A stretch of 64,000 nucleotides of DNA. Source: a virus (Duplodnaviria > Caudoviricetes). Every line of letters begins with the position of its first letter. Positions within the stretch are counted from its first letter, which is position 1. This document shows, piece by piece, positions 1 to 64,000 of this stretch. A model generated the notes under the pieces. That model made no database searches. It saw only the letters and a program-made list of their open reading frames with translations, and had not been told where the DNA came from. The position numbers and the translations under genes were made by a program. Location: IMG/VR virus record IMGVR_UViG_3300020152_000024, positions 1,382 through 65,381 of that record. One strand, 5' to 3'.

Positions 1-7
1 GCGCTCC

Positions 8-208
8 ATGCGCATCAACGGCCATCGCACCAGCGTCGCGATCGAGCCGCGCTTCTGGAACGTGATCGAAGCGATGGCAGAGGCGCGAAGCCTCTCCATT
101 CCGAAGCTGATGGCCGAAATCGACAAAGCGCGAGCCTCGCAAGGCTCGCTGGCGTCGGCGGTGCGTTGCGCGGCGCTGGACTATGCCGAGCAAAGGAAAG
201 CAGCATGA
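8..208 (+). CDS. Ribbon-helix-helix (RHH_4-type) DNA-binding protein, possibly 5'-truncated by the window edge
   Basis: RINGHRTSVAIEPRFW...SLASAVR pattern typical of alphaproteobacterial RHH_4; frame is open to the window start. Confidence 0.8.
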   Translation: MRINGHRTSVAIEPRFWNVIEAMAEARSLSIPKLMAEIDKARASQGSLASAVRCAALDYAEQRKAA

Positions 209-711
209 CTCCCGAACAACTCCGCGACTGGATCGCAAAGGATCGACCGCGGCTCGAACGGAGCCTCGCGCGCCACCTCGAGATGATCGCTTCAGACAAC
301 GCCGAAATACGCATGGGCGCGCAAGCGTTCGCCGCGAAGTATGAGCGCGAGCTGGCTATCCTGGCCTACGCCGAGCGCGGGCTAGAGCCGCGGTGGAACA
401 CCGACCTTTCGGCAGCGCCGCGCGATGAAGAACTCGAAGTTCTGATGCCGAAGGTGTGGTGCAATCTCAACGCCAACGTCGGCGACGATGACCGCACCGA
501 GCATGTCGCGTACGTGCGGGTGTGCGTCGGATTTTTGCAAGGCGTCGATCACTGGCAAGTGCCGGAGCTGGATGGCGAGCCGAGCGGCGAATGGCTTGGT
601 GAAGATGTCGAGTGGGCGGACAACCCGCTCGCATGGCGACTGCTCCCGCCTGTGCCGCCCGAGATCGCGGCGCTGATCAAGAAGACGAACCCCACCGAGG
701 ATGCAGCATGA
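205..711 (+). CDS. Hypothetical phage protein
   Basis: ATGA overlaps at both ends; C-terminal ...PLAWRLLPP resembles DUF551-like tails. Confidence 0.7.
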   Translation: MTPEQLRDWIAKDRPRLERSLARHLEMIASDNAEIRMGAQAFAAKYERELAILAYAERGLEPRWNTDLSAAPRDEELEVLMPKVWCNLNANVGDDDRTEHVAYVRVCVGFLQGVDHWQVPELDGEPSGEWLGEDVEWADNPLAWRLLPPVPPEIAALIKKTNPTEDAA

Positions 712-1139
712 AGCGCATCGCCCTCATCTCTTGCTCTGCCACCAAAGGCTTCCGCGCGGCGCCCGCTGAGCAGCTCTACGCCGCGTCCGATCTCTTCGCC
801 AAGTCGAAGGCTTACGCTGAACAGATCGGCGCGCGCTGGTTCATCCTCTCGGCCAAGCATGGCCTGGTCGATCCTAAGCGCGTGGTCGAGCCCTACGATG
901 TCACGATGCGCGACCTCACCGTGCGCGAAAAGAACCTCTGGACCGCGAACGTGCTGGACGCCCTCGCCTCGCGAGAATTGGCGGACAAGCAGACGCACGT
1001 CACCATCCTCGCCGACGTCCTCTATCGCGAGCTGATCGAACAGCCGCTCCGTCGCTGCGGCTGCACCGTCGAAACCCCGCTCGCCAATCTCGCAATCGGC
1101 AAGCAGAAGGCGTGGCTTAAAGCTGCGATAGCCGCATGA
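708..1139 (+). CDS. DUF6884-family protein
   Basis: LISCSATK...A..LY...F...W.ILSAKHGL..P....PYD motif; ATGA-coupled. Confidence 0.75.
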   Translation: MKRIALISCSATKGFRAAPAEQLYAASDLFAKSKAYAEQIGARWFILSAKHGLVDPKRVVEPYDVTMRDLTVREKNLWTANVLDALASRELADKQTHVTILADVLYRELIEQPLRRCGCTVETPLANLAIGKQKAWLKAAIAA

Positions 1140-1387
1140 ACGCCGCCCGCCCTCTCGAAGGCGACGCCCTCGCCTGCCCGATCTGTCACAACCAGAGCAT
1201 CGTCCCGCCGAACTCGCTCACGCTCAAGCGCGGGCAATTCGTCGGGCGCGTGACTTTCGCTTGCGGATATTCCGCGACAGTTGCGCGGAAAATGTCTGGC
1301 GCGCGGTTCACTCAGATCGTGGCTTGCAGAACGGCGCGCGTGCGGCTGGTCGATGCAGACGCCCCAAAAACAGAGGGAGCCCTCTGA
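1136..1387 (+). CDS. Hypothetical protein (CxxC)
   Basis: ATGA-coupled; CPIC motif. Confidence 0.55.
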   Translation: MNAARPLEGDALACPICHNQSIVPPNSLTLKRGQFVGRVTFACGYSATVARKMSGARFTQIVACRTARVRLVDADAPKTEGAL

Positions 1388-1389
1388 CG

Positions 1390-1563
1390 ATGCCAACAGA
1401 GATGGACTCATATCGCCTCGATGGCTGGCGCGACACCGGCGACAGACGCATCCGCAACACGTGGCGCGGCGCGCTTCTCGAAGCGCGTTGGCAGCATCGA
1501 GACGGCGTGTCGCGTTGGCGTTGTGCCGCGGAGCCGCTGCGCTTCCAGAAGGCGGAGGGCTAG
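1390..1563 (+). CDS. Small hypothetical protein
   Basis: GGAG RBS upstream; fills the gap in the operon. Confidence 0.5.
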   Translation: MPTEMDSYRLDGWRDTGDRRIRNTWRGALLEARWQHRDGVSRWRCAAEPLRFQKAEG

Positions 1564-1884
1564 GTGAGCAGCGCCCAAGCATTGGCGAACGAACACGCCG
1601 ACATTTGCGCCGCGCATCGGCTGCAAATCCACGACGGCGCGGTCTGGGATGGTGCACGACGATTGTTCAACGTCGGCTACCCTGAAAGCGGTCATACGCT
1701 CCGGCGAATGATCGAAGCGTATCAGGCGGGCGCTGAAGGCTCGAGTTCGGCAGCATTGCGCGAAGCGTTGATCCTGCTCCGCATGGTGCGCAACGCCGGG
1801 CCGACCACACTGTTTTGCATGGAGGCGGATGATTTTATCGCCCGGGACGATGGCTGTTCGACGAAGGAGCGCGCCGATGGCTGA
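1564..1884 (+). CDS. Hypothetical protein
   Basis: GGAGG RBS, GTG start, abuts neighbours. Confidence 0.55.
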   Translation: MSSAQALANEHADICAAHRLQIHDGAVWDGARRLFNVGYPESGHTLRRMIEAYQAGAEGSSSAALREALILLRMVRNAGPTTLFCMEADDFIARDDGCSTKERADG

Positions 1885-2176
1885 CGTCTACCAAATCAAC
1901 ATGATCGCCTGCACCGCCACCATCTGCGATGAAATCAAGCATCCGGCGATCACGCAGCGCGACGTGGCGATGGCCTACGCGCTCGCGATCAAAAGCGAGG
2001 CGCAAGGCGCTGATAAACCCGACTGGCGTGCGATCAACACCGCGATCCTCAACCGCTGGAGCATGAGCGGCCTGGAGCGGATCAAGAAGCGCGCGATGGA
2101 TATCCTCGCGGGCAAGGTCGATCCCTCAGCGCCGATGCACGCGCGCAAGGCGTACGTGCCGACGGAGCGCGTTTGA
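1877..2176 (+). CDS. Hypothetical protein
   Basis: AAGGAG RBS, ATG at 1877. Confidence 0.65.
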   Translation: MADVYQINMIACTATICDEIKHPAITQRDVAMAYALAIKSEAQGADKPDWRAINTAILNRWSMSGLERIKKRAMDILAGKVDPSAPMHARKAYVPTERV

Positions 2177-2427
2177 TGCCCGACAAATGCCCGCGCTGCG
2201 GATCGCCTGCACCACACCGCCACCCTGCCGCTCAACACGAAGGCGAGGTCGAGATTTGCTTCAACGAATTTCACCTTCTCCCGTCGGCGCAAAACACGAT
2301 GGGCTACATCAACATGGTGCGCGCGGCGCGGAAGGTCGTGCGTAGCGGATGCTCCGAAATCGCAATCAGCAAGGCACGCGCTGCACAGATTGAAGCGGAC
2401 CTCCAGAAGGCAGGAGCCGCCGAATGA
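2176..2427 (+). CDS. Hypothetical protein (CxxC/H motif)
   Basis: TGATG coupling; CPRCGSPAPHRHP. Confidence 0.6.
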   Translation: MPDKCPRCGSPAPHRHPAAQHEGEVEICFNEFHLLPSAQNTMGYINMVRAARKVVRSGCSEIAISKARAAQIEADLQKAGAAE

Positions 2428-2732
2428 TCGTCGGCAAGTACGTGAAGACGTTCGCTGAAGGCGATATGGGGATGCTGAACGGCGCCAGCCTGAACGCGCC
2501 CTACAAATTTCATTGGGTCTTTGTAACGGCGGTCGATGACGATCACATCGTCTGTAGGGCGGGCCGCGAGGAAATGCGCTTGCCATATCGAAAGACGCCT
2601 GCGGGCGATCGAGCGAAAGTGACAGTGCAAGACCCGATCTTCGGGCCGATCGAGTTTCAGGTTCACCCGTTCCGTCGCAACGACGACGAAGGCTTCACGC
2701 CACCCACGCTCTCGACGAAGGAGCGCGCCTAA
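2424..2732 (+). CDS. Hypothetical protein
   Basis: ATGA coupling, AGGAG RBS. Confidence 0.6.
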   Translation: MIVGKYVKTFAEGDMGMLNGASLNAPYKFHWVFVTAVDDDHIVCRAGREEMRLPYRKTPAGDRAKVTVQDPIFGPIEFQVHPFRRNDDEGFTPPTLSTKERA

Positions 2733-3047
2733 ATGCGCACCGTTGACCGCCGCATCGATGATGGCTGGGCCACGCGCAAAAACGCGAAGGCCACGCGCTA
2801 TCGCCCCTGCCCGACTGGCCTGCACATCGCGCTTCACGATGAAGACGAAAACGAGTTCGTCACCGTGGCGAACCTTCCGTTCCCGACGGCTGAAACGGCG
2901 CGCGAGGCCTTCTCCATCGCGGCGCTTCGCTACGCCGACGTCGAAGCCGATCTCGTTTGCGACCTCTACATCGACGGCGATCTCATCGAGACCTGCGAGC
3001 TGTGGCGGCAGCAGATTGAACCGTTGCGCAGGGAAGTGCAGCCGTGA
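2733..3047 (+). CDS. Hypothetical protein
   Basis: AAGGAG RBS, abuts the previous stop. Confidence 0.6.
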   Translation: MRTVDRRIDDGWATRKNAKATRYRPCPTGLHIALHDEDENEFVTVANLPFPTAETAREAFSIAALRYADVEADLVCDLYIDGDLIETCELWRQQIEPLRREVQP

Positions 3048-3556
3048 GCGATCTCATACTCGACCGCTCTGCGATTCTCTCGCCGTGCGAGCTATTCCGC
3101 TATCGCCTGGAGCGGGCGACGGCGACCGCCGGCATCGTCGCGGCCATCCTTGGCGTCAATCCATCAACCGCTGACGCGAAGATCGACGACGCCACCATCC
3201 GCAAAGACATGGGCTTTGCCGCCCGTCTCGGCTGGCGCCGCATCATCAAGGGCAACAAGTTCGCCTTCCGCGCCACCGATGTTCACATCCTGCGCTACGC
3301 CGCCGATCCCATCGGGCCGGAGAACGACGCGCACCTCGAACAGATCATGCGCGATGCTGACGTTGTGGTTGCGGCATGGGGTCCGCTCGCCAAGCTGCCG
3401 GTGCAGCTGCGCCCGCGCTGGCGCGCCGTCGCCGCCATAGCTGATCGCGTCGGCAAGCCCCTTCTCTGCTTTGGCACATGCCAAGACGGTCAGCCGCGCC
3501 ACACGCTGATGCTGGCCTATGACACGCCGCTGATTGAATGGAGCCGACCGACATGA
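3044..3556 (+). CDS. DUF1643-family protein
   Basis: RYRL.R...GVNPSTAD...DD.TIRK...N.FAFRATD...AWG...PRH.L. Confidence 0.85.
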   Translation: MSDLILDRSAILSPCELFRYRLERATATAGIVAAILGVNPSTADAKIDDATIRKDMGFAARLGWRRIIKGNKFAFRATDVHILRYAADPIGPENDAHLEQIMRDADVVVAAWGPLAKLPVQLRPRWRAVAAIADRVGKPLLCFGTCQDGQPRHTLMLAYDTPLIEWSRPT

Positions 3557-4170
3557 GCCAGCGAACCGACGATCTCTACAAGAGGTGCTCGAAGTGCGGC
3601 CAGTCCAACAGCAAGCACACGATCGGGCGAGGTGAGCCGGGCGGCTGCCCGCGGGTGACCGACGAAGAGATCGCCGACATTCTGCGCGGCGCTCGCGAAG
3701 AAATCGTCACGCACCCCGACGGCTCGAAGTCGATCCATGTCACCATCGAACGATCCGCGCTCGATCGATTGCACGACCGCTGCCGCGAAGACCTCGGCGG
3801 CGCGGTGAGCGTCAGCAGCGTGATGCTGATGTACTTGATCCAGGTCTATCGCACGTACCGGCCCCGCCTGGTGCGCGCGATTGAAGAACTTCAGCGCCGC
3901 GTTGCGGAGCGTCAGGCCTTCAAAGACTTCGTGCACCGTCGCCTCGACGAAGCGGGCATCCCTACTCACCCCGACGGCCCGCACTCGAAGGAAGGCTGCA
4001 GGATCGGCGACAGGCTCGACCTCGTGCTGGAGCCGCCCGTGATCGATCGCGATGAGATTGCGCGCGTGCTGGAGATCGTCGCCGACGACGGCCTGCCCGA
4101 GCCTCGCGACATCGACGTCGCCACCGATGCGATCCTTGCCGCCTGCTTTGAAGGGCGCATCCCGACATGA
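3553..4170 (+). CDS. Hypothetical phage protein
   Basis: ATGA-coupled; HSKEGCRIGDRLD motif. Confidence 0.65.
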   Translation: MSQRTDDLYKRCSKCGQSNSKHTIGRGEPGGCPRVTDEEIADILRGAREEIVTHPDGSKSIHVTIERSALDRLHDRCREDLGGAVSVSSVMLMYLIQVYRTYRPRLVRAIEELQRRVAERQAFKDFVHRRLDEAGIPTHPDGPHSKEGCRIGDRLDLVLEPPVIDRDEIARVLEIVADDGLPEPRDIDVATDAILAACFEGRIPT

Positions 4171-4541
4171 TTTATCGCCTCGTGATCATCGATGATTGCG
4201 ATTGCCCCGAGCCTCGTATGGTCGCGATCACGCGCACGCATGAAGGCGTGTGCGAATGGATGTACGCGAGCGCGTGGAAGCGGCTTAGCCGCTACGGGAA
4301 ATGGACACGTTCGGAATGTGCAAACCGGCACACCGACCTTCAGCTTTTCGGCGTGCGCCCGATCATCGAGGTGCGCGATGGCGCGCATTGGCTGCGCGTA
4401 GAGCGCATCGGCGAAAGTCGCGCCACCTACTTCGATGGCGTGCCTCGCCAATGGCAGGGCCGCCCAGACGCGGCGACACCGCTGCGCGAGAAGCTTGTGC
4501 CAGACCTTCTCAAATTCACCGCGCAGAAAGCAGCCGCGTGA
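4167..4541 (+). CDS. Hypothetical protein
   Basis: ATGA-coupled ORF. Confidence 0.6.
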   Translation: MIYRLVIIDDCDCPEPRMVAITRTHEGVCEWMYASAWKRLSRYGKWTRSECANRHTDLQLFGVRPIIEVRDGAHWLRVERIGESRATYFDGVPRQWQGRPDAATPLREKLVPDLLKFTAQKAAA

Positions 4542-4996
4542 CGCGCCCCCGCTCCTTCGCCGGGCGTCTGTGGAGCGCGCAAGATGGCCGCTGCTATCTG
4601 CGCATCACCGAAGCGTGCCGCGCCCTCGACGGCGCACTGCATGAGTTGCAGCTCGGCAAGGGCTCAGATCACCGCGGCTGGACCTGGGAGCATGTGATCC
4701 CGCGCGTGAAGGCAAAGAAGCTGCTGACGCGCGGCGCCACCATCAGCGCAAGCCTCAAACTCCTCGCCTGCGAGAAGTGCAATCAAGCCAAGGGCGCGAA
4801 GCTTCCGGAAGACACGCACATCGATCTGGCGCTAAAAATCTACGCATCGCTCGGGCTCACCAATCCGAGCGGCGACGTCGCCGAGCTGGTGCGCCGCTAT
4901 CGCGCCTGGCGCAACGGCGAACACACCATCGCCCCGCCCGTTCCGGACAGCGTCGAAGAAGCCCTCGCGCAAGGCGGGATCATCGTCCGCACGTGA
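4538..4996 (+). CDS. HNH endonuclease
   Basis: QDGRCY...TWEHVIPR...ACEKCNQAKG. Confidence 0.75.
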   Translation: MTRPRSFAGRLWSAQDGRCYLRITEACRALDGALHELQLGKGSDHRGWTWEHVIPRVKAKKLLTRGATISASLKLLACEKCNQAKGAKLPEDTHIDLALKIYASLGLTNPSGDVAELVRRYRAWRNGEHTIAPPVPDSVEEALAQGGIIVRT

Positions 4997-5148
4997 CAGA
5001 TCGCGCCGCCCCCTCGCCGGCGAAAACGCCAGTGCGCTCAGAGCCTAGCACGCTGCGTCGTTGCTCACAGGCCGAGCCCGCGCTTGACAGCCTGCTACGG
5101 CTTGCGCGCTTGCTCGGCCAACAAGCGGCGCGGGAGTCGGGCAAATGA
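4993..5148 (+). CDS. Small protein upstream of the serine integrase (candidate directionality/accessory factor)
   Basis: GTGA/ATGA coupling; amphipathic LLRLARLLGQQAARE helix. Confidence 0.45.
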   Translation: MTDRAAPSPAKTPVRSEPSTLRRCSQAEPALDSLLRLARLLGQQAARESGK

Positions 5149-5342
5149 ACGGACGGGTCACTGCAACGGAAGAAGTGTTTCATTGGGAAAGTCTCGACGG
5201 TTCGCAACAGTTCAAGATCAGCGCGCACAACGAGGTCCTTGTCATCACCGCAGAGGATAAGGCCCTCGGCACATCGAGCTGCGTCACTCTAGCCACCACG
5301 TCCGCGCGTGCGCTCAAAGCTTGGTTCAACGTGCGACCATGA
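5145..5342 (+). CDS. Hypothetical protein
   Basis: GGGAG RBS; ATGA-coupled to the integrase. Confidence 0.55.
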   Translation: MNGRVTATEEVFHWESLDGSQQFKISAHNEVLVITAEDKALGTSSCVTLATTSARALKAWFNVRP

Positions 5343-6988
5343 TCGCCGCCATCTACGCCCGCTATTCATCGGACCTTCAGTCCGAGCGCTCGATCGATGA
5401 TCAGATCGCGGCGTGCATGACGTTTGCGGCGCAGCGCGGACTGCCAGCGCCGACGATGAACTTCGCCGATGCTGCGATCTCCGGCGCATCGATGGCGACG
5501 CGGCCACAGCTCTTGGCCCTGCTCGACCTCGTGCGCGCGCGGCGCATCTCCATCATCATAGCTGAAGCGATCGACCGCCTCTCGCGCGATCAAGCGGACC
5601 TCCATCTCATTCGCCGCGCCTGCGACGCCAACAACGTGAAGCTCTACACCATCTCCGATGGCGAGGTGTCGGGCATGGTCGCAGGTCTGCAAGGCATCAT
5701 GGCCGAAGCGTTCCTGAAAAATCTCGCCCAGAAGACACGCCGCGGCATGATGGGCGTCGCCCGCGAAGGCCGCATCGCCGGCGGCCTCTCGTTCGGATAT
5801 CGCGCCATCGACGGCCGTCCAGGCGAACGCACGATCGATGAAGCGGAAGCCGGCATCGTGCGGCGCATCTACGCCAGTTATCTCGCCGGCCGTTCCCCCT
5901 ACGCCATCGCGCGCTCGCTCAACGCTGAAGGCGTCGCTGGACCGCGCGGGCGCGCCTGGAAGGTCAACACCATCGCAGGCGATGCGCGCATCGGCGATGG
6001 CATCCTCTGCAACGAACTCTATCGCGGGCGCATCGTCTTCAACCGGCGCCGCTACCAGAAGAACCCCGAAACCGGCCGCCGCTCGAGCTTTTTGAACCCG
6101 CCCGCCGAATGGCTCATCGTCGAAAAGCCCGAACTGCGCATTCTCGATGACGACACGTTCGAAGCGGCGATGGCGATGCGCCGGGGCCTGGGCTCGACCC
6201 CGCTCCAGAACCGGCGCAAGCGGCCTCAACGCCTGCTCTCCGGGATCCTGCGCTGCGCCGCGTGCGGCGGCGCCTTCACCATCATCAACCGTGACCGCAT
6301 GGCCTGCTCCAACGCCATCGCCGGAACCGGCTCATGCGACGTGCGCCAGCGCCTGCCCGCGGCCGTCGCCGAACGGCGCGTGATCGAGGGGCTGAAGCGC
6401 AATCTGCTCAGCCCCGACGCCATCGCCGCCGGCGTGCGCGGCTACCAGGAACAGCGCAAAGCGATGCGCGGAGAAGAGAACGCCCGCCGCCACGAAGCGA
6501 CACGCGGCATCGAAGAAGCCCGCCGCCGCGCCAGCCGAATCGCCGACCAGCTGATCGACACCCCCTCGCCGACGCTCCGGACCAAGCTCGCCGAAGCCGA
6601 AGCGCAGGTCACCGCGTTTGAAGCCGAGCTGGCGGCCATTCCCCCGGCATCGATCGTCGAGCTGCACCCCAACGCCGCCGATGCCTACAAGGCCGTCGTG
6701 GCGACGCTGGAGACGGCCCTAAGCGCCGACGCCGCCCCGGAGATCAGGCAGGCCGTCAGAGGGCTCCTGGAGCGCATAGAAGCCGCTCCAGACGCCGGTG
6801 CGCCCGACGGCTGGTCCCTCGTCATCTACGGCCAGCTCGCGACACTGCTGGCGCTGGCAAACGAAAAAACCCCCGGCGTTTCCGCCGGGGGCCTTCCGCT
6901 GATCTCGAGTGCAATCCCAAGCACTGTAGGGTTGGGTGCGGGAGCCTACACCGGGCGCTACAGTGCGACGGTTCGGCTGGTGGCCTGA
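5339..6988 (+). CDS. int: Large serine recombinase (integrase)
   Basis: YARYSS catalytic motif, DRLSR, recombinase domain, LLSGILRCAACG Zn ribbon, coiled coil. Confidence 0.95.
   Translation: MIAAIYARYSSDLQSERSIDDQIAACMTFAAQRGLPAPTMNFADAAISGASMATRPQLLALLDLVRARRISIIIAEAIDRLSRDQADLHLIRRACDANNVKLYTISDGEVSGMVAGLQGIMAEAFLKNLAQKTRRGMMGVAREGRIAGGLSFGYRAIDGRPGERTIDEAEAGIVRRIYASYLAGRSPYAIARSLNAEGVAGPRGRAWKVNTIAGDARIGDGILCNELYRGRIVFNRRRYQKNPETGRRSSFLNPPAEWLIVEKPELRILDDDTFEAAMAMRRGLGSTPLQNRRKRPQRLLSGILRCAACGGAFTIINRDRMACSNAIAGTGSCDVRQRLPAAVAERRVIEGLKRNLLSPDAIAAGVRGYQEQRKAMRGEENARRHEATRGIEEARRRASRIADQLIDTPSPTLRTKLAEAEAQVTAFEAELAAIPPASIVELHPNAADAYKAVVATLETALSADAAPEIRQAVRGLLERIEAAPDAGAPDGWSLVIYGQLATLLALANEKTPGVSAGGLPLISSAIPSTVGLGAGAYTGRYSATVRLVA
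6864..6891 (-). terminator. Rho-independent terminator for - strand transcription, inside the integrase ORF
   Basis: CCCCCGGCG-TTTC-CGCCGGGGG hairpin with an A6 run on its + strand 5' side. Confidence 0.7.
6921..6966. other. attP site within the integrase 3' end
   Basis: Perfect 9-bp IR GCACTGTAG/CTACAGTGC plus inner GGTG/CACC, symmetric about AG at 6943-6944; left arm TGGGTGCGGGAG resembles the reverse complement of a tRNA 3' end. Confidence 0.75.
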
Positions 6989-7029
6989 GGTGAGTCGCCA
7001 CGTGAAACATTCCGGTTTCACGGCCCCGC

Positions 7030-7335
7030 CTATTTCACCGTCCCGCCCGGCTTTAGCGCCCTGATCTGCGCCAGCAATTTCTCCAAGGGCGGCCGCGTCC
7101 CGAGACGCGCTTTGAGCGGGGCCAGCTCCACTTTCAGCACGCCGCGACGCCGGCAATAGCGACACCGGAGCCGGGCCAACGTCTCGGCTACCCGGCCCTG
7201 CACACCCCAGGCGGCCAAAGCATTGTCCCGCGACACCGCCACATGCCGCCCGCACAAAGTGCAGCTGAACAAGAGCCCATATTCTGTCGGGACGGCGCCA
7301 AAGCGTCCTGGAACCGGGGGCGTCCAACGGGCCAT
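7030..7335 (-). CDS. Zn-finger hypothetical protein
   Basis: CTLC...CRYC pairs. Confidence 0.65.
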   Translation of the reverse strand: MARWTPPVPGRFGAVPTEYGLLFSCTLCGRHVAVSRDNALAAWGVQGRVAETLARLRCRYCRRRGVLKVELAPLKARLGTRPPLEKLLAQIRALKPGGTVK

Positions 7336-7386
7336 GCGCAGCTCATCTGTTCTTGTTACGTTCCAAGGTCAAGCCGCGCGCGGACG

Positions 7387-7421
7387 AAAAGCAGCCCCGC
7401 CACCCTTTCGGACGGCGGGGC
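7387..7421 (-). terminator. Terminator after the late operon
   Basis: GCCCCGCC...GGCGGGGC stem with an A4 run nearby. Confidence 0.55.
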
Positions 7422-7448
7422 CAAGGATGCTGCCATGGAGGGCGCGTT

Positions 7449-8339
7449 TCAGGCGGCCAGTGGCTTTGCCGGCTTGGGATAGCGGTCAGCGAGCTTGACG
7501 CCCGCGGCGGCCATCAGGCGCTCGATCTTGGCCTTGACCTTCGGCTGCTCGATGCCCGTCGCCTCGCTAATGGATTGCGCCAACGGGCGATACGTCACGA
7601 TTTCACCCCGCGCGGCCATGGCGTCGCCGAAACGATACACAACGGCCAAAGTGAGGTCCTGCGTCGTCGCGGCGGGACGTAGCGCCGGTTCCTCATAGCC
7701 GGGACGCGCGACGGCGTCAGGGACGACGGCCCCCTGTCCCGTGACGATGACGGCGGCGCCAGTGACAACCTTTTCCAGGACGCGGCCCGGCCCATGACGA
7801 TGATCGGCGATGTCGGTCACTTTGCCTTCGTCTTGCGCGTCGCGGGCGCGCTGTTCGGCGTCAGCCTTCGCCCGGATGCGGTCCAGCTCGGCTTTGGTTT
7901 CAGCGTCCGCCAGCGCCTTGGCGTTGCGCTGCTCGGTGCGCTTTTCCTCGATGTGTTCGGCCAACAGGAAAAGCCCCGGCTCCAGAGCGGCGAGGAAGAT
8001 CACCATGGCGATGTTGACCTCGTTGCCGTTGACCTCCCACGCGTGCTTGACGCCGAGACCTGCCCAGAAAGCGCAGCCGCCCGCGAACACGAGAGCGACC
8101 AAGCCAGAGATCAGCATGTCGGCGGTGAAGGCCCGGCGCGCGAGAATGGCGCACGCGACGGCCAGCACTTGGGCGCCGGCGCACATCGCCGCCCGGAACG
8201 GCTCATCGGCCTCAATCCAGGCGAGACACGAGAACCAGCCGATCAGCACCATGTAGGCGACAGCGGCGATGTGGATCGGCCGATAATCGTCTTTCCAGGG
8301 ATGATCGACGCCGGACTTGGGAGCGGTAATGGTGGTCAT
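7449..8339 (-). CDS. Membrane protein (about 4 TM helices, coiled coil, C-terminal possible HTH)
   Basis: Four hydrophobic segments, then a charged helical region. Confidence 0.7.
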   Translation of the reverse strand: MTTITAPKSGVDHPWKDDYRPIHIAAVAYMVLIGWFSCLAWIEADEPFRAAMCAGAQVLAVACAILARRAFTADMLISGLVALVFAGGCAFWAGLGVKHAWEVNGNEVNIAMVIFLAALEPGLFLLAEHIEEKRTEQRNAKALADAETKAELDRIRAKADAEQRARDAQDEGKVTDIADHRHGPGRVLEKVVTGAAVIVTGQGAVVPDAVARPGYEEPALRPAATTQDLTLAVVYRFGDAMAARGEIVTYRPLAQSISEATGIEQPKVKAKIERLMAAAGVKLADRYPKPAKPLAA

Positions 8340-8429
8340 GATAGCCCCATGCTGGCGGGCATCGCTTCACACTTCGTAAACGCGAATTGACGAAACGTGC
8401 GCGCGCCCGCGCGCGAGGCGGTAACCGCC

Positions 8430-8717
8430 CTAGCGCTTGGCTGTCCGCGAGGCCCTCTGCGCAGGGGAGCGCCGTTCCGGCCGGCTCGCGGTTTTGCGCG
8501 CGGCGTTCGGACGCCGGCGAATTTTCTTGGCCTTGTCGTCGAGCTTCTGCAGCGAAGCCGCCAGCTCGAGCGCCGTCGCCTGTTGCGCCAGGCGCTTGAT
8601 CTCAGCGCGGAGCTTCTTGGCCGCGGCGAGCTTTTGCGCCGCGGTAGTGCCGGCCGTCTTCTTGGCCGGCGTTTTCGCGCTTCTGACGCGCTGCTTGGTC
8701 TTGGTGGTTTTCTTCAT
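8430..8717 (-). CDS. Highly basic K/R/A-rich protein (histone H1-like composition)
   Basis: AGGAG RBS; MKKTTKTKQRVRSAKTPAKK... Confidence 0.6.
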   Translation of the reverse strand: MKKTTKTKQRVRSAKTPAKKTAGTTAAQKLAAAKKLRAEIKRLAQQATALELAASLQKLDDKAKKIRRRPNAARKTASRPERRSPAQRASRTAKR

Positions 8718-8777
8718 CGCTGATGCTCCTGGACCGGATGCAAGCAGCGACACTCACGCGCGCGGTCGCGGCGCGGA

Positions 8778-9515
8778 TTAGACGGCGGCCGTCAGCCGTG
8801 CATAAGCGGCGGCCATTTTCTCATCGTAGCGGTTCTGCGCATAGTTCACGCCATTGTAGCGGCGCGCAAAGCCTGCCCAATCCAGCCGCTGAAGTTCGTC
8901 GGCGAGATCGTTGGCGCGGATGAAGCCTTCGAACGCCTCCAACTGATCACGCTCCGAGCGCGCGAGCTTGGCAACGTAGTCGCGAGCGTTCCCCATGTTG
9001 AGGTTCGGATAGTTCTGGCCCAACACTTGGAAGCGGCCATAGCTTGCGCTCTCCAGCGCCTGTTCCGGCGCAAGCGCGAAGGCTTCAGCGAGCTGCGCCC
9101 AGCGCGCCGCCTGTGAGCCGGGATAGCCGCCGGACTGGCGATTCGAGATATGCGGGTGCGAAGCGTCGAACCGGCGGCCGGTCTTCTTCGAAAAGAGATG
9201 GCGCTCAAAAAGGATGATCGGACGGCCGTCGTCGGCAAAAGCGCCCAACCTGCCCGACTCGACTTGGGCGACAGCCGCCAGCGCTTGCCAACGACAGCCG
9301 AGGCGCGCGGCGACCGCTTCGTAATCTGCGTTGGTGAGCGGGGCGCGGTTTTGCGCCCGCAAGCTCGCGAGGAAGTCGGCCGGCTGCGGCTGTGGCGTCG
9401 GGGCCGGGACGGCCGGCTTGGGCGCCGGCGATCGATGACGCGGCGCCGGTTTGGCCGACGGCCGCGCGAACAATTGGGCGAAGAATTCGGCCAGCCAGGT
9501 CAGGAAAGCGCGCAT
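8778..9515 (-). CDS. Endolysin, N-acetylmuramidase (DUF3380 family)
   Basis: AVAQVESG...ILFERH.F...SYGRFQVLG.N...FARRYNG. Confidence 0.9.
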   Translation of the reverse strand: MRAFLTWLAEFFAQLFARPSAKPAPRHRSPAPKPAVPAPTPQPQPADFLASLRAQNRAPLTNADYEAVAARLGCRWQALAAVAQVESGRLGAFADDGRPIILFERHLFSKKTGRRFDASHPHISNRQSGGYPGSQAARWAQLAEAFALAPEQALESASYGRFQVLGQNYPNLNMGNARDYVAKLARSERDQLEAFEGFIRANDLADELQRLDWAGFARRYNGVNYAQNRYDEKMAAAYARLTAAV

Positions 9516-9880
9516 CAGCGGCGCGCCTCCCGTGAGCAGCGATTGGTGTCGCCGACATGACCAAGCGCTGAATTGAAGCGGGTGCCAGCGCGGGTCATTG
9601 CGCCTTCCCATTCAGCGTCGCGATCGAGCAACGTGCCTTCAAGGCTCTCGGCATAGCGGCGCCACGCCGGGGCGTCCGCATCGTCGGTTGGCCGGGCGCT
9701 GAAGCTCGACGCATAATCGAGCTGGGGCGGGCGGTCGTCGCCTTCAAGGACCGAGGCTGGAACGATAGTCTGACACGGCGGCGGCTCGACTTGCGGCAGC
9801 CTGGTCGCGCATGCGCTGAGCGAAGCTAGCATGCACGCCGATGCGAGCGTCGAGATCAGCCGCCGATTGAAGACTTGCAC
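9515..9880 (-). CDS. o-spanin (Rz1-like lipoprotein)
   Basis: GGAG RBS and GTG start; lipobox LSAC, then Pro-rich segment; overlaps the upstream gene. Confidence 0.65.
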   Translation of the reverse strand: MQVFNRRLISTLASACMLASLSACATRLPQVEPPPCQTIVPASVLEGDDRPPQLDYASSFSARPTDDADAPAWRRYAESLEGTLLDRDAEWEGAMTRAGTRFNSALGHVGDTNRCSREARR

Positions 9881-10673
9881 GCGCGTTCTCCGTTGCTTGT
9901 TCGATGTCTGCGAGTTCAGTGGCGCGCGCGTCGACGCGCACGACGCTTGCGCCGCGCTGATCCGATTCTGCAGCCGAGGTGCGTTCCCGCGCTTCGGCTT
10001 GATCACGACGGGCCTCGGCCGCCACCTCGCGGCCGGAAGGCGGGTCCAGAAAAGGGAGGCGGTCAAAGCAGCTCGCCAAGCTGAGCAGCACCAACGCGAC
10101 CGCGAGGAAAGCCCAGAACTTCCAGTTCAGCAGTGCGCCCAAGAACTTGCCCCAATTGACCCTGGTGCGCCGCGCCACCCGCACCGGCGCGCGCGGCTCT
10201 TCCTCGATCTCAGGCTCGACAGACGCCAAGCCCATCCGCGCCATACGCTGCGGCTCTTGACCCTTCGCCATGGTCGCACGCGTTGCGGCATTGCGGTTGG
10301 CGGTTTCCACGCGGGTGCGCGTTTCCAGCCACGCTTCGGCGATGGCGGCGACAACACGGGCCCAGACCGGCAGTGCGTGGCGCCGGAGCGAGAGAAAAAC
10401 GTCGAGGGCCTTGGCCGCGATCTCAGCCGACTTTTCCGGCGCAAGTTTACGCAGCTCTCGCCAAAAGCCGGCGAACGAACCCGGCATCGCATAAGCGAAA
10501 GCCGCGTAAAGCGTGAGATAGATGACGATGCTGGCTAGGGGCCAGGGCATCGTCAGCGCGGCGGCAAGGCCAGCCCAGCCGAAACCGGGCCACACCATGA
10601 AGTGAAACCAGCGCTCGACCGCGCGTTCGGCAGGTTTAGGCGAGACGCCGCCCAGCGATTGAGCTTGATCCAT
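9744..10673 (-). CDS. i-spanin-like protein with extra N-terminal TM domain
   Basis: Two N-terminal TM segments, a third TM, then a coiled coil; lysis-cassette position. Confidence 0.55.
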   Translation of the reverse strand: MDQAQSLGGVSPKPAERAVERWFHFMVWPGFGWAGLAAALTMPWPLASIVIYLTLYAAFAYAMPGSFAGFWRELRKLAPEKSAEIAAKALDVFLSLRRHALPVWARVVAAIAEAWLETRTRVETANRNAATRATMAKGQEPQRMARMGLASVEPEIEEEPRAPVRVARRTRVNWGKFLGALLNWKFWAFLAVALVLLSLASCFDRLPFLDPPSGREVAAEARRDQAEARERTSAAESDQRGASVVRVDARATELADIEQATENARASLQSAADLDARIGVHASFAQRMRDQAAASRAAAVSDYRSSLGP

Positions 10674-10718
10674 GAAAGCGATGGTCGCTTCCCGGGATGC
10701 GGCGCGGATAGGAGCGCT

Positions 10719-11141
10719 TTACGCCCCGCTGATCACACGCGACGTGAGATCGACGATAGCAGCTGCAACGACAGCGGCGTCACTCACCCGGCGCAGCTCG
10801 AGCCGCCCGCGGGCGCGCGAGATGCCGAGCGCGCTGCGGTCAACGCGCCACATATGCGCCGGATCGCCCCACGAACCGACGGGCCCATCGGTGAAGGCGC
10901 CCGAAAGGACGGTCATGCGCGCTTCGTAATCGCTGACGGATCCGGAGAGCAGCCATTGGCCGAGGATCGAAGTGCCGAGACCTCCGCCCGACGAGACGTT
11001 GATGTAGCCCGTGCCCATGAGCTGATAGAACGTGCCCGCATCGTTGCCGACAATGGCCGTTTCATCGTCCGTGTGATCGAACAGCGCAACGCTGGCGCCG
11101 GACGCCGCAGCGGTCACGAACACTGCAAGGCCAGGGATCAT
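10719..11141 (-). CDS. Tail-fibre-associated protein
   Basis: Coupled to the tail fibre gene; beta-rich. Confidence 0.6.
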   Translation of the reverse strand: MIPGLAVFVTAAASGASVALFDHTDDETAIVGNDAGTFYQLMGTGYINVSSGGGLGTSILGQWLLSGSVSDYEARMTVLSGAFTDGPVGSWGDPAHMWRVDRSALGISRARGRLELRRVSDAAVVAAAIVDLTSRVISGA

Positions 11142-12811
11142 CGGCGAACATCCTTGTTCATCGCGGCCAGCACTTTGCCGTCAGAGAGACCGATGAAGGT
11201 GATCACGTCCTTGGCGTTGGCGCCCACCGAGAGTGTCGGCACGACGCCGCCGGCGAACTCCCAATTGGTATGCCAAGTCGCGGTCTTGCCGCCGATGGCG
11301 TCTTGTCGAATTTCGATCTTGCCCGATTGGCCGTCGCGGACGTTGGCTGGCGCGTTGAACGTGGCGCTGCCGTTCAGCGTCGCCTTGAAGTTGAAGCCCG
11401 CCGCCATATCGACGACGATGGCGCCGCTGGACGCGAGGTCCACGCTCGCGGCGGCATCGAACACAGCCTTTGGGTCGAGCATCTTGCTGGCCGTGCCCGC
11501 CCGGAATTGGGCGGCGCTCGCTTTATCGACAGCGATGCTGGGATCGCCATCGACACCGTTGCCGTTGGTGACGGCGATGCCTGCGCCGGCGACGATCGAT
11601 CGCACCAGAGCCGCGCCAGGCCCGGCGCGCACGATGATGCCGGCGGTCGAAAGCGCGCTGATGGCGCCGAGCAAGGCGCTGGCGACCTGATAGGAGCCGG
11701 CATTGGCGAAGGCCTCGAAGGTGACTGCGGTCGTGTTTAGCGTGCCGCCCGGCGCCGAAGAGCAGAGCCAGGATGAGCCGCTTTGGGTATCGCCGCCGGC
11801 AACCAGCACCATCGCGCCCGGAAACTCTGCCCACGCATCCATGTCGCCCGCGCGCGCCCATGCGCCGGCGGCCGTCACCCAGACGCCGTTCTCAGCTGGC
11901 GCGGTTTGGTTCTTCACCAGGATGCGCGAGGCGCTGGTGAGGACGCCATCGATCGTCTGTTCACCGGTCAGCGCAACGTTCGCCGTGGTCGCGACGGCGA
12001 CCTGTTCCTTGATCTGAATGCCGGCCGCGAGACTATCGACGTATTGCTTGGGCGCAGCTTCGAGCGGGTTGGCGGGATTGCCCGGCAGCGTGAGCGGCCC
12101 GGTCATCGTGCCGCCGGCCTTGGGCACGTAGCGGGCGTCGCCTGAGCTTTGGCCGATCTTGTCTTGCAGCGTTTCGGTGATGAAGGGCGCGCCCGCATAG
12201 AGCGCGATGTCGCCCGAATTGATCTGCGTCTGGCCTTGATCGACCGTCACCACCCACGCGCCGATGAAGCCCGCATCCGGCGCCGGCGTCGTCTGCGATC
12301 CGGTCGTGGCCGCAACGCCTGCTTTGACTTGCACCAAAGCTTGCGCTTTGCGGCGCGTCGCGTCCGGCACCGAATTGTTGTTCGGACCCATCCAAGGCTC
12401 GGAAGGGTTGGCGGCGTTGTAATAGGTTCGCACCGTTGGATCGGTGTCGGTCTCGGTGAACGCGATCTGCACCAGGTAATTGATCGAATGCCCGACCGTG
12501 CCCGGCGCCGGGCACTCCAGTTCGGTGGCGTCGAGGATGAGGCCTTGCTTGACGATCTGGTGCAGCACGTCGGCGGCCAGCGAGCCGTAAGGGGTCGCGT
12601 CGATGTTCTGGAGCGAGAAGACTTGCCCCGCGGCGACATTGACTTCGAGCGAGGCCGGCGAGGTCGGCGTGCAGGCAAAACCATGGAGCAGCGTCGAGGA
12701 GCCGAAAACCGCCTGCAACAACTTGCCGACACCGACCATGGCGGCCTTGTTGGTATCGAGAATGTCGGAGACGAGCGGGATTTGCCCCGGCAGTACGATA
12801 ATGCGATCCAC
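11138..12811 (-). CDS. Tail fibre protein 2
   Basis: MDRIIVLPGQIPL baseplate-attachment N-terminus; GGTMTGPLTL and ATTAN..L.G.QTIDGV modules. Confidence 0.85.
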   Translation of the reverse strand: MDRIIVLPGQIPLVSDILDTNKAAMVGVGKLLQAVFGSSTLLHGFACTPTSPASLEVNVAAGQVFSLQNIDATPYGSLAADVLHQIVKQGLILDATELECPAPGTVGHSINYLVQIAFTETDTDPTVRTYYNAANPSEPWMGPNNNSVPDATRRKAQALVQVKAGVAATTGSQTTPAPDAGFIGAWVVTVDQGQTQINSGDIALYAGAPFITETLQDKIGQSSGDARYVPKAGGTMTGPLTLPGNPANPLEAAPKQYVDSLAAGIQIKEQVAVATTANVALTGEQTIDGVLTSASRILVKNQTAPAENGVWVTAAGAWARAGDMDAWAEFPGAMVLVAGGDTQSGSSWLCSSAPGGTLNTTAVTFEAFANAGSYQVASALLGAISALSTAGIIVRAGPGAALVRSIVAGAGIAVTNGNGVDGDPSIAVDKASAAQFRAGTASKMLDPKAVFDAAASVDLASSGAIVVDMAAGFNFKATLNGSATFNAPANVRDGQSGKIEIRQDAIGGKTATWHTNWEFAGGVVPTLSVGANAKDVITFIGLSDGKVLAAMNKDVRR

Positions 12812-12872
12812 GTAGCTCTCCGATGTTCACTGACGGTTTTGGTGGTGCTGGGCCGCTGGCGCGGCTTAAAGT

Positions 12873-13220
12873 TCAGCCCAGGTCTTCTTGATCGTCCCGG
12901 AGGTTCGACAACCAGAACATTTCACCCGCTGCGACTTTGGCTTCGATGTCGGCATAGGCCTGCTGACGAGGCGGCAGATTGCGGTCGAAGACGACGCCGG
13001 CTTTGCAGCGGCCGCGCGCTTGATCCATCGATTCAGAGGCGCCGCCCTTGAACTCGATGGTTGACATCTCCGGGGCCACCGGAATTTTCGTCCCGCCTTT
13101 GGTGTCGAAATACTCAAGCACGTAATAGCTGCGGTCGCGCGTATCGCTGACCACAGCTGGAGAGAGATAGACGCTGGCGAGCGTGAGTTGCCCGAGAGTG
13201 AGATCGGCTCGCTTGCCCAT
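12873..13220 (-). CDS. Hypothetical protein between the tail fibres
   Basis: AGGAG RBS before ATG at 13220. Confidence 0.55.
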   Translation of the reverse strand: MGKRADLTLGQLTLASVYLSPAVVSDTRDRSYYVLEYFDTKGGTKIPVAPEMSTIEFKGGASESMDQARGRCKAGVVFDRNLPPRQQAYADIEAKVAAGEMFWLSNLRDDQEDLG

Positions 13221-13242
13221 GAATGGAGGCTCCTGAGGAAAA

Positions 13243-13959
13243 ATGCTGGACCGCGCGTTACTTGCCGCCCGCGGCGTGTTCTTGTCTGAGGACACACATC
13301 AACTGCTGATCGACCACCGCGCGGAGATAGAGCTTCCCATCGCGATACGGCGGCGCGAGACCGCGATCAGCGGCGATGTGCGCATCGGCGCGTTTTCAAC
13401 CGCGCACGGTTCAATCGACGAAAGCGTCGCGCGCGTCGGACGATATTGCTCGATCGCTTGGGGCGTGCACTTCGCCACCTTCGAGCATCCGCTGGACCGC
13501 ATAACTACGCACGGCATGACCTATCACGCCGGCTATTTCGGGCATGGGCCAGCGCCTGCGCCGATCCCGCCGCAAGAGCGCATCGTCATCGAGAACGATG
13601 TCTTTGTCGGCGAGCGCGCCTACATCAAGGGCGGCGTCACGCTGCACACCGGCTGCGTCGTTGGCGCCCACGCGGTCGTGACACGCGATGTCCCGCCTTA
13701 CGCCGTCGTCGCGGGCAATCCTGCCCGCGTGATGAAAATGCGGTTCGATGACGCAACGATTGCACGTCTGCTCGCTTCGCAATGGTGGCGCTTCGATTTA
13801 AGGCGCGTTCCGTTCTCGCTCGGCGATCTGGAGCGCACGCTCACCTTCATCGAAGCCCGACACCTTCCGGTCTATGAAGGCGAGCGCGTCTCCGGAGCGG
13901 AATTAGTTCGGGACGCGAAGAGCCTTGAAGCCGGTCCCGGCGCTATCGTTCGCGCCTAG
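13243..13959 (+). CDS. CatB/Vat-like hexapeptide-repeat O-acetyltransferase (moron)
   Basis: VGRYCSIA, EHP, IENDVFVG, VVTRDVPPYAVVAGNPARV..MRF, WW. Confidence 0.88.
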   Translation: MLDRALLAARGVFLSEDTHQLLIDHRAEIELPIAIRRRETAISGDVRIGAFSTAHGSIDESVARVGRYCSIAWGVHFATFEHPLDRITTHGMTYHAGYFGHGPAPAPIPPQERIVIENDVFVGERAYIKGGVTLHTGCVVGAHAVVTRDVPPYAVVAGNPARVMKMRFDDATIARLLASQWWRFDLRRVPFSLGDLERTLTFIEARHLPVYEGERVSGAELVRDAKSLEAGPGAIVRA

Positions 13960-16900
13960 CGAGACCTGCGCGCCGCCAACCAGAAGCTCGGTCACGGCCG
14001 GGAGCGAAAGCTTGCCGCTGCCGGCCAGGCGCGATGGCGTCAGGTTGCCGCTGGCGATCCGCAAGCACCAGATGTTGGTGCCATCGCTGATGTATTGGTG
14101 CTGCTCGGATGTGTTGTAAACGTAGAGCGAACCGCTAACGGCCTCAGCCGCGGCTCGCGCCAGCGCCGCGTTGCCCATAGTTTCGCCGACGCCCAGTTTC
14201 TCCAAACACCAGCCGACGCCGCGGCCCCACGAATCCATGACCATGATCTGCGCGCCCGTGCCGCCCGTTGGGCGCGGCGTGCCGTTGGAGTCGTCGAGCT
14301 GATCGATGCGGATGCGGGCGGCCGTGGTGACGTCGGTGTCGCCCGTACCTTCGACGTAGCCCGCATTGGTGGCGGTCAAGAAGCCAATCACCAGGCCTTC
14401 GGTGTACTTGCCGACCTCGAGCTTGGAGCCCGCGACGCGGAACGGCTTGCCGGTGCTGACAGAGGCCGAGCGGATGGTATCGACGAAGAGGTTGTCGGCG
14501 TTCTGGAAGTAGACGAGGTCGGCCGAGCCGTGCGAGCCATTGATGTGGATGCCGCGCCGGTTGATCGACGTGTTGGCGTTCGATGCGCCGGCGAAGACGA
14601 CGCCGCGACACGCCAGCGCCGCCGCCGTGTCCAGAAGACGCATGACGACGTCGAGATAGAACGATTGATTGTCGCCCGCCTCGCCGAGATCAGTGCCACT
14701 GACGAGACTATCGAACAGGACCGCCTCAGCGCCCTCGCAATTTTGGATGTAAATTTTGTAGGTGCCGAAAAGCCGGCTGGTGACCTGCAGCGCACGGGTC
14801 ATCAGATTGCCGGACAGCACCGAGAAATTCTCGAACCCGCCGCCCTGCTTGCGGCGCGTCGTGGCGTTGCCGCTTGGCGAACGGTGCTTCAGCGCCGTGA
14901 TCGCGGCCGTGCACAAAAGGGCTGTGCCCCATTTGGGCACGCCGACGTCGTGGTTTTCGCCTCTGCCGGCGCCCTGCACCAGAACGTTGTCGTAGATGTT
15001 GTCGAGGCCGGTATTGATCGCGATCGCGCTGGCCCCCGTTGGCGGCAATTGCAGGATGCCGCCGCCACGCTCGTCGAGCCGCTCCATCAATTCTTGGAGC
15101 CTCGCCGATTGGCTGGTCGAGCCATCGACCACCAGGCCGAAATCCTTGCCGGCGATGGCGATGCGCTGCGCCCAGCGGGTCGCATCCGTCCGTGCAACGG
15201 CAACGGCCGATGAAAGCGCGGTCGTGCCTGGATTGTCTACGGCGTAGCTCTTGGCCTGAAACTGCGCATCGGCGGCGGTGATGGAGTAAAAGTCCGTGCC
15301 CGCCTCAAGGTCGAGCAGCGCCCGCATGGCCGCATAGTTCGCCGCACTCAACAACGATTGCACGTTGGCCGCCGGGGCGATGGCCGCGAAGGTCGCGAGG
15401 TTGGCGCTGTAGGCTTGGACGTTGGTCCCGATCACGAGCCCAAGCGCGGTGCGGATAGCGGCATAATCGGCCGCCTGCAGAATCGTCTGCACGTTCGCCG
15501 ACGGGCTCGACAATGCCGCGTAGGCGTCAAGCACCGAAGATTTGGCCTGATAGGCGCCGGTGCCGCCGAACTGCGTCCAGCTGATCGCGGTCGTGCCCAG
15601 CGTGCCGCCTGCATTGGCCGTGCACACGAAAGCGCGGTCGCCGTTGGCCGTGCCTTCTTCCACCCAGACATTCGCGCCCGGCGTTTCGGACCAGGCGTCC
15701 ATATCAGCCGCGCGCGCCCAGGATCCAGAAGCGGCGACATAGATGCCGTTTTCGGCGGCTGCAGATTGGTTTTTCACCAGCACCCGATCGCCGGCGATGA
15801 TCGAAACGCCATCGATCGTCTGCGCGCCCGAAAGCGAGATGTTGGCGGTCGTTGCCGCCCTCACGCTGGGCTTCACATCGAAGCCGGCGGCAAGGTTATC
15901 GACGTATTGCTTGGTCGCCGCATGCAGCGCGCTCGAAGGGTCAGCGTGGAGCGTGACGGGGCCCGTCAGCGTGCCGCCTGACTTCGCCAAGAACTGCGCA
16001 TCGGCGCCGGTCATGGAATAAAAGTCAGTCCCGGCTTCGAGGTCCAAGTCCGCGCGCATCTGCGCGAACGTGTGGCCAAGCAGCGTCTGAGCGTTGGCGT
16101 GCGGCGCGATGCCGGCGAACGTCGAAAGGTTCGCGCTGAACGCCTGAACGTTGGCCCCGATGACAAGGCCAAGCAGCGTGCGCATGGCCGCATAGTCGCC
16201 GGCCGCGGCGAAGCTCTGCACATTCGCCGACGGCGCTATGCCCGCCCACGTCGTCAAGTTCGCCGACGCCGCCTGCTTGCCCGCCAGCAGCGCATCGGCT
16301 GCCGAGACGGCATAAAAGTCAGTACCCGGCTCCAGGTCGAGCAGCGCGCGAATGGCGGCGTAGTTGGCAGCGCCGTTCAGCGCCTGCACGTTCGCGCTTG
16401 GCGCGATCGTCGCCCAGGTCGTCAGATTGGCTGAGGCCGCCTGCTTTCCAGCCAGCGCCGAATCGACCGCCCCGATGGAATAAAAATCGACGCCGACTTC
16501 GAGGTCGAGCAAGCCACGCATGGCGGCGTAGTTCGCCGCGCCCAACAGCGACAGCACGTTGGCGCCCGGACTGACGCCGGCGAAGGCGGTCAGATTGGCG
16601 CTGTAGGCCTGGACGTCGGTTCCGATTTCAAGGTCGAGATCGGCCCGCATCTGCGCGAAGGTGTGGTTGATCAGCGTCGCGCCGTTGGCGCTGATCTCGC
16701 TTTCCAGCTTGTACTGGCCGTGCGGGTCCGCCTCGCCAACGTGATCGGCCACAGCCTCTTCGCCGCCGCCGCTTTCGACGCCGGCAATGAGCGCATCCAC
16801 TTCCGCTTGGCTGTAGAGGCTGAGCGCCGTGCGCACATCGCCGGCGCCGCCCAGCTTGGCCACCAGGTCGGCGAGGTCCGCCGCCGCCATTAGCGGGCCG

Positions 16901-17655
16901 CCATACGCCGTCGCTGCGGCAAGATAGCCCCAGCGCACCGAATTGATTGAGCCAGACGACACCTGCACGAACGGGATTGCGGTGACATCAAGCTCGCCGC
17001 CAGCGTCGGCGCTCGATTGCCAGGCGCTATCGGCGTGCGTAGCGCCTTGCTGCACGGTGATGATCGCGCCAGGGATTTCCGCCCACGCATTGAACGAAGC
17101 GGTGCGCTCCCACGCGCCTGCCGAAACGGCATAGACCCCGTTAGCCGCGGCGCTCGACTGGTCTTTGACCAGCACCAGCTCGCCTTCGCTCAAGGCTACG
17201 CCGTCGATGGTTTGCTCACCAGAAAGTGTGATATTGGCCGTCGTCGCAGCCCGCACGATGATGGCGCTTTCACCGGAGCCGCCGACGACATCGACCCAGC
17301 TTGCGCCCTCGCGATAGCGGTGCACTTGGACGTCTTGGATGAACGCCATCATGCCGGGCTTGGGCGTCACCTGGAGCCAGCCGCTGGCGAGATAAACCGC
17401 GACGTTGCCCGCGGTGTAGCTGCCCCAGGCTGCGCCCGCGGCCGCGCCGGTCATGATGTAGGCGTCGCCAACCTCAGGATCGTTCGGCTGGGCATCGACG
17501 CTGGCCGAGATCACGGTGAGGTTCGTCAGCGTTTCCAGCAGCGCAAAGAGCGCGCGCACTTGTGACTTATCGACGTCATGGACGCCGCTCGACGCTTCGC
17601 CGTCGATCCAATAATCACGCCACGCCTGATTGGCCAATGCACGAATAGCGCTCAT
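13903..17655 (-). CDS. Long tail fibre/tailspike with repeats and a C-terminal beta-helix (depolymerase-like) domain
   Basis: DUF2793-like N-terminus, SANL/AANYAA repeats, KDFGLVVDG...GGGILQLP pectate-lyase-like start. Confidence 0.85.
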   Translation of the reverse strand: MSAIRALANQAWRDYWIDGEASSGVHDVDKSQVRALFALLETLTNLTVISASVDAQPNDPEVGDAYIMTGAAAGAAWGSYTAGNVAVYLASGWLQVTPKPGMMAFIQDVQVHRYREGASWVDVVGGSGESAIIVRAATTANITLSGEQTIDGVALSEGELVLVKDQSSAAANGVYAVSAGAWERTASFNAWAEIPGAIITVQQGATHADSAWQSSADAGGELDVTAIPFVQVSSGSINSVRWGYLAAATAYGGPLMAAADLADLVAKLGGAGDVRTALSLYSQAEVDALIAGVESGGGEEAVADHVGEADPHGQYKLESEISANGATLINHTFAQMRADLDLEIGTDVQAYSANLTAFAGVSPGANVLSLLGAANYAAMRGLLDLEVGVDFYSIGAVDSALAGKQAASANLTTWATIAPSANVQALNGAANYAAIRALLDLEPGTDFYAVSAADALLAGKQAASANLTTWAGIAPSANVQSFAAAGDYAAMRTLLGLVIGANVQAFSANLSTFAGIAPHANAQTLLGHTFAQMRADLDLEAGTDFYSMTGADAQFLAKSGGTLTGPVTLHADPSSALHAATKQYVDNLAAGFDVKPSVRAATTANISLSGAQTIDGVSIIAGDRVLVKNQSAAAENGIYVAASGSWARAADMDAWSETPGANVWVEEGTANGDRAFVCTANAGGTLGTTAISWTQFGGTGAYQAKSSVLDAYAALSSPSANVQTILQAADYAAIRTALGLVIGTNVQAYSANLATFAAIAPAANVQSLLSAANYAAMRALLDLEAGTDFYSITAADAQFQAKSYAVDNPGTTALSSAVAVARTDATRWAQRIAIAGKDFGLVVDGSTSQSARLQELMERLDERGGGILQLPPTGASAIAINTGLDNIYDNVLVQGAGRGENHDVGVPKWGTALLCTAAITALKHRSPSGNATTRRKQGGGFENFSVLSGNLMTRALQVTSRLFGTYKIYIQNCEGAEAVLFDSLVSGTDLGEAGDNQSFYLDVVMRLLDTAAALACRGVVFAGASNANTSINRRGIHINGSHGSADLVYFQNADNLFVDTIRSASVSTGKPFRVAGSKLEVGKYTEGLVIGFLTATNAGYVEGTGDTDVTTAARIRIDQLDDSNGTPRPTGGTGAQIMVMDSWGRGVGWCLEKLGVGETMGNAALARAAAEAVSGSLYVYNTSEQHQYISDGTNIWCLRIASGNLTPSRLAGSGKLSLPAVTELLVGGAQVSLGANDSAGTGFKALRVPN

Positions 17656-17666
17656 CGGTAACCTCG

Positions 17667-18431
17667 TTAGGCCAGCGCGGTCGGCTGGTAGTGTTGTGCG
17701 CCGTCGGAATAGCCGGAGCCGTCGGAGAAGAGCGAACCGCCGCCGACGATGGTGAATTCATCGAAGCGCGAGACGATGCGGGTCCACACCGTGACGCCAA
17801 CCGGCCGCACGCGATCGATGGCGGCGTAGATTTGCGCATCGACGACGCTGACGGGATCGAGATCGGCGCTCCATTCTAGCGGCGATGCGGTGTCGAACGC
17901 GCCGTAAGGATGATTGTAGCCGGAGACATCGGGCACGCCGGCCGGGCGCGGGCGCAGCACTTCGACGAAGAGCTGCGCCGTCATGCCGTGACAGCCATAA
18001 CCGCCGGCCACGTCATAGCCGCACCCGCCGACATCGTAAGCGCCGGTGTCGGCCGCCCGTTGCGGCTCGAAAATGCGCGGCGGCGCGCCGGTCAACAGCG
18101 TAACCCGCATCGAGAGCGCCGCCCGCGTGGCCATCGGCTTGAAAAGATGGGCGATGATGGCGATGCGAAACGATGCGTCACTCTGGCCTTGCGCCCGCTT
18201 CAGATCGCCGCCGAAAAAGTCGAGCGCGATGAGATCAAGCCAGCCGCCTGTCGCGGTGGCGATGCGGGTTTGCAGTCTGGCGTAGGCGTAAAGCTCATGC
18301 ACCCAGGCGAGCGCTACAGCCGGCCCTTGCAGCAAGCCGTCTAGGACGGGCGTCGGCCCGTGATCTTGGCCAAACCAGCGGGGCAACAGCCGCTTCAGGC
18401 GCGCCACGATATCGGATGCATCGCCGATCAT
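17667..18431 (-). CDS. Baseplate wedge protein (gpI-like)
   Basis: TRIATATGGWLDLIA.DFFG; follows baseplate J. Confidence 0.8.
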   Translation of the reverse strand: MIGDASDIVARLKRLLPRWFGQDHGPTPVLDGLLQGPAVALAWVHELYAYARLQTRIATATGGWLDLIALDFFGGDLKRAQGQSDASFRIAIIAHLFKPMATRAALSMRVTLLTGAPPRIFEPQRAADTGAYDVGGCGYDVAGGYGCHGMTAQLFVEVLRPRPAGVPDVSGYNHPYGAFDTASPLEWSADLDPVSVVDAQIYAAIDRVRPVGVTVWTRIVSRFDEFTIVGGGSLFSDGSGYSDGAQHYQPTALA

Positions 18432-19558
18432 ACGACAGTCACCGTGATGAGGCCTGCCCGCGGCAGCTGCTTGGCGCTCGCGACCACATCGGCGGTCTGG
18501 CTATTCAGCGTCACGCCGGTCACGTTGGTGATGAGATCGGAAGCGCCGTAAGCCACTTGTGCGATGCGGGTGAGGCGCACCGCCCCGCCCATGCTGAGCG
18601 CATCGATATATTGCTCAACCGCCAGCGAAACCGCCGCCATTACGGCGGCGGCGTCGGTCGTGTCCGAAAGATGGATAGAGAGGCCCACATTCACATCGAC
18701 GATGTTGGGCGCGAACACGCCGAAAGTGATGCCGACGGGACGCACGCGATCGATCGCCGCCATGACGAGGCTCAACGTCTCCGACGTGGGGCTTCCCGTG
18801 CCGTCGTTGACGATGACGTAGAAATGGCCCCGGCGCGCTTCGCCGTCATAGGTTTCGTTCTCGACCAGGACGTGCGTCAGGTTCTGCTCGAGCGAGGCGA
18901 TGGCGTAGGCCACCGCAGGTTTGACCGCGAGCGAGAGCGAGGCGATGAAGAGCTGGAAGCGGGCGCGGAAGGCGATATCGGTTTCAGGATCGGCGCCGGA
19001 AAAGAAGCTCGCCGCATTCGTCACCTGGTCAACGCCCGGGACCGCCGAAGCGATGATGGTGACCGCCCCCGCCGCGGCGTTTCCTGAAGCGCCTGGCGTT
19101 TCAGCTTCGACCGGCACCGTCACGCTGGTGACGCCGGCGCCCATCACATAGGCTTGGCGCGCGGCGACCCATGAGGAATTGCCCGTATCGAGCGCCACCA
19201 GATAGCTCTCCGAGCCGTCGGCGGTCTCGACCCGGACGTTGAGCGGGATCGAAGCTTCGCCGCTGCCGCTGAAACGCGAGAACGTCACATCGCCGAGCGC
19301 CGGCATCGCCGCTTCGCGCGACAGGCCATAATCGGCCATCCAGCTGTCGAGATCGGCGCCGCGCGAGGTCGAAGCGCGGGTGGCGGCCAGAAGATTGAGG
19401 ATGAGCCCCTGCAGCCAGAGCGCCACTTGGGCGACGGCTTCGGCCAGCGCCCGCAGGATAGAGCCGATGCTGAAATCTACCAGGCCAGAGGCCGAGCCCT
19501 GCACGGCCGTCGCCTGCTCACGCACGAGCTGTGTGTAGGTCTTCGGGATCAGCGCCAT
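18428..19558 (-). CDS. Baseplate J-like protein
   Basis: GSILRAL.EA, LDSW, G..GNA.AG, GAD.ETD..FR.R. Confidence 0.92.
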   Translation of the reverse strand: MALIPKTYTQLVREQATAVQGSASGLVDFSIGSILRALAEAVAQVALWLQGLILNLLAATRASTSRGADLDSWMADYGLSREAAMPALGDVTFSRFSGSGEASIPLNVRVETADGSESYLVALDTGNSSWVAARQAYVMGAGVTSVTVPVEAETPGASGNAAAGAVTIIASAVPGVDQVTNAASFFSGADPETDIAFRARFQLFIASLSLAVKPAVAYAIASLEQNLTHVLVENETYDGEARRGHFYVIVNDGTGSPTSETLSLVMAAIDRVRPVGITFGVFAPNIVDVNVGLSIHLSDTTDAAAVMAAVSLAVEQYIDALSMGGAVRLTRIAQVAYGASDLITNVTGVTLNSQTADVVASAKQLPRAGLITVTVV

Positions 19559-19929
19559 TACTCACTCACATCGAAAGCGAGAACGGCCCGCACGCCCGGC
19601 GCGGTTTCGTACTCGATGTTGGCGCGCACGCCGTTCGCGATCGGCGTCACCTGGATGCGCGGCGGCGGCGTCTCGCGAACAGATCGCTCCTTTAGCATTT
19701 CGCCGGCGATGAGGCCGCGCACGCGGGGCGCTTCGAGGTTCTTGCCGACTTCGCTGGGCAGGCCTGCGCCATAAGCAGGGTGCGCCAGATAATCGCCATC
19801 CGCCGTCATCAGGCGGCGAAGCACACGCTGGCGTGAGCGGACGGCGCGCTCGACGCGCATCAGATCGCCGGTGTTCGACACGATGAGGTCGCTGCCGTAC
19901 CAGTGCCCGATGTCGGCAACGTCGCTCAT
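19558..19929 (-). CDS. Baseplate wedge protein (gp25/W-like)
   Basis: QRVLRRLMT..GDY..HP.YGAGL. Confidence 0.8.
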   Translation of the reverse strand: MSDVADIGHWYGSDLIVSNTGDLMRVERAVRSRQRVLRRLMTADGDYLAHPAYGAGLPSEVGKNLEAPRVRGLIAGEMLKERSVRETPPPRIQVTPIANGVRANIEYETAPGVRAVLAFDVSE

Positions 19930-19932
19930 GGC

Positions 19933-20517
19933 CTACTCCGCTGGCTGGTCCGTCGTCTGTGTCTGGCCCGAGCCCGTATCGACACCGCCATGCTTGTGGG
20001 CGTTGTAGGTGTCGCGGAGCGCCTTCACGGTGACACCGTTGCCGGGCGTGTTGTCGGTGACGTCCTTCGTCACCGTGAGATTGCCGGTGATGTTGACGTC
20101 GCCTTCAAGCTCAAAGCCGGCGACGGCCTTGCCATAGAAGCGGCCCGAATTCTCCAGCCGCAGGCAAGTGCCGCTCTGATGCACCAGCCAGAACTCGCCT
20201 TCGGGACAATCGAGCGGGCGGTGCGCATCGTCGAAGATCGCCCCGGTGATGATGCCGATCTCCGGATTTGACTCCGAGAAGATCACCTCAACCTGTGTGC
20301 CCACCGGGATCGGCGCAAAGAGCCCCCAGCCTGCCCCGACCCACACCGAAGCGATAGGAAGCCAGCCTGTCTCGACGCCGTCGGGCTCGATGCGCACCTT
20401 GGCGCAGTAATTGGCGCTGTCGAGCGAGGTGATGACGCCAAGGCATGGATCTGTGTAAGCGCCCCGCGCCAGCATCGCTTGGCGGCGCATGTGATCTTGC
20501 AAGCCGGCGACGCTCAT
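19933..20517 (-). CDS. Baseplate spike gpV
   Basis: ETGWLP..S.W.G.GWG; C-terminal H.H.GV..G. Confidence 0.9.
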   Translation of the reverse strand: MSVAGLQDHMRRQAMLARGAYTDPCLGVITSLDSANYCAKVRIEPDGVETGWLPIASVWVGAGWGLFAPIPVGTQVEVIFSESNPEIGIITGAIFDDAHRPLDCPEGEFWLVHQSGTCLRLENSGRFYGKAVAGFELEGDVNITGNLTVTKDVTDNTPGNGVTVKALRDTYNAHKHGGVDTGSGQTQTTDQPAE

Positions 20518-21560
20518 GACTTACCCCGGCTCTGGTTTTTGGCTTCGACGCTCCAGCAATAGCCTTCGCGCGCATTGAGCCACCGGCGGATCGCTTCAGG
20601 ATAGAACACCTGATCGAACGGACCCGCGCCGCGCACCTGGATGACATCGGCAAGCGAAAGATCATCGCCCGCCGGTCCATCGAACCGGAGCCGCATCGCG
20701 TGCTGCGTCAGCTCGGTGTAAATCTGCTCAGCGCGCGCTTGCGCCTGATCGGCGGTGAGGCCGGGGATTGAATACTCATACTGCGGATCAGAATCGCCCC
20801 CTGGCCCGGCCCGCTTTACATGGCGCACGCCTTGGCGATGGTTCCAGGAGCGCACGGTCACGCGAATGTCACGCGCGAGGTTGAGGGCCTTTTCCAATTT
20901 GACGCGCGTCTGATCAGCGCTGGGCGGCCCGCCTATCGCCTTCGGCGCGCGCCATTCGACCAGATAGGGCTCTTGCTCTGCGCTCGGGCGCGGGCCGAAC
21001 ACCAGCTCGCGGCCGCGCACATAGACGACAAAATCTTCTTCGCGCGCGAGCCAGGTCAGCAAGTCCCACTCGCTGCGCCGGCTTTGCTGGCGCACCTGAT
21101 CGATTTGATAATAGGACCCGATCCGGGTCCGCGTCTCTGTGACGACGGGCGTCAGCCCATGCTTGGCGGCAAGCTCGGTCACAACGCGCGATGCGGTTGA
21201 ATTGGTGTAGCGCTCGCTGGTGCGGCTATCGATCAGGCTTGCGGTGAGATCGCGCGCGTTGAGGATGATGGCTTGGCCGTTGAGGTCGTACTCGAAGCGG
21301 TCAATCTTGCCGAAGAAGATCGACGGCAGCTGCGCAGCGGTGAACTTGCCCCCATCGGTGAGCCCTGCCCGGACCTCGACATCGAAGCTCGGCTGGCCAG
21401 CGAGCCAATCCAGGCCCCGATCTGCCGGCAGTTGCGAAACCGGCAGCAGGATGCGCGCCTTGTCCGCTTCGGCGAAGGCGTTGTTCTCGACTTCGAACTC
21501 GGTATAGGGCGCTGAGACGCCGTCCAGCAGGACCGCGCCGCGCGGATGGCGGACGTTCAT
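20514..21560 (-). CDS. Baseplate hub (gpD/gp27-like)
   Basis: ARDLTA.LID, SEWDLL..LA.EE; gene order. Confidence 0.8.
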   Translation of the reverse strand: MNVRHPRGAVLLDGVSAPYTEFEVENNAFAEADKARILLPVSQLPADRGLDWLAGQPSFDVEVRAGLTDGGKFTAAQLPSIFFGKIDRFEYDLNGQAIILNARDLTASLIDSRTSERYTNSTASRVVTELAAKHGLTPVVTETRTRIGSYYQIDQVRQQSRRSEWDLLTWLAREEDFVVYVRGRELVFGPRPSAEQEPYLVEWRAPKAIGGPPSADQTRVKLEKALNLARDIRVTVRSWNHRQGVRHVKRAGPGGDSDPQYEYSIPGLTADQAQARAEQIYTELTQHAMRLRFDGPAGDDLSLADVIQVRGAGPFDQVFYPEAIRRWLNAREGYCWSVEAKNQSRGKS

Positions 21561-22531
21561 CCGCCGGGACCAGGCGCGGCCGTCAGCACACCATCGGCGC
21601 CGCTCGCGGCAGGCGGCAGTATCAGCTCTTTGACGCCGCTGATCATCGGATCGGTTTCGCCATTGGCGCGGGCGATATCGACCCAAGCCGCGGCGTCGCC
21701 ATAGCGGTCGGCCGCGAGCTGGTAGAGGTCGCCGCCCGCCTGGACGATGACCTCGCCGCTGGCGCCGATCGATCGCAGGTTCGTGGTGATGCGCGAGAGC
21801 GTGCTATCGAGCGCATAAAGCTCGCCAAGCTGGCCCATGCTGGTGAGTTGATTGGCAAAGCCGTCAGCGGTGTCGGCGATGCGCCCAAGCGCCCCCGACA
21901 TGATCGCGCCAACAGGATCCTCGCCAATATTCTCGATGTTGCGGATGATGCTTTGAACCGTATCGCGCGCTTCAAGCACCGGGGCGATCACGCGCTGGAT
22001 TTCCTCGGTTGTCGAAGTGACGAAGTTCTGCACATCGCGCACGGTGTCGGCGATGGAACGGATAGCCCCGGTTACGCTGTCCAGATTGATCCGGCCGGCG
22101 CGGTCGGAAGCGTCGGCGACATCGCCTTTAATGGCGCGGTCGGCATCGACCGGTTCGGCGCTTTTGGGCCGACCGTTATTCTGCACCACCAAGCAGGTGA
22201 TCCGGTACGGGATCATGTAGAAGCGCTGGAAGTCCAGTTCGAGCGTTTCGATCACGACCGTATAGGATTGTTCGTGCCACTTAAGCTTCAGCGGCAAACC
22301 TGCGACGCGCATGGTGTCGAGCTGGAGCGCGCGGGCATAGGCGTTCGCGCCTTGGAAGAGCCCCGACCAGGATTTGTCGCGCTCGACCGCGCCCATCACG
22401 TCGATAACCTTGCCGCCGCCCGGCAATAGATGCGTGTTCAGCATCTGATTGCCGCCGAACGGCATTTCCGCCGGCACTTCAAAGCGCTCGAAGGCGAACT
22501 CGCCCAGCGTGACGACGAAATCGGGCTTCAT
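21557..22531 (-). CDS. Tail tube initiator with C-terminal LysM-like domain
   Basis: GDLYQLAA..YGDA..W..IA.AN. Confidence 0.75.
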   Translation of the reverse strand: MKPDFVVTLGEFAFERFEVPAEMPFGGNQMLNTHLLPGGGKVIDVMGAVERDKSWSGLFQGANAYARALQLDTMRVAGLPLKLKWHEQSYTVVIETLELDFQRFYMIPYRITCLVVQNNGRPKSAEPVDADRAIKGDVADASDRAGRINLDSVTGAIRSIADTVRDVQNFVTSTTEEIQRVIAPVLEARDTVQSIIRNIENIGEDPVGAIMSGALGRIADTADGFANQLTSMGQLGELYALDSTLSRITTNLRSIGASGEVIVQAGGDLYQLAADRYGDAAAWVDIARANGETDPMISGVKELILPPAASGADGVLTAAPGPGG

Positions 22532-22543
22532 CGGGAAGCCTCC

Positions 22544-24697
22544 TTAGCGCGGGGCGTAGGGCATCGCAGCGGGCGGCGCGGCGCGATTCTGATCCGGCCG
22601 TGCGGCGGCGACGGCTGCAGAGCGCATATCGCTGTTCATGCGGTCGGCGACCACCGAACCGACGATGCGGCCGTCGAGATAGACATCGCCGCTGGGCGTG
22701 TTCTCATTAGATGGCCGCAGCCGAACGTAAGGCGACGGACCCTCTCGATTGACCCAAGGCGGCGTGGCGTCCGCGCCGCGATCGCCATACCAACTTCCGT
22801 TTGCGTTGAAGCCTCGCGTGAGCGCCTCGTTTGCTGCATCACTCTGACGGCGAAACTCCCACCACCTGCGCGTCGCTTCATAATCCTCTGGAGCTTGAAA
22901 GCGCGCGGTGGCCCAGGCGTCACGAACTGATGGCTGGCCCGACGGATTGAGGGCGGGATTGCCGGTTTCCCACCAACGCGCGAGCATGGCCGTGACACTG
23001 TGCGGCGCCACGATGGCCGGACGACCATCGCTACCAGTGAGCCGCTCTAGCAGCGGCCGCGCCTTCTCCGTAAGCCAGTCGAGCATCCGAGAGAGATGCC
23101 CGATTATTCCATCGACAGCGTTTCGGAACGGCTCGACATTGTCGTAAAACCACTTGCCCAGCAATCCGAGCGCAATCACAAGCCCACCGATCAACAGCGC
23201 CGGCCAGCCAAGCACGCCTGCGAGGGCCGTCAGCGCTGGGATGAGCCCCATCGACAGCATCCGAATACCCGCAAGCAGAGCGCCACGGCCAAACAGCAAA
23301 CTCAATGCCAACCCCAGGCCCCGGAACGCCGCCGAAAGCAAAAGCACAACGCCACCGAACAACATCGAACCCGACAACGCGACAAATGCAGTCACCAGCA
23401 CGCGCACCTTACCCGGATTGCGCGTAACCCACTGCTCCATGCTTTCGAGCATCGGCACTAGAGCCTGCATGCCGGCGACCGCCATCGGCAGCACGGCTTG
23501 ACCCAACCGGACCATCAGGTCGTGCCACTTCTTCGAGGTGCCGATCTCAAGCCCGCGCTCGGTATCCATTGCAGCGTAATAGGCTTGGTCGATGTTCATC
23601 GCGCCGCGCGCCATCGTGATGCCGCGATTGATCACGCCGTTCTGCACGCGGAAGATGTCGAGCAGACGCGAACCGGTGCGGCCGCCGATCAGCGAGTTGG
23701 TGCGGAAGAACTCGGCTTCGGTGTCGATGCCGGCGCGCGCATAAGCTGGCGCAAGCACTTCGTTGTACCAGCGATAGGGATCGCTGATGAGAAGGTCTTG
23801 GCCCATCAGCGGGCTTGCGCCCGGCCGATAGCGGCGAAAGCCCCCGCGATGGTCAAACTCGACGCCAGAGCGATCGAGCAAGCCCAGGCGCAGCATTTCT
23901 TCGCCCGCGAGCTTGCCGCCGGAGCCCACGAACTGACCGAGCGACAAACGCCGCGCCAGCGTCTGCCAAGCCGTACCCGCGCGCGGGCCGCCCATCTCCT
24001 GGATGATCGGCTCAAAGGCGAAGAAGAGCGCTTCGTTCGAAAGCGAGCGGCCCGTGGTGCCGGCCGTCTGCATGAACGCCAACAGCGCTTGCGGATTGAC
24101 CCGGTTGCCAGAGGTCGTGATCGCCTGGAAGGCGTAGTTCATCTGCTCGCGGGCCGCCTCTTCCGAGACGAGACCGCCGCGCAATTCCATCACGCGCAAG
24201 AGGTCCATGAACTGACGCTCATTCTGAGCGTGGCCGCCATGCTCGCCGCCGTAGAGCGTCTCCATCGCAAAGCGCATGCGCGCCAGCGTCGGCGTCACCA
24301 TCTCGGCATGGTGCATGTCGCCGCGGAAGACGGTCGCGGCGTCGCGGAAGAGCGCCATCTTCTCCGTCAGCGAGGTGCCGATTTCATCCATCGCCGCGGT
24401 GAAGTGGAGCGCTTCCTCGCGGGCATGGTCGCCGAGCCCGAGCGCATTGAAGCGCGCGACTTCAGTGTTGAAATTGCGCGCCGCTTCGTACGGCCCGCGC
24501 AAGGTCATCAGCCCAAAGAGGCCGACGGCGCCCACGGCAAAGCCCGACATCGCGGTCAACCGGATTTGGTTGAGCTGTCGCTGCAGCGCCGCGGCGTGGC
24601 CGTGCGTGCGCGCGAACTGGTGCGACAAATGCACCAAGCCGCCCGACACATGGTCGAGCAGACGAAGGCGGACCGCGACGTGATAGGCCTCGAACAT
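22544..24697 (-). CDS. Tape measure protein
   Basis: Long helical protein with hydrophobic stretches; position in the tail operon. Confidence 0.85.
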   Translation of the reverse strand: MFEAYHVAVRLRLLDHVSGGLVHLSHQFARTHGHAAALQRQLNQIRLTAMSGFAVGAVGLFGLMTLRGPYEAARNFNTEVARFNALGLGDHAREEALHFTAAMDEIGTSLTEKMALFRDAATVFRGDMHHAEMVTPTLARMRFAMETLYGGEHGGHAQNERQFMDLLRVMELRGGLVSEEAAREQMNYAFQAITTSGNRVNPQALLAFMQTAGTTGRSLSNEALFFAFEPIIQEMGGPRAGTAWQTLARRLSLGQFVGSGGKLAGEEMLRLGLLDRSGVEFDHRGGFRRYRPGASPLMGQDLLISDPYRWYNEVLAPAYARAGIDTEAEFFRTNSLIGGRTGSRLLDIFRVQNGVINRGITMARGAMNIDQAYYAAMDTERGLEIGTSKKWHDLMVRLGQAVLPMAVAGMQALVPMLESMEQWVTRNPGKVRVLVTAFVALSGSMLFGGVVLLLSAAFRGLGLALSLLFGRGALLAGIRMLSMGLIPALTALAGVLGWPALLIGGLVIALGLLGKWFYDNVEPFRNAVDGIIGHLSRMLDWLTEKARPLLERLTGSDGRPAIVAPHSVTAMLARWWETGNPALNPSGQPSVRDAWATARFQAPEDYEATRRWWEFRRQSDAANEALTRGFNANGSWYGDRGADATPPWVNREGPSPYVRLRPSNENTPSGDVYLDGRIVGSVVADRMNSDMRSAAVAAARPDQNRAAPPAAMPYAPR

Positions 24698-24788
24698 GGG
24701 CCAAAGAGTGCGAGCCGCGCCGCTGGCGCGGACTGGGCGCTGACGGAATTGGTTGCCGGGCCGCCAGAGCGCCCTAGCGTGGCCGTCG

Positions 24789-25112
24789 ATGGCCCGCCGC
24801 GCCCGATCCTACGCCCGCGACTTCGAAGACCTCCATGGTCAAGCCTGGCCGCCGCACGAGGCGTCGCGCCCAGAGGGACCGCGGCCAGAAAAGCCGCGTG
24901 TCGTGCACGTGATCGACGAAAACGGCGTCGTTCTGGAAACGCGGCAAGAACCGCACAGGCAAGACCGGCTTCCGCGCGTGCGCCTCAACCTCCCTGCCCG
25001 CATCTTCGCCGTGATCGCGATCCTCTACAGCATGGGCGTTGCCGCCGCCGCGTTCGGTGTCGTCGGCGTGCTGGCGTTCGTGTTTCTCTCAGCCCTGTTT
25101 GGGGCGCCTTAG
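24789..25112 (+). CDS. Small membrane protein, antisense insert in the tail operon
   Basis: Two C-terminal TM segments; opposite strand. Confidence 0.55.
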   Translation: MARRARSYARDFEDLHGQAWPPHEASRPEGPRPEKPRVVHVIDENGVVLETRQEPHRQDRLPRVRLNLPARIFAVIAILYSMGVAAAAFGVVGVLAFVFLSALFGAP

Positions 25113-25484
25113 CGCATCGCGCTGCACCCAGCCTTCGCCAACGCCTTCAAGCCGCACGCGCACGAGGCTCGGGCGCGCGCCGACGCCTAAGACGGTCGCC
25201 CGCAGCGGCGCACCTGCCCGCCAGCAGCCAGTGATGAGCGGCGCATCCGGGGCGGCCAACGCCGCATCGATCGATTGCTCAAAGAGCGCCTCTGAGCTGC
25301 AGAACCGCGCGCCGACGCCAAGCACCAGCTCATCGCCTTCGGCGACCGCCGCCGCTGACGGCCGCAGCGCCAGCCATAGGAAGGCTGCGAGCGCCAGCGC
25401 CGCCAGGATTGCGATGGTCGCGATCATCGGGAACGCCCTTGCGCGCTCACGCGCGCGATCTCGAGCTGTCGCCATGCCCTTCAC
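25089..25484 (-). CDS. Membrane-anchored hypothetical protein (SH3-like C-terminus possible)
   Basis: One TM; VRVRLEG..EGWV. Confidence 0.55.
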   Translation of the reverse strand: MKGMATARDRARERARAFPMIATIAILAALALAAFLWLALRPSAAAVAEGDELVLGVGARFCSSEALFEQSIDAALAAPDAPLITGCWRAGAPLRATVLGVGARPSLVRVRLEGVGEGWVQRDALRRPKQG

Positions 25485-25536
25485 TCCGACCCGGCGCCAG
25501 CCAAAGCCAGCGCCGCGCGGCCGTCAAGGCAAACCG

Positions 25537-26070
25537 TCACCAGGATTGGATATCCACATCATCGCCCGGCCGGCCGATTGCTCGACCGTCGCGCCGGCCG
25601 AGATCGACGTCCAGGACGCCCGACATGGCGACATTGCCGAGAATCCGCTGCACCGCATCGCGGCTCTCGAAAGCGGCGGGACCAAGCACCGGGCGCGGCG
25701 GAATGTGTCCGTCACGCGTGCCCAATTCCTGATACGCCATGACCGGGTCTTCCGAACCGATGGCCGCCTCAAGGCCCCAGACTTCGTGATTGATCGACTT
25801 ACGCAGCTCTCCGGAACGCACCAACGGATCGTTTTCGGTGTACCCTGCACCGACACGTTGGGCCTTAGTGCTATCGGCAAGCTCGACCCAGCCGGCATAG
25901 CCGCCGACGGACGGCTGGTAATCGCCCATTTTCGCCTTGGCGTTGGCTTCAATCACGCGCGACGCGGCATGAAGGCCCGCTTGTGCGCGCGCATAGAAGC
26001 GCACCGCCGCGCCCGCGAAGTGACCCGCCGCTTGTCCGAGATCGAGTTGGCGAACGCCGTGCATCAGCAT
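25537..26070 (-). CDS. Virion morphogenesis/tail completion protein (HK97 gp10-like)
   Basis: L.RSGELR.SI, YQELGT...IPPRPVL.PA. Confidence 0.75.
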   Translation of the reverse strand: MLMHGVRQLDLGQAAGHFAGAAVRFYARAQAGLHAASRVIEANAKAKMGDYQPSVGGYAGWVELADSTKAQRVGAGYTENDPLVRSGELRKSINHEVWGLEAAIGSEDPVMAYQELGTRDGHIPPRPVLGPAAFESRDAVQRILGNVAMSGVLDVDLGRRDGRAIGRPGDDVDIQSW

Positions 26071-26791
26071 CACTTTTGCTCCTCAAACGTGAAGCTGTCC
26101 CAGTTGAATTTACTGCCGTGAAAGCCGGAGAAGACGATGGAGAACGCCGCGCGCGTCTCCTCATTCATCTGGATGGCGGTCTCCAACGGGATGTTGTTGA
26201 ACACCAGCCACAGCACCTCCTGAATGGCGCTGTGGCAGGCTATTTTTTTATTTCGAGTTTCTGCGCCTCCAGGACCTCATCGGCGGTGAGGATGCGCGGC
26301 TGGCCCGTCAATGGATCCGGCACCACGCCGTTGAAGTGCTTGGTGACGGCAAGACAGACATTGCCGACGCCTTCTTCGTCGAGACGCTGGATCAGCGCTT
26401 CGACTTCGCGGTCGGTTTGCGGAAAACCGATAGGATGCGCCCCTTCCCCGTCGCCGTCGTCGATGCTCTTGATGTAGAGCAGCGGCAAGATCATCTGCAT
26501 GTAGGTATGGTTGGCCGCGAGCGGGCCAAGCATCTTCGTCAGACGAAACTGCGCCAACACGCCAGGCTTGCCGAGCGTGATGACGCGGCCGCGCGAATCG
26601 GGCGGCAGGCGCACCTCCTTGTCGCCTTCGAGAAAGAGCCGCAGCACATCGGCTGACGAATTCTGCGCCGGCTGCGCGGACGCCACCGATGCGGTCGCCA
26701 CGCCCTCAGCCGCTCGCGGCGCATCCTCCGTCGTCTCGGTGTCGTGCACGATGACTTTAGCCGCCGCGGCGGCTGTTGGTTTTCTGGCCAC
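26070..26791 (-). CDS. Tail assembly chaperone G (26240-26791) and -1 frameshift product GT (to 26070)
   Basis: ATA AAA AAA TAG slippery site; the -1 frame stays open (IACHSAIQEVLWLVFNNIP...EEQK) to TGA at 26070-26072. Confidence 0.8.
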
Positions 26792-26802
26792 TTGGGCGCT
26801 CC

Positions 26803-27234
26803 TTAGCTGACTTTGATGCGGCGCGAGGCGAAGGCGGTCGTCTTCTGCTTCACCGTGGTGAGGCCTTCCTTGGCGCCCGCGCTGTCGTACTTCAGCATCG
26901 CGTTGACATAGCGATACTGCGAGACCTTGCCGTCGGGTTCGGTGATCGTCTCCGTCACCGACAGCGGTTGGAGGTTTTCGCCGCGATAGAACGCGGCTTC
27001 CCGCTCGGCGAAATAATCATCGATCTCCGGACCTTGACGCTCATAATCCCAGGAGAGGTTCCAGCCCGCCGGGACCTCGAGCCCATCGACGACGCCGTCC
27101 ATGCGGTTGACCTTCGAGGACTGGAATTCCGGCTTCGCCTCGAAGCCGGTTTTGACCTTGAAGCGCAGCGGGCCGTTCGGGCCGATAAGGTCCACCACGA
27201 TATCGCGGCCGACGGTGTAACCGTTGACGCTCAT
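26803..27234 (-). CDS. Tail tube protein
   Basis: 143 aa directly after the sheath gene; AGGAG RBS. Confidence 0.8.
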   Translation of the reverse strand: MSVNGYTVGRDIVVDLIGPNGPLRFKVKTGFEAKPEFQSSKVNRMDGVVDGLEVPAGWNLSWDYERQGPEIDDYFAEREAAFYRGENLQPLSVTETITEPDGKVSQYRYVNAMLKYDSAGAKEGLTTVKQKTTAFASRRIKVS

Positions 27235-27321
27235 TGCGTTCTCCTGAAGATGATGATCGATCGATCAAACTGCGAGATATGACCGAGCGGGTATGGCTTG
27301 GCGGCGATACCCGTTCGGGTA

Positions 27322-28884
27322 TTAGGCCGCGAGCTGCGTCGTCAGGCGGTCGATGCGCACGCCCTGCCCGCCCTGCACGTTGGCCACGAAATGCTCGACC
27401 ACCGAGAGATAGGTCACCTTGCAATCGGCCTGCATGATGCCCTGCGCCACGCGATGCACCGGATTGTTCGTGCCTGCCTTTTGCGGATCGTCGATCCTGT
27501 TCTGGAAGTCGTCGATCATGTTGGCGAACTGCATGCCCTCGAACAGCGCATCGAGCGACACCTTGGCCTCGCGGCGGGTATCGTCGCCCGGCTGCTGCGA
27601 TTGATTGCGGCCGACAAAGCGCCCGAGCCCTGCGTCGAGGGTGGCGGCGATGTAGTTCGTCATCCGCGTGTAAGTGTCGTTGTGGATGTCGTGGCGCGAA
27701 GCGGCGTTGCGCCCAAAGCGCGCCGCGAAATAGCGCCCGCCGGGCACGGGATTGGTGATGACATCGATGCCGGCGACGCCAAGCTGCTGCAGTTCGGCGG
27801 CGCTATAGACCTGGTTAGCGAACGTCTTCTGTGTGCCGACGATGCCGTAGAGCGGCTTGTTGAGGCTCGACACTTCCGGGCTCGAGTTCGCCAGAGCGCC
27901 GGCGACAAAGCCTTGCGGGCTGATCAGGCGCGTCTGGCCGTTCACGGTGTCCTGGAAGTAGCACCAGTCGCCGTGCAGAATCTTGATCGCATAGCTGTCG
28001 ATGCCAGCCGTGGCCTTGAGGTCCACCACGCCCGTCGTGCCGTTGGCGATGGCTACGCCCGCAGGCGCGACAGCGATCATGTAGATGCCTTCGGCGACGC
28101 CGAACGCCGTCTGCGCCGCCCAGGTCGTGCTGTCGTCGAGATCGGCCAGAAGCGCGATCGACGCGCCCGCGCTGCGCAGCGCATACATGCCCGTGCGGCC
28201 GCCGGCAGTGTCGGCCCCTACCAGATCGTCCTTATCGACGCCGGTTGCGCCATCGGCGCCGTTCGCGAGCGTGTAGGTCGCCGTCGCCGGCGCAGTAACG
28301 CCGACGCCGGCCGTCGCCACGATCAGCTCAGACGGCCCCCGCGCGCCCACTTGACCCAGATTGATCGCGTTGGCGATAGCGGCCCAAAGCGCCGCGCCCG
28401 ATACGCCAAGGCCGATATTGTCGAACACTTCCGGCATCCGGCCCGAGCGCAGCACGGTCGCTTTGAACGTGCCCGTCTGTGCGCCCGGCTCGATGCGCAC
28501 TTGATCGCCGTTGGCGCGCGAGCCGGTGTATTTCGAGGTGAAGGTGATGCAATTGGTCTGGACCGCGATCGATGCGGCCACATCGGTGCCGTCAGTGACG
28601 CGCACGCCCAGAATGTTGTTCGCGCCTTGCAGGACAGCCGCGGCCATCGCCGTCAGCATGTCATACTTGCGCGCATTGATCGGGCCGAACAGCGCCGCGG
28701 CGTCTTCCATCGTCGAGATGGGCGCCGGCGAATTCTTCGGGCCCCAGGAGGCCGAACCGACGATGCCCAGCACGTTGGAGGGCACGCCATTGAGCTGCGT
28801 CACGTTCGGCGGCTGGATGACGACGTGAAGATCGGGGACGATGAGCGCGGTGAGATTGAGCGCGCCGGCGGCGTAGATGGTCAT
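27322..28884 (-). CDS. Tail sheath protein
   Basis: GIVG.ASWGP.N, SP..S..NK.L.G, RMTNYI. Confidence 0.88.
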   Translation of the reverse strand: MTIYAAGALNLTALIVPDLHVVIQPPNVTQLNGVPSNVLGIVGSASWGPKNSPAPISTMEDAAALFGPINARKYDMLTAMAAAVLQGANNILGVRVTDGTDVAASIAVQTNCITFTSKYTGSRANGDQVRIEPGAQTGTFKATVLRSGRMPEVFDNIGLGVSGAALWAAIANAINLGQVGARGPSELIVATAGVGVTAPATATYTLANGADGATGVDKDDLVGADTAGGRTGMYALRSAGASIALLADLDDSTTWAAQTAFGVAEGIYMIAVAPAGVAIANGTTGVVDLKATAGIDSYAIKILHGDWCYFQDTVNGQTRLISPQGFVAGALANSSPEVSSLNKPLYGIVGTQKTFANQVYSAAELQQLGVAGIDVITNPVPGGRYFAARFGRNAASRHDIHNDTYTRMTNYIAATLDAGLGRFVGRNQSQQPGDDTRREAKVSLDALFEGMQFANMIDDFQNRIDDPQKAGTNNPVHRVAQGIMQADCKVTYLSVVEHFVANVQGGQGVRIDRLTTQLAA

Positions 28885-28952
28885 GGGGTCAAGCTCCTTT
28901 GGGCTTCACTTCGACCGCGTTGGCGCGGCGCGGAATTTCAGGCTGGTTCGGG

Positions 28953-29123
28953 TTAGGTCTTGGCGTCGTCTTTGCCGCTCTTCTTCGGCGTATCCGGGAT
29001 TGCGACCGCCACCACATTGGCGGCGTTCTCACGCTCGGCGGCTTCGACGGCGGCGGTCTCTTCGATGCGGTCGCCCTTGGCGTATGCGCCGAACGGCTGA
29101 GTGACGATGAGATGGCGGGCCAT
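28953..29123 (-). CDS. Small virion-associated protein
   Basis: AAGGAG RBS; MARHLIVTQPFGAYAKGDRIE... 56 aa. Confidence 0.65.
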   Translation of the reverse strand: MARHLIVTQPFGAYAKGDRIEETAAVEAAERENAANVVAVAIPDTPKKSGKDDAKT

Positions 29124-29136
29124 GGTTTGCTCCTTT

Positions 29137-30741
29137 TCAGATCGCGCCCAAGGCGTAGAGGAAGGCGCGGAAGGCGGTGTGTGCGTCGGCGTGCTGCTGT
29201 GTCGTCAGCGCAGCACCCGCGAACACGAGAGCGAATTGCGCCGCTGCGAAGGTCGTGTCGGAGACACCCAGCGAGAGCGTGCCTTCTTTCAAGCCGTCCG
29301 AACCCTCGCTTGGCGCGCCGATCAGCACGCCGTTGCGATAGATCATCAGCTCGAGCTGGCCCGTGCGTGAGGCCGATACAAAGCCGCGCGCATCGGCGAT
29401 GGGCGGGGCGCCATAGCGCTGGGCCACCTGGTTCACGCGAACCGAGGGCATGCCCTGCTCGGCGTGCCGCGGGTTGATCGAAAAGCCCACTGCACTGCCG
29501 GAAAGCGAGAGCGGCGCGTTGATCCACGATCCGTTCGCGACGCACCAGCCGCCGATTGAGGCGCTGTTGCGCTGCAGTTTCACCCCATCGATCGGCCGCC
29601 AGCCGAAAGACAAGACGGATGCTGCGCCGTCGGTGGCGTAGCCCCGGTCGGTTGTGAAGACCGGCCCATCGATCTCGGTCGCGGTGAACGTCGCCGGGTT
29701 GATCCAGTTGAGCCGCGCGGCTTGCGCATCGTGCGCCGCGAGCATGTAGAGCAGGTCGAGTTTCGACCAGACGCCGGCCGCTTTCAGCGCGGCGATCAGC
29801 ACCTTGATGCGGGCCTTGCGCACATCGCTCGGGGCCACGTCCATGGCGGCGAAGAGCGCATCGGCGTCGGCGTCTTCGATCTCCACCTGCGTTGGCGCTT
29901 CTTCGCCCACGCTGACGCTGGCGCCGGCAAAGATGATTTCGGCGGCGGCCGTTGTCGTTTCTGTGGTCGCGTACTCGATGCTGACGATGATGTCGCGCCG
30001 GTAAACCCCGTGCGCCTGGGCGTCGTCATCCTCGATCCCGCCGACGTTGCGCAGGTGCGCAGCATAGCCGTCGGCGAGCATGATGCGGTCGAGCCCGTTG
30101 GGCTGGCCCTTGCCTTTCAGAACGCCGTCGATGAAGCCGCCGGCGGCATCGCGCGCATCAGGGGTCGAAGCCCAGACGATGACCTGCCACTGCCCCTCTT
30201 GGCGCGACAGCTCGCGGATCAGCGTGCCGGCCCCGCCGACACGCGCTTCGATGCTGGCCACCCCTTCGATGGTGAGAACGGCGCCCGCGCTCGATGCCGG
30301 CAGGTCTTCGCTGATCTGCGCCGCAAGCCCTGCGGCGATAATTGCCAGCGTGTCGCTCGGCTGCACCGGGTGCACGTAGACTTTGCCGTTGACGATGGCG
30401 GCGACGTTCTGCGGCGTCGAGACCGTACCCGTGAGCGTGATCGAGCCGGCTTCTGCATCGAGGGTCGCTTCGATGGTGCGCGTTGCGGCCGTCAGCTCCT
30501 GCCACTCGCGGCCGGAGCGGGTTGTGTTGCGTTCGCCCGGGCGCTTCCAGATCGAGACGACGACGCGCCCGGCTTTCAGGTCCTGGTGCAGTTCTTCCTT
30601 CTGCGGCCAGCCGCGCATGACGGCGCTCGCCAACGGCGTCGCGCCCTGCAGCATCGCTGAAGGCTGTGCGGTGCCGTTTGGATAGATGGCGCCGACGATG
30701 ATGGCTTTGAGCGCGCTCGCGACATCGCTCATGTCGGCCAT
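29137..30741 (-). CDS. Tail terminator/neck protein with an appended C-terminal beta-rich domain
   Basis: MADMSDV..AL...IYPNGT, RGWP; extra ~220 aa after the YATT motif. Confidence 0.7.
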   Translation of the reverse strand: MADMSDVASALKAIIVGAIYPNGTAQPSAMLQGATPLASAVMRGWPQKEELHQDLKAGRVVVSIWKRPGERNTTRSGREWQELTAATRTIEATLDAEAGSITLTGTVSTPQNVAAIVNGKVYVHPVQPSDTLAIIAAGLAAQISEDLPASSAGAVLTIEGVASIEARVGGAGTLIRELSRQEGQWQVIVWASTPDARDAAGGFIDGVLKGKGQPNGLDRIMLADGYAAHLRNVGGIEDDDAQAHGVYRRDIIVSIEYATTETTTAAAEIIFAGASVSVGEEAPTQVEIEDADADALFAAMDVAPSDVRKARIKVLIAALKAAGVWSKLDLLYMLAAHDAQAARLNWINPATFTATEIDGPVFTTDRGYATDGAASVLSFGWRPIDGVKLQRNSASIGGWCVANGSWINAPLSLSGSAVGFSINPRHAEQGMPSVRVNQVAQRYGAPPIADARGFVSASRTGQLELMIYRNGVLIGAPSEGSDGLKEGTLSLGVSDTTFAAAQFALVFAGAALTTQQHADAHTAFRAFLYALGAI

Positions 30742-30742
30742 G

Positions 30743-31093
30743 TCACGGCTCCAGCAATAGGCAGCGCGCCTGGAACCCGCGTGAGGTCCAGATCGGCGCT
30801 TCGACCTGCAAGCGGCGGCCGTTATTGTCGATGATGATGTCGGCGCGCTTGACGACGTCTTGGCCGATGCCGGCCGTGTGCGGGACCAGCACCATCCAGG
30901 TGTTGAGTTTCGGCTCGCCGGGCAGCTCTGTCGGGCTCCTGCCCTTCGCCGCTGGCTGGATGCCGGCCGGGATCGGCCCTTCGAGAACGATGGTTTCGGT
31001 CGCCGCCTTGGCCCCGCCATAGCCGCGGTCGCCAACAGCTGCGCTTGCAGCGGGCCGACGCACCGAGATCGTGAACGGATAGAGGAAGCTCAC
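30743..31093 (-). CDS. Head-tail joining/closure protein
   Basis: Position; TISVRRP, DIIID..G.R..V. Confidence 0.65.
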   Translation of the reverse strand: MSFLYPFTISVRRPAASAAVGDRGYGGAKAATETIVLEGPIPAGIQPAAKGRSPTELPGEPKLNTWMVLVPHTAGIGQDVVKRADIIIDNNGRRLQVEAPIWTSRGFQARCLLLEP

Positions 31094-31301
31094 ATCGACA
31101 TCGCTGCGGCAGGCGAGCGTTCCTCTGATGGATCTGCGGAGACACCGGCTTTGTCGCCGCCGCCGTCAAGGCGAAAGAGGCACTCAGCGCAGCTGACGCG
31201 CTCACGCTGGCTGGATGAGATCACCGACTGACGCGGCGCGCCATTGACGCCAGCACAGAGAATGCCGCCCGTGAGGCGGCGGAAGTGAACGTTGCGCAGC
31301 A

Positions 31302-31505
31302 TTAGAGCCACTCCAGGTGCGCGCCATCGGGACCGCGCGCGAAGGCTTCGACATGGGTGGCCCATGCCCGCTCCCAGCCGCCGCGGCCCACGCCCAGCGC
31401 ATAGGCCATGTCGCAGAGATCGCGCACGCGCGGGCGGGAGAGCTTCAGCATGGAACGACGCGGCGATGCGGCTTCAGCATCGAAGTGATGGCCGGCGTCA
31501 CGCAC
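31302..31505 (-). CDS. Small hypothetical protein (true start probably near 31451)
   Basis: Fills the gap in the head-tail operon. Confidence 0.35.
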   Translation of the reverse strand: MRDAGHHFDAEAASPRRSMLKLSRPRVRDLCDMAYALGVGRGGWERAWATHVEAFARGPDGAHLEWL

Positions 31506-32044
31506 CCGCTCGCAAGCGCGCTGATGCCGCCGAAGTCGATCTCGTGATCGCCGGCTTTCAAACGCACAGCGCCCGGCTCGGCGCGGCCATAATCGGCGAA
31601 GATGGAGCGCAGCGCCTCATGCACAGCGCGCACCAGGTCGAGCGGGATGATCGCATGCCCGCCCGTGTAGGCGATCTCGATGTTCTGCACGCCGCGCTCG
31701 GCGAAGTAGCCGCGCAAATAAATGCACTCGCGCGCCAAGACGTAGCCATGGTCACGGCCCGTCTGCGCTTCCGGCACATCAACGCCGCTGATTTTCAGCG
31801 AGGCGATGGCGGTGAGCGGCGTGTTCGGCAGGTGGATGATCGGCTCGCCTTTGCCGGAGAGGCGCGCCTCATAATCCTGCGACGGGATGCGCCGGCAGAG
31901 ATGTGATTGCAGCTCTGCCGACACAGCCGTGATCAGCGCTTCCAGCACCGCATCGGTGGCGGAAGCGGGCAGCGTCACGCCTGCGCCCGCCAAGTAAGCC
32001 TTGGCGGCGGCCAGCGTGGTGAGATCAACGGCTGCGTCGGCCAT
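31445..32044 (-). CDS. Head-tail connector (gp6-like)
   Basis: LTTLAAAKAYL, LITAVS, I.YTGG..IP.DL. Confidence 0.8.
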   Translation of the reverse strand: MADAAVDLTTLAAAKAYLAGAGVTLPASATDAVLEALITAVSAELQSHLCRRIPSQDYEARLSGKGEPIIHLPNTPLTAIASLKISGVDVPEAQTGRDHGYVLARECIYLRGYFAERGVQNIEIAYTGGHAIIPLDLVRAVHEALRSIFADYGRAEPGAVRLKAGDHEIDFGGISALASGCVTPAITSMLKPHRRVVPC

Positions 32045-32047
32045 GGC

Positions 32048-32374
32048 TTAGGCGACCTTGAAGCCGCAGCCTTGCAGATGCACGAGGGCGGCTGCGGGGG
32101 CGAGAATCGCGCCGTCCTTGCCGGGCGTCAGCGCCTCGCCGTTGAAGCTGGCGCTGGCCTTTGGATCGTCGTGCTTCATGCGCACCAGACCGGCCGGCGT
32201 CGGCTCGCTCTTTACGGCATCGCCCGCGTCCGAGCTGTGCTTTTCGGCCGCTTCGATCGCGGTCGCATCGTCGAGACCCGCGACCGCATCAGCGGCGACA
32301 CCTGCAACGGCAGTGAGATATTCACGCGCCTTGTCGGCGGTGAACACCTCGGCTTTGACTTTCGGCTTGGACAT
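32048..32374 (-). CDS. Hypothetical head-associated protein
   Basis: AAGGAGG RBS; follows the capsid gene. Confidence 0.7.
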   Translation of the reverse strand: MSKPKVKAEVFTADKAREYLTAVAGVAADAVAGLDDATAIEAAEKHSSDAGDAVKSEPTPAGLVRMKHDDPKASASFNGEALTPGKDGAILAPAAALVHLQGCGFKVA

Positions 32375-32423
32375 GGACGCCTCCTTCTACATCGCCCCTC
32401 CCCTGGAAGGAGAAGCGGTGAAG

Positions 32424-32466
32424 AAGGAGGCGCGCGCGGGTGACACAAGGTCCGCGCGCGCCTCCT
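32424..32466 (-). terminator. Hairpin downstream of the major capsid gene
   Basis: AGGAGGCGCGCGCGG/CCGCGCGCGCCTCCT 15-bp stem. Confidence 0.65.
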
Positions 32467-32494
32467 CTTGCTCGCGTTCTGCGAGCTGGCGCGA

Positions 32495-34033
32495 TTACTT
32501 CGCGATGTTCGTGATCATCGCCATGGTGAACGGTGCATAGACCGCGAGCGTGCCCTCGGCGTAGATGCCGCGCATGCGCTCACGCGTCGTGACCGGCCAG
32601 TCGATCTGGTAATAATCCTGGCGCATCAGCATCTCGGCGACGTGCGGAACGTCGGGAGATTGATACTGGATCGGCAGCTCATCCGGCTCGATGTAGATCG
32701 TGCCCGGCGGCAGGTTCGGGTGGATGTTGATCGGGATGACCTGATCGCCCGCTTCCGCGATCTTGAACGGGTTGTAGTAAGCGACCGCAACGCCATTCGC
32801 GACGATCTTGTGCGCCTTGTCGCCGCGATTGATGTTGAGCGCCGGGTTCGAACCCCCGCTCAGCACCGCCGCAGTAATGGCGCGCTGCTCTTGGCTGTTG
32901 CACCAGATGGCGCGGGCCGAGACCTGATTGTCATCCCAGAGCTGCTGCAAGATGTCATCGATCTCGATGACGCCGGCTTGGCCAGAAGCGGTGAGCTTCG
33001 TGCCGGTGCCGGGCGTACCGTTGGCGAGCGTCTTGATGATGGCGCCCGAGCCAGCTTTCAGCGCGTGCGTCATCAAGCCATTGAAGGCGAGCGTGTTGGT
33101 CGATTTGTCGCCGGTGATGGTCGAGGCCGCCTGGCCCGTGCCGACGAGCGGCGCGGAGAAGGCGGTGTGCGCCACCGTGGTGACACGCTCGAGCTTTTCG
33201 GCGCCCGCCGTGCCGACGAACCAAGCATAGGCGAACGCGCCCTGGATCGGCGTCGTCTGCATGAAGAGCGTCTGGCCCAAGGTCACGGCTTGCGAGCCCG
33301 CCGCCGACTTGTTGGACGAGCCGCCATTGATCGAGAACGTGCGCCCGTCGGCGCCGTTCACGGTCTGGCTTTCAGTGATCGCGCCCGAGGCCAGATAGTT
33401 CTGGTAGCCCTCGAACGAGAGCGCCACGACGATGGGCGTGTAGGTCGCGGCCGGAAGCGTCGCGCCAGCGCCCGAGGCGGACGTGGTTGGTGTCGTCGGC
33501 GTGCCCAGAGCGAGGTCTTCGTTGCCGCCGAGGATCGCCATTTCCTCTTTGTAGAAGACCTTTTGCAACAAGCGCACGGCGTTGCGCGCTTGCAGGTCTT
33601 CAAAGCCTTGCGCGGCGTTGATGGCCTCGAAGGTCGCGCCGATTTCTTCGCCGATCGATTTGTAGCTCGCCGCCTTGTTATCGACGGTGAAGCTCATTTG
33701 ACCGGCGCGCTGGCCTTCCGGCACCCAGCCCATGGCGTTGAAGCCAGAGCCAGTGAGCTTGCGGATTTGCTTCCAGTTCGTCGCCGTGCCGATGCCGCCC
33801 GGCGTGCGGGTGATGCGGTTACGGAACGGGGTGTAGCTCGGATAGAGCTGCTTGGCCGGCGCTTGCAGATCGTAGGCGACAAGGCCGGTGCCGGTGGTAA
33901 TGGCGCGTTCGATCTCAGTCGGGTTGTAGCCGACCTTGGCCATCATCCAGCGGGCGATGTCTTCGTTCTGCTTGCCGACGTCACCGCCGCCGGTGAACGC
34001 CGAACGCAGCATTTCGTGCAGTTCCTTACTCAA
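32495..34033 (-). CDS. Major capsid protein
   Basis: Position after protease/scaffold; YDLQAPAK.LYP..TPFRN.I.R; GAGGAGG RBS. Confidence 0.85.
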   Translation of the reverse strand: MSKELHEMLRSAFTGGGDVGKQNEDIARWMMAKVGYNPTEIERAITTGTGLVAYDLQAPAKQLYPSYTPFRNRITRTPGGIGTATNWKQIRKLTGSGFNAMGWVPEGQRAGQMSFTVDNKAASYKSIGEEIGATFEAINAAQGFEDLQARNAVRLLQKVFYKEEMAILGGNEDLALGTPTTPTTSASGAGATLPAATYTPIVVALSFEGYQNYLASGAITESQTVNGADGRTFSINGGSSNKSAAGSQAVTLGQTLFMQTTPIQGAFAYAWFVGTAGAEKLERVTTVAHTAFSAPLVGTGQAASTITGDKSTNTLAFNGLMTHALKAGSGAIIKTLANGTPGTGTKLTASGQAGVIEIDDILQQLWDDNQVSARAIWCNSQEQRAITAAVLSGGSNPALNINRGDKAHKIVANGVAVAYYNPFKIAEAGDQVIPINIHPNLPPGTIYIEPDELPIQYQSPDVPHVAEMLMRQDYYQIDWPVTTRERMRGIYAEGTLAVYAPFTMAMITNIAK

Positions 34034-34126
34034 TTGAGCCTCCTCAGTTTGGGGCGCGTGGAGAGAAGCCGCTCCCCGTGGAGACGGCTGGAAGCACCGG
34101 CTTTCACCGGTATCGGTTGGCCCGCT

Positions 34127-35680
34127 TTAAGCGGCGGGGCGTGGGATGGTGGCGCGCGGGGCCTGGTGCGCTGCACGCATGAGGATCACGGCGCGCTCTG
34201 CCGGCGGCAGCGCATCGAAAGCGCGCTGCACGTCTTCAGCCGAATGCGCGGGCGTTGAGGGCGCGCCTGCAGAATCAGGCCCCTTCTCGACCGGCTGCAC
34301 GTGCGCCGATGCTGCGCCCTTAGCGGGCGCTGGCGAGGCCAGCACCGCTTCCAGGCGGCGCGTCACTTCGGCGAAGCCGTCGCTCAGCGTCTTCACTTCG
34401 CCGGTGAGGCGTTCGTTGTCGGCCATAACGCGCTTCACGTCTTCCGGCGTTTCCGGCGGCGCGGCGGGCGCGGGCAGAAGCAGTTCGAAGCCGCGCTTTG
34501 AGAATTGATCCAAGACACGCTGCATGCTGGCCTTGTCGGCGTCGGTAAGCGCCTCGCCCTCAGCGGCGATGGAGAGATGCGCGATGGCCACGTCGGCCGC
34601 ACGCGAGACGCCGGCGCTCGCCAAGAGCTGCTCGACCTCTTGGGCCGAGAGCTGCTTGAAGCCCTCGCCGATCAGTTTCAGACCGGCGCGCAGCTTCTCC
34701 GGCACGGCGCTGTCTTCGCCTTCGATGGCGGCTTCCCAGGCGGTGTCGTTGATGATCCAGGCGAGTTGTTGCAGCACGTGCGACAGCTCGCGCACGGTCC
34801 AGAGCGAGCGGCAGACGTGCTGCTCCGGCAGGCCGGCGACGCGCACCAGGCTCTCGCCTTCCGGCAAGCGCGACTGCTCCAGGCGCTCGACAGCAGCCAT
34901 GGCGCTTGCATGCGCCGCGCGCGCCGCTTCGGAGAGAGGATCGGCCTCCGCGCTCGCCGCGGCCGGCGCGGGGTCAGCCGGCGGATCAGCGGCTGGTTCG
35001 GTCACCGGCGCCGCCGGATCGGCTTCCACAGGCGGGTCATCGCCTTTGCCATCGTCGCCCGCGCCTTCCGGTTTTTCGCCGCCAGCGGCCACCGCTTCGG
35101 CAGGCGCAGCGGGCGCAGATACTTGCGTGGCGGTCGCGGCCGTCGGCTGCGTGGCGGGCTTGCTCATGTCGGGCTCCTCTGAACTGGCGAAACGCCACAC
35201 GTCGATTGCGCCGCCAGCGCGCTCGATCTCGTCGAACACGCATTCATCATCGGCCGGGATGTCCACCAGCGACGCTTCGATGACGCGGAATTTGGTAACC
35301 AGGGTTTTGTCGAAGGGATCAACTTCGAGGATGATGAAGCGAACCGAGAACGCCTTGTAGACGCCCTTATCGACCTTCAACCAGGCGACCGGATCGACGA
35401 CATGAACGCCGGCATAAGCGCCCTTTTCGTCGATCCGCTGATCTTCCATCGCGACGCCAACCGCCTGCGGCTGGTGCATCTCGCGAATGTTGCCCCACTT
35501 CCACCAGACGCCGAACGCCTCCTCGATCGCCGGCTGCGAGAGAACGAAGCCGTCGGTGGCGCGGTTGGTGGTGGCGAGATAGCCCCACACCATTTGACGC
35601 TTGGCGTCGCGCCGGGCGATCTCGCCGATGAAGGTGCGCACGACCTGCTTGGGCGCGGCGTTGGCGACATGAGCGCTCAT
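34127..35680 (-). CDS. Prohead protease-scaffold fusion (XkdF-like N-terminus)
   Basis: NIREMHQ..AVG, V.KGVYK.FS, E.SLVD.PA, then low-complexity scaffold. Confidence 0.8.
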   Translation of the reverse strand: MSAHVANAAPKQVVRTFIGEIARRDAKRQMVWGYLATTNRATDGFVLSQPAIEEAFGVWWKWGNIREMHQPQAVGVAMEDQRIDEKGAYAGVHVVDPVAWLKVDKGVYKAFSVRFIILEVDPFDKTLVTKFRVIEASLVDIPADDECVFDEIERAGGAIDVWRFASSEEPDMSKPATQPTAATATQVSAPAAPAEAVAAGGEKPEGAGDDGKGDDPPVEADPAAPVTEPAADPPADPAPAAASAEADPLSEAARAAHASAMAAVERLEQSRLPEGESLVRVAGLPEQHVCRSLWTVRELSHVLQQLAWIINDTAWEAAIEGEDSAVPEKLRAGLKLIGEGFKQLSAQEVEQLLASAGVSRAADVAIAHLSIAAEGEALTDADKASMQRVLDQFSKRGFELLLPAPAAPPETPEDVKRVMADNERLTGEVKTLSDGFAEVTRRLEAVLASPAPAKGAASAHVQPVEKGPDSAGAPSTPAHSAEDVQRAFDALPPAERAVILMRAAHQAPRATIPRPAA

Positions 35681-37071
35681 GCATCGACCTCTTCGTCAGC
35701 AGGTTCGGTGGGTTCGCCTTCGCCGCCATCGCCCTCTTTCGGCTCAGGCTTTGCGCCCAGCTCGACCGGGCCTTTGGCGGTGTAAACGTAGTTTTTGTCG
35801 CCGCCCGGAACGGGCTCTTGACCCAGTTCGTCGCGCACTTCGTTGACCCGGAGGATGCCCGTCTTCACGTAGCGCTCGTTGGCTTCCGACTTCTTGACCG
35901 GGTCGATTTCTTCGGGCGTGATCCACGACCATTCGAGATCGGCAAAGCCCAGCTCGTCTGCGATCACCTCATCAGCGATGCGCTTCCACCAGAGCATCAG
36001 CGGCTCGCGCCCCTCTTCAAGCGCAGCGTTATCGGAGGTCTCAGCGGTCGAGCGGTTGAGCTGGCGGATGAACGGCGTCGGTGAAAGCGAGAAGGCAAAG
36101 CAGACGATGCGCGCCAGCCATTCATCGAACTCGTCTTTGATTGGCGCCGCTTTGAACGGTTCGAACTTCGCCCCGTGCGGACCCCAGATGAGCTTGGCGC
36201 GCTCGGCTGCATTGCCCGACAGAAGTGCGTTGAACCAGGTCTGAAACTCGCCGATCTGTTTGGCGTCCCAGCCTTCCGGCACCGTCGCCATGCCTTGCGG
36301 CAGGTTGCCCTCGGTGAAGTAGGCAAGCTGTGCCATCTGCCGCTGGATCGCGACGTTGACGGTGACGATGATCTGCTCGACTGGCGAGAAGCCATAGACC
36401 TTGCCGGCGCGCTTGTTGCGCGGTGCATAGATCAAATCCAGCGTGGACATATTCGCCCACACATTGCCCTTGATCACCTGCTGATAGGCGGGCGCCGGCG
36501 GCAATGGCGTGCGCCCGGTCTGATCGACCAAGAGCTTGAAAGTGTCGCCCGGCAAAACGTCGAGGCCGATCAGACCACCGCCATAGTTGCGCCGCTTCTC
36601 GATCGCTGGCGCATCCAGGACCAGCAAATCTTCGAGCGCCGCGCGCAGCCAGGTCGCAAACGGCGTGACGCCATCGGGCTTGCGGAAGAACTTCTCGGCC
36701 GCCCGCACATCGGCGTCATGGCGCGCACGCTTCTTGCGCCCCTCGCGCGTCTTGATACGCCAGTCGAGACGTTCGATCTGATCCTTGCGCGTTTCGATGC
36801 AGAGCCGCACCAGCTCGGTGTTGCCGAACGCTTTCAGCGCCGAAAAGCCGAACGGCTCGCCCGCGCGCGGCGTGTAATTGAGGTTGGTCCCAACCGGGAA
36901 ATCGATCGCGCGCGGCGCTTGCGGGTGGGTCGGCGCGACCGGCTCACCGGGCGACATAAAGCCCGTGCCGCCACTGGCGACAGGTCCGCCCGCCTGCTGA
37001 TACTCGAGCGAGCCGACGGCCGCCGACAGCGATGTTGCGACGCCGCCGCCTTTGGAAGCCCGCTCACTCAT
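35677..37071 (-). CDS. Portal protein
   Basis: YGFSPVEQ, YFTEGN.P, NEVR.ELG..PV.GGD. Confidence 0.92.
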   Translation of the reverse strand: MSERASKGGGVATSLSAAVGSLEYQQAGGPVASGGTGFMSPGEPVAPTHPQAPRAIDFPVGTNLNYTPRAGEPFGFSALKAFGNTELVRLCIETRKDQIERLDWRIKTREGRKKRARHDADVRAAEKFFRKPDGVTPFATWLRAALEDLLVLDAPAIEKRRNYGGGLIGLDVLPGDTFKLLVDQTGRTPLPPAPAYQQVIKGNVWANMSTLDLIYAPRNKRAGKVYGFSPVEQIIVTVNVAIQRQMAQLAYFTEGNLPQGMATVPEGWDAKQIGEFQTWFNALLSGNAAERAKLIWGPHGAKFEPFKAAPIKDEFDEWLARIVCFAFSLSPTPFIRQLNRSTAETSDNAALEEGREPLMLWWKRIADEVIADELGFADLEWSWITPEEIDPVKKSEANERYVKTGILRVNEVRDELGQEPVPGGDKNYVYTAKGPVELGAKPEPKEGDGGEGEPTEPADEEVDA

Positions 37072-37087
37072 GCGCGACCTCCCCGCT

Positions 37088-38635
37088 TCATGCGGCGTTG
37101 GCCGCCCGCAATGCTTCGAACCATTCTGCTGACCCGACAGCGACTGCCGGATCCGTGGGCTTACCCGCCGCTTCCGCCTCGGCTTTGGCCTTAGCGTCCG
37201 CCTGCTCACGCATGAGGTCGAAGAGACCCTGGCCCTTCATCGCGTGGCGCAGCGCCTCGATGGCGTAGCGGAGCGCGTCGATGACGTGGTTGTCTTTGTC
37301 GAGCAGAACCGGCAGCACCTCGCCGGTTTTCTTGTCCGTCTTCCAGCTGTAGCGGATCAGCTCGTTGATGGTCGCCGGGCAGTGCTTGGAGTGCACCACG
37401 ATGTCGAAGTTCTTGAGGAACTCGATGCCTTCGGCGACGCTGTCCGGCCCCTTCTTCGAGGGCACAACGCGAAAGCCGCGGCGCACCAGATAAGCGATGG
37501 TGTCTGGCCTCGAGCTGTCGGCCGTGATCGGCCACTGCAGCGCGCCTGGGATGCCGGGAAAGCGCGGGCGGCTTTCATCGCCGAACTTGCCGTTCTCCCA
37601 GCGTGGCGGGACGTGCGTGTCATCGCCCGCGAAGAACGCAGGCAGGTAATCGATCTCGACGCCAACCTTGTGCGCTTCGCGATCGATGTAGAGCGTGCGC
37701 TTCTTCCAATCGATCCAGCAGCGGATAAGCACCGCAGGATCGATGGCGAAACCGAAGTCGCCGCCGAAGTAGAAGCGCTCGACATTGTCCGGCGTTTCGA
37801 ACTCTTCTTCACGCCAGTTACGGAAGACGCGCGCTTCGGAGTTGCGCTTATATTCGCCGAGCCAGACGTGCGCGTAGAGGTCGGGGTCGCGCCGGCGCGC
37901 ATCCTCCATTTCCTCGCGGAGCTTGTCCGGGAAGAAGGGATTGGCGTCCCAATTGATGTTCTTGCCGATCGATCGCGGCGGCGGTCCCGCTGGCGAGCGG
38001 AACATCACATCGACCGGATCGTCTTCGTTCTCCGGGTTCCAGGTCCACCAGATTTCCGAACCGGGCTTGCGGATCGTCGGGACCAGCTTCTGGATCGAGA
38101 CCTTCGAGACGCTGGACGCCTCTTCAACCCAGACGATATCGACGCCCTCGGCGCCCTTCAAACTGTCAGGCCGCGACCACATCCCCTTGAAGGAGAAGCG
38201 CGTGCCGTTGAGGCCGATGATCGACGTCTTGGTCGATTTGTAGAACCAGGAGAGCCCCAGCTCTTTGATCTTGTCTTCGAGCAGCGTTTTGACGCTGTCT
38301 TCGATCGAGTCCTGAATTTCGCGCAGGCACAGGATGCGCAAGCGCCGGCCGCGTCCCAGCAGCACCAGCGCCATCGCGAAGGAATGCGACTTCGCCGAAC
38401 CGCGGCCGCCATAGGCGTAGCGGTGCGCGTACTTGCCGAGCGGCTCGAACAGGAAGCCGAACTCTTCCGGGATGCGCACCCGCCGGCGCGCCTCGCCAGC
38501 ATCGCGCGGATCGCCGCCACGTCGCCGGCGGCCGTCGGGCTGGGTTAGCGCATAGCGGCCGCGATACGGCGCGGGGGCCTGAACTGGCGTTACATCTTCA
38601 TCGATGCGCCGCTTGCGCGCTGGCCTTAGGCGCAT
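37088..38635 (-). CDS. terL: Terminase large subunit, PBSX family (true start probably GTG at 38479)
   Basis: YGGRGSAKS, WVEEA, DFGF..DP, DNHVIDALRYA. Confidence 0.95.
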   Translation of the reverse strand: MRLRPARKRRIDEDVTPVQAPAPYRGRYALTQPDGRRRRGGDPRDAGEARRRVRIPEEFGFLFEPLGKYAHRYAYGGRGSAKSHSFAMALVLLGRGRRLRILCLREIQDSIEDSVKTLLEDKIKELGLSWFYKSTKTSIIGLNGTRFSFKGMWSRPDSLKGAEGVDIVWVEEASSVSKVSIQKLVPTIRKPGSEIWWTWNPENEDDPVDVMFRSPAGPPPRSIGKNINWDANPFFPDKLREEMEDARRRDPDLYAHVWLGEYKRNSEARVFRNWREEEFETPDNVERFYFGGDFGFAIDPAVLIRCWIDWKKRTLYIDREAHKVGVEIDYLPAFFAGDDTHVPPRWENGKFGDESRPRFPGIPGALQWPITADSSRPDTIAYLVRRGFRVVPSKKGPDSVAEGIEFLKNFDIVVHSKHCPATINELIRYSWKTDKKTGEVLPVLLDKDNHVIDALRYAIEALRHAMKGQGLFDLMREQADAKAKAEAEAAGKPTDPAVAVGSAEWFEALRAANAA

Positions 38636-38636
38636 A

Positions 38637-39140
38637 TCAGTTCACCGGGGCGCCATCCTTCGCGCGCACGAACTCCACGTCGAAGCCGCCGTGATGATCT
38701 TCGCCAGCACCCTCGCCTTCACCTTCGCCGAAGAAGGCGCCCAAGCCCACGCCGCGTTTGGCGTAGAAGTCGTTTTGCATCTTCTCGGCTTCGATGATGG
38801 TGTTGCGCGCCTCGACCAGGTTTCCCCGCTCCATGAAGAGGTGGAAGATGCGCTCCATGCGCGCGAGGCGCACCAGCCTGTCGCTCATGCCGATCTCGGC
38901 AACGCCATTCTCGATAGCGGCGCGCGTGCTTTCGTAGAGCGTGATCCACTTCTCAGCGAGCGACTTGCCACGCCGGGCCATCTTCACCGGGTCGTAACCC
39001 TCAACCGTCTGGCGGGTGATGGTGATGGCGAATTCTTCTTTGACCTGGTTGGCGATGGAGGTCGGGCTGTCACGCCAGGCGAGGCGCGTCACGATGAACG
39101 CGCGCATCTCGTCGGTAAGTTTATGGTCGGGCTTGGCCAT
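38637..39140 (-). CDS. DUF2280-like terminase small subunit
   Basis: FIV..LA..DSP...A..VKEEF...ITRQ.VE.YDP; upstream of terL. Confidence 0.8.
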   Translation of the reverse strand: MAKPDHKLTDEMRAFIVTRLAWRDSPTSIANQVKEEFAITITRQTVEGYDPVKMARRGKSLAEKWITLYESTRAAIENGVAEIGMSDRLVRLARMERIFHLFMERGNLVEARNTIIEAEKMQNDFYAKRGVGLGAFFGEGEGEGAGEDHHGGFDVEFVRAKDGAPVN

Positions 39141-39144
39141 CTCG

Positions 39145-39795
39145 TCACACTGCTTTCAGATGACAAGTGCCACAGGCTTGAGCGATGCGGACTGGAGCGA
39201 TCTCAGGACCGGCAAGGATTGCCGACACCATTTCGCGCATCGCCTCCGAGGTTGACCCGTATCGCTTCACCACCCCGACGTGTTCTTCGACATCATGGCC
39301 CTTGATGGCGAACTTATACTCCCCCTCCTGGGTGAAGACGGGATGGCCGTATTCGTCCCTCTCGACTGCGGCGTGATAAAGCTCATGCTCAACCAGGGCG
39401 CAGAAGTCGATGTCGCTGGCGTCGGCGCAATAGGAAGCGTCGAGCGTGATGACGAAATCCGGTTCAGAACCAAACCACTGGCGCAACTGCCACTCGGCTC
39501 GAGCCTTTGCCCATTTGCCCATGGCCATCGGCTTGCCGCGTTCACACTGGCCGACGATGCGGCGCATGTGCCGGCTATTGTCGGCGGTGGTCCAGAGGAA
39601 GCCGATCTGCGCACGCTCCAGGTGCGCGTGATCCCCGTTCCAGAGCGGCGCGCCGGGCGTGATGAAGGTGTCGAACACCCAGGTCTGCAGGTCGGGCGCG
39701 GGCCTAAACTCCCCGTTCGGATCGAGGTCTTCGGGCGGCATCGGTCGGCGCTTCAGCGCGCTGGCCTGCGCCTTCGCCTTGCGCGCTGCGCCCAT
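39145..39795 (-). CDS. Putative phage metallopeptidase
   Basis: ALVEHELYH, GHDVEEH.GVV.RYG. Confidence 0.8.
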   Translation of the reverse strand: MGAARKAKAQASALKRRPMPPEDLDPNGEFRPAPDLQTWVFDTFITPGAPLWNGDHAHLERAQIGFLWTTADNSRHMRRIVGQCERGKPMAMGKWAKARAEWQLRQWFGSEPDFVITLDASYCADASDIDFCALVEHELYHAAVERDEYGHPVFTQEGEYKFAIKGHDVEEHVGVVKRYGSTSEAMREMVSAILAGPEIAPVRIAQACGTCHLKAV

Positions 39796-39891
39796 GGGAT
39801 AATCCACCTGACGGGAGTCGGCGTGAGGTGAGGTCCGCGAGCGTGACGCGCCGCCTACCTAGCCAACCCGGAATATCGAAGTCGGGCACGA

Positions 39892-40053
39892 TCAAGCGAC
39901 GCGGCGAAGCGGCGCGTAGACCGTCGGCGGCGGCTCGCCTTTCGGCATCAGCACCACCACCCGGCACTCAGCGAGACGAACATGGATGCGCGTGCCGTCG
40001 AGTAGCTCGATGCGCTGATTGCCGACGTGATCGATCGCGCGGTCCTTGATCAT
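39892..40053 (-). CDS. Small hypothetical protein
   Basis: GGAG RBS; MIKDRAIDHVGNQRIELLDGT... Confidence 0.5.
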   Translation of the reverse strand: MIKDRAIDHVGNQRIELLDGTRIHVRLAECRVVVLMPKGEPPPTVYAPLRRVA

Positions 40054-40149
40054 AAGTAACTCCAGCACCAGACGGCGGCGCGCCGGGGAGCGCTCCACAA
40101 TGGCCAGGGCAGGCAAGTTCAGCGCAAAGCGCGCCGCCGTCTGATAGGG

Positions 40150-40945
40150 TTTTCACCGCCGCCGCGCTTGCGACGCCTAGGCGCGAGGTGACGCGCGTGG
40201 TTGGCGTCTGGCGCGCGACGGCAGGCCGATCTACGGGCGCAGCGGCGGTGAAACTTGATCGGCGACGCGGCAGCGTATCTCGGTTGCACCGGGCGGAGAG
40301 CCAGGCGCGCGGCCGGAAGCCGCCCTGCTCTCGCTGCAACGGATAGAGGCCGCCGCCTCGCCGAACTGAAGAGGTGGCCCGTCATCTGGGGTGACGGGCC
40401 GCGCATCGCTTGGACCGGCGGGGGTGTTGCGGGTTTGCGATGCGGTCTTGATCGACGGCTACGGCAGGCTTGCCGCTCCATGGCCGGCGTGAAGGCCGTT
40501 CACACGCCGGGCGCACAACTGTCGAACTTTGGAGCGGGGAGTAGGATTTGAACCGACGACCTTCAGCGCGGATGGAAACACGCTGACGCTCTACCAGGCT
40601 GAGCTAGCCCCGCATGTGCAATTGTCTGAGGGGAAGAACCGGCGGCCCCGTCGGCCTGCTCACAGTTCGTCTACATTGGCGTTTGTGCACGAGGTTCGTT
40701 TAAACGGAGTAAACGTCTCCGCTAACCAATCGGAGCGGCGACACTGGCGGGCGCTGATGCGCCAAGTGAGTCACGCACAGAGGAAATCGCGAAACGATCC
40801 TTGCAGGGCAAGGCGTGCAGCCGAGTTCACGGCGCGCAGCGCATCGGTGTGCGCACCGTATCGACGCCGGATCGATACCCTTCACAGCAGGGGTAACGAT
40901 CCGGCGCGCCCTGCAAAAAAATCGCGGGTCGGCTGCGCCGACGTC
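40150..40945. ncRNA. Candidate large structured non-coding RNA region (contains the tRNA-like element)
   Basis: No convincing ORF; many nested long inverted repeats. Confidence 0.4.
40530..40613 (-). tRNA. Atypical tRNA-like gene (Gly-type acceptor stem, UCC in an 8-nt loop, extended anticodon stem)
   Basis: GCGGGGC..TAGCTCAGCCTGGTAGAGC D-arm, GGTTCAAATCC T-loop, encoded 3' TCCA; 24-nt anticodon arm. Confidence 0.75.
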
Positions 40946-41023
40946 ACTTCCCCTCCCCAGTTCCGCGCCACCCCTCCCCGCACGGGGGCGCAAGTGGGGG
41001 ACTTCCCCCATGCCGATCCCCCG

Positions 41024-41052
41024 TTGACACTGCGTCTAGGGGCCCCTATACA
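41024..41052 (+). promoter_or_regulatory. Sigma70-type promoter with TAGGGGCCCCTA operator
   Basis: TTGACA-17-TATACA; palindrome at 41037-41048. Confidence 0.8.
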
Positions 41053-41076
41053 GGATGCATCGAAACGGAGATCGCA

Positions 41077-41499
41077 ATGACCATGACCGACGAACCCCTC
41101 TTCACCGCCGATGATATCGTCAGCGTCTACACCCGCGCCCAAGCGATCGAGGACGGCGTGCTGGTCGATGTCTCGGCGAAAGCCAATGGCATCTGGAAGT
41201 TTCCAGTCGCGCTCACCAGCGCCGCCTGGGAAGATTTCGTGGCCTGGTCGGATGCAGACACGCTCCGCAAGACATGGCCCCAAGACGAAGACGGCCGGCT
41301 CTGGGACGTTCTCTACATGGGCGCTATGGCGGCCCGGAAGCCCACGAACAATCAAGCCGACCGCCGCAGCTTCACCTTCACACGCGTACCCCGTGAAGGC
41401 GCTAGCCGCCGCCCCGTCGAAGTCGAGGCGCTGATCCATTGCGGCCCCGGCGACAATGGCGAGCCGGTCATCACCATCATGCTGCCGCACGAGGACTGA
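41077..41499 (+). CDS. DUF6573-like protein
   Basis: YTRAQAIEDGVLVDVS...GRLWDVL...GPGD.GEPVITIMLP.ED. Confidence 0.75.
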   Translation: MTMTDEPLFTADDIVSVYTRAQAIEDGVLVDVSAKANGIWKFPVALTSAAWEDFVAWSDADTLRKTWPQDEDGRLWDVLYMGAMAARKPTNNQADRRSFTFTRVPREGASRRPVEVEALIHCGPGDNGEPVITIMLPHED

Positions 41500-41569
41500 G
41501 CCTATGGCCGACGAAGCAGCGCCCCCGGCTCCGGCTGGGGGCAACGCCGTTCCGGGCGGACAACATCAG

Positions 41570-41598
41570 TTGACGGAAGCTAGGGGCCCCACTAGTCC
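41570..41598 (+). promoter_or_regulatory. Promoter/operator of the RHH regulator gene
   Basis: TTGACG followed by TAGGGGCCCCAC (41581-41592); hairpin at 41521-41542 upstream. Confidence 0.6.
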
Positions 41599-41605
41599 CG
41601 ACTCC

Positions 41606-41818
41606 ATGGCGAGGAGTGAAGACGCGATCAAGCGGGCCTGGCAAAAGCAGGAGCAGACCGACCCTGCGCGCGCCAACAACAAGGTGCGCCTGAGGCCGGA
41701 AGCGATCGATGATATCGACGCCCTGATGGCGCCAATGGGCGCAGAGACCCGCGCCGGCGTGATCTACCAGCTGATCGAAGACGGCAAGCTGAAGTACGGC
41801 AAGAAGCGCAAGCGCTGA
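41606..41818 (+). CDS. Ribbon-helix-helix-like regulator
   Basis: KVRLRPEAIDDIDALM....TRAGVIYQLI beta-alpha-alpha pattern; basic tail. Confidence 0.6.
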   Translation: MARSEDAIKRAWQKQEQTDPARANNKVRLRPEAIDDIDALMAPMGAETRAGVIYQLIEDGKLKYGKKRKR

Positions 41819-41849
41819 TCGTCTCGCGCGCGCGACATTCACACTAATT

Positions 41850-41900
41850 TAGGGGCCCCTATCTTTTCCGTTTGACACGTCGTCTAGGGGCCCCTATACC
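41850..41900 (+). promoter_or_regulatory. Promoter with two TAGGGGCCCCTA operators
   Basis: Operators at 41850-41861 and 41885-41896; TTGACA(41872)-17-TATACC. Confidence 0.8.
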
Positions 41901-41924
41901 AGATGCATCGAAGGAGCGACACCG

Positions 41925-42257
41925 ATGCAAGCCCAAGCCGTAAACGAGAACGCCAAAGCTTCCCCGCGCTACCTCAGCGCAGCCGAGACGGCGAAGGAAA
42001 TCCGCGCCGCGCTGAAGCAACACTTTCCCAAGCAGAAGTTTTCGGTGCGAACGTCGGTCTATTCGATGGGCGCCTCGATCGACGTGCGCTGGGTTGGCGG
42101 CCCCGATCATGGCGCGGTGAACTCGGTGTGCGCGTTCTTCGCCGGCAGCGAGTTCGACGGCATGACCGACAGCAAGACCTCGAAGAAGGCGGTCATGCTG
42201 CGCGGCGAATGGGTGAAGTTCTGCGCCGATTTCGTCTTCTGCAAGCGGGAGGACTGA
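41925..42257 (+). CDS. LPD29 (large polyvalent protein-associated domain) protein
   Basis: AETAK.IR.ALK..FP..KFSVR...YS.G.SIDV.W..GP, FDGMTD. Confidence 0.78.
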   Translation: MQAQAVNENAKASPRYLSAAETAKEIRAALKQHFPKQKFSVRTSVYSMGASIDVRWVGGPDHGAVNSVCAFFAGSEFDGMTDSKTSKKAVMLRGEWVKFCADFVFCKRED

Positions 42258-42260
42258 TCG

Positions 42261-42512
42261 ATGGCCCTCTCTGAAAAGACCGCCGCCGCCCTCGCCGAGA
42301 TCGAACGCGCCGCCGCTGAAGGCTGCCACACCATCGCGCCGGTGATCATCACGCACTTCTACGGCCGCGCCGCGACGGCCGCTGCGTTCCGGGTCGCGCT
42401 GCGCAAGAAGATCGTTGAAGTCGCCTACACCAGCGCGATGGGAACGCCGGTCTATCGGCCAGCGGGCACCGCCGCCGCCCTTGAAGAGTTGAAGTCAGCG
42501 AGGCTCCAATGA
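42261..42512 (+). CDS. Hypothetical protein
   Basis: GGAGG RBS. Confidence 0.65.
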   Translation: MALSEKTAAALAEIERAAAEGCHTIAPVIITHFYGRAATAAAFRVALRKKIVEVAYTSAMGTPVYRPAGTAAALEELKSARLQ

Positions 42513-42730
42513 TCCACGCCATCGTCCGCGAACTCGAGCTGCACATCGGCGAGGCCCTGCCCTCGCGGCTCTACATCACCAGCGTGACGCCCGTCACCGG
42601 CGGGGTGCTGGTGAAGGCGCAAGACGTGCGCGGCCGCAAGTTCGAGCGCACCGCCCGCTCACCCGCCGACGTGCGCGCGATTCTGTGGTCGCCCGCTCTC
42701 GCCGACACCCGCTTCGCCTACGCGATCTAG
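42509..42730 (+). CDS. Hypothetical protein
   Basis: ATGA coupling. Confidence 0.6.
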   Translation: MIHAIVRELELHIGEALPSRLYITSVTPVTGGVLVKAQDVRGRKFERTARSPADVRAILWSPALADTRFAYAI

Positions 42731-42741
42731 GAGGATCCGTC

Positions 42742-42891
42742 ATGCTGATCGACAAGCGCCGCAATGCACCGATCGCCAATGAGCGCTTTGAAGGCCTGCG
42801 CCCAGCTGGCGTCTCGCTCGACGCCATCGTAAAAGGCTTGCGCGCGCCGCTCGACCTGAAGCCGCCGCGGAAGCTGGAGAAGGTGAAGTGA
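42742..42891 (+). CDS. Small hypothetical protein
   Basis: GGAGG RBS. Confidence 0.55.
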   Translation: MLIDKRRNAPIANERFEGLRPAGVSLDAIVKGLRAPLDLKPPRKLEKVK

Positions 42892-43067
42892 CGAACAACC
42901 ACCCGAAGACTGCCGCGTTCATCGCCGAGCTGCGATACGTCTATCAGAAGCACCAGATGTCGTTAGCCGCCGATGCGGATGGCTTCACCCTCGTCCCTTT
43001 GCGCGACGCTGCGGCCGATCGACTGGACGATGCCTATATCTCGGATGAGTTGCTGCTGAAACTGTAG
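42888..43067 (+). CDS. Small hypothetical protein
   Basis: GTGA coupling; 59-aa ORF. Confidence 0.5.
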   Translation: MTNNHPKTAAFIAELRYVYQKHQMSLAADADGFTLVPLRDAAADRLDDAYISDELLLKL

Positions 43068-43072
43068 CGCGT

Positions 43073-43585
43073 TCAGGCGCCGGCGTGCGCGCCCGACCGC
43101 GTCTTGATCCCCAACCGTTCGATCAGCTTCGCGGCCACCAGGTCTGGCATTTGATCGAACAGCGTCTTGATGTCCCGCTTCATTGCCGCGATGTCGGTGA
43201 TGGCCTGATCCCAGCGCGAGCCGTTGCGATCCTTCCAATCCTTCAGCACCGCGACTTCGGCTTTGAGTTCGTCGCAATCGTGGCTCATGCGCTCGACGGC
43301 CGTCAGCCGCGCCAACACCGCCGCCATCGCCTCTGCTTGCCCGTGCGTGCGATCCTCGACCTTCTCGGCTCTGCCGCCGCGCTCGATCGTGAGTGCGTTC
43401 AGCGCCGCCACCAGGCGGTCGGTGTCGGTTTGCTTGTCGGCGGTCTTGTCGGTTTGCTTTTCAGTTCGGCCCATGCGCGCCAGCATCAGACCTAGAACGA
43501 TGTTGCCCAGCGCGCCGGCTACGCCCACACACGCGAGGATGATCTGAAACGTGTCGCCCATGGAGGGGGACGTTGGCTTGCTCAC
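43073..43585 (-). CDS. Single-TM coiled-coil protein (holin-like candidate)
   Basis: N-terminal TM, then coiled coil. Confidence 0.55.
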   Translation of the reverse strand: MSKPTSPSMGDTFQIILACVGVAGALGNIVLGLMLARMGRTEKQTDKTADKQTDTDRLVAALNALTIERGGRAEKVEDRTHGQAEAMAAVLARLTAVERMSHDCDELKAEVAVLKDWKDRNGSRWDQAITDIAAMKRDIKTLFDQMPDLVAAKLIERLGIKTRSGAHAGA

Positions 43586-43606
43586 AGGGCGCGCGGATTT
43601 AAGCGC

Positions 43607-43939
43607 TCACACCGCGCTCCACACCTGTCCATTGCCGCGCCGCATGACGCGCACGCGGCCCTGCTCCACCAATTCGTTGAGAACGGCCCGCACGGTCGCT
43701 ACGCTAACATCTTCGAGCGCGTCGGCCACCGCAGTTGTCGTCATGGGCCCGTCGGCGGCGCGAAGCAGTTGCATCACCTCGGCGGGGAGAGGCACCCGCC
43801 TCGCGGGCGTCTTTCGAGTGCCATACTTTTTCGGCGCCCAGGGATTGATCGGCGCCCAGGGTTCCTTTGCTGCGATCGTCGCCCGCGCTTTGGCGATCGA
43901 TGCTTGGCTGCGACTGCGGCGGCCGTCGATCATAATCAC
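43607..43939 (-). CDS. Winged-HTH protein
   Basis: MTTTAVADAL..VS.ATVR.VLNELVEQGRV. Confidence 0.65.
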   Translation of the reverse strand: MIMIDGRRSRSQASIAKARATIAAKEPWAPINPWAPKKYGTRKTPARRVPLPAEVMQLLRAADGPMTTTAVADALEDVSVATVRAVLNELVEQGRVRVMRRGNGQVWSAV

Positions 43940-44628
43940 GCCGCGCTCGCGCGCATGTGTTCGTTCCCCGCCGCGTCGAGCCGATCCTTGCGCAGGTTGA
44001 AGCGCGCCTTCTCGCGGCGATCGATCTCGCCTTGCACGTCGGCCAGCGCCTGCGCCGCCTGGCGCAGCACCGTGCCCTGCGACATGGCGTTCGTCTCGCC
44101 GCTCACGCGCGTGACGATGGCGCGCCAGTCTTCGGCCGGCGCTTCAGGATCGAGCAGCGCCGACAGGATGCGGCTTGACGGCGGGCCGACGAGCTGAAGC
44201 GCGTCTTCCACGCGAGAGCGCGCTTCGAGCATGTAGTCGACCGCGCCGGCAGCGTCGCCTTGGCGATCGACCACGACATATTCGTCGCCCTCGCCCATGC
44301 CGAACCCAGCGGCCCGGATCATGTCGGCTTGGAGTTCGCGCACCGCGGCGTGCTGCGCTTGGGTCAGGTTGTTGCGCTTGAACATCTGCTCCCAGACGTC
44401 GAGCTTCTGAGCGTAGGTGATGCGACCTGCAGAATCGGTGCGCACTTCAGCGCCGTGGCGCTCCAGCGCTTCGAGCCGGTCCTTGCTGGCGCGATCTTCA
44501 CCCCAGCGCGCGGGGTTGATCTCTCGCGCGGCGGCGTCGTTCTTAGCCTGCTGTGCGCGCAGCTCGCGCGCGCGCTCGGCCTCGACCGGATCATAGGGCT
44601 TGCGCCCGTTCGTGCGTTTCTTCTTCAC
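43936..44628 (-). CDS. Putative late regulator (DUF6456/Q-like position)
   Basis: Helical protein at the end of the replication operon. Confidence 0.55.
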   Translation of the reverse strand: MKKKRTNGRKPYDPVEAERARELRAQQAKNDAAAREINPARWGEDRASKDRLEALERHGAEVRTDSAGRITYAQKLDVWEQMFKRNNLTQAQHAAVRELQADMIRAAGFGMGEGDEYVVVDRQGDAAGAVDYMLEARSRVEDALQLVGPPSSRILSALLDPEAPAEDWRAIVTRVSGETNAMSQGTVLRQAAQALADVQGEIDRREKARFNLRKDRLDAAGNEHMRASAA

Positions 44629-44731
44629 CAGGCCGCCCCCGCGTGCTGTGCGAAGGAAAGAACCGCGGCGGCCCCAAGTTCGATGACGGCGGCATCCCGG
44701 CGTCCAGGTTTATCAATGAGTGTCGGAGCGC

Positions 44732-45274
44732 TCATCTCACCATGGAAATCGCCGCGGTTCTTCCCAAGGCTGGCGCAATCCGAAGAGTGGCCTGCCACCC
44801 GCCCAAGTTGGGCGCGTGACCGATCTCGCGGAAACGCACGTCCCGGCCGATCGCAGAGAGCAAATCGCTCATCGCCTCGGCGGCTTCCTCGAGCCTGTGC
44901 TTGGAGTGCGCGACGCGATGAATGAGCCGAATCACAAGGCCGCGCTCGCTTTGCTCCAGTTCGAGCAGCGTCGGCGCCTTGGTCGTGATCTTCGCGTCCG
45001 GATTCTTCGGCCGCTCCCAAAGCTCGGGCAAACCGACGGCGGCGCAAAAGCGCAGCGCCGCTTTGATCACCCCGACCAGGCCGTCCGGTTTCGGCGGCGC
45101 CGTCGGCGTTCGGATATCGCGATGCGCAGTCGCCATCGCATCGCGGAAGGTCGCGAGAGCGAGCCCCGGCTGGTTGCGCCGCGGCCAGATCGTGCGGCGA
45201 AGGTTCGGGTCTTGGCGCGCGGGCCGCGCCGCCGGCGCGCGTGTCGATTTGCGTTGAGCTTGTGCCATGGACAC
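44732..45274 (-). CDS. Hypothetical protein
   Basis: 180-aa ORF in the operon. Confidence 0.55.
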   Translation of the reverse strand: MSMAQAQRKSTRAPAARPARQDPNLRRTIWPRRNQPGLALATFRDAMATAHRDIRTPTAPPKPDGLVGVIKAALRFCAAVGLPELWERPKNPDAKITTKAPTLLELEQSERGLVIRLIHRVAHSKHRLEEAAEAMSDLLSAIGRDVRFREIGHAPNLGGWQATLRIAPALGRTAAISMVR

Positions 45275-45310
45275 GAGCGATGCGCTGCATCGGTGAAGAG
45301 AGCGTTTCCA

Positions 45311-45646
45311 TTATGCCGATTTCCTCGCGCGTTTCTCACGCCGCGCAATTTTCCGCGCCGCCTTTTTCGCTTCGATCTCACGCCGCGCCGTAAGCATCGC
45401 ATCAGTGCCGGCGATGTAATGAGCGCGGCTCGCATCATCGGCGCGGATGACGACGCCGTGCGCCGTGATCGCATCGGCGCAATCGCGATTGATATGCGCG
45501 ACGCCGCTGTCCGACGTCCAGACGACGCAATCCTCGAACTGGCACGTGATCGAAGACAACCACGAGCGCACGTAGCCGTCACCGCGCGCCGCGCGCACGT
45601 CGGCGACGAAGCGTCCGGTGCGACCGATGGGTTCGTTACACCGCAT
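45311..45646 (-). CDS. Hypothetical protein
   Basis: In-operon ORF with GAGGA RBS. Confidence 0.5.
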   Translation of the reverse strand: MRCNEPIGRTGRFVADVRAARGDGYVRSWLSSITCQFEDCVVWTSDSGVAHINRDCADAITAHGVVIRADDASRAHYIAGTDAMLTARREIEAKKAARKIARREKRARKSA

Positions 45647-45860
45647 CCCAAGTCCTCTCCTGCTTGCAGAGGCCTTGCGCGCGCTCGCGCAGCAGATCGT
45701 ACCCAGCCGAACCGATGCGCTCCTGCACTTCGGAAAACGTCACGCGCACGATGTGTTCGTGCAGACCGCATTCGAGGCACGTGACTTTGCCGCGCACCTC
45801 GCCGCCGGCAATGTCGATGACCATCGCCATCGTCGCGCCGCAGGCTTGCCGGGTCTTCAT
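45636..45860 (-). CDS. Small Cys-containing protein
   Basis: ATGA coupling; CLECG. Confidence 0.5.
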   Translation of the reverse strand: MKTRQACGATMAMVIDIAGGEVRGKVTCLECGLHEHIVRVTFSEVQERIGSAGYDLLRERAQGLCKQERTWDAV

Positions 45861-46771
45861 GCCGCCACCGCCTTCGCCGCCGCGGCGCATCGGGCGGCGA
45901 ACGCCTCATCGCTTTCGCTTGGCGACTGGATCAGCACCGGCGGTCTGGTCAGCCTCGATGCGATGCGGGCTTGCATCGCCAGCGGACCCACCGGCTCTTC
46001 CTCGCGTTCGGCGCGCTCGCCGCCCGATAGGGTGGCGGGCGAGTGCGCCGGGCGCTGCTGGTTGATTGGATTCTTCTCTGGAAGATGGAAGATAGAAGAT
46101 AGATAGGGCGATACCGGCGTGACACCGTTGTTATCGCTCGCATTGTGTAACGTTACATCGGCCCCCTGTAACGTGACAGTCACGGGGGGTGTAACGTTGC
46201 CTGTCACGCTCTCCGGCGTGACACCTCGGCCCTCATTGCGCGCGTTCGCCGCGGCCATGTGTTCGAACGCGCGCATCTGATCGAGCGTCCGCTCGGCGCG
46301 CTTCTTAGCCCGCGATCGATTGGTGCGGGCACGCTGCTTGGCCTTGCGGTCTTCCTCCTTGTGCGCGATTTCCAATGACTGCTTGACGGCGTAGTCAACG
46401 AGTTCGCGCTCCGTCGGCGTCGCCTCCCCCTCGGCCTTCTCCTTGGCCTTCTTGGCCTGCTCACGGACCATGCGGCGGCAGTAAATCAGCTCGCCATCGC
46501 GCGAGAGGACGCCACGCGCCTCCAACTCGGCGAGCATGGGCGGCAACGTCTCGACCGGCTTGCCCCACAGCGACGCTAGATCCGCCATGGACGGCGACGT
46601 GCCGTTGTCGAGCAGGAAGTAGCCCCGGCGCGGGCTATGCCAGCAGATGCGCAGCATGCGCATCCACACCCCCTGCGCCGCGAAGGAGCAGAGTTTCAGC
46701 GCCGGATCGTTTTCGTAATCATCCCAGCACCACCACTGGAACGGTTGTTTCGGTTTGGCTGCGCCGGTCAT
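45857..46771 (-). CDS. Replication initiator (lambda O-like; wHTH N-terminus, internal iterons)
   Basis: FQW..DD...D..L..CS.AAQGVW..ML...; IYCRRMVR; VT-rich iteron segment. Confidence 0.8.
   Translation of the reverse strand: MTGAAKPKQPFQWWCWDDYENDPALKLCSFAAQGVWMRMLRICWHSPRRGYFLLDNGTSPSMADLASLWGKPVETLPPMLAELEARGVLSRDGELIYCRRMVREQAKKAKEKAEGEATPTERELVDYAVKQSLEIAHKEEDRKAKQRARTNRSRAKKRAERTLDQMRAFEHMAAANARNEGRGVTPESVTGNVTPPVTVTLQGADVTLHNASDNNGVTPVSPYLSSIFHLPEKNPINQQRPAHSPATLSGGERAEREEEPVGPLAMQARIASRLTRPPVLIQSPSESDEAFAARCAAAAKAVAA
46081..46225. repeat. Putative replication origin iterons TGT(A/C)ACG in both orientations
   Basis: TGTAACGTTACA 46146, TGTAACGTGACA 46167, TGTAACG 46190, TGTCACG 46202, GGCGTGACACC twice; GA-rich tract 46081-46106. 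Confidence 0.7.
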
Positions 46772-46846
46772 GCACAGCCCCTCAACATCTTGTCAGCAGC
46801 GAACAAATCGTGCATAGATCGTCTCGTTAAAGGTTAGAGTTTCTTT

Positions 46847-46880
46847 GGGCGCCGGCTTCCCCCGGCGCCCTTCGTTTTTT
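46847..46880. terminator. Hairpin terminator
   Basis: GGGCGCCGG/CCGGCGCCC stem with flanking T runs. Confidence 0.5.
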
Positions 46881-47431
46881 CAGACACGTGCGCGTGTGCG
46901 CTTGCGCTCCTCCTTCAGCTTGGCGCGCGCCGCATCGAGACGCTGGCGCATCGCGCGATTGCGCACGAAATGTTCCACCACCTGTTCGCAGAGCCATTCG
47001 ATCTCCGCGCTCGCGTCTGGCGAGGCGTCGCAAAGGTCCTGGATGTGGTGGCAGGCGTTGGCGATGGTGTCGTGATGGATGGCGCTGTTGCGCAATTTCC
47101 AGGCGCTCATGCGCTTCTTGAAACTGTCCGGCGTCTCTCGCTTGGCCTTGACCGGCTGCGGCTCGCTGCCCGGTTCGACACGCAAACCCAGATCCATCAT
47201 CACCGCAGTCATCGCGCGGGCAATGTCAGCTTCTGAGATATCGAGCGCGATGCGCGTGCAGAAAATCCACACGTGCCGCCAATAGGTTTCCTCTGTCGCG
47301 CCGCGCGCGTCGTAGAGAATGAGCGGGTCGAGATCGGCGTGGAAGCCGATCAGCAAGGCGCAGCGCCGCAGGGCCTCCTTAGCGCGATCGAGCGTGCCCT
47401 CGCCCGGCAATAATTCCGAAATGTTGCTCAC
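46880..47431 (-). CDS. DnaA domain IV (C-terminal HTH)-like protein with an insertion
   Basis: RHVWIF..R....ISEADIARAM ... HHDTIANACHHIQD, compare RQ..MY...SLPEIG...DHTTV.HAC..IE. Confidence 0.6.
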   Translation of the reverse strand: MSNISELLPGEGTLDRAKEALRRCALLIGFHADLDPLILYDARGATEETYWRHVWIFCTRIALDISEADIARAMTAVMMDLGLRVEPGSEPQPVKAKRETPDSFKKRMSAWKLRNSAIHHDTIANACHHIQDLCDASPDASAEIEWLCEQVVEHFVRNRAMRQRLDAARAKLKEERKRTRARV

Positions 47432-47583
47432 TGCCAATGGCTCCAGTCGCGATGCATCGCCGCCAACACCAGCGCGATCAGCAAACAGATGACGACGGGA
47501 GACACCGCCGCCTCGATGGTCGCGCGCAATGCATCGGCGCGCTGCGCCGCTTCGATGCGTTCGGCGATCTGCAGCGTGGTCAT
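47428..47583 (-). CDS. Small membrane protein
   Basis: Coupled at both ends; C-terminal TM. Confidence 0.5.
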   Translation of the reverse strand: MTTLQIAERIEAAQRADALRATIEAAVSPVVICLLIALVLAAMHRDWSHWQ

Positions 47584-47927
47584 GCCACCGCCCTTCCCTC
47601 ACGGCGGCGGCGATGCTTGATGACGTTCCGCTTCTGCGTGCGCTGGATTGTCTTCACCCTCACGCCGCCGCGGCCATGCTCCTGGACAGCGACGCGCCAG
47701 GCGGCCAGCTCGGCGACTGGGACCTCCAATTGCTTGGCCGCCACATCGAGCCCGAGGCGAGCGGCCAACTCCACCGCGGCGAGTTTGCGGCTCGCAGTCC
47801 AGCGCGGCGGCTTCACTGGAAGCCTCCCTTGGCCCACTCGGAAAAGTAGATGCCGACGCCGACGCCAAGCCCCGAACGCGCCGAGCATCAGCATCGCCAG
47901 CGCCCCCACGGGGACCATCAACGTCAT
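47580..47927 (-). CDS. SciP/DUF1153-like protein with N-terminal hydrophobic anchor
   Basis: RWTASRK..AV...EL.AWR.AV..HG.GG.RV..IQ matches the SciP pattern RW...RK..VV...EF.SW.....HG..GLR.T.IQ. Confidence 0.7.
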   Translation of the reverse strand: MTLMVPVGALAMLMLGAFGAWRRRRHLLFRVGQGRLPVKPPRWTASRKLAAVELAARLGLDVAAKQLEVPVAELAAWRVAVQEHGRGGVRVKTIQRTQKRNVIKHRRRREGRAVA

Positions 47928-48103
47928 CTGCGCACCTCCCGTGTCGACGCATCAGGCCCGCCGCGCGCGAGGAAGGATTCAGCGCGCTCAGCCAGCTCCT
48001 GAAAGGCGTCGATCAGGATCACGGCGTCATCGCCATCTGCGGCGTCCAACGCCGCCGCGAGGCGATCCAATGCGTTGCGGCCGACGTCTTTGTCGGCGCT
48101 CAT
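47924..48103 (-). CDS. Small hypothetical protein
   Basis: GGAGG RBS; ATGA coupling. Confidence 0.5.
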   Translation of the reverse strand: MSADKDVGRNALDRLAAALDAADGDDAVILIDAFQELAERAESFLARGGPDASTREVRR

Positions 48104-48330
48104 GCAGCCTCCCACAAAAACCGCGGCGTCTTAGCCTGAACGGCGCGCGCTCTGTTCGGCACCCGCCGCGCCTTTCCATCGATCGCAAGCTCCGTCAGCA
48201 CGACGCGAAGCGTGGTGTGATCCAGCCCAGTGGCGCGGCCGAGCGCGCCATAGCCAAGCGGCTCCTTGCCGGCGCGGAGCGCAGTCAGGACGGCGCGGCC
48301 ATAGCGGGCGACAAGAGAAGGCGCCGTCAT
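48100..48330 (-). CDS. Small winged-HTH protein
   Basis: LGRATGLDHTTLRVVLTELAIDG. Confidence 0.6.
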   Translation of the reverse strand: MTAPSLVARYGRAVLTALRAGKEPLGYGALGRATGLDHTTLRVVLTELAIDGKARRVPNRARAVQAKTPRFLWEAA

Positions 48331-51300
48331 GCCGCCTCGCCCTCGCTGGAGCTTTCAGCGTCCGCTTCACTTTCGGCGCCCAGCAAGCCGAACAAGGTCG
48401 GCGTCATCGCCTCACGCTCGGCAGAGCCAAGATAATAGCAAGCGTCGCGGAAGCTTTGCGGGTTAAGCTCAGACCCCGCGCCGCGCCTGCCTTTCTTCAC
48501 TGCGACATAGGGCACGGTGCCGAGACCGGCGAACGGATCGAACACTAGCTCACCGGCTTGCGAATACATCGTGATCAGCCGCTCGACGATATCGAGCTGG
48601 AGCGGGCAGACGTGCATCTCGACACGCCGCCGGCTCTGCTCGCTATTGAGCGTCAGCATCCGGTTGATGTCGTGCCACACTTCCGGATGGTGCGAGCCGG
48701 GCGCGATCGACATGAAGGTGGCCGGCAACGCGCCGCGCTTTTCCAGCTCTTCGCCGATGTGCACGTGCGCGTCGTAATCATAGACCTCGGTGAGGCTCCA
48801 CGACGTGAAGGCCTTGGCCAACTTGTCGGGCCCGAGGCGCGCCAACTCTTCGACACTGATCAGGCGGTTGCCGCTGGAGCGCCAAAAGGCGTGCGCGTCG
48901 ATCTGCCAGCGCGCGCGCGAATAGCCGTCGGGGTTGATCCACGCGCCGTCGGCCGACTCCTTCTTCGGCTTCGCCACCGGGTCATCGGCGTAGCCCTTCG
49001 AGCGGTCGCTCTGGGGCTTCCTGAAATGCAGGATGTATTCGGGCATGCCCGAGCCCATCTTGGTGGCGTCCTTGGCGTTCTCCGTCCAGCCGAGGCGATA
49101 GGTCTGGTTGTTCTCGCGCACGACGTCGGTCACAACCGTGACCATGCCCATGTAATCGAAGCCCGCCGCCTGGAAGTGGCGGATCGTGTCGGCATGGAAG
49201 GGATAGACCGTCGGCGCGCCCGTGCCGGCGACAGCGCCGAACACGATGCGGTCCTTGACGTGGATTTCGCAGCGCCGGCCGGGCTTCAACACGCGCAACA
49301 GCTCGCGTGTCAGAAAGCTCATTTGGCCGAAGAATTCTTCGTTGGTGTCAACGTGGCCGAAATCTTCGTAAGCCTCGCAATACTCATACTGCGAGCTGAA
49401 CGGGATCGAGGAGACGATGAGATCGACGCTGTTGTCGTCCATCGCGCGCGCCTCGGCGACGCAATCGTTGTTAGCGATCCAGTAGCGCTCACCCCTCGCC
49501 TCGCGGCGCTCGACGCCCATGGTGCGGGTGAGCTGGCCCACCATCACCTCATGATCCAAACCAAAGCGGCGGATCAGTTCGGCCATGCGGGTCTGCATCT
49601 CGTCATGCAGTTGCCACTTGCGCTTTAAGTCGGCGACGATGAGGCGTTCGGCCTCCGAGTAGATGATGTCGATTCTGCAGGGCCGCTTCTGGCCGAACCG
49701 CTGCACCCGGTGGATGGCCTGGATGAAGTCGTGAAACTTGAAGCCGACGCCGACGAAGATTTCCCAGGCGCAGTGGCGCTGGAAGTTGCAGCCCGCGCCA
49801 GAAAGAATTGGCTTGGTCGCGAAGGTGGCGATCTCGCCTTTCGCGAACGCGATCACGCGCCGCTCGCGTTCGTCAAGGTCCATGGATCCGTGGATGGTGA
49901 CCACGCCATCGCCCAGCGCCGCTTCAATCGCCTCGCGCTCAGCTTCGAGATCATGCCACAAAACGACATGATCGGCGGCCTGTTCGGCGCGCAGCTCGAG
50001 CATCTTCGCCACGCGCGATGGCAGTGAGTCCCGCTTCTCTGCGGCCGCGGCTTGGACGCCCAGCGCCGCATCCCGGAACAGCAGCTTCTGCCCGTCCTTT
50101 TCTTCGCCGGCTTGCTTGTGATCGGTCGGCACTTCGTGCCAGCGCACGTCGAGCGGCGGCAGATTGAAGCCTTCATCGGAGAAGCCGAGGTCGGACGGCT
50201 TTTGCAGCCACACCGACCAGGACTGCACCCAAATCCAGAACTCCTCTTCCTTGTGCGGATAGAGCGTGAGGTCGTTGGCCTTCTCGCTGTTGCGCTGGAA
50301 GAAGCGCGTCAAGGCATGGCCGGTGTCCATCACGCCAAGGAAGCCCGCGTAGTGGATCAGTTCTTTCAGGCGGTTCGGCGAGGGCGTCGCGGTGGCGACG
50401 AAGCGAAAGCGCACGCCCTCGAAGAGCGGGAGAAATTCTTGGTAGGTCTTCGAGCCGAAACTGCGCAGCACCGCAGCTTCGTCGAGCGAGGCGGCGATGA
50501 ACAGGCGCGGATCAAGTTTGCCTTCACGAACGCTCTCATAGTTCGAGAGGTAAATCGTCGGAACGCCAAGGTCGGCATGCCGCTGGCGCGCCTCGGCGTC
50601 GTCATGAAACTCAGCATCCGTGCGGATGAAGACAAGCCGCACCGCGTAATCGCCGGTGAAGCGCTCGCTCGCTTCGCTCGTGAACTCTTGGCGCACGCCC
50701 AGCGGCAAAACGATGAGCGGCGAGCCCGGCTCATAGTTCGCGATCTGGCGCATGATCTCGATTTGCGTCGCGGTCTTGTGCAAGCCGAATGACGCGAACA
50801 CTGCGCGCCGCCCACCCTTCAGCGCCCAACGCACGATCGCACGCGCGTGCGGCGCGAGCGCGGGGTTGATCTCCGCGAGGGGCTCGATGCCTTCAAACGG
50901 CGCGAGCTTGATCTTGCTTTCGAGGAAGCGTCGGTAGTCGCCGCTCATCATCTCGGCAATCGTTGGGATCGGCAGAAACTCAACTACGGCGGTGATGCGC
51001 CCGTCCGTCACGTTCTGGCAGATTGAACAAGCACACTTCGACGGCGGCGGCGCATCGATCGCGCGCCCCGCGTGCGCCACGATCATCTCCATGCCGAGCG
51101 TCGCGAGTGTCGTCTCGCCCTCATCATCGATGAAGAAGCCGCCGCGCTCGGTCAGCGAAGCGAAGGCGTCATCTGTCCAGGCCGGCCACTTGCCCCACGC
51201 GCTGCCCACGTCCCACAGATGCAGCACCGCCGCATCGATAAGCTCACGCTCCAGCGCGAGCATTCTGCCCGGCCCCGCGAAGGCTTCTTGCGCACGCGCA

Positions 51301-51407
51301 AGCACCGTCTGGATTTTTGCGACGGGCGACGGCGCATCAGCGTGCGCCTCAATGGCGCTCTCCAGCGCCCCGCCCTTCAATCCTTTTTTCGCCCCCCGCT
51401 TGGCCAT
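48327..51407 (-). CDS. SF2 helicase-like::N4/N6 DNA methyltransferase fusion with N-terminal extension
   Basis: FGLHKT, LDEAA, TATPSPN, QAIHRVQRFGQ; then VSSIPF and DPFAGLGT (beta-class order). Confidence 0.88.
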   Translation of the reverse strand: MAKRGAKKGLKGGALESAIEAHADAPSPVAKIQTVLARAQEAFAGPGRMLALERELIDAAVLHLWDVGSAWGKWPAWTDDAFASLTERGGFFIDDEGETTLATLGMEMIVAHAGRAIDAPPPSKCACSICQNVTDGRITAVVEFLPIPTIAEMMSGDYRRFLESKIKLAPFEGIEPLAEINPALAPHARAIVRWALKGGRRAVFASFGLHKTATQIEIMRQIANYEPGSPLIVLPLGVRQEFTSEASERFTGDYAVRLVFIRTDAEFHDDAEARQRHADLGVPTIYLSNYESVREGKLDPRLFIAASLDEAAVLRSFGSKTYQEFLPLFEGVRFRFVATATPSPNRLKELIHYAGFLGVMDTGHALTRFFQRNSEKANDLTLYPHKEEEFWIWVQSWSVWLQKPSDLGFSDEGFNLPPLDVRWHEVPTDHKQAGEEKDGQKLLFRDAALGVQAAAAEKRDSLPSRVAKMLELRAEQAADHVVLWHDLEAEREAIEAALGDGVVTIHGSMDLDERERRVIAFAKGEIATFATKPILSGAGCNFQRHCAWEIFVGVGFKFHDFIQAIHRVQRFGQKRPCRIDIIYSEAERLIVADLKRKWQLHDEMQTRMAELIRRFGLDHEVMVGQLTRTMGVERREARGERYWIANNDCVAEARAMDDNSVDLIVSSIPFSSQYEYCEAYEDFGHVDTNEEFFGQMSFLTRELLRVLKPGRRCEIHVKDRIVFGAVAGTGAPTVYPFHADTIRHFQAAGFDYMGMVTVVTDVVRENNQTYRLGWTENAKDATKMGSGMPEYILHFRKPQSDRSKGYADDPVAKPKKESADGAWINPDGYSRARWQIDAHAFWRSSGNRLISVEELARLGPDKLAKAFTSWSLTEVYDYDAHVHIGEELEKRGALPATFMSIAPGSHHPEVWHDINRMLTLNSEQSRRRVEMHVCPLQLDIVERLITMYSQAGELVFDPFAGLGTVPYVAVKKGRRGAGSELNPQSFRDACYYLGSAEREAMTPTLFGLLGAESEADAESSSEGEAA

Positions 51408-51709
51408 CAGACGCTCGCCTCAGCATCTGAGGCAGCACTCGCCCGCTTGGCGCGCTCGCTTTCGTAAGAATGCGACGCGAGCATTTTCAGGCACGCGGTG
51501 AACCCTATGATCCCGGCTTCATCCGCAAGCGTGGCGACTGGGTCCCAATACTCACTGGGGATCGAATCGTTCTGCGCCCAGCGGGAGACGCCCATGCCGG
51601 TGATCGTGAGGTCGAACCGCGCGAGCTGGCGGGACAATTCGGCGTAGGTTTCCCAACGGGTTAGAAGGTCCCGATGGGTTGACGGCGGGGGCGGTAGTGA
51701 CGCGTTCAT
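51407..51709 (-). CDS. Cro-like regulator
   Basis: Divergent from cI; VSRWAQNDSIPSEYW. Confidence 0.7.
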   Translation of the reverse strand: MNASLPPPPSTHRDLLTRWETYAELSRQLARFDLTITGMGVSRWAQNDSIPSEYWDPVATLADEAGIIGFTACLKMLASHSYESERAKRASAASDAEASV

Positions 51710-51719
51710 TAGGCCACCG

Positions 51720-51758
51720 TAGCATGCTTCGTGCTACGTCAAAGCATGAAACGTCGTT
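51720..51758. promoter_or_regulatory. OR-like operators between cro and cI
   Basis: TAGCATGCTTCGTGCTA plus a weaker AAGCATGAAACG site; TTGACG on the - strand at 51737-51742. Confidence 0.65.
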
Positions 51759-51794
51759 AGCCCCCAACCGACTCCGCGCGATAAGCGCGACTCC

Positions 51795-52409
51795 ATGAAG
51801 GTCGGGGATTGGATCGCGGCGCAACGGCAGAAACGCCGACCGCCAGAGAACACTCAGAAGTGGCTGGGGGAGCAGGTTGGCGTAGCGCAAACGACCATTT
51901 CCAAATGGGAAAAAGGCAAGAGCGATGTCTCCCGCGAAGAGCTAGCCCGTTTGGAGGATGTCTTTGGAACTACTTACGCTGCTGACAAATTTTCTCCACT
52001 TGCGGTAGCACAGCCGCTAAGGCTCCCGGTCATGGGGATAGTTCGCGCCCGGCAGTTGGTAGAACAAGCGCCTCTCGACGCGCTTGAATACATTGCCGCG
52101 CCGCCCGGAACACCTGAAGGCGCCCGTTGCCTCATCGTTCGGGGCGCATCATTTCCTCCCCACAAGGATGGGACCGCCCTCGTCTTCTGGGCTTTCGTTG
52201 AAGACCCTGCCGCTTTCCTGGGCGAACTCTGCTTCGTGCGCCTGCTCGACGGCGCCGAGTATGTCCGCGAGATCGCCCGCGGCGACACGCCCAAAACCTG
52301 GACCCTGATCAGCCCCGTGGGCGAACCCACGATCCGCAATGTCGAGATCGAGTGCGCCGCCCTGATCGAGATGACCGTCCGCAGGCCGCAGTGGATAACG
52401 CCTGCTTAG
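51795..52409 (+). CDS. cI: CI-like repressor (XRE HTH plus S24-like domain)
   Basis: TQKWLGEQVGVAQTTISKWEKG; V.G.S..P. Confidence 0.85.
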   Translation: MKVGDWIAAQRQKRRPPENTQKWLGEQVGVAQTTISKWEKGKSDVSREELARLEDVFGTTYAADKFSPLAVAQPLRLPVMGIVRARQLVEQAPLDALEYIAAPPGTPEGARCLIVRGASFPPHKDGTALVFWAFVEDPAAFLGELCFVRLLDGAEYVREIARGDTPKTWTLISPVGEPTIRNVEIECAALIEMTVRRPQWITPA

Positions 52410-52420
52410 ATATCTGTGGA

Positions 52421-52459
52421 TAGCACGTTTCGTGCTGGCATTAAGCACGAATAGTGCTA
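52421..52459. promoter_or_regulatory. OL-like operators
   Basis: TAGCACGTTTCGTGCTG and AAGCACGAATAGTGCTA, same AGCACG-N3-CGTGCT consensus as OR. Confidence 0.7.
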
Positions 52460-52498
52460 CCGTCCTTTCCCTGAGACTGATGGATCAGGGGGCGGAAA

Positions 52499-52942
52499 AT
52501 GCAAGCTGCAAGGCGCGAAGAGCGCGCGATCGATGTTGGCCAGCCGGCCTCGCCTCCGCTCAATGACAGGGCTTACGACCAAGCCCAGCGGCGGCTTCGC
52601 CACCAGCTCGATCTGGCCGAGCGCGGCGACATCAACGCCAGGCTGGCGATCATCGAAGCCGCCGCGGCCGACACCCTCCGCGTCAACCTCGCCCGCGTCG
52701 CCACCGCTGCGCACAAAGTCGCGCCGAGCGTTGACGAGATTAAAATTCTGCGCGGCCAGTTCACGGCCGATCAGACTGAACTTCGGTTCGCCGTCGATGC
52801 CTCGCACGATGCGCTGAGCCAAGCCGCCGGACGCGTTGTCGAGCCTGTGGCCATCGCGCCTGCGGCGCAGACGGAAAAGCCTGAGCCCGATCCCCGCGCC
52901 GATAGCGGCGAGTTTCCGCATCCGGCGCCGATCGATGGCTAA
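52499..52942 (+). CDS. Hypothetical protein
   Basis: First ORF after OL. Confidence 0.55.
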   Translation: MQAARREERAIDVGQPASPPLNDRAYDQAQRRLRHQLDLAERGDINARLAIIEAAAADTLRVNLARVATAAHKVAPSVDEIKILRGQFTADQTELRFAVDASHDALSQAAGRVVEPVAIAPAAQTEKPEPDPRADSGEFPHPAPIDG

Positions 52943-53183
52943 GCGGCCCGCGAAATCCGCCAAGGCCGACGACGAGCCGCGCAAGTTTCCACCGGGCACG
53001 CCCGAGTGGAAGAGGCGCAAGTGCGGCCTCTGCGGCGCTGAGCCCGGCGACAATTGCTTCAACCTCGCCGCCGCCACCGGCGGTGCGCTTGGCGGCCGTC
53101 CCGGCAAGGACGGCGCGATGGTGAAGGTGAAAACCCTCGCCCCACGCCAGAACGATCCACACCAGCCAAGGACACGCGCATGA
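52935..53183 (+). CDS. Zn-finger protein
   Basis: CGLCGAEPG..C...H..R. Confidence 0.6.
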   Translation: MAKRPAKSAKADDEPRKFPPGTPEWKRRKCGLCGAEPGDNCFNLAAATGGALGGRPGKDGAMVKVKTLAPRQNDPHQPRTRA

Positions 53184-53683
53184 CCGCGACGAACTCGCTC
53201 GACCTCTCGAAGGTGCCGCATCTGGAGGAGCGCCGGCAGCTGCTGGAGCAATTCAACCCACGCCGCGCCATCGAGCGCGAGCGCGATGCCGCCATCGAAC
53301 CCTTCCAGGTGCGCCGTCGTGCGACGCTGAAGACGCACACGGCGCGGATACTCGCGATCCGCGAGGAGCTGGCGAAGGCCATTGGCGCGCGCGACGACGA
53401 ACTTAACGTCATCGACGCTGAGGAAGGCCCTGTCGCGCTGGCATTCTCACAGCGCCTGGAAGCCTGGGACGACGCATTTCAAGAGGCGCTACGGGACGAT
53501 CATTCGTGGCGACTCGGCGACGATGAGCCCATCGAGTTCTGCACGCTGACCGGCCTGCCGCTGCACGATGATGACGACGTGCTTGACGACGACGCATTCG
53601 GCGGCCGCATCCTGCGGGCCGCACTCCCCTTCCCCAACGCCGGCGGGCAGCCCGACGACGCCGACGAAGCGGAAGCCGCGTGA
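53180..53683 (+). CDS. Hypothetical coiled-coil/acidic protein
   Basis: ATGA coupling. Confidence 0.6.
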   Translation: MTATNSLDLSKVPHLEERRQLLEQFNPRRAIERERDAAIEPFQVRRRATLKTHTARILAIREELAKAIGARDDELNVIDAEEGPVALAFSQRLEAWDDAFQEALRDDHSWRLGDDEPIEFCTLTGLPLHDDDDVLDDDAFGGRILRAALPFPNAGGQPDDADEAEAA

Positions 53684-54132
53684 TCAAAGGCCTATCCGCC
53701 CGAGCCCGCGGCTACATCGCCCGCGCGAAGCGTCACGGTGTCGAGTTCGAAGAGATCGAGCCCGACGATATTTTCGCGCGCGATGATCTCTGGTGCATGG
53801 AATATCCCGGCAAGCCCTGCGCGTGCGCCCAGCGTGCGCGCACCGACGTTGACACCGACCATCCAGACTACGCCACGCTCGGCCACTTCCCGGCGATGAC
53901 GAACGGCGGGCCGCACTTCCGCGCCAACGTCTTCACCCAGCGTTGGCAATGCAACGCCAAGCAAAACGCCGAGGTCGATCAGCCGACGCGCGCCAAGTGG
54001 CGCCGGCAGGCGCGCCTCACCGGCCCGCAATCGGACCAGGCCAGGGCCAAGAAGCGCCCGATCCCCTCGCGCGGCTTCCAGGGCTCGCGCGGGCTGTCGT
54101 CGGGTCAGATCAAGTGGAAGGGGCGCACATGA
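53680..54132 (+). CDS. Degenerate HNH-like protein
   Basis: IFARD...C, TLGHFP..NGGPH..AN......CN. Confidence 0.65.
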   Translation: MIKGLSARARGYIARAKRHGVEFEEIEPDDIFARDDLWCMEYPGKPCACAQRARTDVDTDHPDYATLGHFPAMTNGGPHFRANVFTQRWQCNAKQNAEVDQPTRAKWRRQARLTGPQSDQARAKKRPIPSRGFQGSRGLSSGQIKWKGRT

Positions 54133-54161
54133 TTTTCGTTTCGCTCCTTAACACTTTTAGC

Positions 54162-54190
54162 TTGCATCGCGGTCTAGGGGCCCCTATACC
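54162..54190 (+). promoter_or_regulatory. Promoter with TAGGGGCCCCTA operator for the recombination operon
   Basis: TTGCAT-17-TATACC; palindrome at 54175-54186. Confidence 0.75.
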
Positions 54191-54217
54191 ATCCGCACGA
54201 ACGATGGAGAGTGCGTG

Positions 54218-54979
54218 ATGAGTATCCACGAAGGCCACGCCGCAGGCGGCAACAACGACTTCCGCGACGCGGGGCAAATGTTTCGCGATGAACTGAAAAA
54301 GTTCGAGGACGACTGCGCTGCGCTGGCGAAGCTTGCGGTTAAGGCGAATGGCGACTTAGACGAAGAGGCCATCGCCGCCAACCAGAAGCGATTCGCGGAC
54401 CTGGTCGGACGCGAGTGCGAGCTTCGCAAAACGGCGATCAGCCGAAAGGACGAAGAGAAGAAGCCATATTGGGATGAGTGCCAGCGCATCGACGCCGCGC
54501 ACCGCAACGTCATCGCCAAACTCGCCGATGCGCTCAAGAGTGCGAAGTCGAAGTTCGATGCGTGGATTCTGGCCGAAGACGCTAAGCGGGAAGTCGCCGA
54601 GAAGGAAGCGCGCGCGGCGGTCGAGCGCGCAGAGCGTGAAGCGGAGGCCGTTGAAGCCAAAGCCGCAGCCGGCCACGACCCATTCGCCGCGTTCGAGGCG
54701 CAGGAAGAAGTATTCGCCGCACGCAACAACGCGCAACAAGCCAGCTTCGCCGCCGCCGCCATCCCTGAGCGCACGAAGATCGCCAGTAACGTGGGCCGCT
54801 CGGTCAGCGTGCGCACCTCGCAAACGGTCGAGGTCATCGATTATGCGGCGGCGTTCGCCACCGTCGCTGAGAACAAGGCGGTCAAGGAAGCTATCGAGAA
54901 GGCGGTGAAAGCTGCGCACAAGGCGACAGGCGCCGTGCCGGCCGGCTGCAAGCTCGTCGAAGTCAAGGCGGTGCGGTGA
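54218..54979 (+). CDS. Coiled-coil recombination-associated protein (Gam/Gp157-like context)
   Basis: RKDEEKKPY....RIDA; C-terminal VPAG; precedes ERF. Confidence 0.65.
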   Translation: MSIHEGHAAGGNNDFRDAGQMFRDELKKFEDDCAALAKLAVKANGDLDEEAIAANQKRFADLVGRECELRKTAISRKDEEKKPYWDECQRIDAAHRNVIAKLADALKSAKSKFDAWILAEDAKREVAEKEARAAVERAEREAEAVEAKAAAGHDPFAAFEAQEEVFAARNNAQQASFAAAAIPERTKIASNVGRSVSVRTSQTVEVIDYAAAFATVAENKAVKEAIEKAVKAAHKATGAVPAGCKLVEVKAVR

Positions 54980-56679
54980 TGGCGCACGACCTTCAACACA
55001 CTGCGCCCGCGGCGGACGGCATCGATCACACGGCCGTCGTGGTTGAGAGCGCGGCGCCGGCTGCGCGTGCAGAACAGTCGGCAACCTCCTCCCCAGCGGA
55101 GAAGCCGGCGGCTGGCTTAGCAGCCCAGCCGCCGGCCGTGGCGCTCGAACACAAGACGCTGGCGCTCGCCCTGCTTGCGGCGCAGCGCGACGCGAAAGAA
55201 ATCGTCAAGGACGCGCGCAACGAAGGCGGGCCAAACCAGCAGGCCTATGATTACGCCACGCTGCCGAACGTCTATGCGCAGGCGCGCTCCGTTATCAACG
55301 CGCACGGCCTCATCTTGAGTCATCACGGGCGCATGCGCGATGTCGCGGGCGCCGGCATGTACGTGATGGAAACGCGCATCACGCACGCCAAGAGCGGCAA
55401 GTCCGAGGTGTGCGAGTTTCCCATCTGCAAAGGCTTTTTGCCGCCTCGCCAGACCGGCGAGCTGATGACCTATGCGCAGCGTTACAACACGCTCGCGATC
55501 CTGGCGCTTGCGCCGAAGGAACGCGACACAGACGGCGACGGCGTGGGTTCGACCGCCAGTCCGAAACGCGATGGCCCCACCGCCGCGTTGCCCGCGCCGT
55601 CGTCTGCCGCCCGCGAGCGCCTGATGCTGATCGACGCGTCGGGCCTCATCTATCGCGCCTATCACGCCTGCCCGGCGCTGGTGCGCGAAAGCGACGGCCA
55701 GCCGGTCGGCGCCGTGCTGGGCTTCGTCGGCATGCTCTCGAAACTCTTGAGCGATGCGCCCGAGCGCGTCGCCGTCGTGTTCGATGCCGGCAAGCGGACG
55801 TTCCGGCATGCGCTCTTTGCCGATTACAAGGCCAACCGTCCGCCGACGCCAGATGATCTTTCGCGCCAGATGCCGCTCTTTCGCGACGCCGCCCGCGCCA
55901 TGGGCCTTGCTGTGGTGGAGACGGCAGGCTTCGAGGCTGACGATATCCTCGCCACCTATGCCCGCGCGGCGGCGAGTGACGGCGCTCATGTCACCGTCGT
56001 GTCTGCTGATAAAGACTTGATGCAGCTCGTCAGCGAGCGCATCGCGCTCTACGATCCCAAGGCCGAGCGCTTCATCGACCGCCAAGCGGTGATCGATAAA
56101 TTGGGCGTCGGCCCCGAGCGCGCGATCGATGCGCAAGCGCTGATCGGCGACACCGCCGACAACGTGCCGGGCGCACCCGGCATCGGCGCGGTCTGGGCGA
56201 GCGAATTGCTCGGCAAGTTCGGTACGGTCGAAGCGATGATCGCCCGCGCCGATGAGATCGATGGCTCCAAGCGCGATGTCATCGTCACCCACGCCGCCCA
56301 GATCATGCTCTCCAAGCGCCTTGTGGCGCTCGCCACCGACGTTCCGATGGCGACGCCATGGCAGAGCCTCACCCGCGCCGACGCCGACGTGAGCGCGTTT
56401 ATCGAGGGCCTGGGGCCGCACGCTGAAGCCAGCGCCGCTCCCTCCCCACCTCCCCCCTCTGAGGGGGAGGCGCGCGAAGAAGGCGACGCCAAGTTCTACA
56501 CTTCGATGCTGCAGCATCTGTCGCGCTGTCACACCGCGCCTGAGTTCGATGCGTGGCTCGCCATGTGCACGATGGATGCGCTGAAGAAGTGCACCAAGGC
56601 GCAGCGCGACAGCTTGCGCTCCGAGCATGAGCGCCAGCGCGCGCAAAAGCTTGGCGCCGCCATGGCGGGAGGCGTGTGA
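54979..56679 (+). CDS. ERF-family single-strand annealing protein fused to a PolI-type 5'-3' exonuclease
   Basis: YATL...GEL.TYAQRY...DTDG (ERF); LIDAS..YRAYHA, FD, YKANR, EADD, DKD, GD.ADNVPG.PGIG (FEN/5'-3' exonuclease). Confidence 0.88.
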   Translation: MAHDLQHTAPAADGIDHTAVVVESAAPAARAEQSATSSPAEKPAAGLAAQPPAVALEHKTLALALLAAQRDAKEIVKDARNEGGPNQQAYDYATLPNVYAQARSVINAHGLILSHHGRMRDVAGAGMYVMETRITHAKSGKSEVCEFPICKGFLPPRQTGELMTYAQRYNTLAILALAPKERDTDGDGVGSTASPKRDGPTAALPAPSSAARERLMLIDASGLIYRAYHACPALVRESDGQPVGAVLGFVGMLSKLLSDAPERVAVVFDAGKRTFRHALFADYKANRPPTPDDLSRQMPLFRDAARAMGLAVVETAGFEADDILATYARAAASDGAHVTVVSADKDLMQLVSERIALYDPKAERFIDRQAVIDKLGVGPERAIDAQALIGDTADNVPGAPGIGAVWASELLGKFGTVEAMIARADEIDGSKRDVIVTHAAQIMLSKRLVALATDVPMATPWQSLTRADADVSAFIEGLGPHAEASAAPSPPPPSEGEAREEGDAKFYTSMLQHLSRCHTAPEFDAWLAMCTMDALKKCTKAQRDSLRSEHERQRAQKLGAAMAGGV

Positions 56680-56921
56680 TGGCGCGCCGCTCCACCACCA
56701 AGCCCGAAGTCAATTACCTCGGCAACAAGGCCCTCGCTGAGCGCCAAGCCGAGCGCATCCGCACCAAGTGGCGCGCGCTGGGCTACGAGGTGAAGGTCGA
56801 GGTCATTCCGGGCGAGTTCACGCCCGCTTGGCGCTGCACCCCCTACTTCATCCGCTCCGATCTCACGCTCAGCGGACGCCCGCCGGAATCGGCGCGCATC
56901 AGCGAAGGAAAAACGCAATGA
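56679..56921 (+). CDS. Hypothetical protein
   Basis: GGAGG RBS; W..LGY.V...IRSDL. Confidence 0.65.
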   Translation: MARRSTTKPEVNYLGNKALAERQAERIRTKWRALGYEVKVEVIPGEFTPAWRCTPYFIRSDLTLSGRPPESARISEGKTQ

Positions 56922-58435
56922 GCAACGCCGCACAGACGAAGTCGCAATTCGACGGCGTCGATAGCTACGATCTTGTCAGAGAGCTGGTTGACCGCGGCCA
57001 TGCGCCCAAGGTGCTGGCCGATATCAAGACGACGACCTTAGTGGATGAGATGGGCGACCGCATTGGCGACGGCGCGGTCTTACAATTCATCGATCGCCAC
57101 GCCGATCACAGCGGGTGCTTGGACGAAGACGACATTATCCCGCTCGCATCGGCCAGCGCTGACGAGCTGCTTGAAGCGCTCGCCGAACACGCCTGGGGGG
57201 GGGGGGATATGCGGTCCGCTGATGTCGTCGCCGCCTATGGGCGAATGGTTTTCGACGCGCCGATCGTGCGTGTCGGCGGGCTGCCGGATGCGTCCCTCGA
57301 AGACGGCGCGCTCGTAATCGCCGCCGGCGACCTCGCTCATGCGTTGACGCAGGTCGCATCGGTTATCGAGCGGCGAAACACCATCCCGATCCTGGGCGAT
57401 GTGCGCGTCGAAGCGGGCGCTGGCTATGTCACCTTCATCGGCACCGATCTCGATATCGAAATCCGCACGCGCTTCGATCTCCACCGGTGCGTTGGCAAAT
57501 CCTTCAAGGCGTGCTTCCAGCCGCACGCCCTGCTCGCCTTGGCGCGCCGGCTGCATGTCGAGGCCCTCATCACCTTGCGCGTCGTCGCCGACGAAGGCCG
57601 CGTCCTGGTCGAGTGGATGGGCGGGACGCTCACCCTTGCTTATCGCGATGTCGCCGACTTCCCGGAGTTTCACGTCGAGGGCGCGCACTTCCTCAAGGGC
57701 GAATCCAATGGCGAACTGATCGAGGCCTTCGACCGGCTGAGCCATTACATCTCCACCGAAGAGACGCGCTATTACCTGAACGGCATCGCCATCAGCGGCG
57801 ACATGGGCGCGCCGGCCGCGGTGGCGACGGACGGTCATCGGCTCTATGCCCTGCCCGCCGCGCTGCCCGAAGAAATCGCAGCGCATCGCATCATCATTCC
57901 TCGCAAGACGATTGAAACCGTTCGCCGGCTGCTGCGCGGGCTCGGCGCCTTTGATGTTTCGGTTCACGGCGCCGAGCCCGACCGCATCTGCTTCACAGGT
58001 CCTGGAATTGCCGTGCGCTCCAAACTGATCGACGGCAAGTTTCCCGAATGGGACAAAGTGGTGCGCCCGACGCTCACGCAGCCGCGCACCACCAGCATCG
58101 ATCGGATGGCCCTGCTCAGCGCAGTCGAGCAGGCGATCCCGTTCGGACCTGAGCGCAGCGCTTCTGTTCGCCTGCAGGCCGTCGGCGGGCGCTTGCTGAT
58201 CTCAGCCAGCAATCCCGATGTCGGCGCCGCGAAGGTCGATGTGGGACCGGTTGAAGGCGATCTCCTGGACGGCGATCCGGTGGGCTTCAATGGCGGCTAT
58301 CTCCGCACCGCGCTGCAGCAGCTGCGCGGCGAGCGCCTCACGCTTCGCGCTGGCGATGTGTCCAGCCCCTGCCTCTTCACCACGGAAGCGACCGCCGACG
58401 GCGAGTTCTGCATCCTCATGCCACTGCGGGTGTGA
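56918..58435 (+). CDS. dnaN: DNA polymerase III beta sliding clamp with acidic N-terminal extension
   Basis: RRNTIPIL, GTDLD, STEETRYYLNG, ATDGHRL, SKLIDGKFP, GFN..Y, LMPLRV. Confidence 0.9.
   Translation: MSNAAQTKSQFDGVDSYDLVRELVDRGHAPKVLADIKTTTLVDEMGDRIGDGAVLQFIDRHADHSGCLDEDDIIPLASASADELLEALAEHAWGGGDMRSADVVAAYGRMVFDAPIVRVGGLPDASLEDGALVIAAGDLAHALTQVASVIERRNTIPILGDVRVEAGAGYVTFIGTDLDIEIRTRFDLHRCVGKSFKACFQPHALLALARRLHVEALITLRVVADEGRVLVEWMGGTLTLAYRDVADFPEFHVEGAHFLKGESNGELIEAFDRLSHYISTEETRYYLNGIAISGDMGAPAAVATDGHRLYALPAALPEEIAAHRIIIPRKTIETVRRLLRGLGAFDVSVHGAEPDRICFTGPGIAVRSKLIDGKFPEWDKVVRPTLTQPRTTSIDRMALLSAVEQAIPFGPERSASVRLQAVGGRLLISASNPDVGAAKVDVGPVEGDLLDGDPVGFNGGYLRTALQQLRGERLTLRAGDVSSPCLFTTEATADGEFCILMPLRV
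57195..57206 (+). repeat. G12 homopolymer in the dnaN fusion
   Basis: TGG GGG GGG GGG GAT ATG. Confidence 0.9.
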
Positions 58436-58437
58436 TC

Positions 58438-58629
58438 ATGGCATTCGATGAAAGCGAAGCGGCCGTCGCGCTCGAAGAGGCGCTCGAACTTCAGATCGTC
58501 GCCCGAACGCTGAAGGATGTGCATCTCGCCCAGCGCGGCTCGTTCGACAAAACCGCCGATAGCTTGGCGCGCATCGAACGCCACTTCGAGCGGCTCGGCG
58601 AGCATCTGCGCGCGGGCGCATCGTCGTGA
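58438..58629 (+). CDS. Hypothetical protein
   Basis: In-operon ORF. Confidence 0.55.
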   Translation: MAFDESEAAVALEEALELQIVARTLKDVHLAQRGSFDKTADSLARIERHFERLGEHLRAGASS

Positions 58630-58889
58630 GAAACGTCCGCCTCACCGATGAGCAGATCAGCATATTGATCCTGATGCTCGATAAGGGCGCGGTGTCCGAA
58701 GGCGCGAGCGCCACCATGGGCGAACTCGACATGCCTCAGGGGCGCGGGCCGCTGACGCGTCTGCGCAGCTTTGGCCTGGTGCGCTCGCTGCAGGAAGACA
58801 AGACCTACCGGTCGGGAAGCATCCGCTACTGGCTTTCCGAACGCGGTCTGGAGCGCGCCCAATTCGAGAAGGGAGCGATGGCGGCATGA
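58626..58889 (+). CDS. Winged-HTH-like protein
   Basis: LTRLRSFGLV...YWLSERG. Confidence 0.6.
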   Translation: MRNVRLTDEQISILILMLDKGAVSEGASATMGELDMPQGRGPLTRLRSFGLVRSLQEDKTYRSGSIRYWLSERGLERAQFEKGAMAA

Positions 58890-59049
58890 AGCCTTGGGCC
58901 TCTCTCCTGCGCGTCTCCGAATTCTACGCCGCCATCATGGTGAAGGTGGAATGTGGCTGCGGATCGGTGCGCGGCGACCGCGCAATGGTTCAACGCGATG
59001 CGCATGACCGCTACCGGCTGCGGCTGCGCTGTGTGGAGCATGTACCGGC

Positions 59050-59259
59050 ATGAGCAACCTGGAAATCTTCATGCTGCTCGCCGCCGGCATCTGCTTCGTC
59101 GAGATGCTGCGCCGGGCCACCTTCTGGGCGGGCGATAATCCGGAGCTGCTGCTTTCGCGCACGCCGCTGCTCGAATGGGCGAAGATGAACATGCTCCTGC
59201 TCACCAGCATCGTGCTGATTGTCGTGGTGGCGTCGCGCGCGTTTCGAGGCGCGCCATGA
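59050..59259 (+). CDS. Small two-TM membrane protein
   Basis: Two hydrophobic helices; ATGA coupling. Confidence 0.55.
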   Translation: MSNLEIFMLLAAGICFVEMLRRATFWAGDNPELLLSRTPLLEWAKMNMLLLTSIVLIVVVASRAFRGAP

Positions 59260-59657
59260 GCGACCGCGCCTATCCTCTACCCCGGCGCGTCGGCCAAGTG
59301 TCGGCGCTGGAAATCGTCGATGTGTTGAAGCGTGCGCGATGCAACCTCTCGAGCGAGACGCGCACGCAAGCTGAATTGTTCGAACACCTAAAGCGAGAGC
59401 TGCCGGCCGTCGCCGACGCCTTCCAGCGCGAGGTGCGCCTCTCTTCGAAGGAGCGCGTCGATATCTGGATCAACGGTATCGTCATCGAAGTGAAGCTCGA
59501 TGGCTCGGCCTTCAGCATCTACCGCCAGCTCGTGCGCTACGCCGAAAAGCCGGCGGTCGAGGCGATCATCCTCGCCACCAACAAGACCATGTGTCTGCCC
59601 GACAAGATCGAGGGCAAGCCCGCTTTCACCGTGAGCCTAGGATTGGGATGGATCTGA
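59256..59657 (+). CDS. PD-(D/E)xK (GxxExxY-like) nuclease
   Basis: REV......RVDIW...IVIEVK.....QLVRY. Confidence 0.72.
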   Translation: MSDRAYPLPRRVGQVSALEIVDVLKRARCNLSSETRTQAELFEHLKRELPAVADAFQREVRLSSKERVDIWINGIVIEVKLDGSAFSIYRQLVRYAEKPAVEAIILATNKTMCLPDKIEGKPAFTVSLGLGWI

Positions 59658-59869
59658 TGCAGTACGTTCAATGCGCGTTCGGCGAGAGCAAGCGCGGCTA
59701 CACCTACGTGAACGAAGGCGACCGGCTCGAAGTCGGCGCCCGCGTACTGGTCGAGCGAAACGGCAAACAAATTCCCGTCACCGTGACCGCGATAGACGTG
59801 GCGCCGCTCGATGTTGCCAAGCCGGTCCTCGGCCCGGCGCCGGCGAAAGACGCGGCGGTGGCGCCATGA
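59657..59869 (+). CDS. Small beta-barrel hypothetical protein
   Basis: F.ES.R.YTY......VG..V.V. Confidence 0.6.
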   Translation: MQYVQCAFGESKRGYTYVNEGDRLEVGARVLVERNGKQIPVTVTAIDVAPLDVAKPVLGPAPAKDAAVAP

Positions 59870-60129
59870 GCCGCGTCGCCACCCGCATCGATCGCAAGGT
59901 CGGCGCGCGCGTGCGCAAGCGCCGCCTCGAATTGCGCATCTCCCAAGAGCGCTTCGCCGACTTGCTGAGCGTGACCTTCCAGCAGGTGCAAAAGTACGAG
60001 AAGGGCACAAACCGCATCGCCGCGTCCCGGCTCTACCGGATGACGCAAGTCCTGGACGTGAACGCAGCCTATTTCTTCCAGGACCTCGACCGCGTGCATC
60101 GCCGGGCCAGTGAGGAGGCGCGCCGCTGA
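59866..60129 (+). CDS. XRE-family HTH regulator
   Basis: SQE..A..L.VTFQQVQKYEKGTNR. Confidence 0.88.
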   Translation: MSRVATRIDRKVGARVRKRRLELRISQERFADLLSVTFQQVQKYEKGTNRIAASRLYRMTQVLDVNAAYFFQDLDRVHRRASEEARR

Positions 60130-61808
60130 TGCGACGCACCTACGGCGCCCTCTCCTACACGCCGCACGGCGGCGAATGGATCATGGCTGAGGTCGAACCT
60201 CACGTCGTGATCCAGCTGAAGGCTCTATTCCGGCACATCCCGAAGGCCTCGCCTGCGCCGTTCGTGTTTCCGGACAGCCTCGACAACGCGATGAACCTCG
60301 AATGGTTCACACAGCGCTATCCGATGCGCATCAGCGAAGACGATCTCGCCCGGCTCCAGAACGGGCGCTTCGCCTTCGACAACATGCAAGCCGAGATGAA
60401 CCGGATTCTGCAGCCGGAATATCAGTCGCCCGGCTATGCGGGCCTGCGCCCCAATTTCGAGATACGGAACTACCAAGCCCAAGCCATCGAAGTGCTGCGC
60501 CGCTCACATGGTCTGGCGCTCTGCGATGAGGTCGGGCTCGGAAAGACCTACGCGACGGCCGGCGCATGCCTGATGGACGATGCGCTGCCGGCGATCATCG
60601 TCTGCTCCACGCACCTGCAAAAGCAATGGGCGCAGGTGATGGCGAAATTCACCACGCTCTGGCCCTACTGCATCCGCGGCACCCAGCCCTACACCCTGCC
60701 GCGCGCCGATGTTTACATCTTCCGCTACTCACAGATCGTCGGCTGGGCCGATCAGTTCGAACTGATCAAGCCAAAGCTCGTGGCCTTCGATGAAGTCCAG
60801 GACCTGCGCTCGGGCATCGGCACCGAAAGCCAGCGCGTGCAAAAGGGCCTAGCGGCGCTGCGCCTGGCGCGCCTCGCCAAATACAAGCTCGGCCTCAGCG
60901 CCACGCCGATCTACAATTACGGCTCTGAAATCTTCAACATCATGATGTTCCTCAATGAGCAGGTGTTGGGGCCGCGCGAAGACTTCATGCGCGAGTGGTG
61001 CACCGGGCGTCACATCAACGACGGCGAAGCGCTGGGCGCTTATCTGCGCGACCAATTCTGTTTCCTGCGGCGGACCAAAAAGGACGTCGGTCAGGAAATG
61101 CCGCCGGTCAACCGCATCGTCAAAACCATCGACTATGACGAAGCCGCGGTGCGCGCGATCGATGAGCTGGCGCGCAAGCTCGCGACGCAAGCCACCACAG
61201 GATCGTTCACCGAGCGCGGCCAAGCGGTGCGCGAGCTGGACATGCGCGTGCGCCAACAAACCGGCGTCGCGAAAGCCAAGAGCGTCGCCGCCTTCGTGCG
61301 CATCTTGGTTGAAGGCGGAACGCCGGTGCTGCTCACCGGCTGGCACCGCGAAGTCTACGACATCTGGACCAAGGAATTAGAAGACCTCAAACCGGCCATG
61401 TATACGGGCTCGGAGAGCGCAGCGCGCAAGAACAGCGAGGCGCTTCGCTTCCTCGAAGGCGACACCGACATTCTGATCATGAGCCTGCGCTCCGGCGCAG
61501 GTCTCGACGGTTTGCAGCAACGCTGCTCGACCGTCGTCTTCGGTGAACTCGATTGGTCGCCGGGCGTGCATCACCAGGTCATCGGCCGGCTCGACCGTGA
61601 GGGCCAGAAGGATCCGGTGACGGCGCTCTTCCTCGTGGTCGAAGACGGCTCCGATCCGCCGATGATGGACATTCTCGGCCTCAAAGCGAGCGAAGCTGCG
61701 CAAATTCTCGATCCCACCTTGGGCGTGCAAGCCGCACACACCGATGAAAGCCATCTGCGCTCGCTGGTCGAGCGCTACCTCACGAAAAAGAAGGGACGCA
61801 ACGCATGA
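60129..61808 (+). CDS. SNF2-family helicase
   Basis: DEVGLGKT, FDEVQ, LSATPI.N, GAGLDGLQ, Q.IGRLDR.GQ. Confidence 0.9.
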   Translation: MRRTYGALSYTPHGGEWIMAEVEPHVVIQLKALFRHIPKASPAPFVFPDSLDNAMNLEWFTQRYPMRISEDDLARLQNGRFAFDNMQAEMNRILQPEYQSPGYAGLRPNFEIRNYQAQAIEVLRRSHGLALCDEVGLGKTYATAGACLMDDALPAIIVCSTHLQKQWAQVMAKFTTLWPYCIRGTQPYTLPRADVYIFRYSQIVGWADQFELIKPKLVAFDEVQDLRSGIGTESQRVQKGLAALRLARLAKYKLGLSATPIYNYGSEIFNIMMFLNEQVLGPREDFMREWCTGRHINDGEALGAYLRDQFCFLRRTKKDVGQEMPPVNRIVKTIDYDEAAVRAIDELARKLATQATTGSFTERGQAVRELDMRVRQQTGVAKAKSVAAFVRILVEGGTPVLLTGWHREVYDIWTKELEDLKPAMYTGSESAARKNSEALRFLEGDTDILIMSLRSGAGLDGLQQRCSTVVFGELDWSPGVHHQVIGRLDREGQKDPVTALFLVVEDGSDPPMMDILGLKASEAAQILDPTLGVQAAHTDESHLRSLVERYLTKKKGRNA

Positions 61809-62125
61809 GCCCCGACTCGAGCGAGTGCATGGAGCGGGCTAAGAAGCTGCTCGCCGCCACGCGCAAGCAAAACAGCGCCGATGCGCCCTCTCCGGAAGCG
61901 GCCGAGGAAGCAGCATTGGGCGTGGCGCTCATGTGCATTCTGTCGGCTTCGACTGAGCGCGTGCCGAGTGCTGATCGGATCAGCGCGATGGTCGGCGTCA
62001 TCCTCACCATCGCGCACCATCAGAACGATCCGCCCGAGGCAGTCGCTTCAACGCTGCTTGCTTGCGTGGCGCGGCTCGCCCCGACCGTCGATTTCGTCAA
62101 CGCCAAAGGGATGACACCACAATGA
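61805..62125 (+). CDS. Hypothetical protein
   Basis: ATGA coupling. Confidence 0.55.
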   Translation: MSPDSSECMERAKKLLAATRKQNSADAPSPEAAEEAALGVALMCILSASTERVPSADRISAMVGVILTIAHHQNDPPEAVASTLLACVARLAPTVDFVNAKGMTPQ

Positions 62126-62676
62126 AGCGGGCCGAAGTCGACAACAAAGCCAAGATATTGCTGCACACGCTGCGCAAGGCGATGCGCGCTGAAGCCGGGC
62201 CAGACGCAGACGATGCGCTGATCGATCGCGCTGCGGTCGGCCGCGCCGTGGTGGCGCTGATCGAAGCCGATGTAGAGCGCGGCAGTAAAGACCCGATCGG
62301 CGCCATTCTCGGCGGCATCGTCATGACGCAGCAAGCCGCCGGCTTCACTGAAGCCGAGGCGCGCTTCCAGGTGGAAGCCAAGTTCACCGATGTCTGGGGC
62401 CAAGGCGGCGAAAAGCTCGAAGCAGACGCAGCGTTTGCCGCCGGCGATCATTACGCCACGCGCACCATGCAGGGCCTCCTCTTCTCGCTCGCGCCGGGAA
62501 ATCACGTTGACATGCTGATGGGCATGCTGAGCGCGATCTTAGAAGCGTTCTGGGCTGCGCGCGATGAAGCCCAGCCGCCCGAAATCATCCGCGCCAAGAT
62601 GGAAACCATGTGCCGGTCGATGATCGAAGGCTGCCGCGCCGAGGTTGAAATCCAGCGCACGGTGCAAACGCAGTGA
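62122..62676 (+). CDS. Hypothetical protein
   Basis: ATGA coupling. Confidence 0.6.
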   Translation: MKRAEVDNKAKILLHTLRKAMRAEAGPDADDALIDRAAVGRAVVALIEADVERGSKDPIGAILGGIVMTQQAAGFTEAEARFQVEAKFTDVWGQGGEKLEADAAFAAGDHYATRTMQGLLFSLAPGNHVDMLMGMLSAILEAFWAARDEAQPPEIIRAKMETMCRSMIEGCRAEVEIQRTVQTQ

Positions 62677-62879
62677 CGCCTGAGGAGGCATACGCGCTTT
62701 CGGAGCGCCGCCTGGAGAGCCGCACCTGCCGGTGCTGCGAAGTATCGTTCCGGGGCGCCGAGCATCAGGACTATTGCGCGGCCTGCTCCGGCGGATCGTG
62801 CCGTCACTGCGGCGGCGACGCACTGGAGCGCGCCCTCGCCCATCGAGACAAACGCCAACAGGACCTTTTCCGCGCATGA
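62673..62879 (+). CDS. Cys-rich Zn-finger protein
   Basis: CRCC, CAAC, CRHC. Confidence 0.55.
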   Translation: MTPEEAYALSERRLESRTCRCCEVSFRGAEHQDYCAACSGGSCRHCGGDALERALAHRDKRQQDLFRA

Positions 62880-64000
62880 CCCCTTTCGACACCCTCGATG
62901 TCTTCCAGGAATTCTCGGCCTATGACGGGCGCGAGCTGATCGTTGACAACTTCGCCGGCGGCGGCGGCGCAAGCGAGGGCATCAAGCGCGCGCTTGGCCG
63001 CGAGCCCGACATTGCGATCAATCACGACGCCGATGCGCTCGCCATGCATGAGGTCAACCACCCGGCGACGAAGCACATCTCCAAGAACATCTGGCAGGTC
63101 GATCCCTTAGACGCCATCGAAGGCAAGCCGGTCGGGCTCGCGTGGTTTTCGCCCGACTGCAAGCACTTCTCCAAAGCCAAGGGCGGCAAACCGGTGAAGC
63201 GCGAAATCCGCGACCTCGCCTGGGTTGTCGTCAATTGGGCCAAGCGCGCCAAGCCGCGCGTGATCATCCTCGAAAACGTCGAGGAGTTCGTCACCTGGGG
63301 GCCGTTGAAAGACGGCCTGCCCTGCCCAGAGCGGAAGGGCGAGACGTTCAAGTCCTGGATCGGCCAGCTGCGCAAGCTCGGCTACAAGGTCGAACACCGC
63401 GAGCTTCGCGCCTGCGACTATGGCGCGCCGACGGTGCGTAAGCGCTTCTTCCTGATCGCCCGCCGCGACAAGAAGAAGATCGTCTGGCCGGCGCCGACGC
63501 ACGGCGCGCCCGATTCGGCCGACGTGATCGCCGGCAAGAAGAAGCCCTGGCGCACGGCCGCCGAGATCATCGATTGGTCGCTGCCCTGCCCGTCGATCTT
63601 CATGACGCGCGAAGAAGCGAAAGAGTATTACGCGCGCACTGGCATTCGCGTGAACCGCCCGCTGGCGGACGCCACTATGGCCCGCATCGCGCGCGGCGTG
63701 CAGCGCTTCGTCATCGACAACGCCAAGCCGTTCATCGTGCCGGTCACGCACGCGGGCGACCTGCGCGTGAACTCGATCGATGAGCCGCTGCGGACGCAGA
63801 CGACGGCGAACCGCGGCGAGCATGCTTTGGTGACACCGACCGTAGTCCCGTTCGCGCACCTTCCGGCCATGATCCGCGATGACATGGGCTTGTCGCCCTA
63901 CCTCGTGCCCCGCTACGGCGAGCGCGACGGCCAAGAGCCGCGTCACCGCTCAGTCGAAGAGCCGTACCCCACGGTCGTGGGCACCGGCAACGAAGCGTCA
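62876..64000 (+). CDS. dcm: C5 DNA cytosine methyltransferase (runs off the window)
   Basis: DNFAGGGGAS, FSPDCKHFS, LENVEEF, R.R.FL. Confidence 0.92.
   Translation, partial: MTPFDTLDVFQEFSAYDGRELIVDNFAGGGGASEGIKRALGREPDIAINHDADALAMHEVNHPATKHISKNIWQVDPLDAIEGKPVGLAWFSPDCKHFSKAKGGKPVKREIRDLAWVVVNWAKRAKPRVIILENVEEFVTWGPLKDGLPCPERKGETFKSWIGQLRKLGYKVEHRELRACDYGAPTVRKRFFLIARRDKKKIVWPAPTHGAPDSADVIAGKKKPWRTAAEIIDWSLPCPSIFMTREEAKEYYARTGIRVNRPLADATMARIARGVQRFVIDNAKPFIVPVTHAGDLRVNSIDEPLRTQTTANRGEHALVTPTVVPFAHLPAMIRDDMGLSPYLVPRYGERDGQEPRHRSVEEPYPTVVGTGNEAS

Follow-up and report, generated by a model that had tools for sequence, protein, structure and literature searches.

A hairpin-rich non-coding stretch ahead of the packaging genes of a temperate soil phage, a candidate structured 5' leader

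In a temperate phage from soil with a complete genome of 65 kb (~65% GC), the packaging genes are preceded on the minus strand by a non-coding stretch whose computed fold is exceptionally stable (Table 1). The stretch may be a lineage-specific, cis-acting, structured untranslated 5' leader of the packaging (late) operon, transcribed from the minus strand, a tentative reading that is given somewhat less than an even chance of being correct. Coordinates are those of the window, which is the whole 64,000-nt piece of phage DNA that was analysed (positions 1,382 to 65,381 of IMG/VR record IMGVR_UViG_3300020152_000024). The phage encodes a serine recombinase and an HTH repressor-like protein. Gene order on the minus strand runs from the tRNA-like gene through the stretch to a 53-aa orphan ORF, and then to the genes for the metallopeptidase, the DUF2280 protein, the large terminase and the portal. 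The tRNA-like gene and every gene downstream of the stretch share the minus strand, and plus-strand genes are absent to the left of the stretch. The original prediction had described a possibly new large non-coding RNA or late-operon leader, placed immediately on the 3' side of the tRNA-like gene and before the packaging genes. Its placement of the stretch is correct, and the stretch is indeed non-coding (flat GC by codon position) and abnormally structured (z beyond the genome controls). Of the two identities proposed, the leader best fits the anatomy, whereas a match to GOLLD, ROOL or another Rfam family was not obtained and a row of hairpins is predicted.

Table 1. Features of the locus in window coordinates, listed 5' to 3' along the minus strand.
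Feature	Coordinates	Strand	Remarks
Non-coding structured DNA 5' of tRNA-like gene	40614..41020	-	Without codon periodicity; 40614-41076 z -4.0
Hairpin followed by U7 in 5' flank	about 40913-40944	-	
16-bp hairpin in 5' flank	40865-40906	-	40862-40909 z -5.2
tRNA-like gene, directly 5' of proposed leader	40530..40613	-	ARAGORN 'tRNA-??? (tcca)'; Rfam tRNA 42.7 bits
Hairpin-rich non-coding stretch, 476 nt	40054..40529	-	From tRNA-like gene to 53-aa ORF start codon; proposed leader RNA
H1: 8-bp stem, 11-nt loop	40484..40510 (arms 40484-40491 / 40503-40510)	-	z -1.7, 12/200 shuffles equal
H2: 6-bp stem, 4-nt loop	40461..40476	-	z -1.8, 12/200 shuffles equal
H3: 8-bp stem, 27-nt C-rich loop	40402..40444 (arms 40402-40409 / 40437-40444)	-	z -3.5, 0/200 shuffles (40400-40446)
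H4: perfect 9-bp G+C-rich stem, 7-nt loop	40376..40400 (arms 40376-40384 / 40392-40400)	-	z -4.1, 0/200 shuffles (40374-40402)
H5: irregular 106-nt arm, stacked helices of 7, 8, 4, 5, 5 and 6 bp	40259..40364	-	z -4.3, 0/200 shuffles (40257-40366)
H6: 17-bp basal stem, 69-nt interior with two sub-hairpins	40151..40253	-	z -4.5, 0/200 shuffles (40149-40255)
H7: 15 perfect pairs, 18-19 with G-U, 45-nt interior	40067..40145	-	z -6.1, 0/200 shuffles (40065-40147)
53-aa ORF, first after proposed leader	39892..40053	-	ATG at 40053; GC by codon position 0.75/0.42/0.81, coding-type
Phage metallopeptidase gene (PF18894)	39145..39807	-	
DUF2280 gene	38637-39140	-	
Large terminase gene	37088-38635	-	
Portal gene	35677-37209	-	

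The stretch was predicted to hold no credible ORF, and this agrees with the absence of codon periodicity and of Pfam matches and with a longest ORF that lacks relatives. Within the stretch, the three codon positions of the ORFs barely differ in GC (0.72/0.71/0.69 for 40119-40481), against about 0.65-0.77/0.43-0.47/0.76-0.82 in the flanking genes. The suggested comparison of folding energy with dinucleotide shuffles likewise came out in favour of structure, with the minus strand folding beyond chance at z -5.6 to -7.0. None of 100 shuffles was as stable as the minus strand of 40120-40530 (z -5.58) or of 40040-40530 (z -6.49), the stretch itself gave z -7.0 (30 shuffles), and folding of a 1000-nt region gave z -6.85. 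As controls, 46 random 411-nt windows of the phage had a mean z of -0.72 on the minus strand (sd 1.23, minimum -4.49), and four other gaps of the phage ranged from z +1.8 to -3.6 over both strands. By a cruder control, in which minimum free energy (MFE) was regressed on GC for 319 windows of 400 nt, 40001-40400 came third among plus-strand windows (z -2.5) and fifth among minus-strand windows (z -2.2), a high rank but not a unique one.

The predicted architecture is seven mostly independent hairpins in series, H6 being the only one with a multibranch loop inside it (nested pairs only, from single-sequence MFE and centroid folding). Each of the six helix pairs listed in the original prediction is present where it was placed, and a seventh, H7, lies outside the coordinates given there. 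Five of the seven (H3-H7) individually beat all 200 shuffles on the minus strand. H1 and H2 are not significant individually because 12 of 200 shuffles fold equally well, so that for the 40484/40503 pair the position holds but folding in excess of chance does not. MFE and centroid structures concur on H3-H7, and H4-H7 are retained when the whole 1000-nt region is folded. The tail of H4 is ACCUCUUCAGUU and has no true U-tract. The base of H5 (40259-40265 / 40358-40364) encloses GTTGCA/TGCAAC and AGAGC/GCTCT, its 43-nt arms being 74% complementary. The 17-nt arms of H6 (40151-40167 / 40237-40253) are 94% complementary, and the one imperfection in the stem is a G-U pair when read from the minus strand and a C-A mismatch when read from the plus strand. 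The core of H7 is a perfect 15-bp repeat (40069-40083 / 40129-40143) that is extended by G-U pairs on the minus strand. The basal stems of H5-H7 comprise 15-19 pairs. Since no homologue was found, and hence no covariation, the structure is a thermodynamic prediction only.

The helices alone give no strand, as had been anticipated. Native energies of the stretch on the two strands are similar (-257 vs -263 kcal/mol), and because of this the asymmetry in z (-7.0 on the minus strand, -2.6 on the plus strand) is attributed to the shuffled backgrounds. Wobble pairs do not discriminate either, G-U accounting for 10 of 162 minus-strand pairs and for 16 of 173 plus-strand pairs; G-U gains pairs on the minus strand in H5 and H7, whereas H4 can be extended further on the plus strand. 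The minus strand is indicated by gene context alone, and no promoter or terminator was identified on it.

The tRNA-like gene is of the tRNA-Gly(UCC) type with 7 extra nucleotides, as judged from alignment with seven phage tRNA-Gly genes. The extra nucleotides produce an 8-bp anticodon stem and an 8-nt loop, UUUCCAUC, and the Rfam tRNA model accommodates 12 nt in place of 5 in the anticodon loop. An array of tRNAs or pseudo-tRNAs was considered and rejected, as ARAGORN found one gene in the window and Rfam tRNA matches were confined to 40533-40613 (E <= 10).

From this arrangement we infer the transcribed strand, co-transcription with the packaging genes, processing and the functional steps that follow. 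Transcription would start at some point within 40614-41020, the non-coding DNA on the 5' side of the tRNA-like gene, pass through the tRNA-like element and then the seven hairpins, and reach the ribosome-binding site of the 53-aa ORF 2-3 nt past H7 before continuing into the metallopeptidase, DUF2280, terminase and portal genes. Host RNase P and the 3' tRNA-processing nuclease might excise the tRNA-like element, which would leave the hairpin block as the new 5' end of the late mRNA. The block would then most likely act in cis, either as a shield against 5'-end-dependent decay, as double-stranded processing sites, or by setting the level of transcription or translation into the packaging genes. 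Counted in favour of the leader reading is how closely the last hairpin adjoins the 53-aa ORF's GGAG and ATG, with 2-3 nt from the end of H7 to GGAG (40060-40063, read as the ribosome-binding site) and 13 nt to the ORF start. This ATG is the same start as that used by the source's gene caller; the ORF has no Pfam or PHROG match, and its sole database entry is the window's own 53-aa protein. If the stretch works as an RNA, the locus, with its aberrant tRNA-like gene, would hint at tRNA-style processing as a way to set the 5' end of a late mRNA.

Structured 5' leaders and hairpins are known to stabilise or process mRNAs, examples being the RNase III sites of T7 and lambda and the ompA-type 5' stabiliser. 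The stretch resembles these in having long near-perfect stems (17-19 bp) at what would be the tRNA-processed 5' end of an mRNA and a hairpin immediately ahead of a ribosome-binding site, but the known examples need far fewer hairpins than seven over 476 nt. The stretch had also been described as a possible put-like antiterminator. The put RNAs of HK022 (putL and putR) are about 70 nt long, consist of two stem-loops and act on downstream terminators. Like them and lambda nut, the stretch would be a structured RNA in a phage operon leader upstream of genes potentially controlled. It differs from put in its length of 476 nt, in its seven hairpins and in the lack of any terminator-like site found behind it; the Rfam matches include no family called put or nut, and the label is only an analogy. 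A cluster or gate of terminators was rejected, as a scan of 39000-42000 gave two sites, both in 413xx-416xx, against 2.2 expected from shuffles, and none in 40054-40529. A leader controlled by a NusG paralogue was likewise rejected, PF02357 having matched nowhere in the 65-kb record (E <= 1) while control genomes responded.

Homologues of 40054-40529 were found in none of the GenBank phages, IMG/VR, JGI metagenomes, GTDB genomes or 401 alphaproteobacterial genomes searched. With blastn against 50,697 GenBank phages, all 13 matches were restricted to the tRNA. IMG/VR gave no match to a 25-nt hairpin pattern searched exactly or to a degenerate one modelled on the odd anticodon arm, and no relative in single-protein scans with the metallopeptidase and DUF6573. 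Altogether 320 loci from the IMG/VR, metagenome and GTDB collections were compared. The terminase-anchored loci (80 from IMG/VR, 80 from JGI and ENA metagenomes and 80 from GTDB genomes, terminase identity <= 57%) include none with a 53/74-aa ORF, the metallopeptidase, DUF2280 or DUF6573, and the sole nhmmer match among them is a tRNA, in L035. Among 80 metallopeptidase-anchored IMG/VR loci nhmmer matched tRNA parts only, at E 0.0046 (L283) and 0.072 (L252). Clustering of 74 upstream regions left that of the window as a singleton. Only short chance-level matches were obtained in five related genomes and the 401 sampled alphaproteobacterial genomes, 17 of the latter having single short matches of 25-66 nt (E 2.7e-6 to 8e-4). 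The nearest terminase relatives, P0002-P0004 at 75-78% identity, are on record from Logan alone and fall outside the compared loci; for both P0004 and P0206, a relative of the metallopeptidase, the contigs on record reach at most 50,104 nt. A single sequencing run, probably the source of the stretch, contains it, and no RNA run is listed as doing so. At 80% likeness, four unrelated fragments of 35-41 nt accompanied the source contig in that run, and variants were absent.

It is possible, though unlikely, that the stretch is functionless or selfish DNA, either young palindromic insertions of the MITE or REP kind stacked together or decayed sequence with a chance fold, which the phage tolerates in the one large gap of its late region. 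Its orphan status would be expected of such DNA, as would the unrelated sequence or small ORFs that relatives have at this position. The arms are long and near-perfect (15/15 and 16/17), like recent inverted duplications, and those of H6 and H7 have the motif CGCCGCCG in common. Young DNA palindromes likewise have long, near-perfect Watson-Crick arms, which counts against the leader reading. Insertions of a repeat family are nevertheless hard to reconcile with the lack of a second copy of any hairpin in the phage (the longest matches being GC-rich and 13-14 nt long), and no such family was seen in the five related and 401 sampled alphaproteobacterial genomes. No target-site duplications are seen flanking H6 or H7, and the seven hairpins take up the entire gap and finish right at the ribosome-binding site.

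Alternatively, the palindromes could act as DNA, as cruciforms or protein-binding sites in a pac (packaging start) region, at a replication origin or in a recombination site by the terminase genes, which is considered quite unlikely. The DUF2280 and terminase genes follow about 0.9-1.4 kb downstream of the stretch, and its Watson-Crick cores are strand-symmetric. GATCAAG occurs four times in 39890-40453 compared with 25 times in the whole 64 kb, and the window has only two exact copies of CTTGATCGRCG, 193 bp apart and both in this region; the GATCAAG cluster was, however, spotted post hoc, and the word is common in coding frames. Against this reading, the known pac sites are located within or immediately beside the small-terminase gene, and the known operators are short. 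Arms that are 45-69 nt apart with structured interiors look more RNA-like. Iterons and longer direct repeats are absent. The only recombinase found lies 33 kb away and is of the serine type, which also speaks against an attP site for a tRNA-targeting integrase. Two further candidates were rejected: a retron or diversity-generating element (long direct repeats absent, and no reverse transcriptase among the proteins scanned, a subset of the genes) and an operator array (the palindrome TAGGGGCCCCTA occurs exactly four times in the window and never within 40054-41020).

A free-standing large RNA, released from the transcript and acting in trans as a new counterpart of GOLLD and ROOL, is improbable. 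Support for it comes from the size, 476 nt or about 1 kb with the structured 5' part and the tRNA-like module (z -6.85 over 1000 nt), and from the position beside a tRNA-like gene in a temperate phage. GOLLD (RF01998) and ROOL (RF03087) are also non-coding, several hundred nucleotides long and found in temperate phages beside tRNA-type genes, and the original prediction was right that they often occur near tRNAs, as they do, and in prophages too, in the account of PMC5737381, which covers 224 motifs and gives the ROOL fold six junctions and three pseudoknots. Compared with such ornate folds, the stretch is predicted to form a simple row of hairpins, H6 holding the sole multibranch loop (a single-sequence fold of nested pairs). 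Kinship with GOLLD or ROOL was not borne out by the proposed Infernal comparison with Rfam, in which the tRNA alone scored at gathering thresholds over the whole window; at E <= 10, 39800-41300 gave the tRNA and five chance-level matches, none of them GOLLD or ROOL. As judged by these models, the stretch is outside every Rfam family, including those two. Known large RNAs such as these are conserved families, whereas no relative of the stretch was found; and they stand alone, whereas the stretch abuts an ORF that starts 13 nt past H7, with no 3' terminator in between.

A slender chance is left to a variant in which one large phage RNA, new, specific to this lineage and about 0.5-1 kb long, comprises both the tRNA-like element and the hairpin block, is freed from the late transcript and works in trans. 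By analogy, such an RNA could be a structural or scaffold RNA in the manner of GOLLD and ROOL, a cofactor of the packaging machinery encoded next to it, or a decoy against host defences that target tRNA. The pRNA of phi29 is a known RNA cofactor of a packaging machinery. To our knowledge, no large RNA of this kind is known in high-GC alphaproteobacterial-type phages. Should the stretch work as an RNA, phages would have placed one more large structured RNA beside a tRNA-type gene and at the head of a key operon; at present the stretch is a single orphan sequence with strong folding statistics, a candidate and not an established RNA class.

An unrecognised protein-coding gene is already close to refuted: ORFs of 98-123 aa are open in the stretch, among them one of 120 aa on the minus strand (40119-40481) and one of 98 aa on the plus strand (40255-40551), but GC by codon position is flat (the sole test applied to the 98-aa ORF), the translations are arginine-rich as is typical of out-of-frame high-GC DNA, the two longest minus-strand ORFs (120 and 123 aa) have no Pfam match, and the 120-aa ORF has no match at E <= 0.001 among 1.84 billion representative proteins.

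The surroundings of the stretch recur in other phages. DUF2280 is downstream in 77 of the 80 IMG/VR loci with a related metallopeptidase, and the same-strand tRNA genes found 0.6-2.9 kb upstream in 18 of the 80 indicate that a tRNA ahead of the packaging operon is a recurring layout. Rhizobium phage RHph_TM3_3_3 (MN988468.1) is annotated at the same position with a NusG-like antiterminator, an HTH protein, tRNA-Met, small ORFs and a metallopeptidase; elongation may therefore be controlled just upstream of the packaging operon in at least this one relative. RHph_TM3_3_3 and the IMG/VR loci have the order tRNA, gap, metallopeptidase, DUF2280 and terminase in common with the window phage, but their tRNAs are ordinary, some of their gaps contain small ORFs, and the gap sequence is unrelated; the window phage differs further from RHph_TM3_3_3 in lacking the NusG-like gene. 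In seven related loci the gaps behind the tRNA have no sequence in common with 40054-40529. Among themselves these gaps have, besides the tRNA, a few short matches between some pairs, and they are inconsistently structured (z +3.1 to -4.3 in 16 windows). One related locus, L318, has a Proteo-phage-1 RNA (RF03044; 923-1002, 74.3 bits) adjoining a tRNA-Gly upstream of the metallopeptidase. This known small phage RNA motif parallels the stretch in lying beside a tRNA ahead of a metallopeptidase gene, but it has no match in the window at E <= 10, and in L318 it is on the 5' side of the tRNA and only 80 nt long.

Since the next ORF, a small one of 53 aa in the source's gene call, starts with the ATG at 40053, the untranslated stretch that follows the tRNA-like gene on the minus strand spans 40054-40529 (476 nt). 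All six helix pairs of the original prediction, which placed a candidate large phage ncRNA at 40140-40520, were found at their positions. A seventh that it lacked is the strongest, a perfect 15-bp inverted repeat (40069-40083/40129-40143) which extends to 18-19 pairs on the minus strand and is followed, after 2-3 nt, by the next ORF's GGAG and ATG. Taken singly on the minus strand, the five hairpins at 40402-40444, 40376-40400, 40259-40364, 40151-40253 and 40067-40145 each fold better than 200 of 200 shuffles (z, stability relative to dinucleotide shuffles, -3.5 to -6.1). The small hairpin at 40461-40476 is equalled by 12 of 200, and the predicted 40484/40503 helix, though present, lies within the shuffle range on that strand (12/200). 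GATCAAG occurs four times in 564 bp (39890-40453) and 25 times in 64 kb, frequently in coding frames; three of the four copies, on the minus strand, lie in or beside inter-hairpin linkers and at the 53-aa ORF start codon. Exact matches to CTTGATCGRCG occur only at 40254 and 40447. Both motifs were noticed post hoc.

The predicted run of helices is more stable than its dinucleotide shuffles, with a z of -5.58 for 40120-40530 and -6.49 for 40040-40530 (none of 100 shuffles as stable in either case), -7.0 for 40054-40529 (30 shuffles) and -6.85 for the 1000-nt interval 40040-41039 (20 shuffles), all on the minus strand. Negative z values can also arise in coding DNA when a genome is rich in GC, so z was measured elsewhere in the phage, whose GC content is about 65%. 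Random 411-nt windows (n=46) gave a mean of -0.72 (sd 1.23, minimum -4.49) and z ran from +1.8 to -3.6 in four other gaps, so that the stretch has the most extreme z among the regions measured. A cruder control, regression of minimum free energy on GC (319 windows), gave a weaker answer, in which 40001-40400 came third (plus strand) and fifth (minus strand). The feature is genuine and stands out strikingly in the statistics. The second most stable fold among the random windows, 6700-7110 on the minus strand (z -4.49), takes in the serine recombinase gene's end together with the following gap (6989-7448, z only -1.8 by itself); an attP or a terminator might lie within this window of 6700-7110.

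Native fold energies are alike for the two strands (-257 and -263 kcal/mol), and the difference in z (-7.0 on the minus versus -2.6 on the plus strand) arises because the plus strand is G+U-rich and its shuffles also fold well. Wobble pairs slightly favour the minus strand: the single imperfection in the 17-bp stem of 40151-40253 reads G-U on this strand but C-A on the plus strand, and the hairpins at 40259-40364 and 40067-40145 likewise gain pairs through G-U. For the hairpin at 40376-40400 it is the plus strand that allows the better extension, and the plus-strand fold is richer in G-U pairs overall. It is the context alone that favours the minus strand, which carries the tRNA-like gene and every gene downstream of it, and nothing to the left is on the plus strand.

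The window is nearly the whole of a 65,381-base IMG/VR record that has terminal repeats and is rated complete. The phage is temperate and, besides the genes in the table, encodes an ERF/5'-3' exonuclease fusion, an SNF2 helicase and two DNA methylases. From right to left, the minus strand carries the tRNA-like gene, the stretch, the small ORF (whose 53-aa product has no relatives) and the metallopeptidase, DUF2280, large terminase and portal genes. Plus-strand genes to the right begin at 41077 with DUF6573, followed by an LPD29-domain protein, and codon periodicity is absent across all of 40054-41076, about 1 kb.

Coordinates of features in the window
Feature	Position	Strand	Family
Large serine recombinase	5321-6988		
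Portal	35677-37209	-	
Large terminase	37088-38635	-	
DUF2280	38637-39140	-	
Phage metallopeptidase	39145-39807	-	PF18894
Small ORF	39892-40053	-	
tRNA-like gene	40613-40530	-	
HTH repressor-like protein	51795-52409		
Promoter-like unit/palindrome copies	41024-41064, 41850-41861, 41872-41912, 54172-54189	+	

Our tentative reading is that the stretch is a putative cis-acting 5' leader of the packaging operon. The leader would be co-transcribed with the tRNA-like element, whose excision by tRNA-processing enzymes would put the hairpin block at the 5' end of the late message. In that place the block might make the message more stable, offer its long double-stranded stems for processing, or modulate elongation and translation. 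Neither a promoter nor a terminator was recognised on the minus strand. In 80 metallopeptidase-anchored IMG/VR loci, the metallopeptidase and DUF2280 pair is kept in 77, and 18 have one or more same-strand tRNA genes 0.6-2.9 kb upstream (Met, Gly, Thr, Ser, Asn and Tyr types); thus, a tRNA ahead of the packaging operon is a recurring layout. One of these loci (L318) has the Rfam motif Proteo-phage-1 (RF03044) at 923-1002, beside a tRNA-Gly. The cultured Rhizobium phage RHph_TM3_3_3 (MN988468.1, 1-7055) is annotated, in this order, with a NusG-like antiterminator, an HTH protein, tRNA-Met, two small ORFs, metallopeptidase, DUF2280 and terminase. The phage studied here has no NusG-like gene. The intervals behind the relatives' tRNAs share no sequence with the stretch and, compared pairwise, show besides the tRNA itself only a few short matches in some pairs; several contain small ORFs with a coding-like GC pattern, and their z values range from +3.1 to -4.3 (16 windows, seven loci). 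As these intervals are unlike the one here, the position is a variable slot, and its filling in this phage appears from the sequences compared to be lineage-specific.

The stretch had no match in GenBank phages, in 240 terminase-anchored loci (IMG/VR, metagenomes and GTDB genomes) or in the 80 metallopeptidase-anchored loci, and the only matches in five related genomes and in a sample of 401 alphaproteobacterial genomes were short, single and at chance level. The nearest terminases in the IMG/VR, metagenome and GTDB collections are at most 57% identical, in loci with none of this phage's neighbouring genes; terminases at 75-78% identity are on record solely in Logan assemblies. One sequencing run, probably the source, contains the stretch, with no variants. 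The stretch is a single orphan sequence. That its helices are young palindromes without function is unlikely, and a site acting at the DNA level, for instance a signal for packaging or replication, is somewhat less likely still.

Less probable again is a large RNA that is released and acts in trans. The original prediction pointed to GOLLD and ROOL, which do tend toward tRNA-adjacent positions in prophages, according to PMC5737381. It also proposed an Infernal search against Rfam; run over the whole window at gathering thresholds, this matched only the tRNA-like gene, to which a search of 39800-41300 at E <= 10 added just five matches at chance level, none of them to GOLLD or ROOL. The stretch is hence no member of any curated family, whether GOLLD, ROOL, ribozyme or group II intron remnant, and it lies outside all described families. 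Proximity to a tRNA is shared context with GOLLD and ROOL, not membership, and the fold predicted for the stretch is a row of hairpins. A hidden gene is very improbable: as predicted, there is no credible ORF, those open in the stretch being flat in GC by codon position (0.72/0.71/0.69), from which every neighbouring gene differs. Their translations are arginine-rich; Pfam gave no match for either of the two longest, which both lie on the minus strand, and a search of 1.84 billion representative proteins with the 120-aa ORF gave no hit at E <= 0.001.

The tRNA-like gene belongs to the tRNA-Gly(UCC) type and has the 5' flank and the acceptor stem in common with a tRNA-Gly in a comparison locus (L035). 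Seven extra nucleotides give it an 8-bp anticodon stem and an 8-nt loop (UUUCCAUC), in contrast to the 5-bp stem and 7-nt loop of seven related phage tRNA-Gly genes; judged from this sequence, normal decoding is unlikely. A pattern search of IMG/VR found no second example. The non-coding minus-strand region 5' of the tRNA-like gene (40614-41020) is also structured (z -4.0). It contains a hairpin of 16 bp (40865-40906, z -5.2) and, at about 40913-40944, another with U7 behind it; its GGGGAGGGG runs (CCCCTCCCC, twice, on the plus strand) could form a G-quadruplex.

A promoter-like unit, TTGACA-N17-TATACA, is repeated with a perfect palindrome, TAGGGGCCCCTA, in its spacer. The window has four exact copies of the palindrome, where chance would give 0.5 matches with up to two mismatches allowed. 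The copies stand ahead of plus-strand genes, the first occupying the right edge of the 1-kb gap; the units probably form a set of early promoters and operators under repressor control. The plus-strand island adjoining the gap (41077-42730) encodes the DUF6573 and LPD29 ('large polyvalent protein associated') domain proteins, and near it lies a gene for a 1026-aa protein that has a DNA methylase domain of the N6/N4 kind (48327-51407, minus strand); together they resemble an early anti-restriction module.
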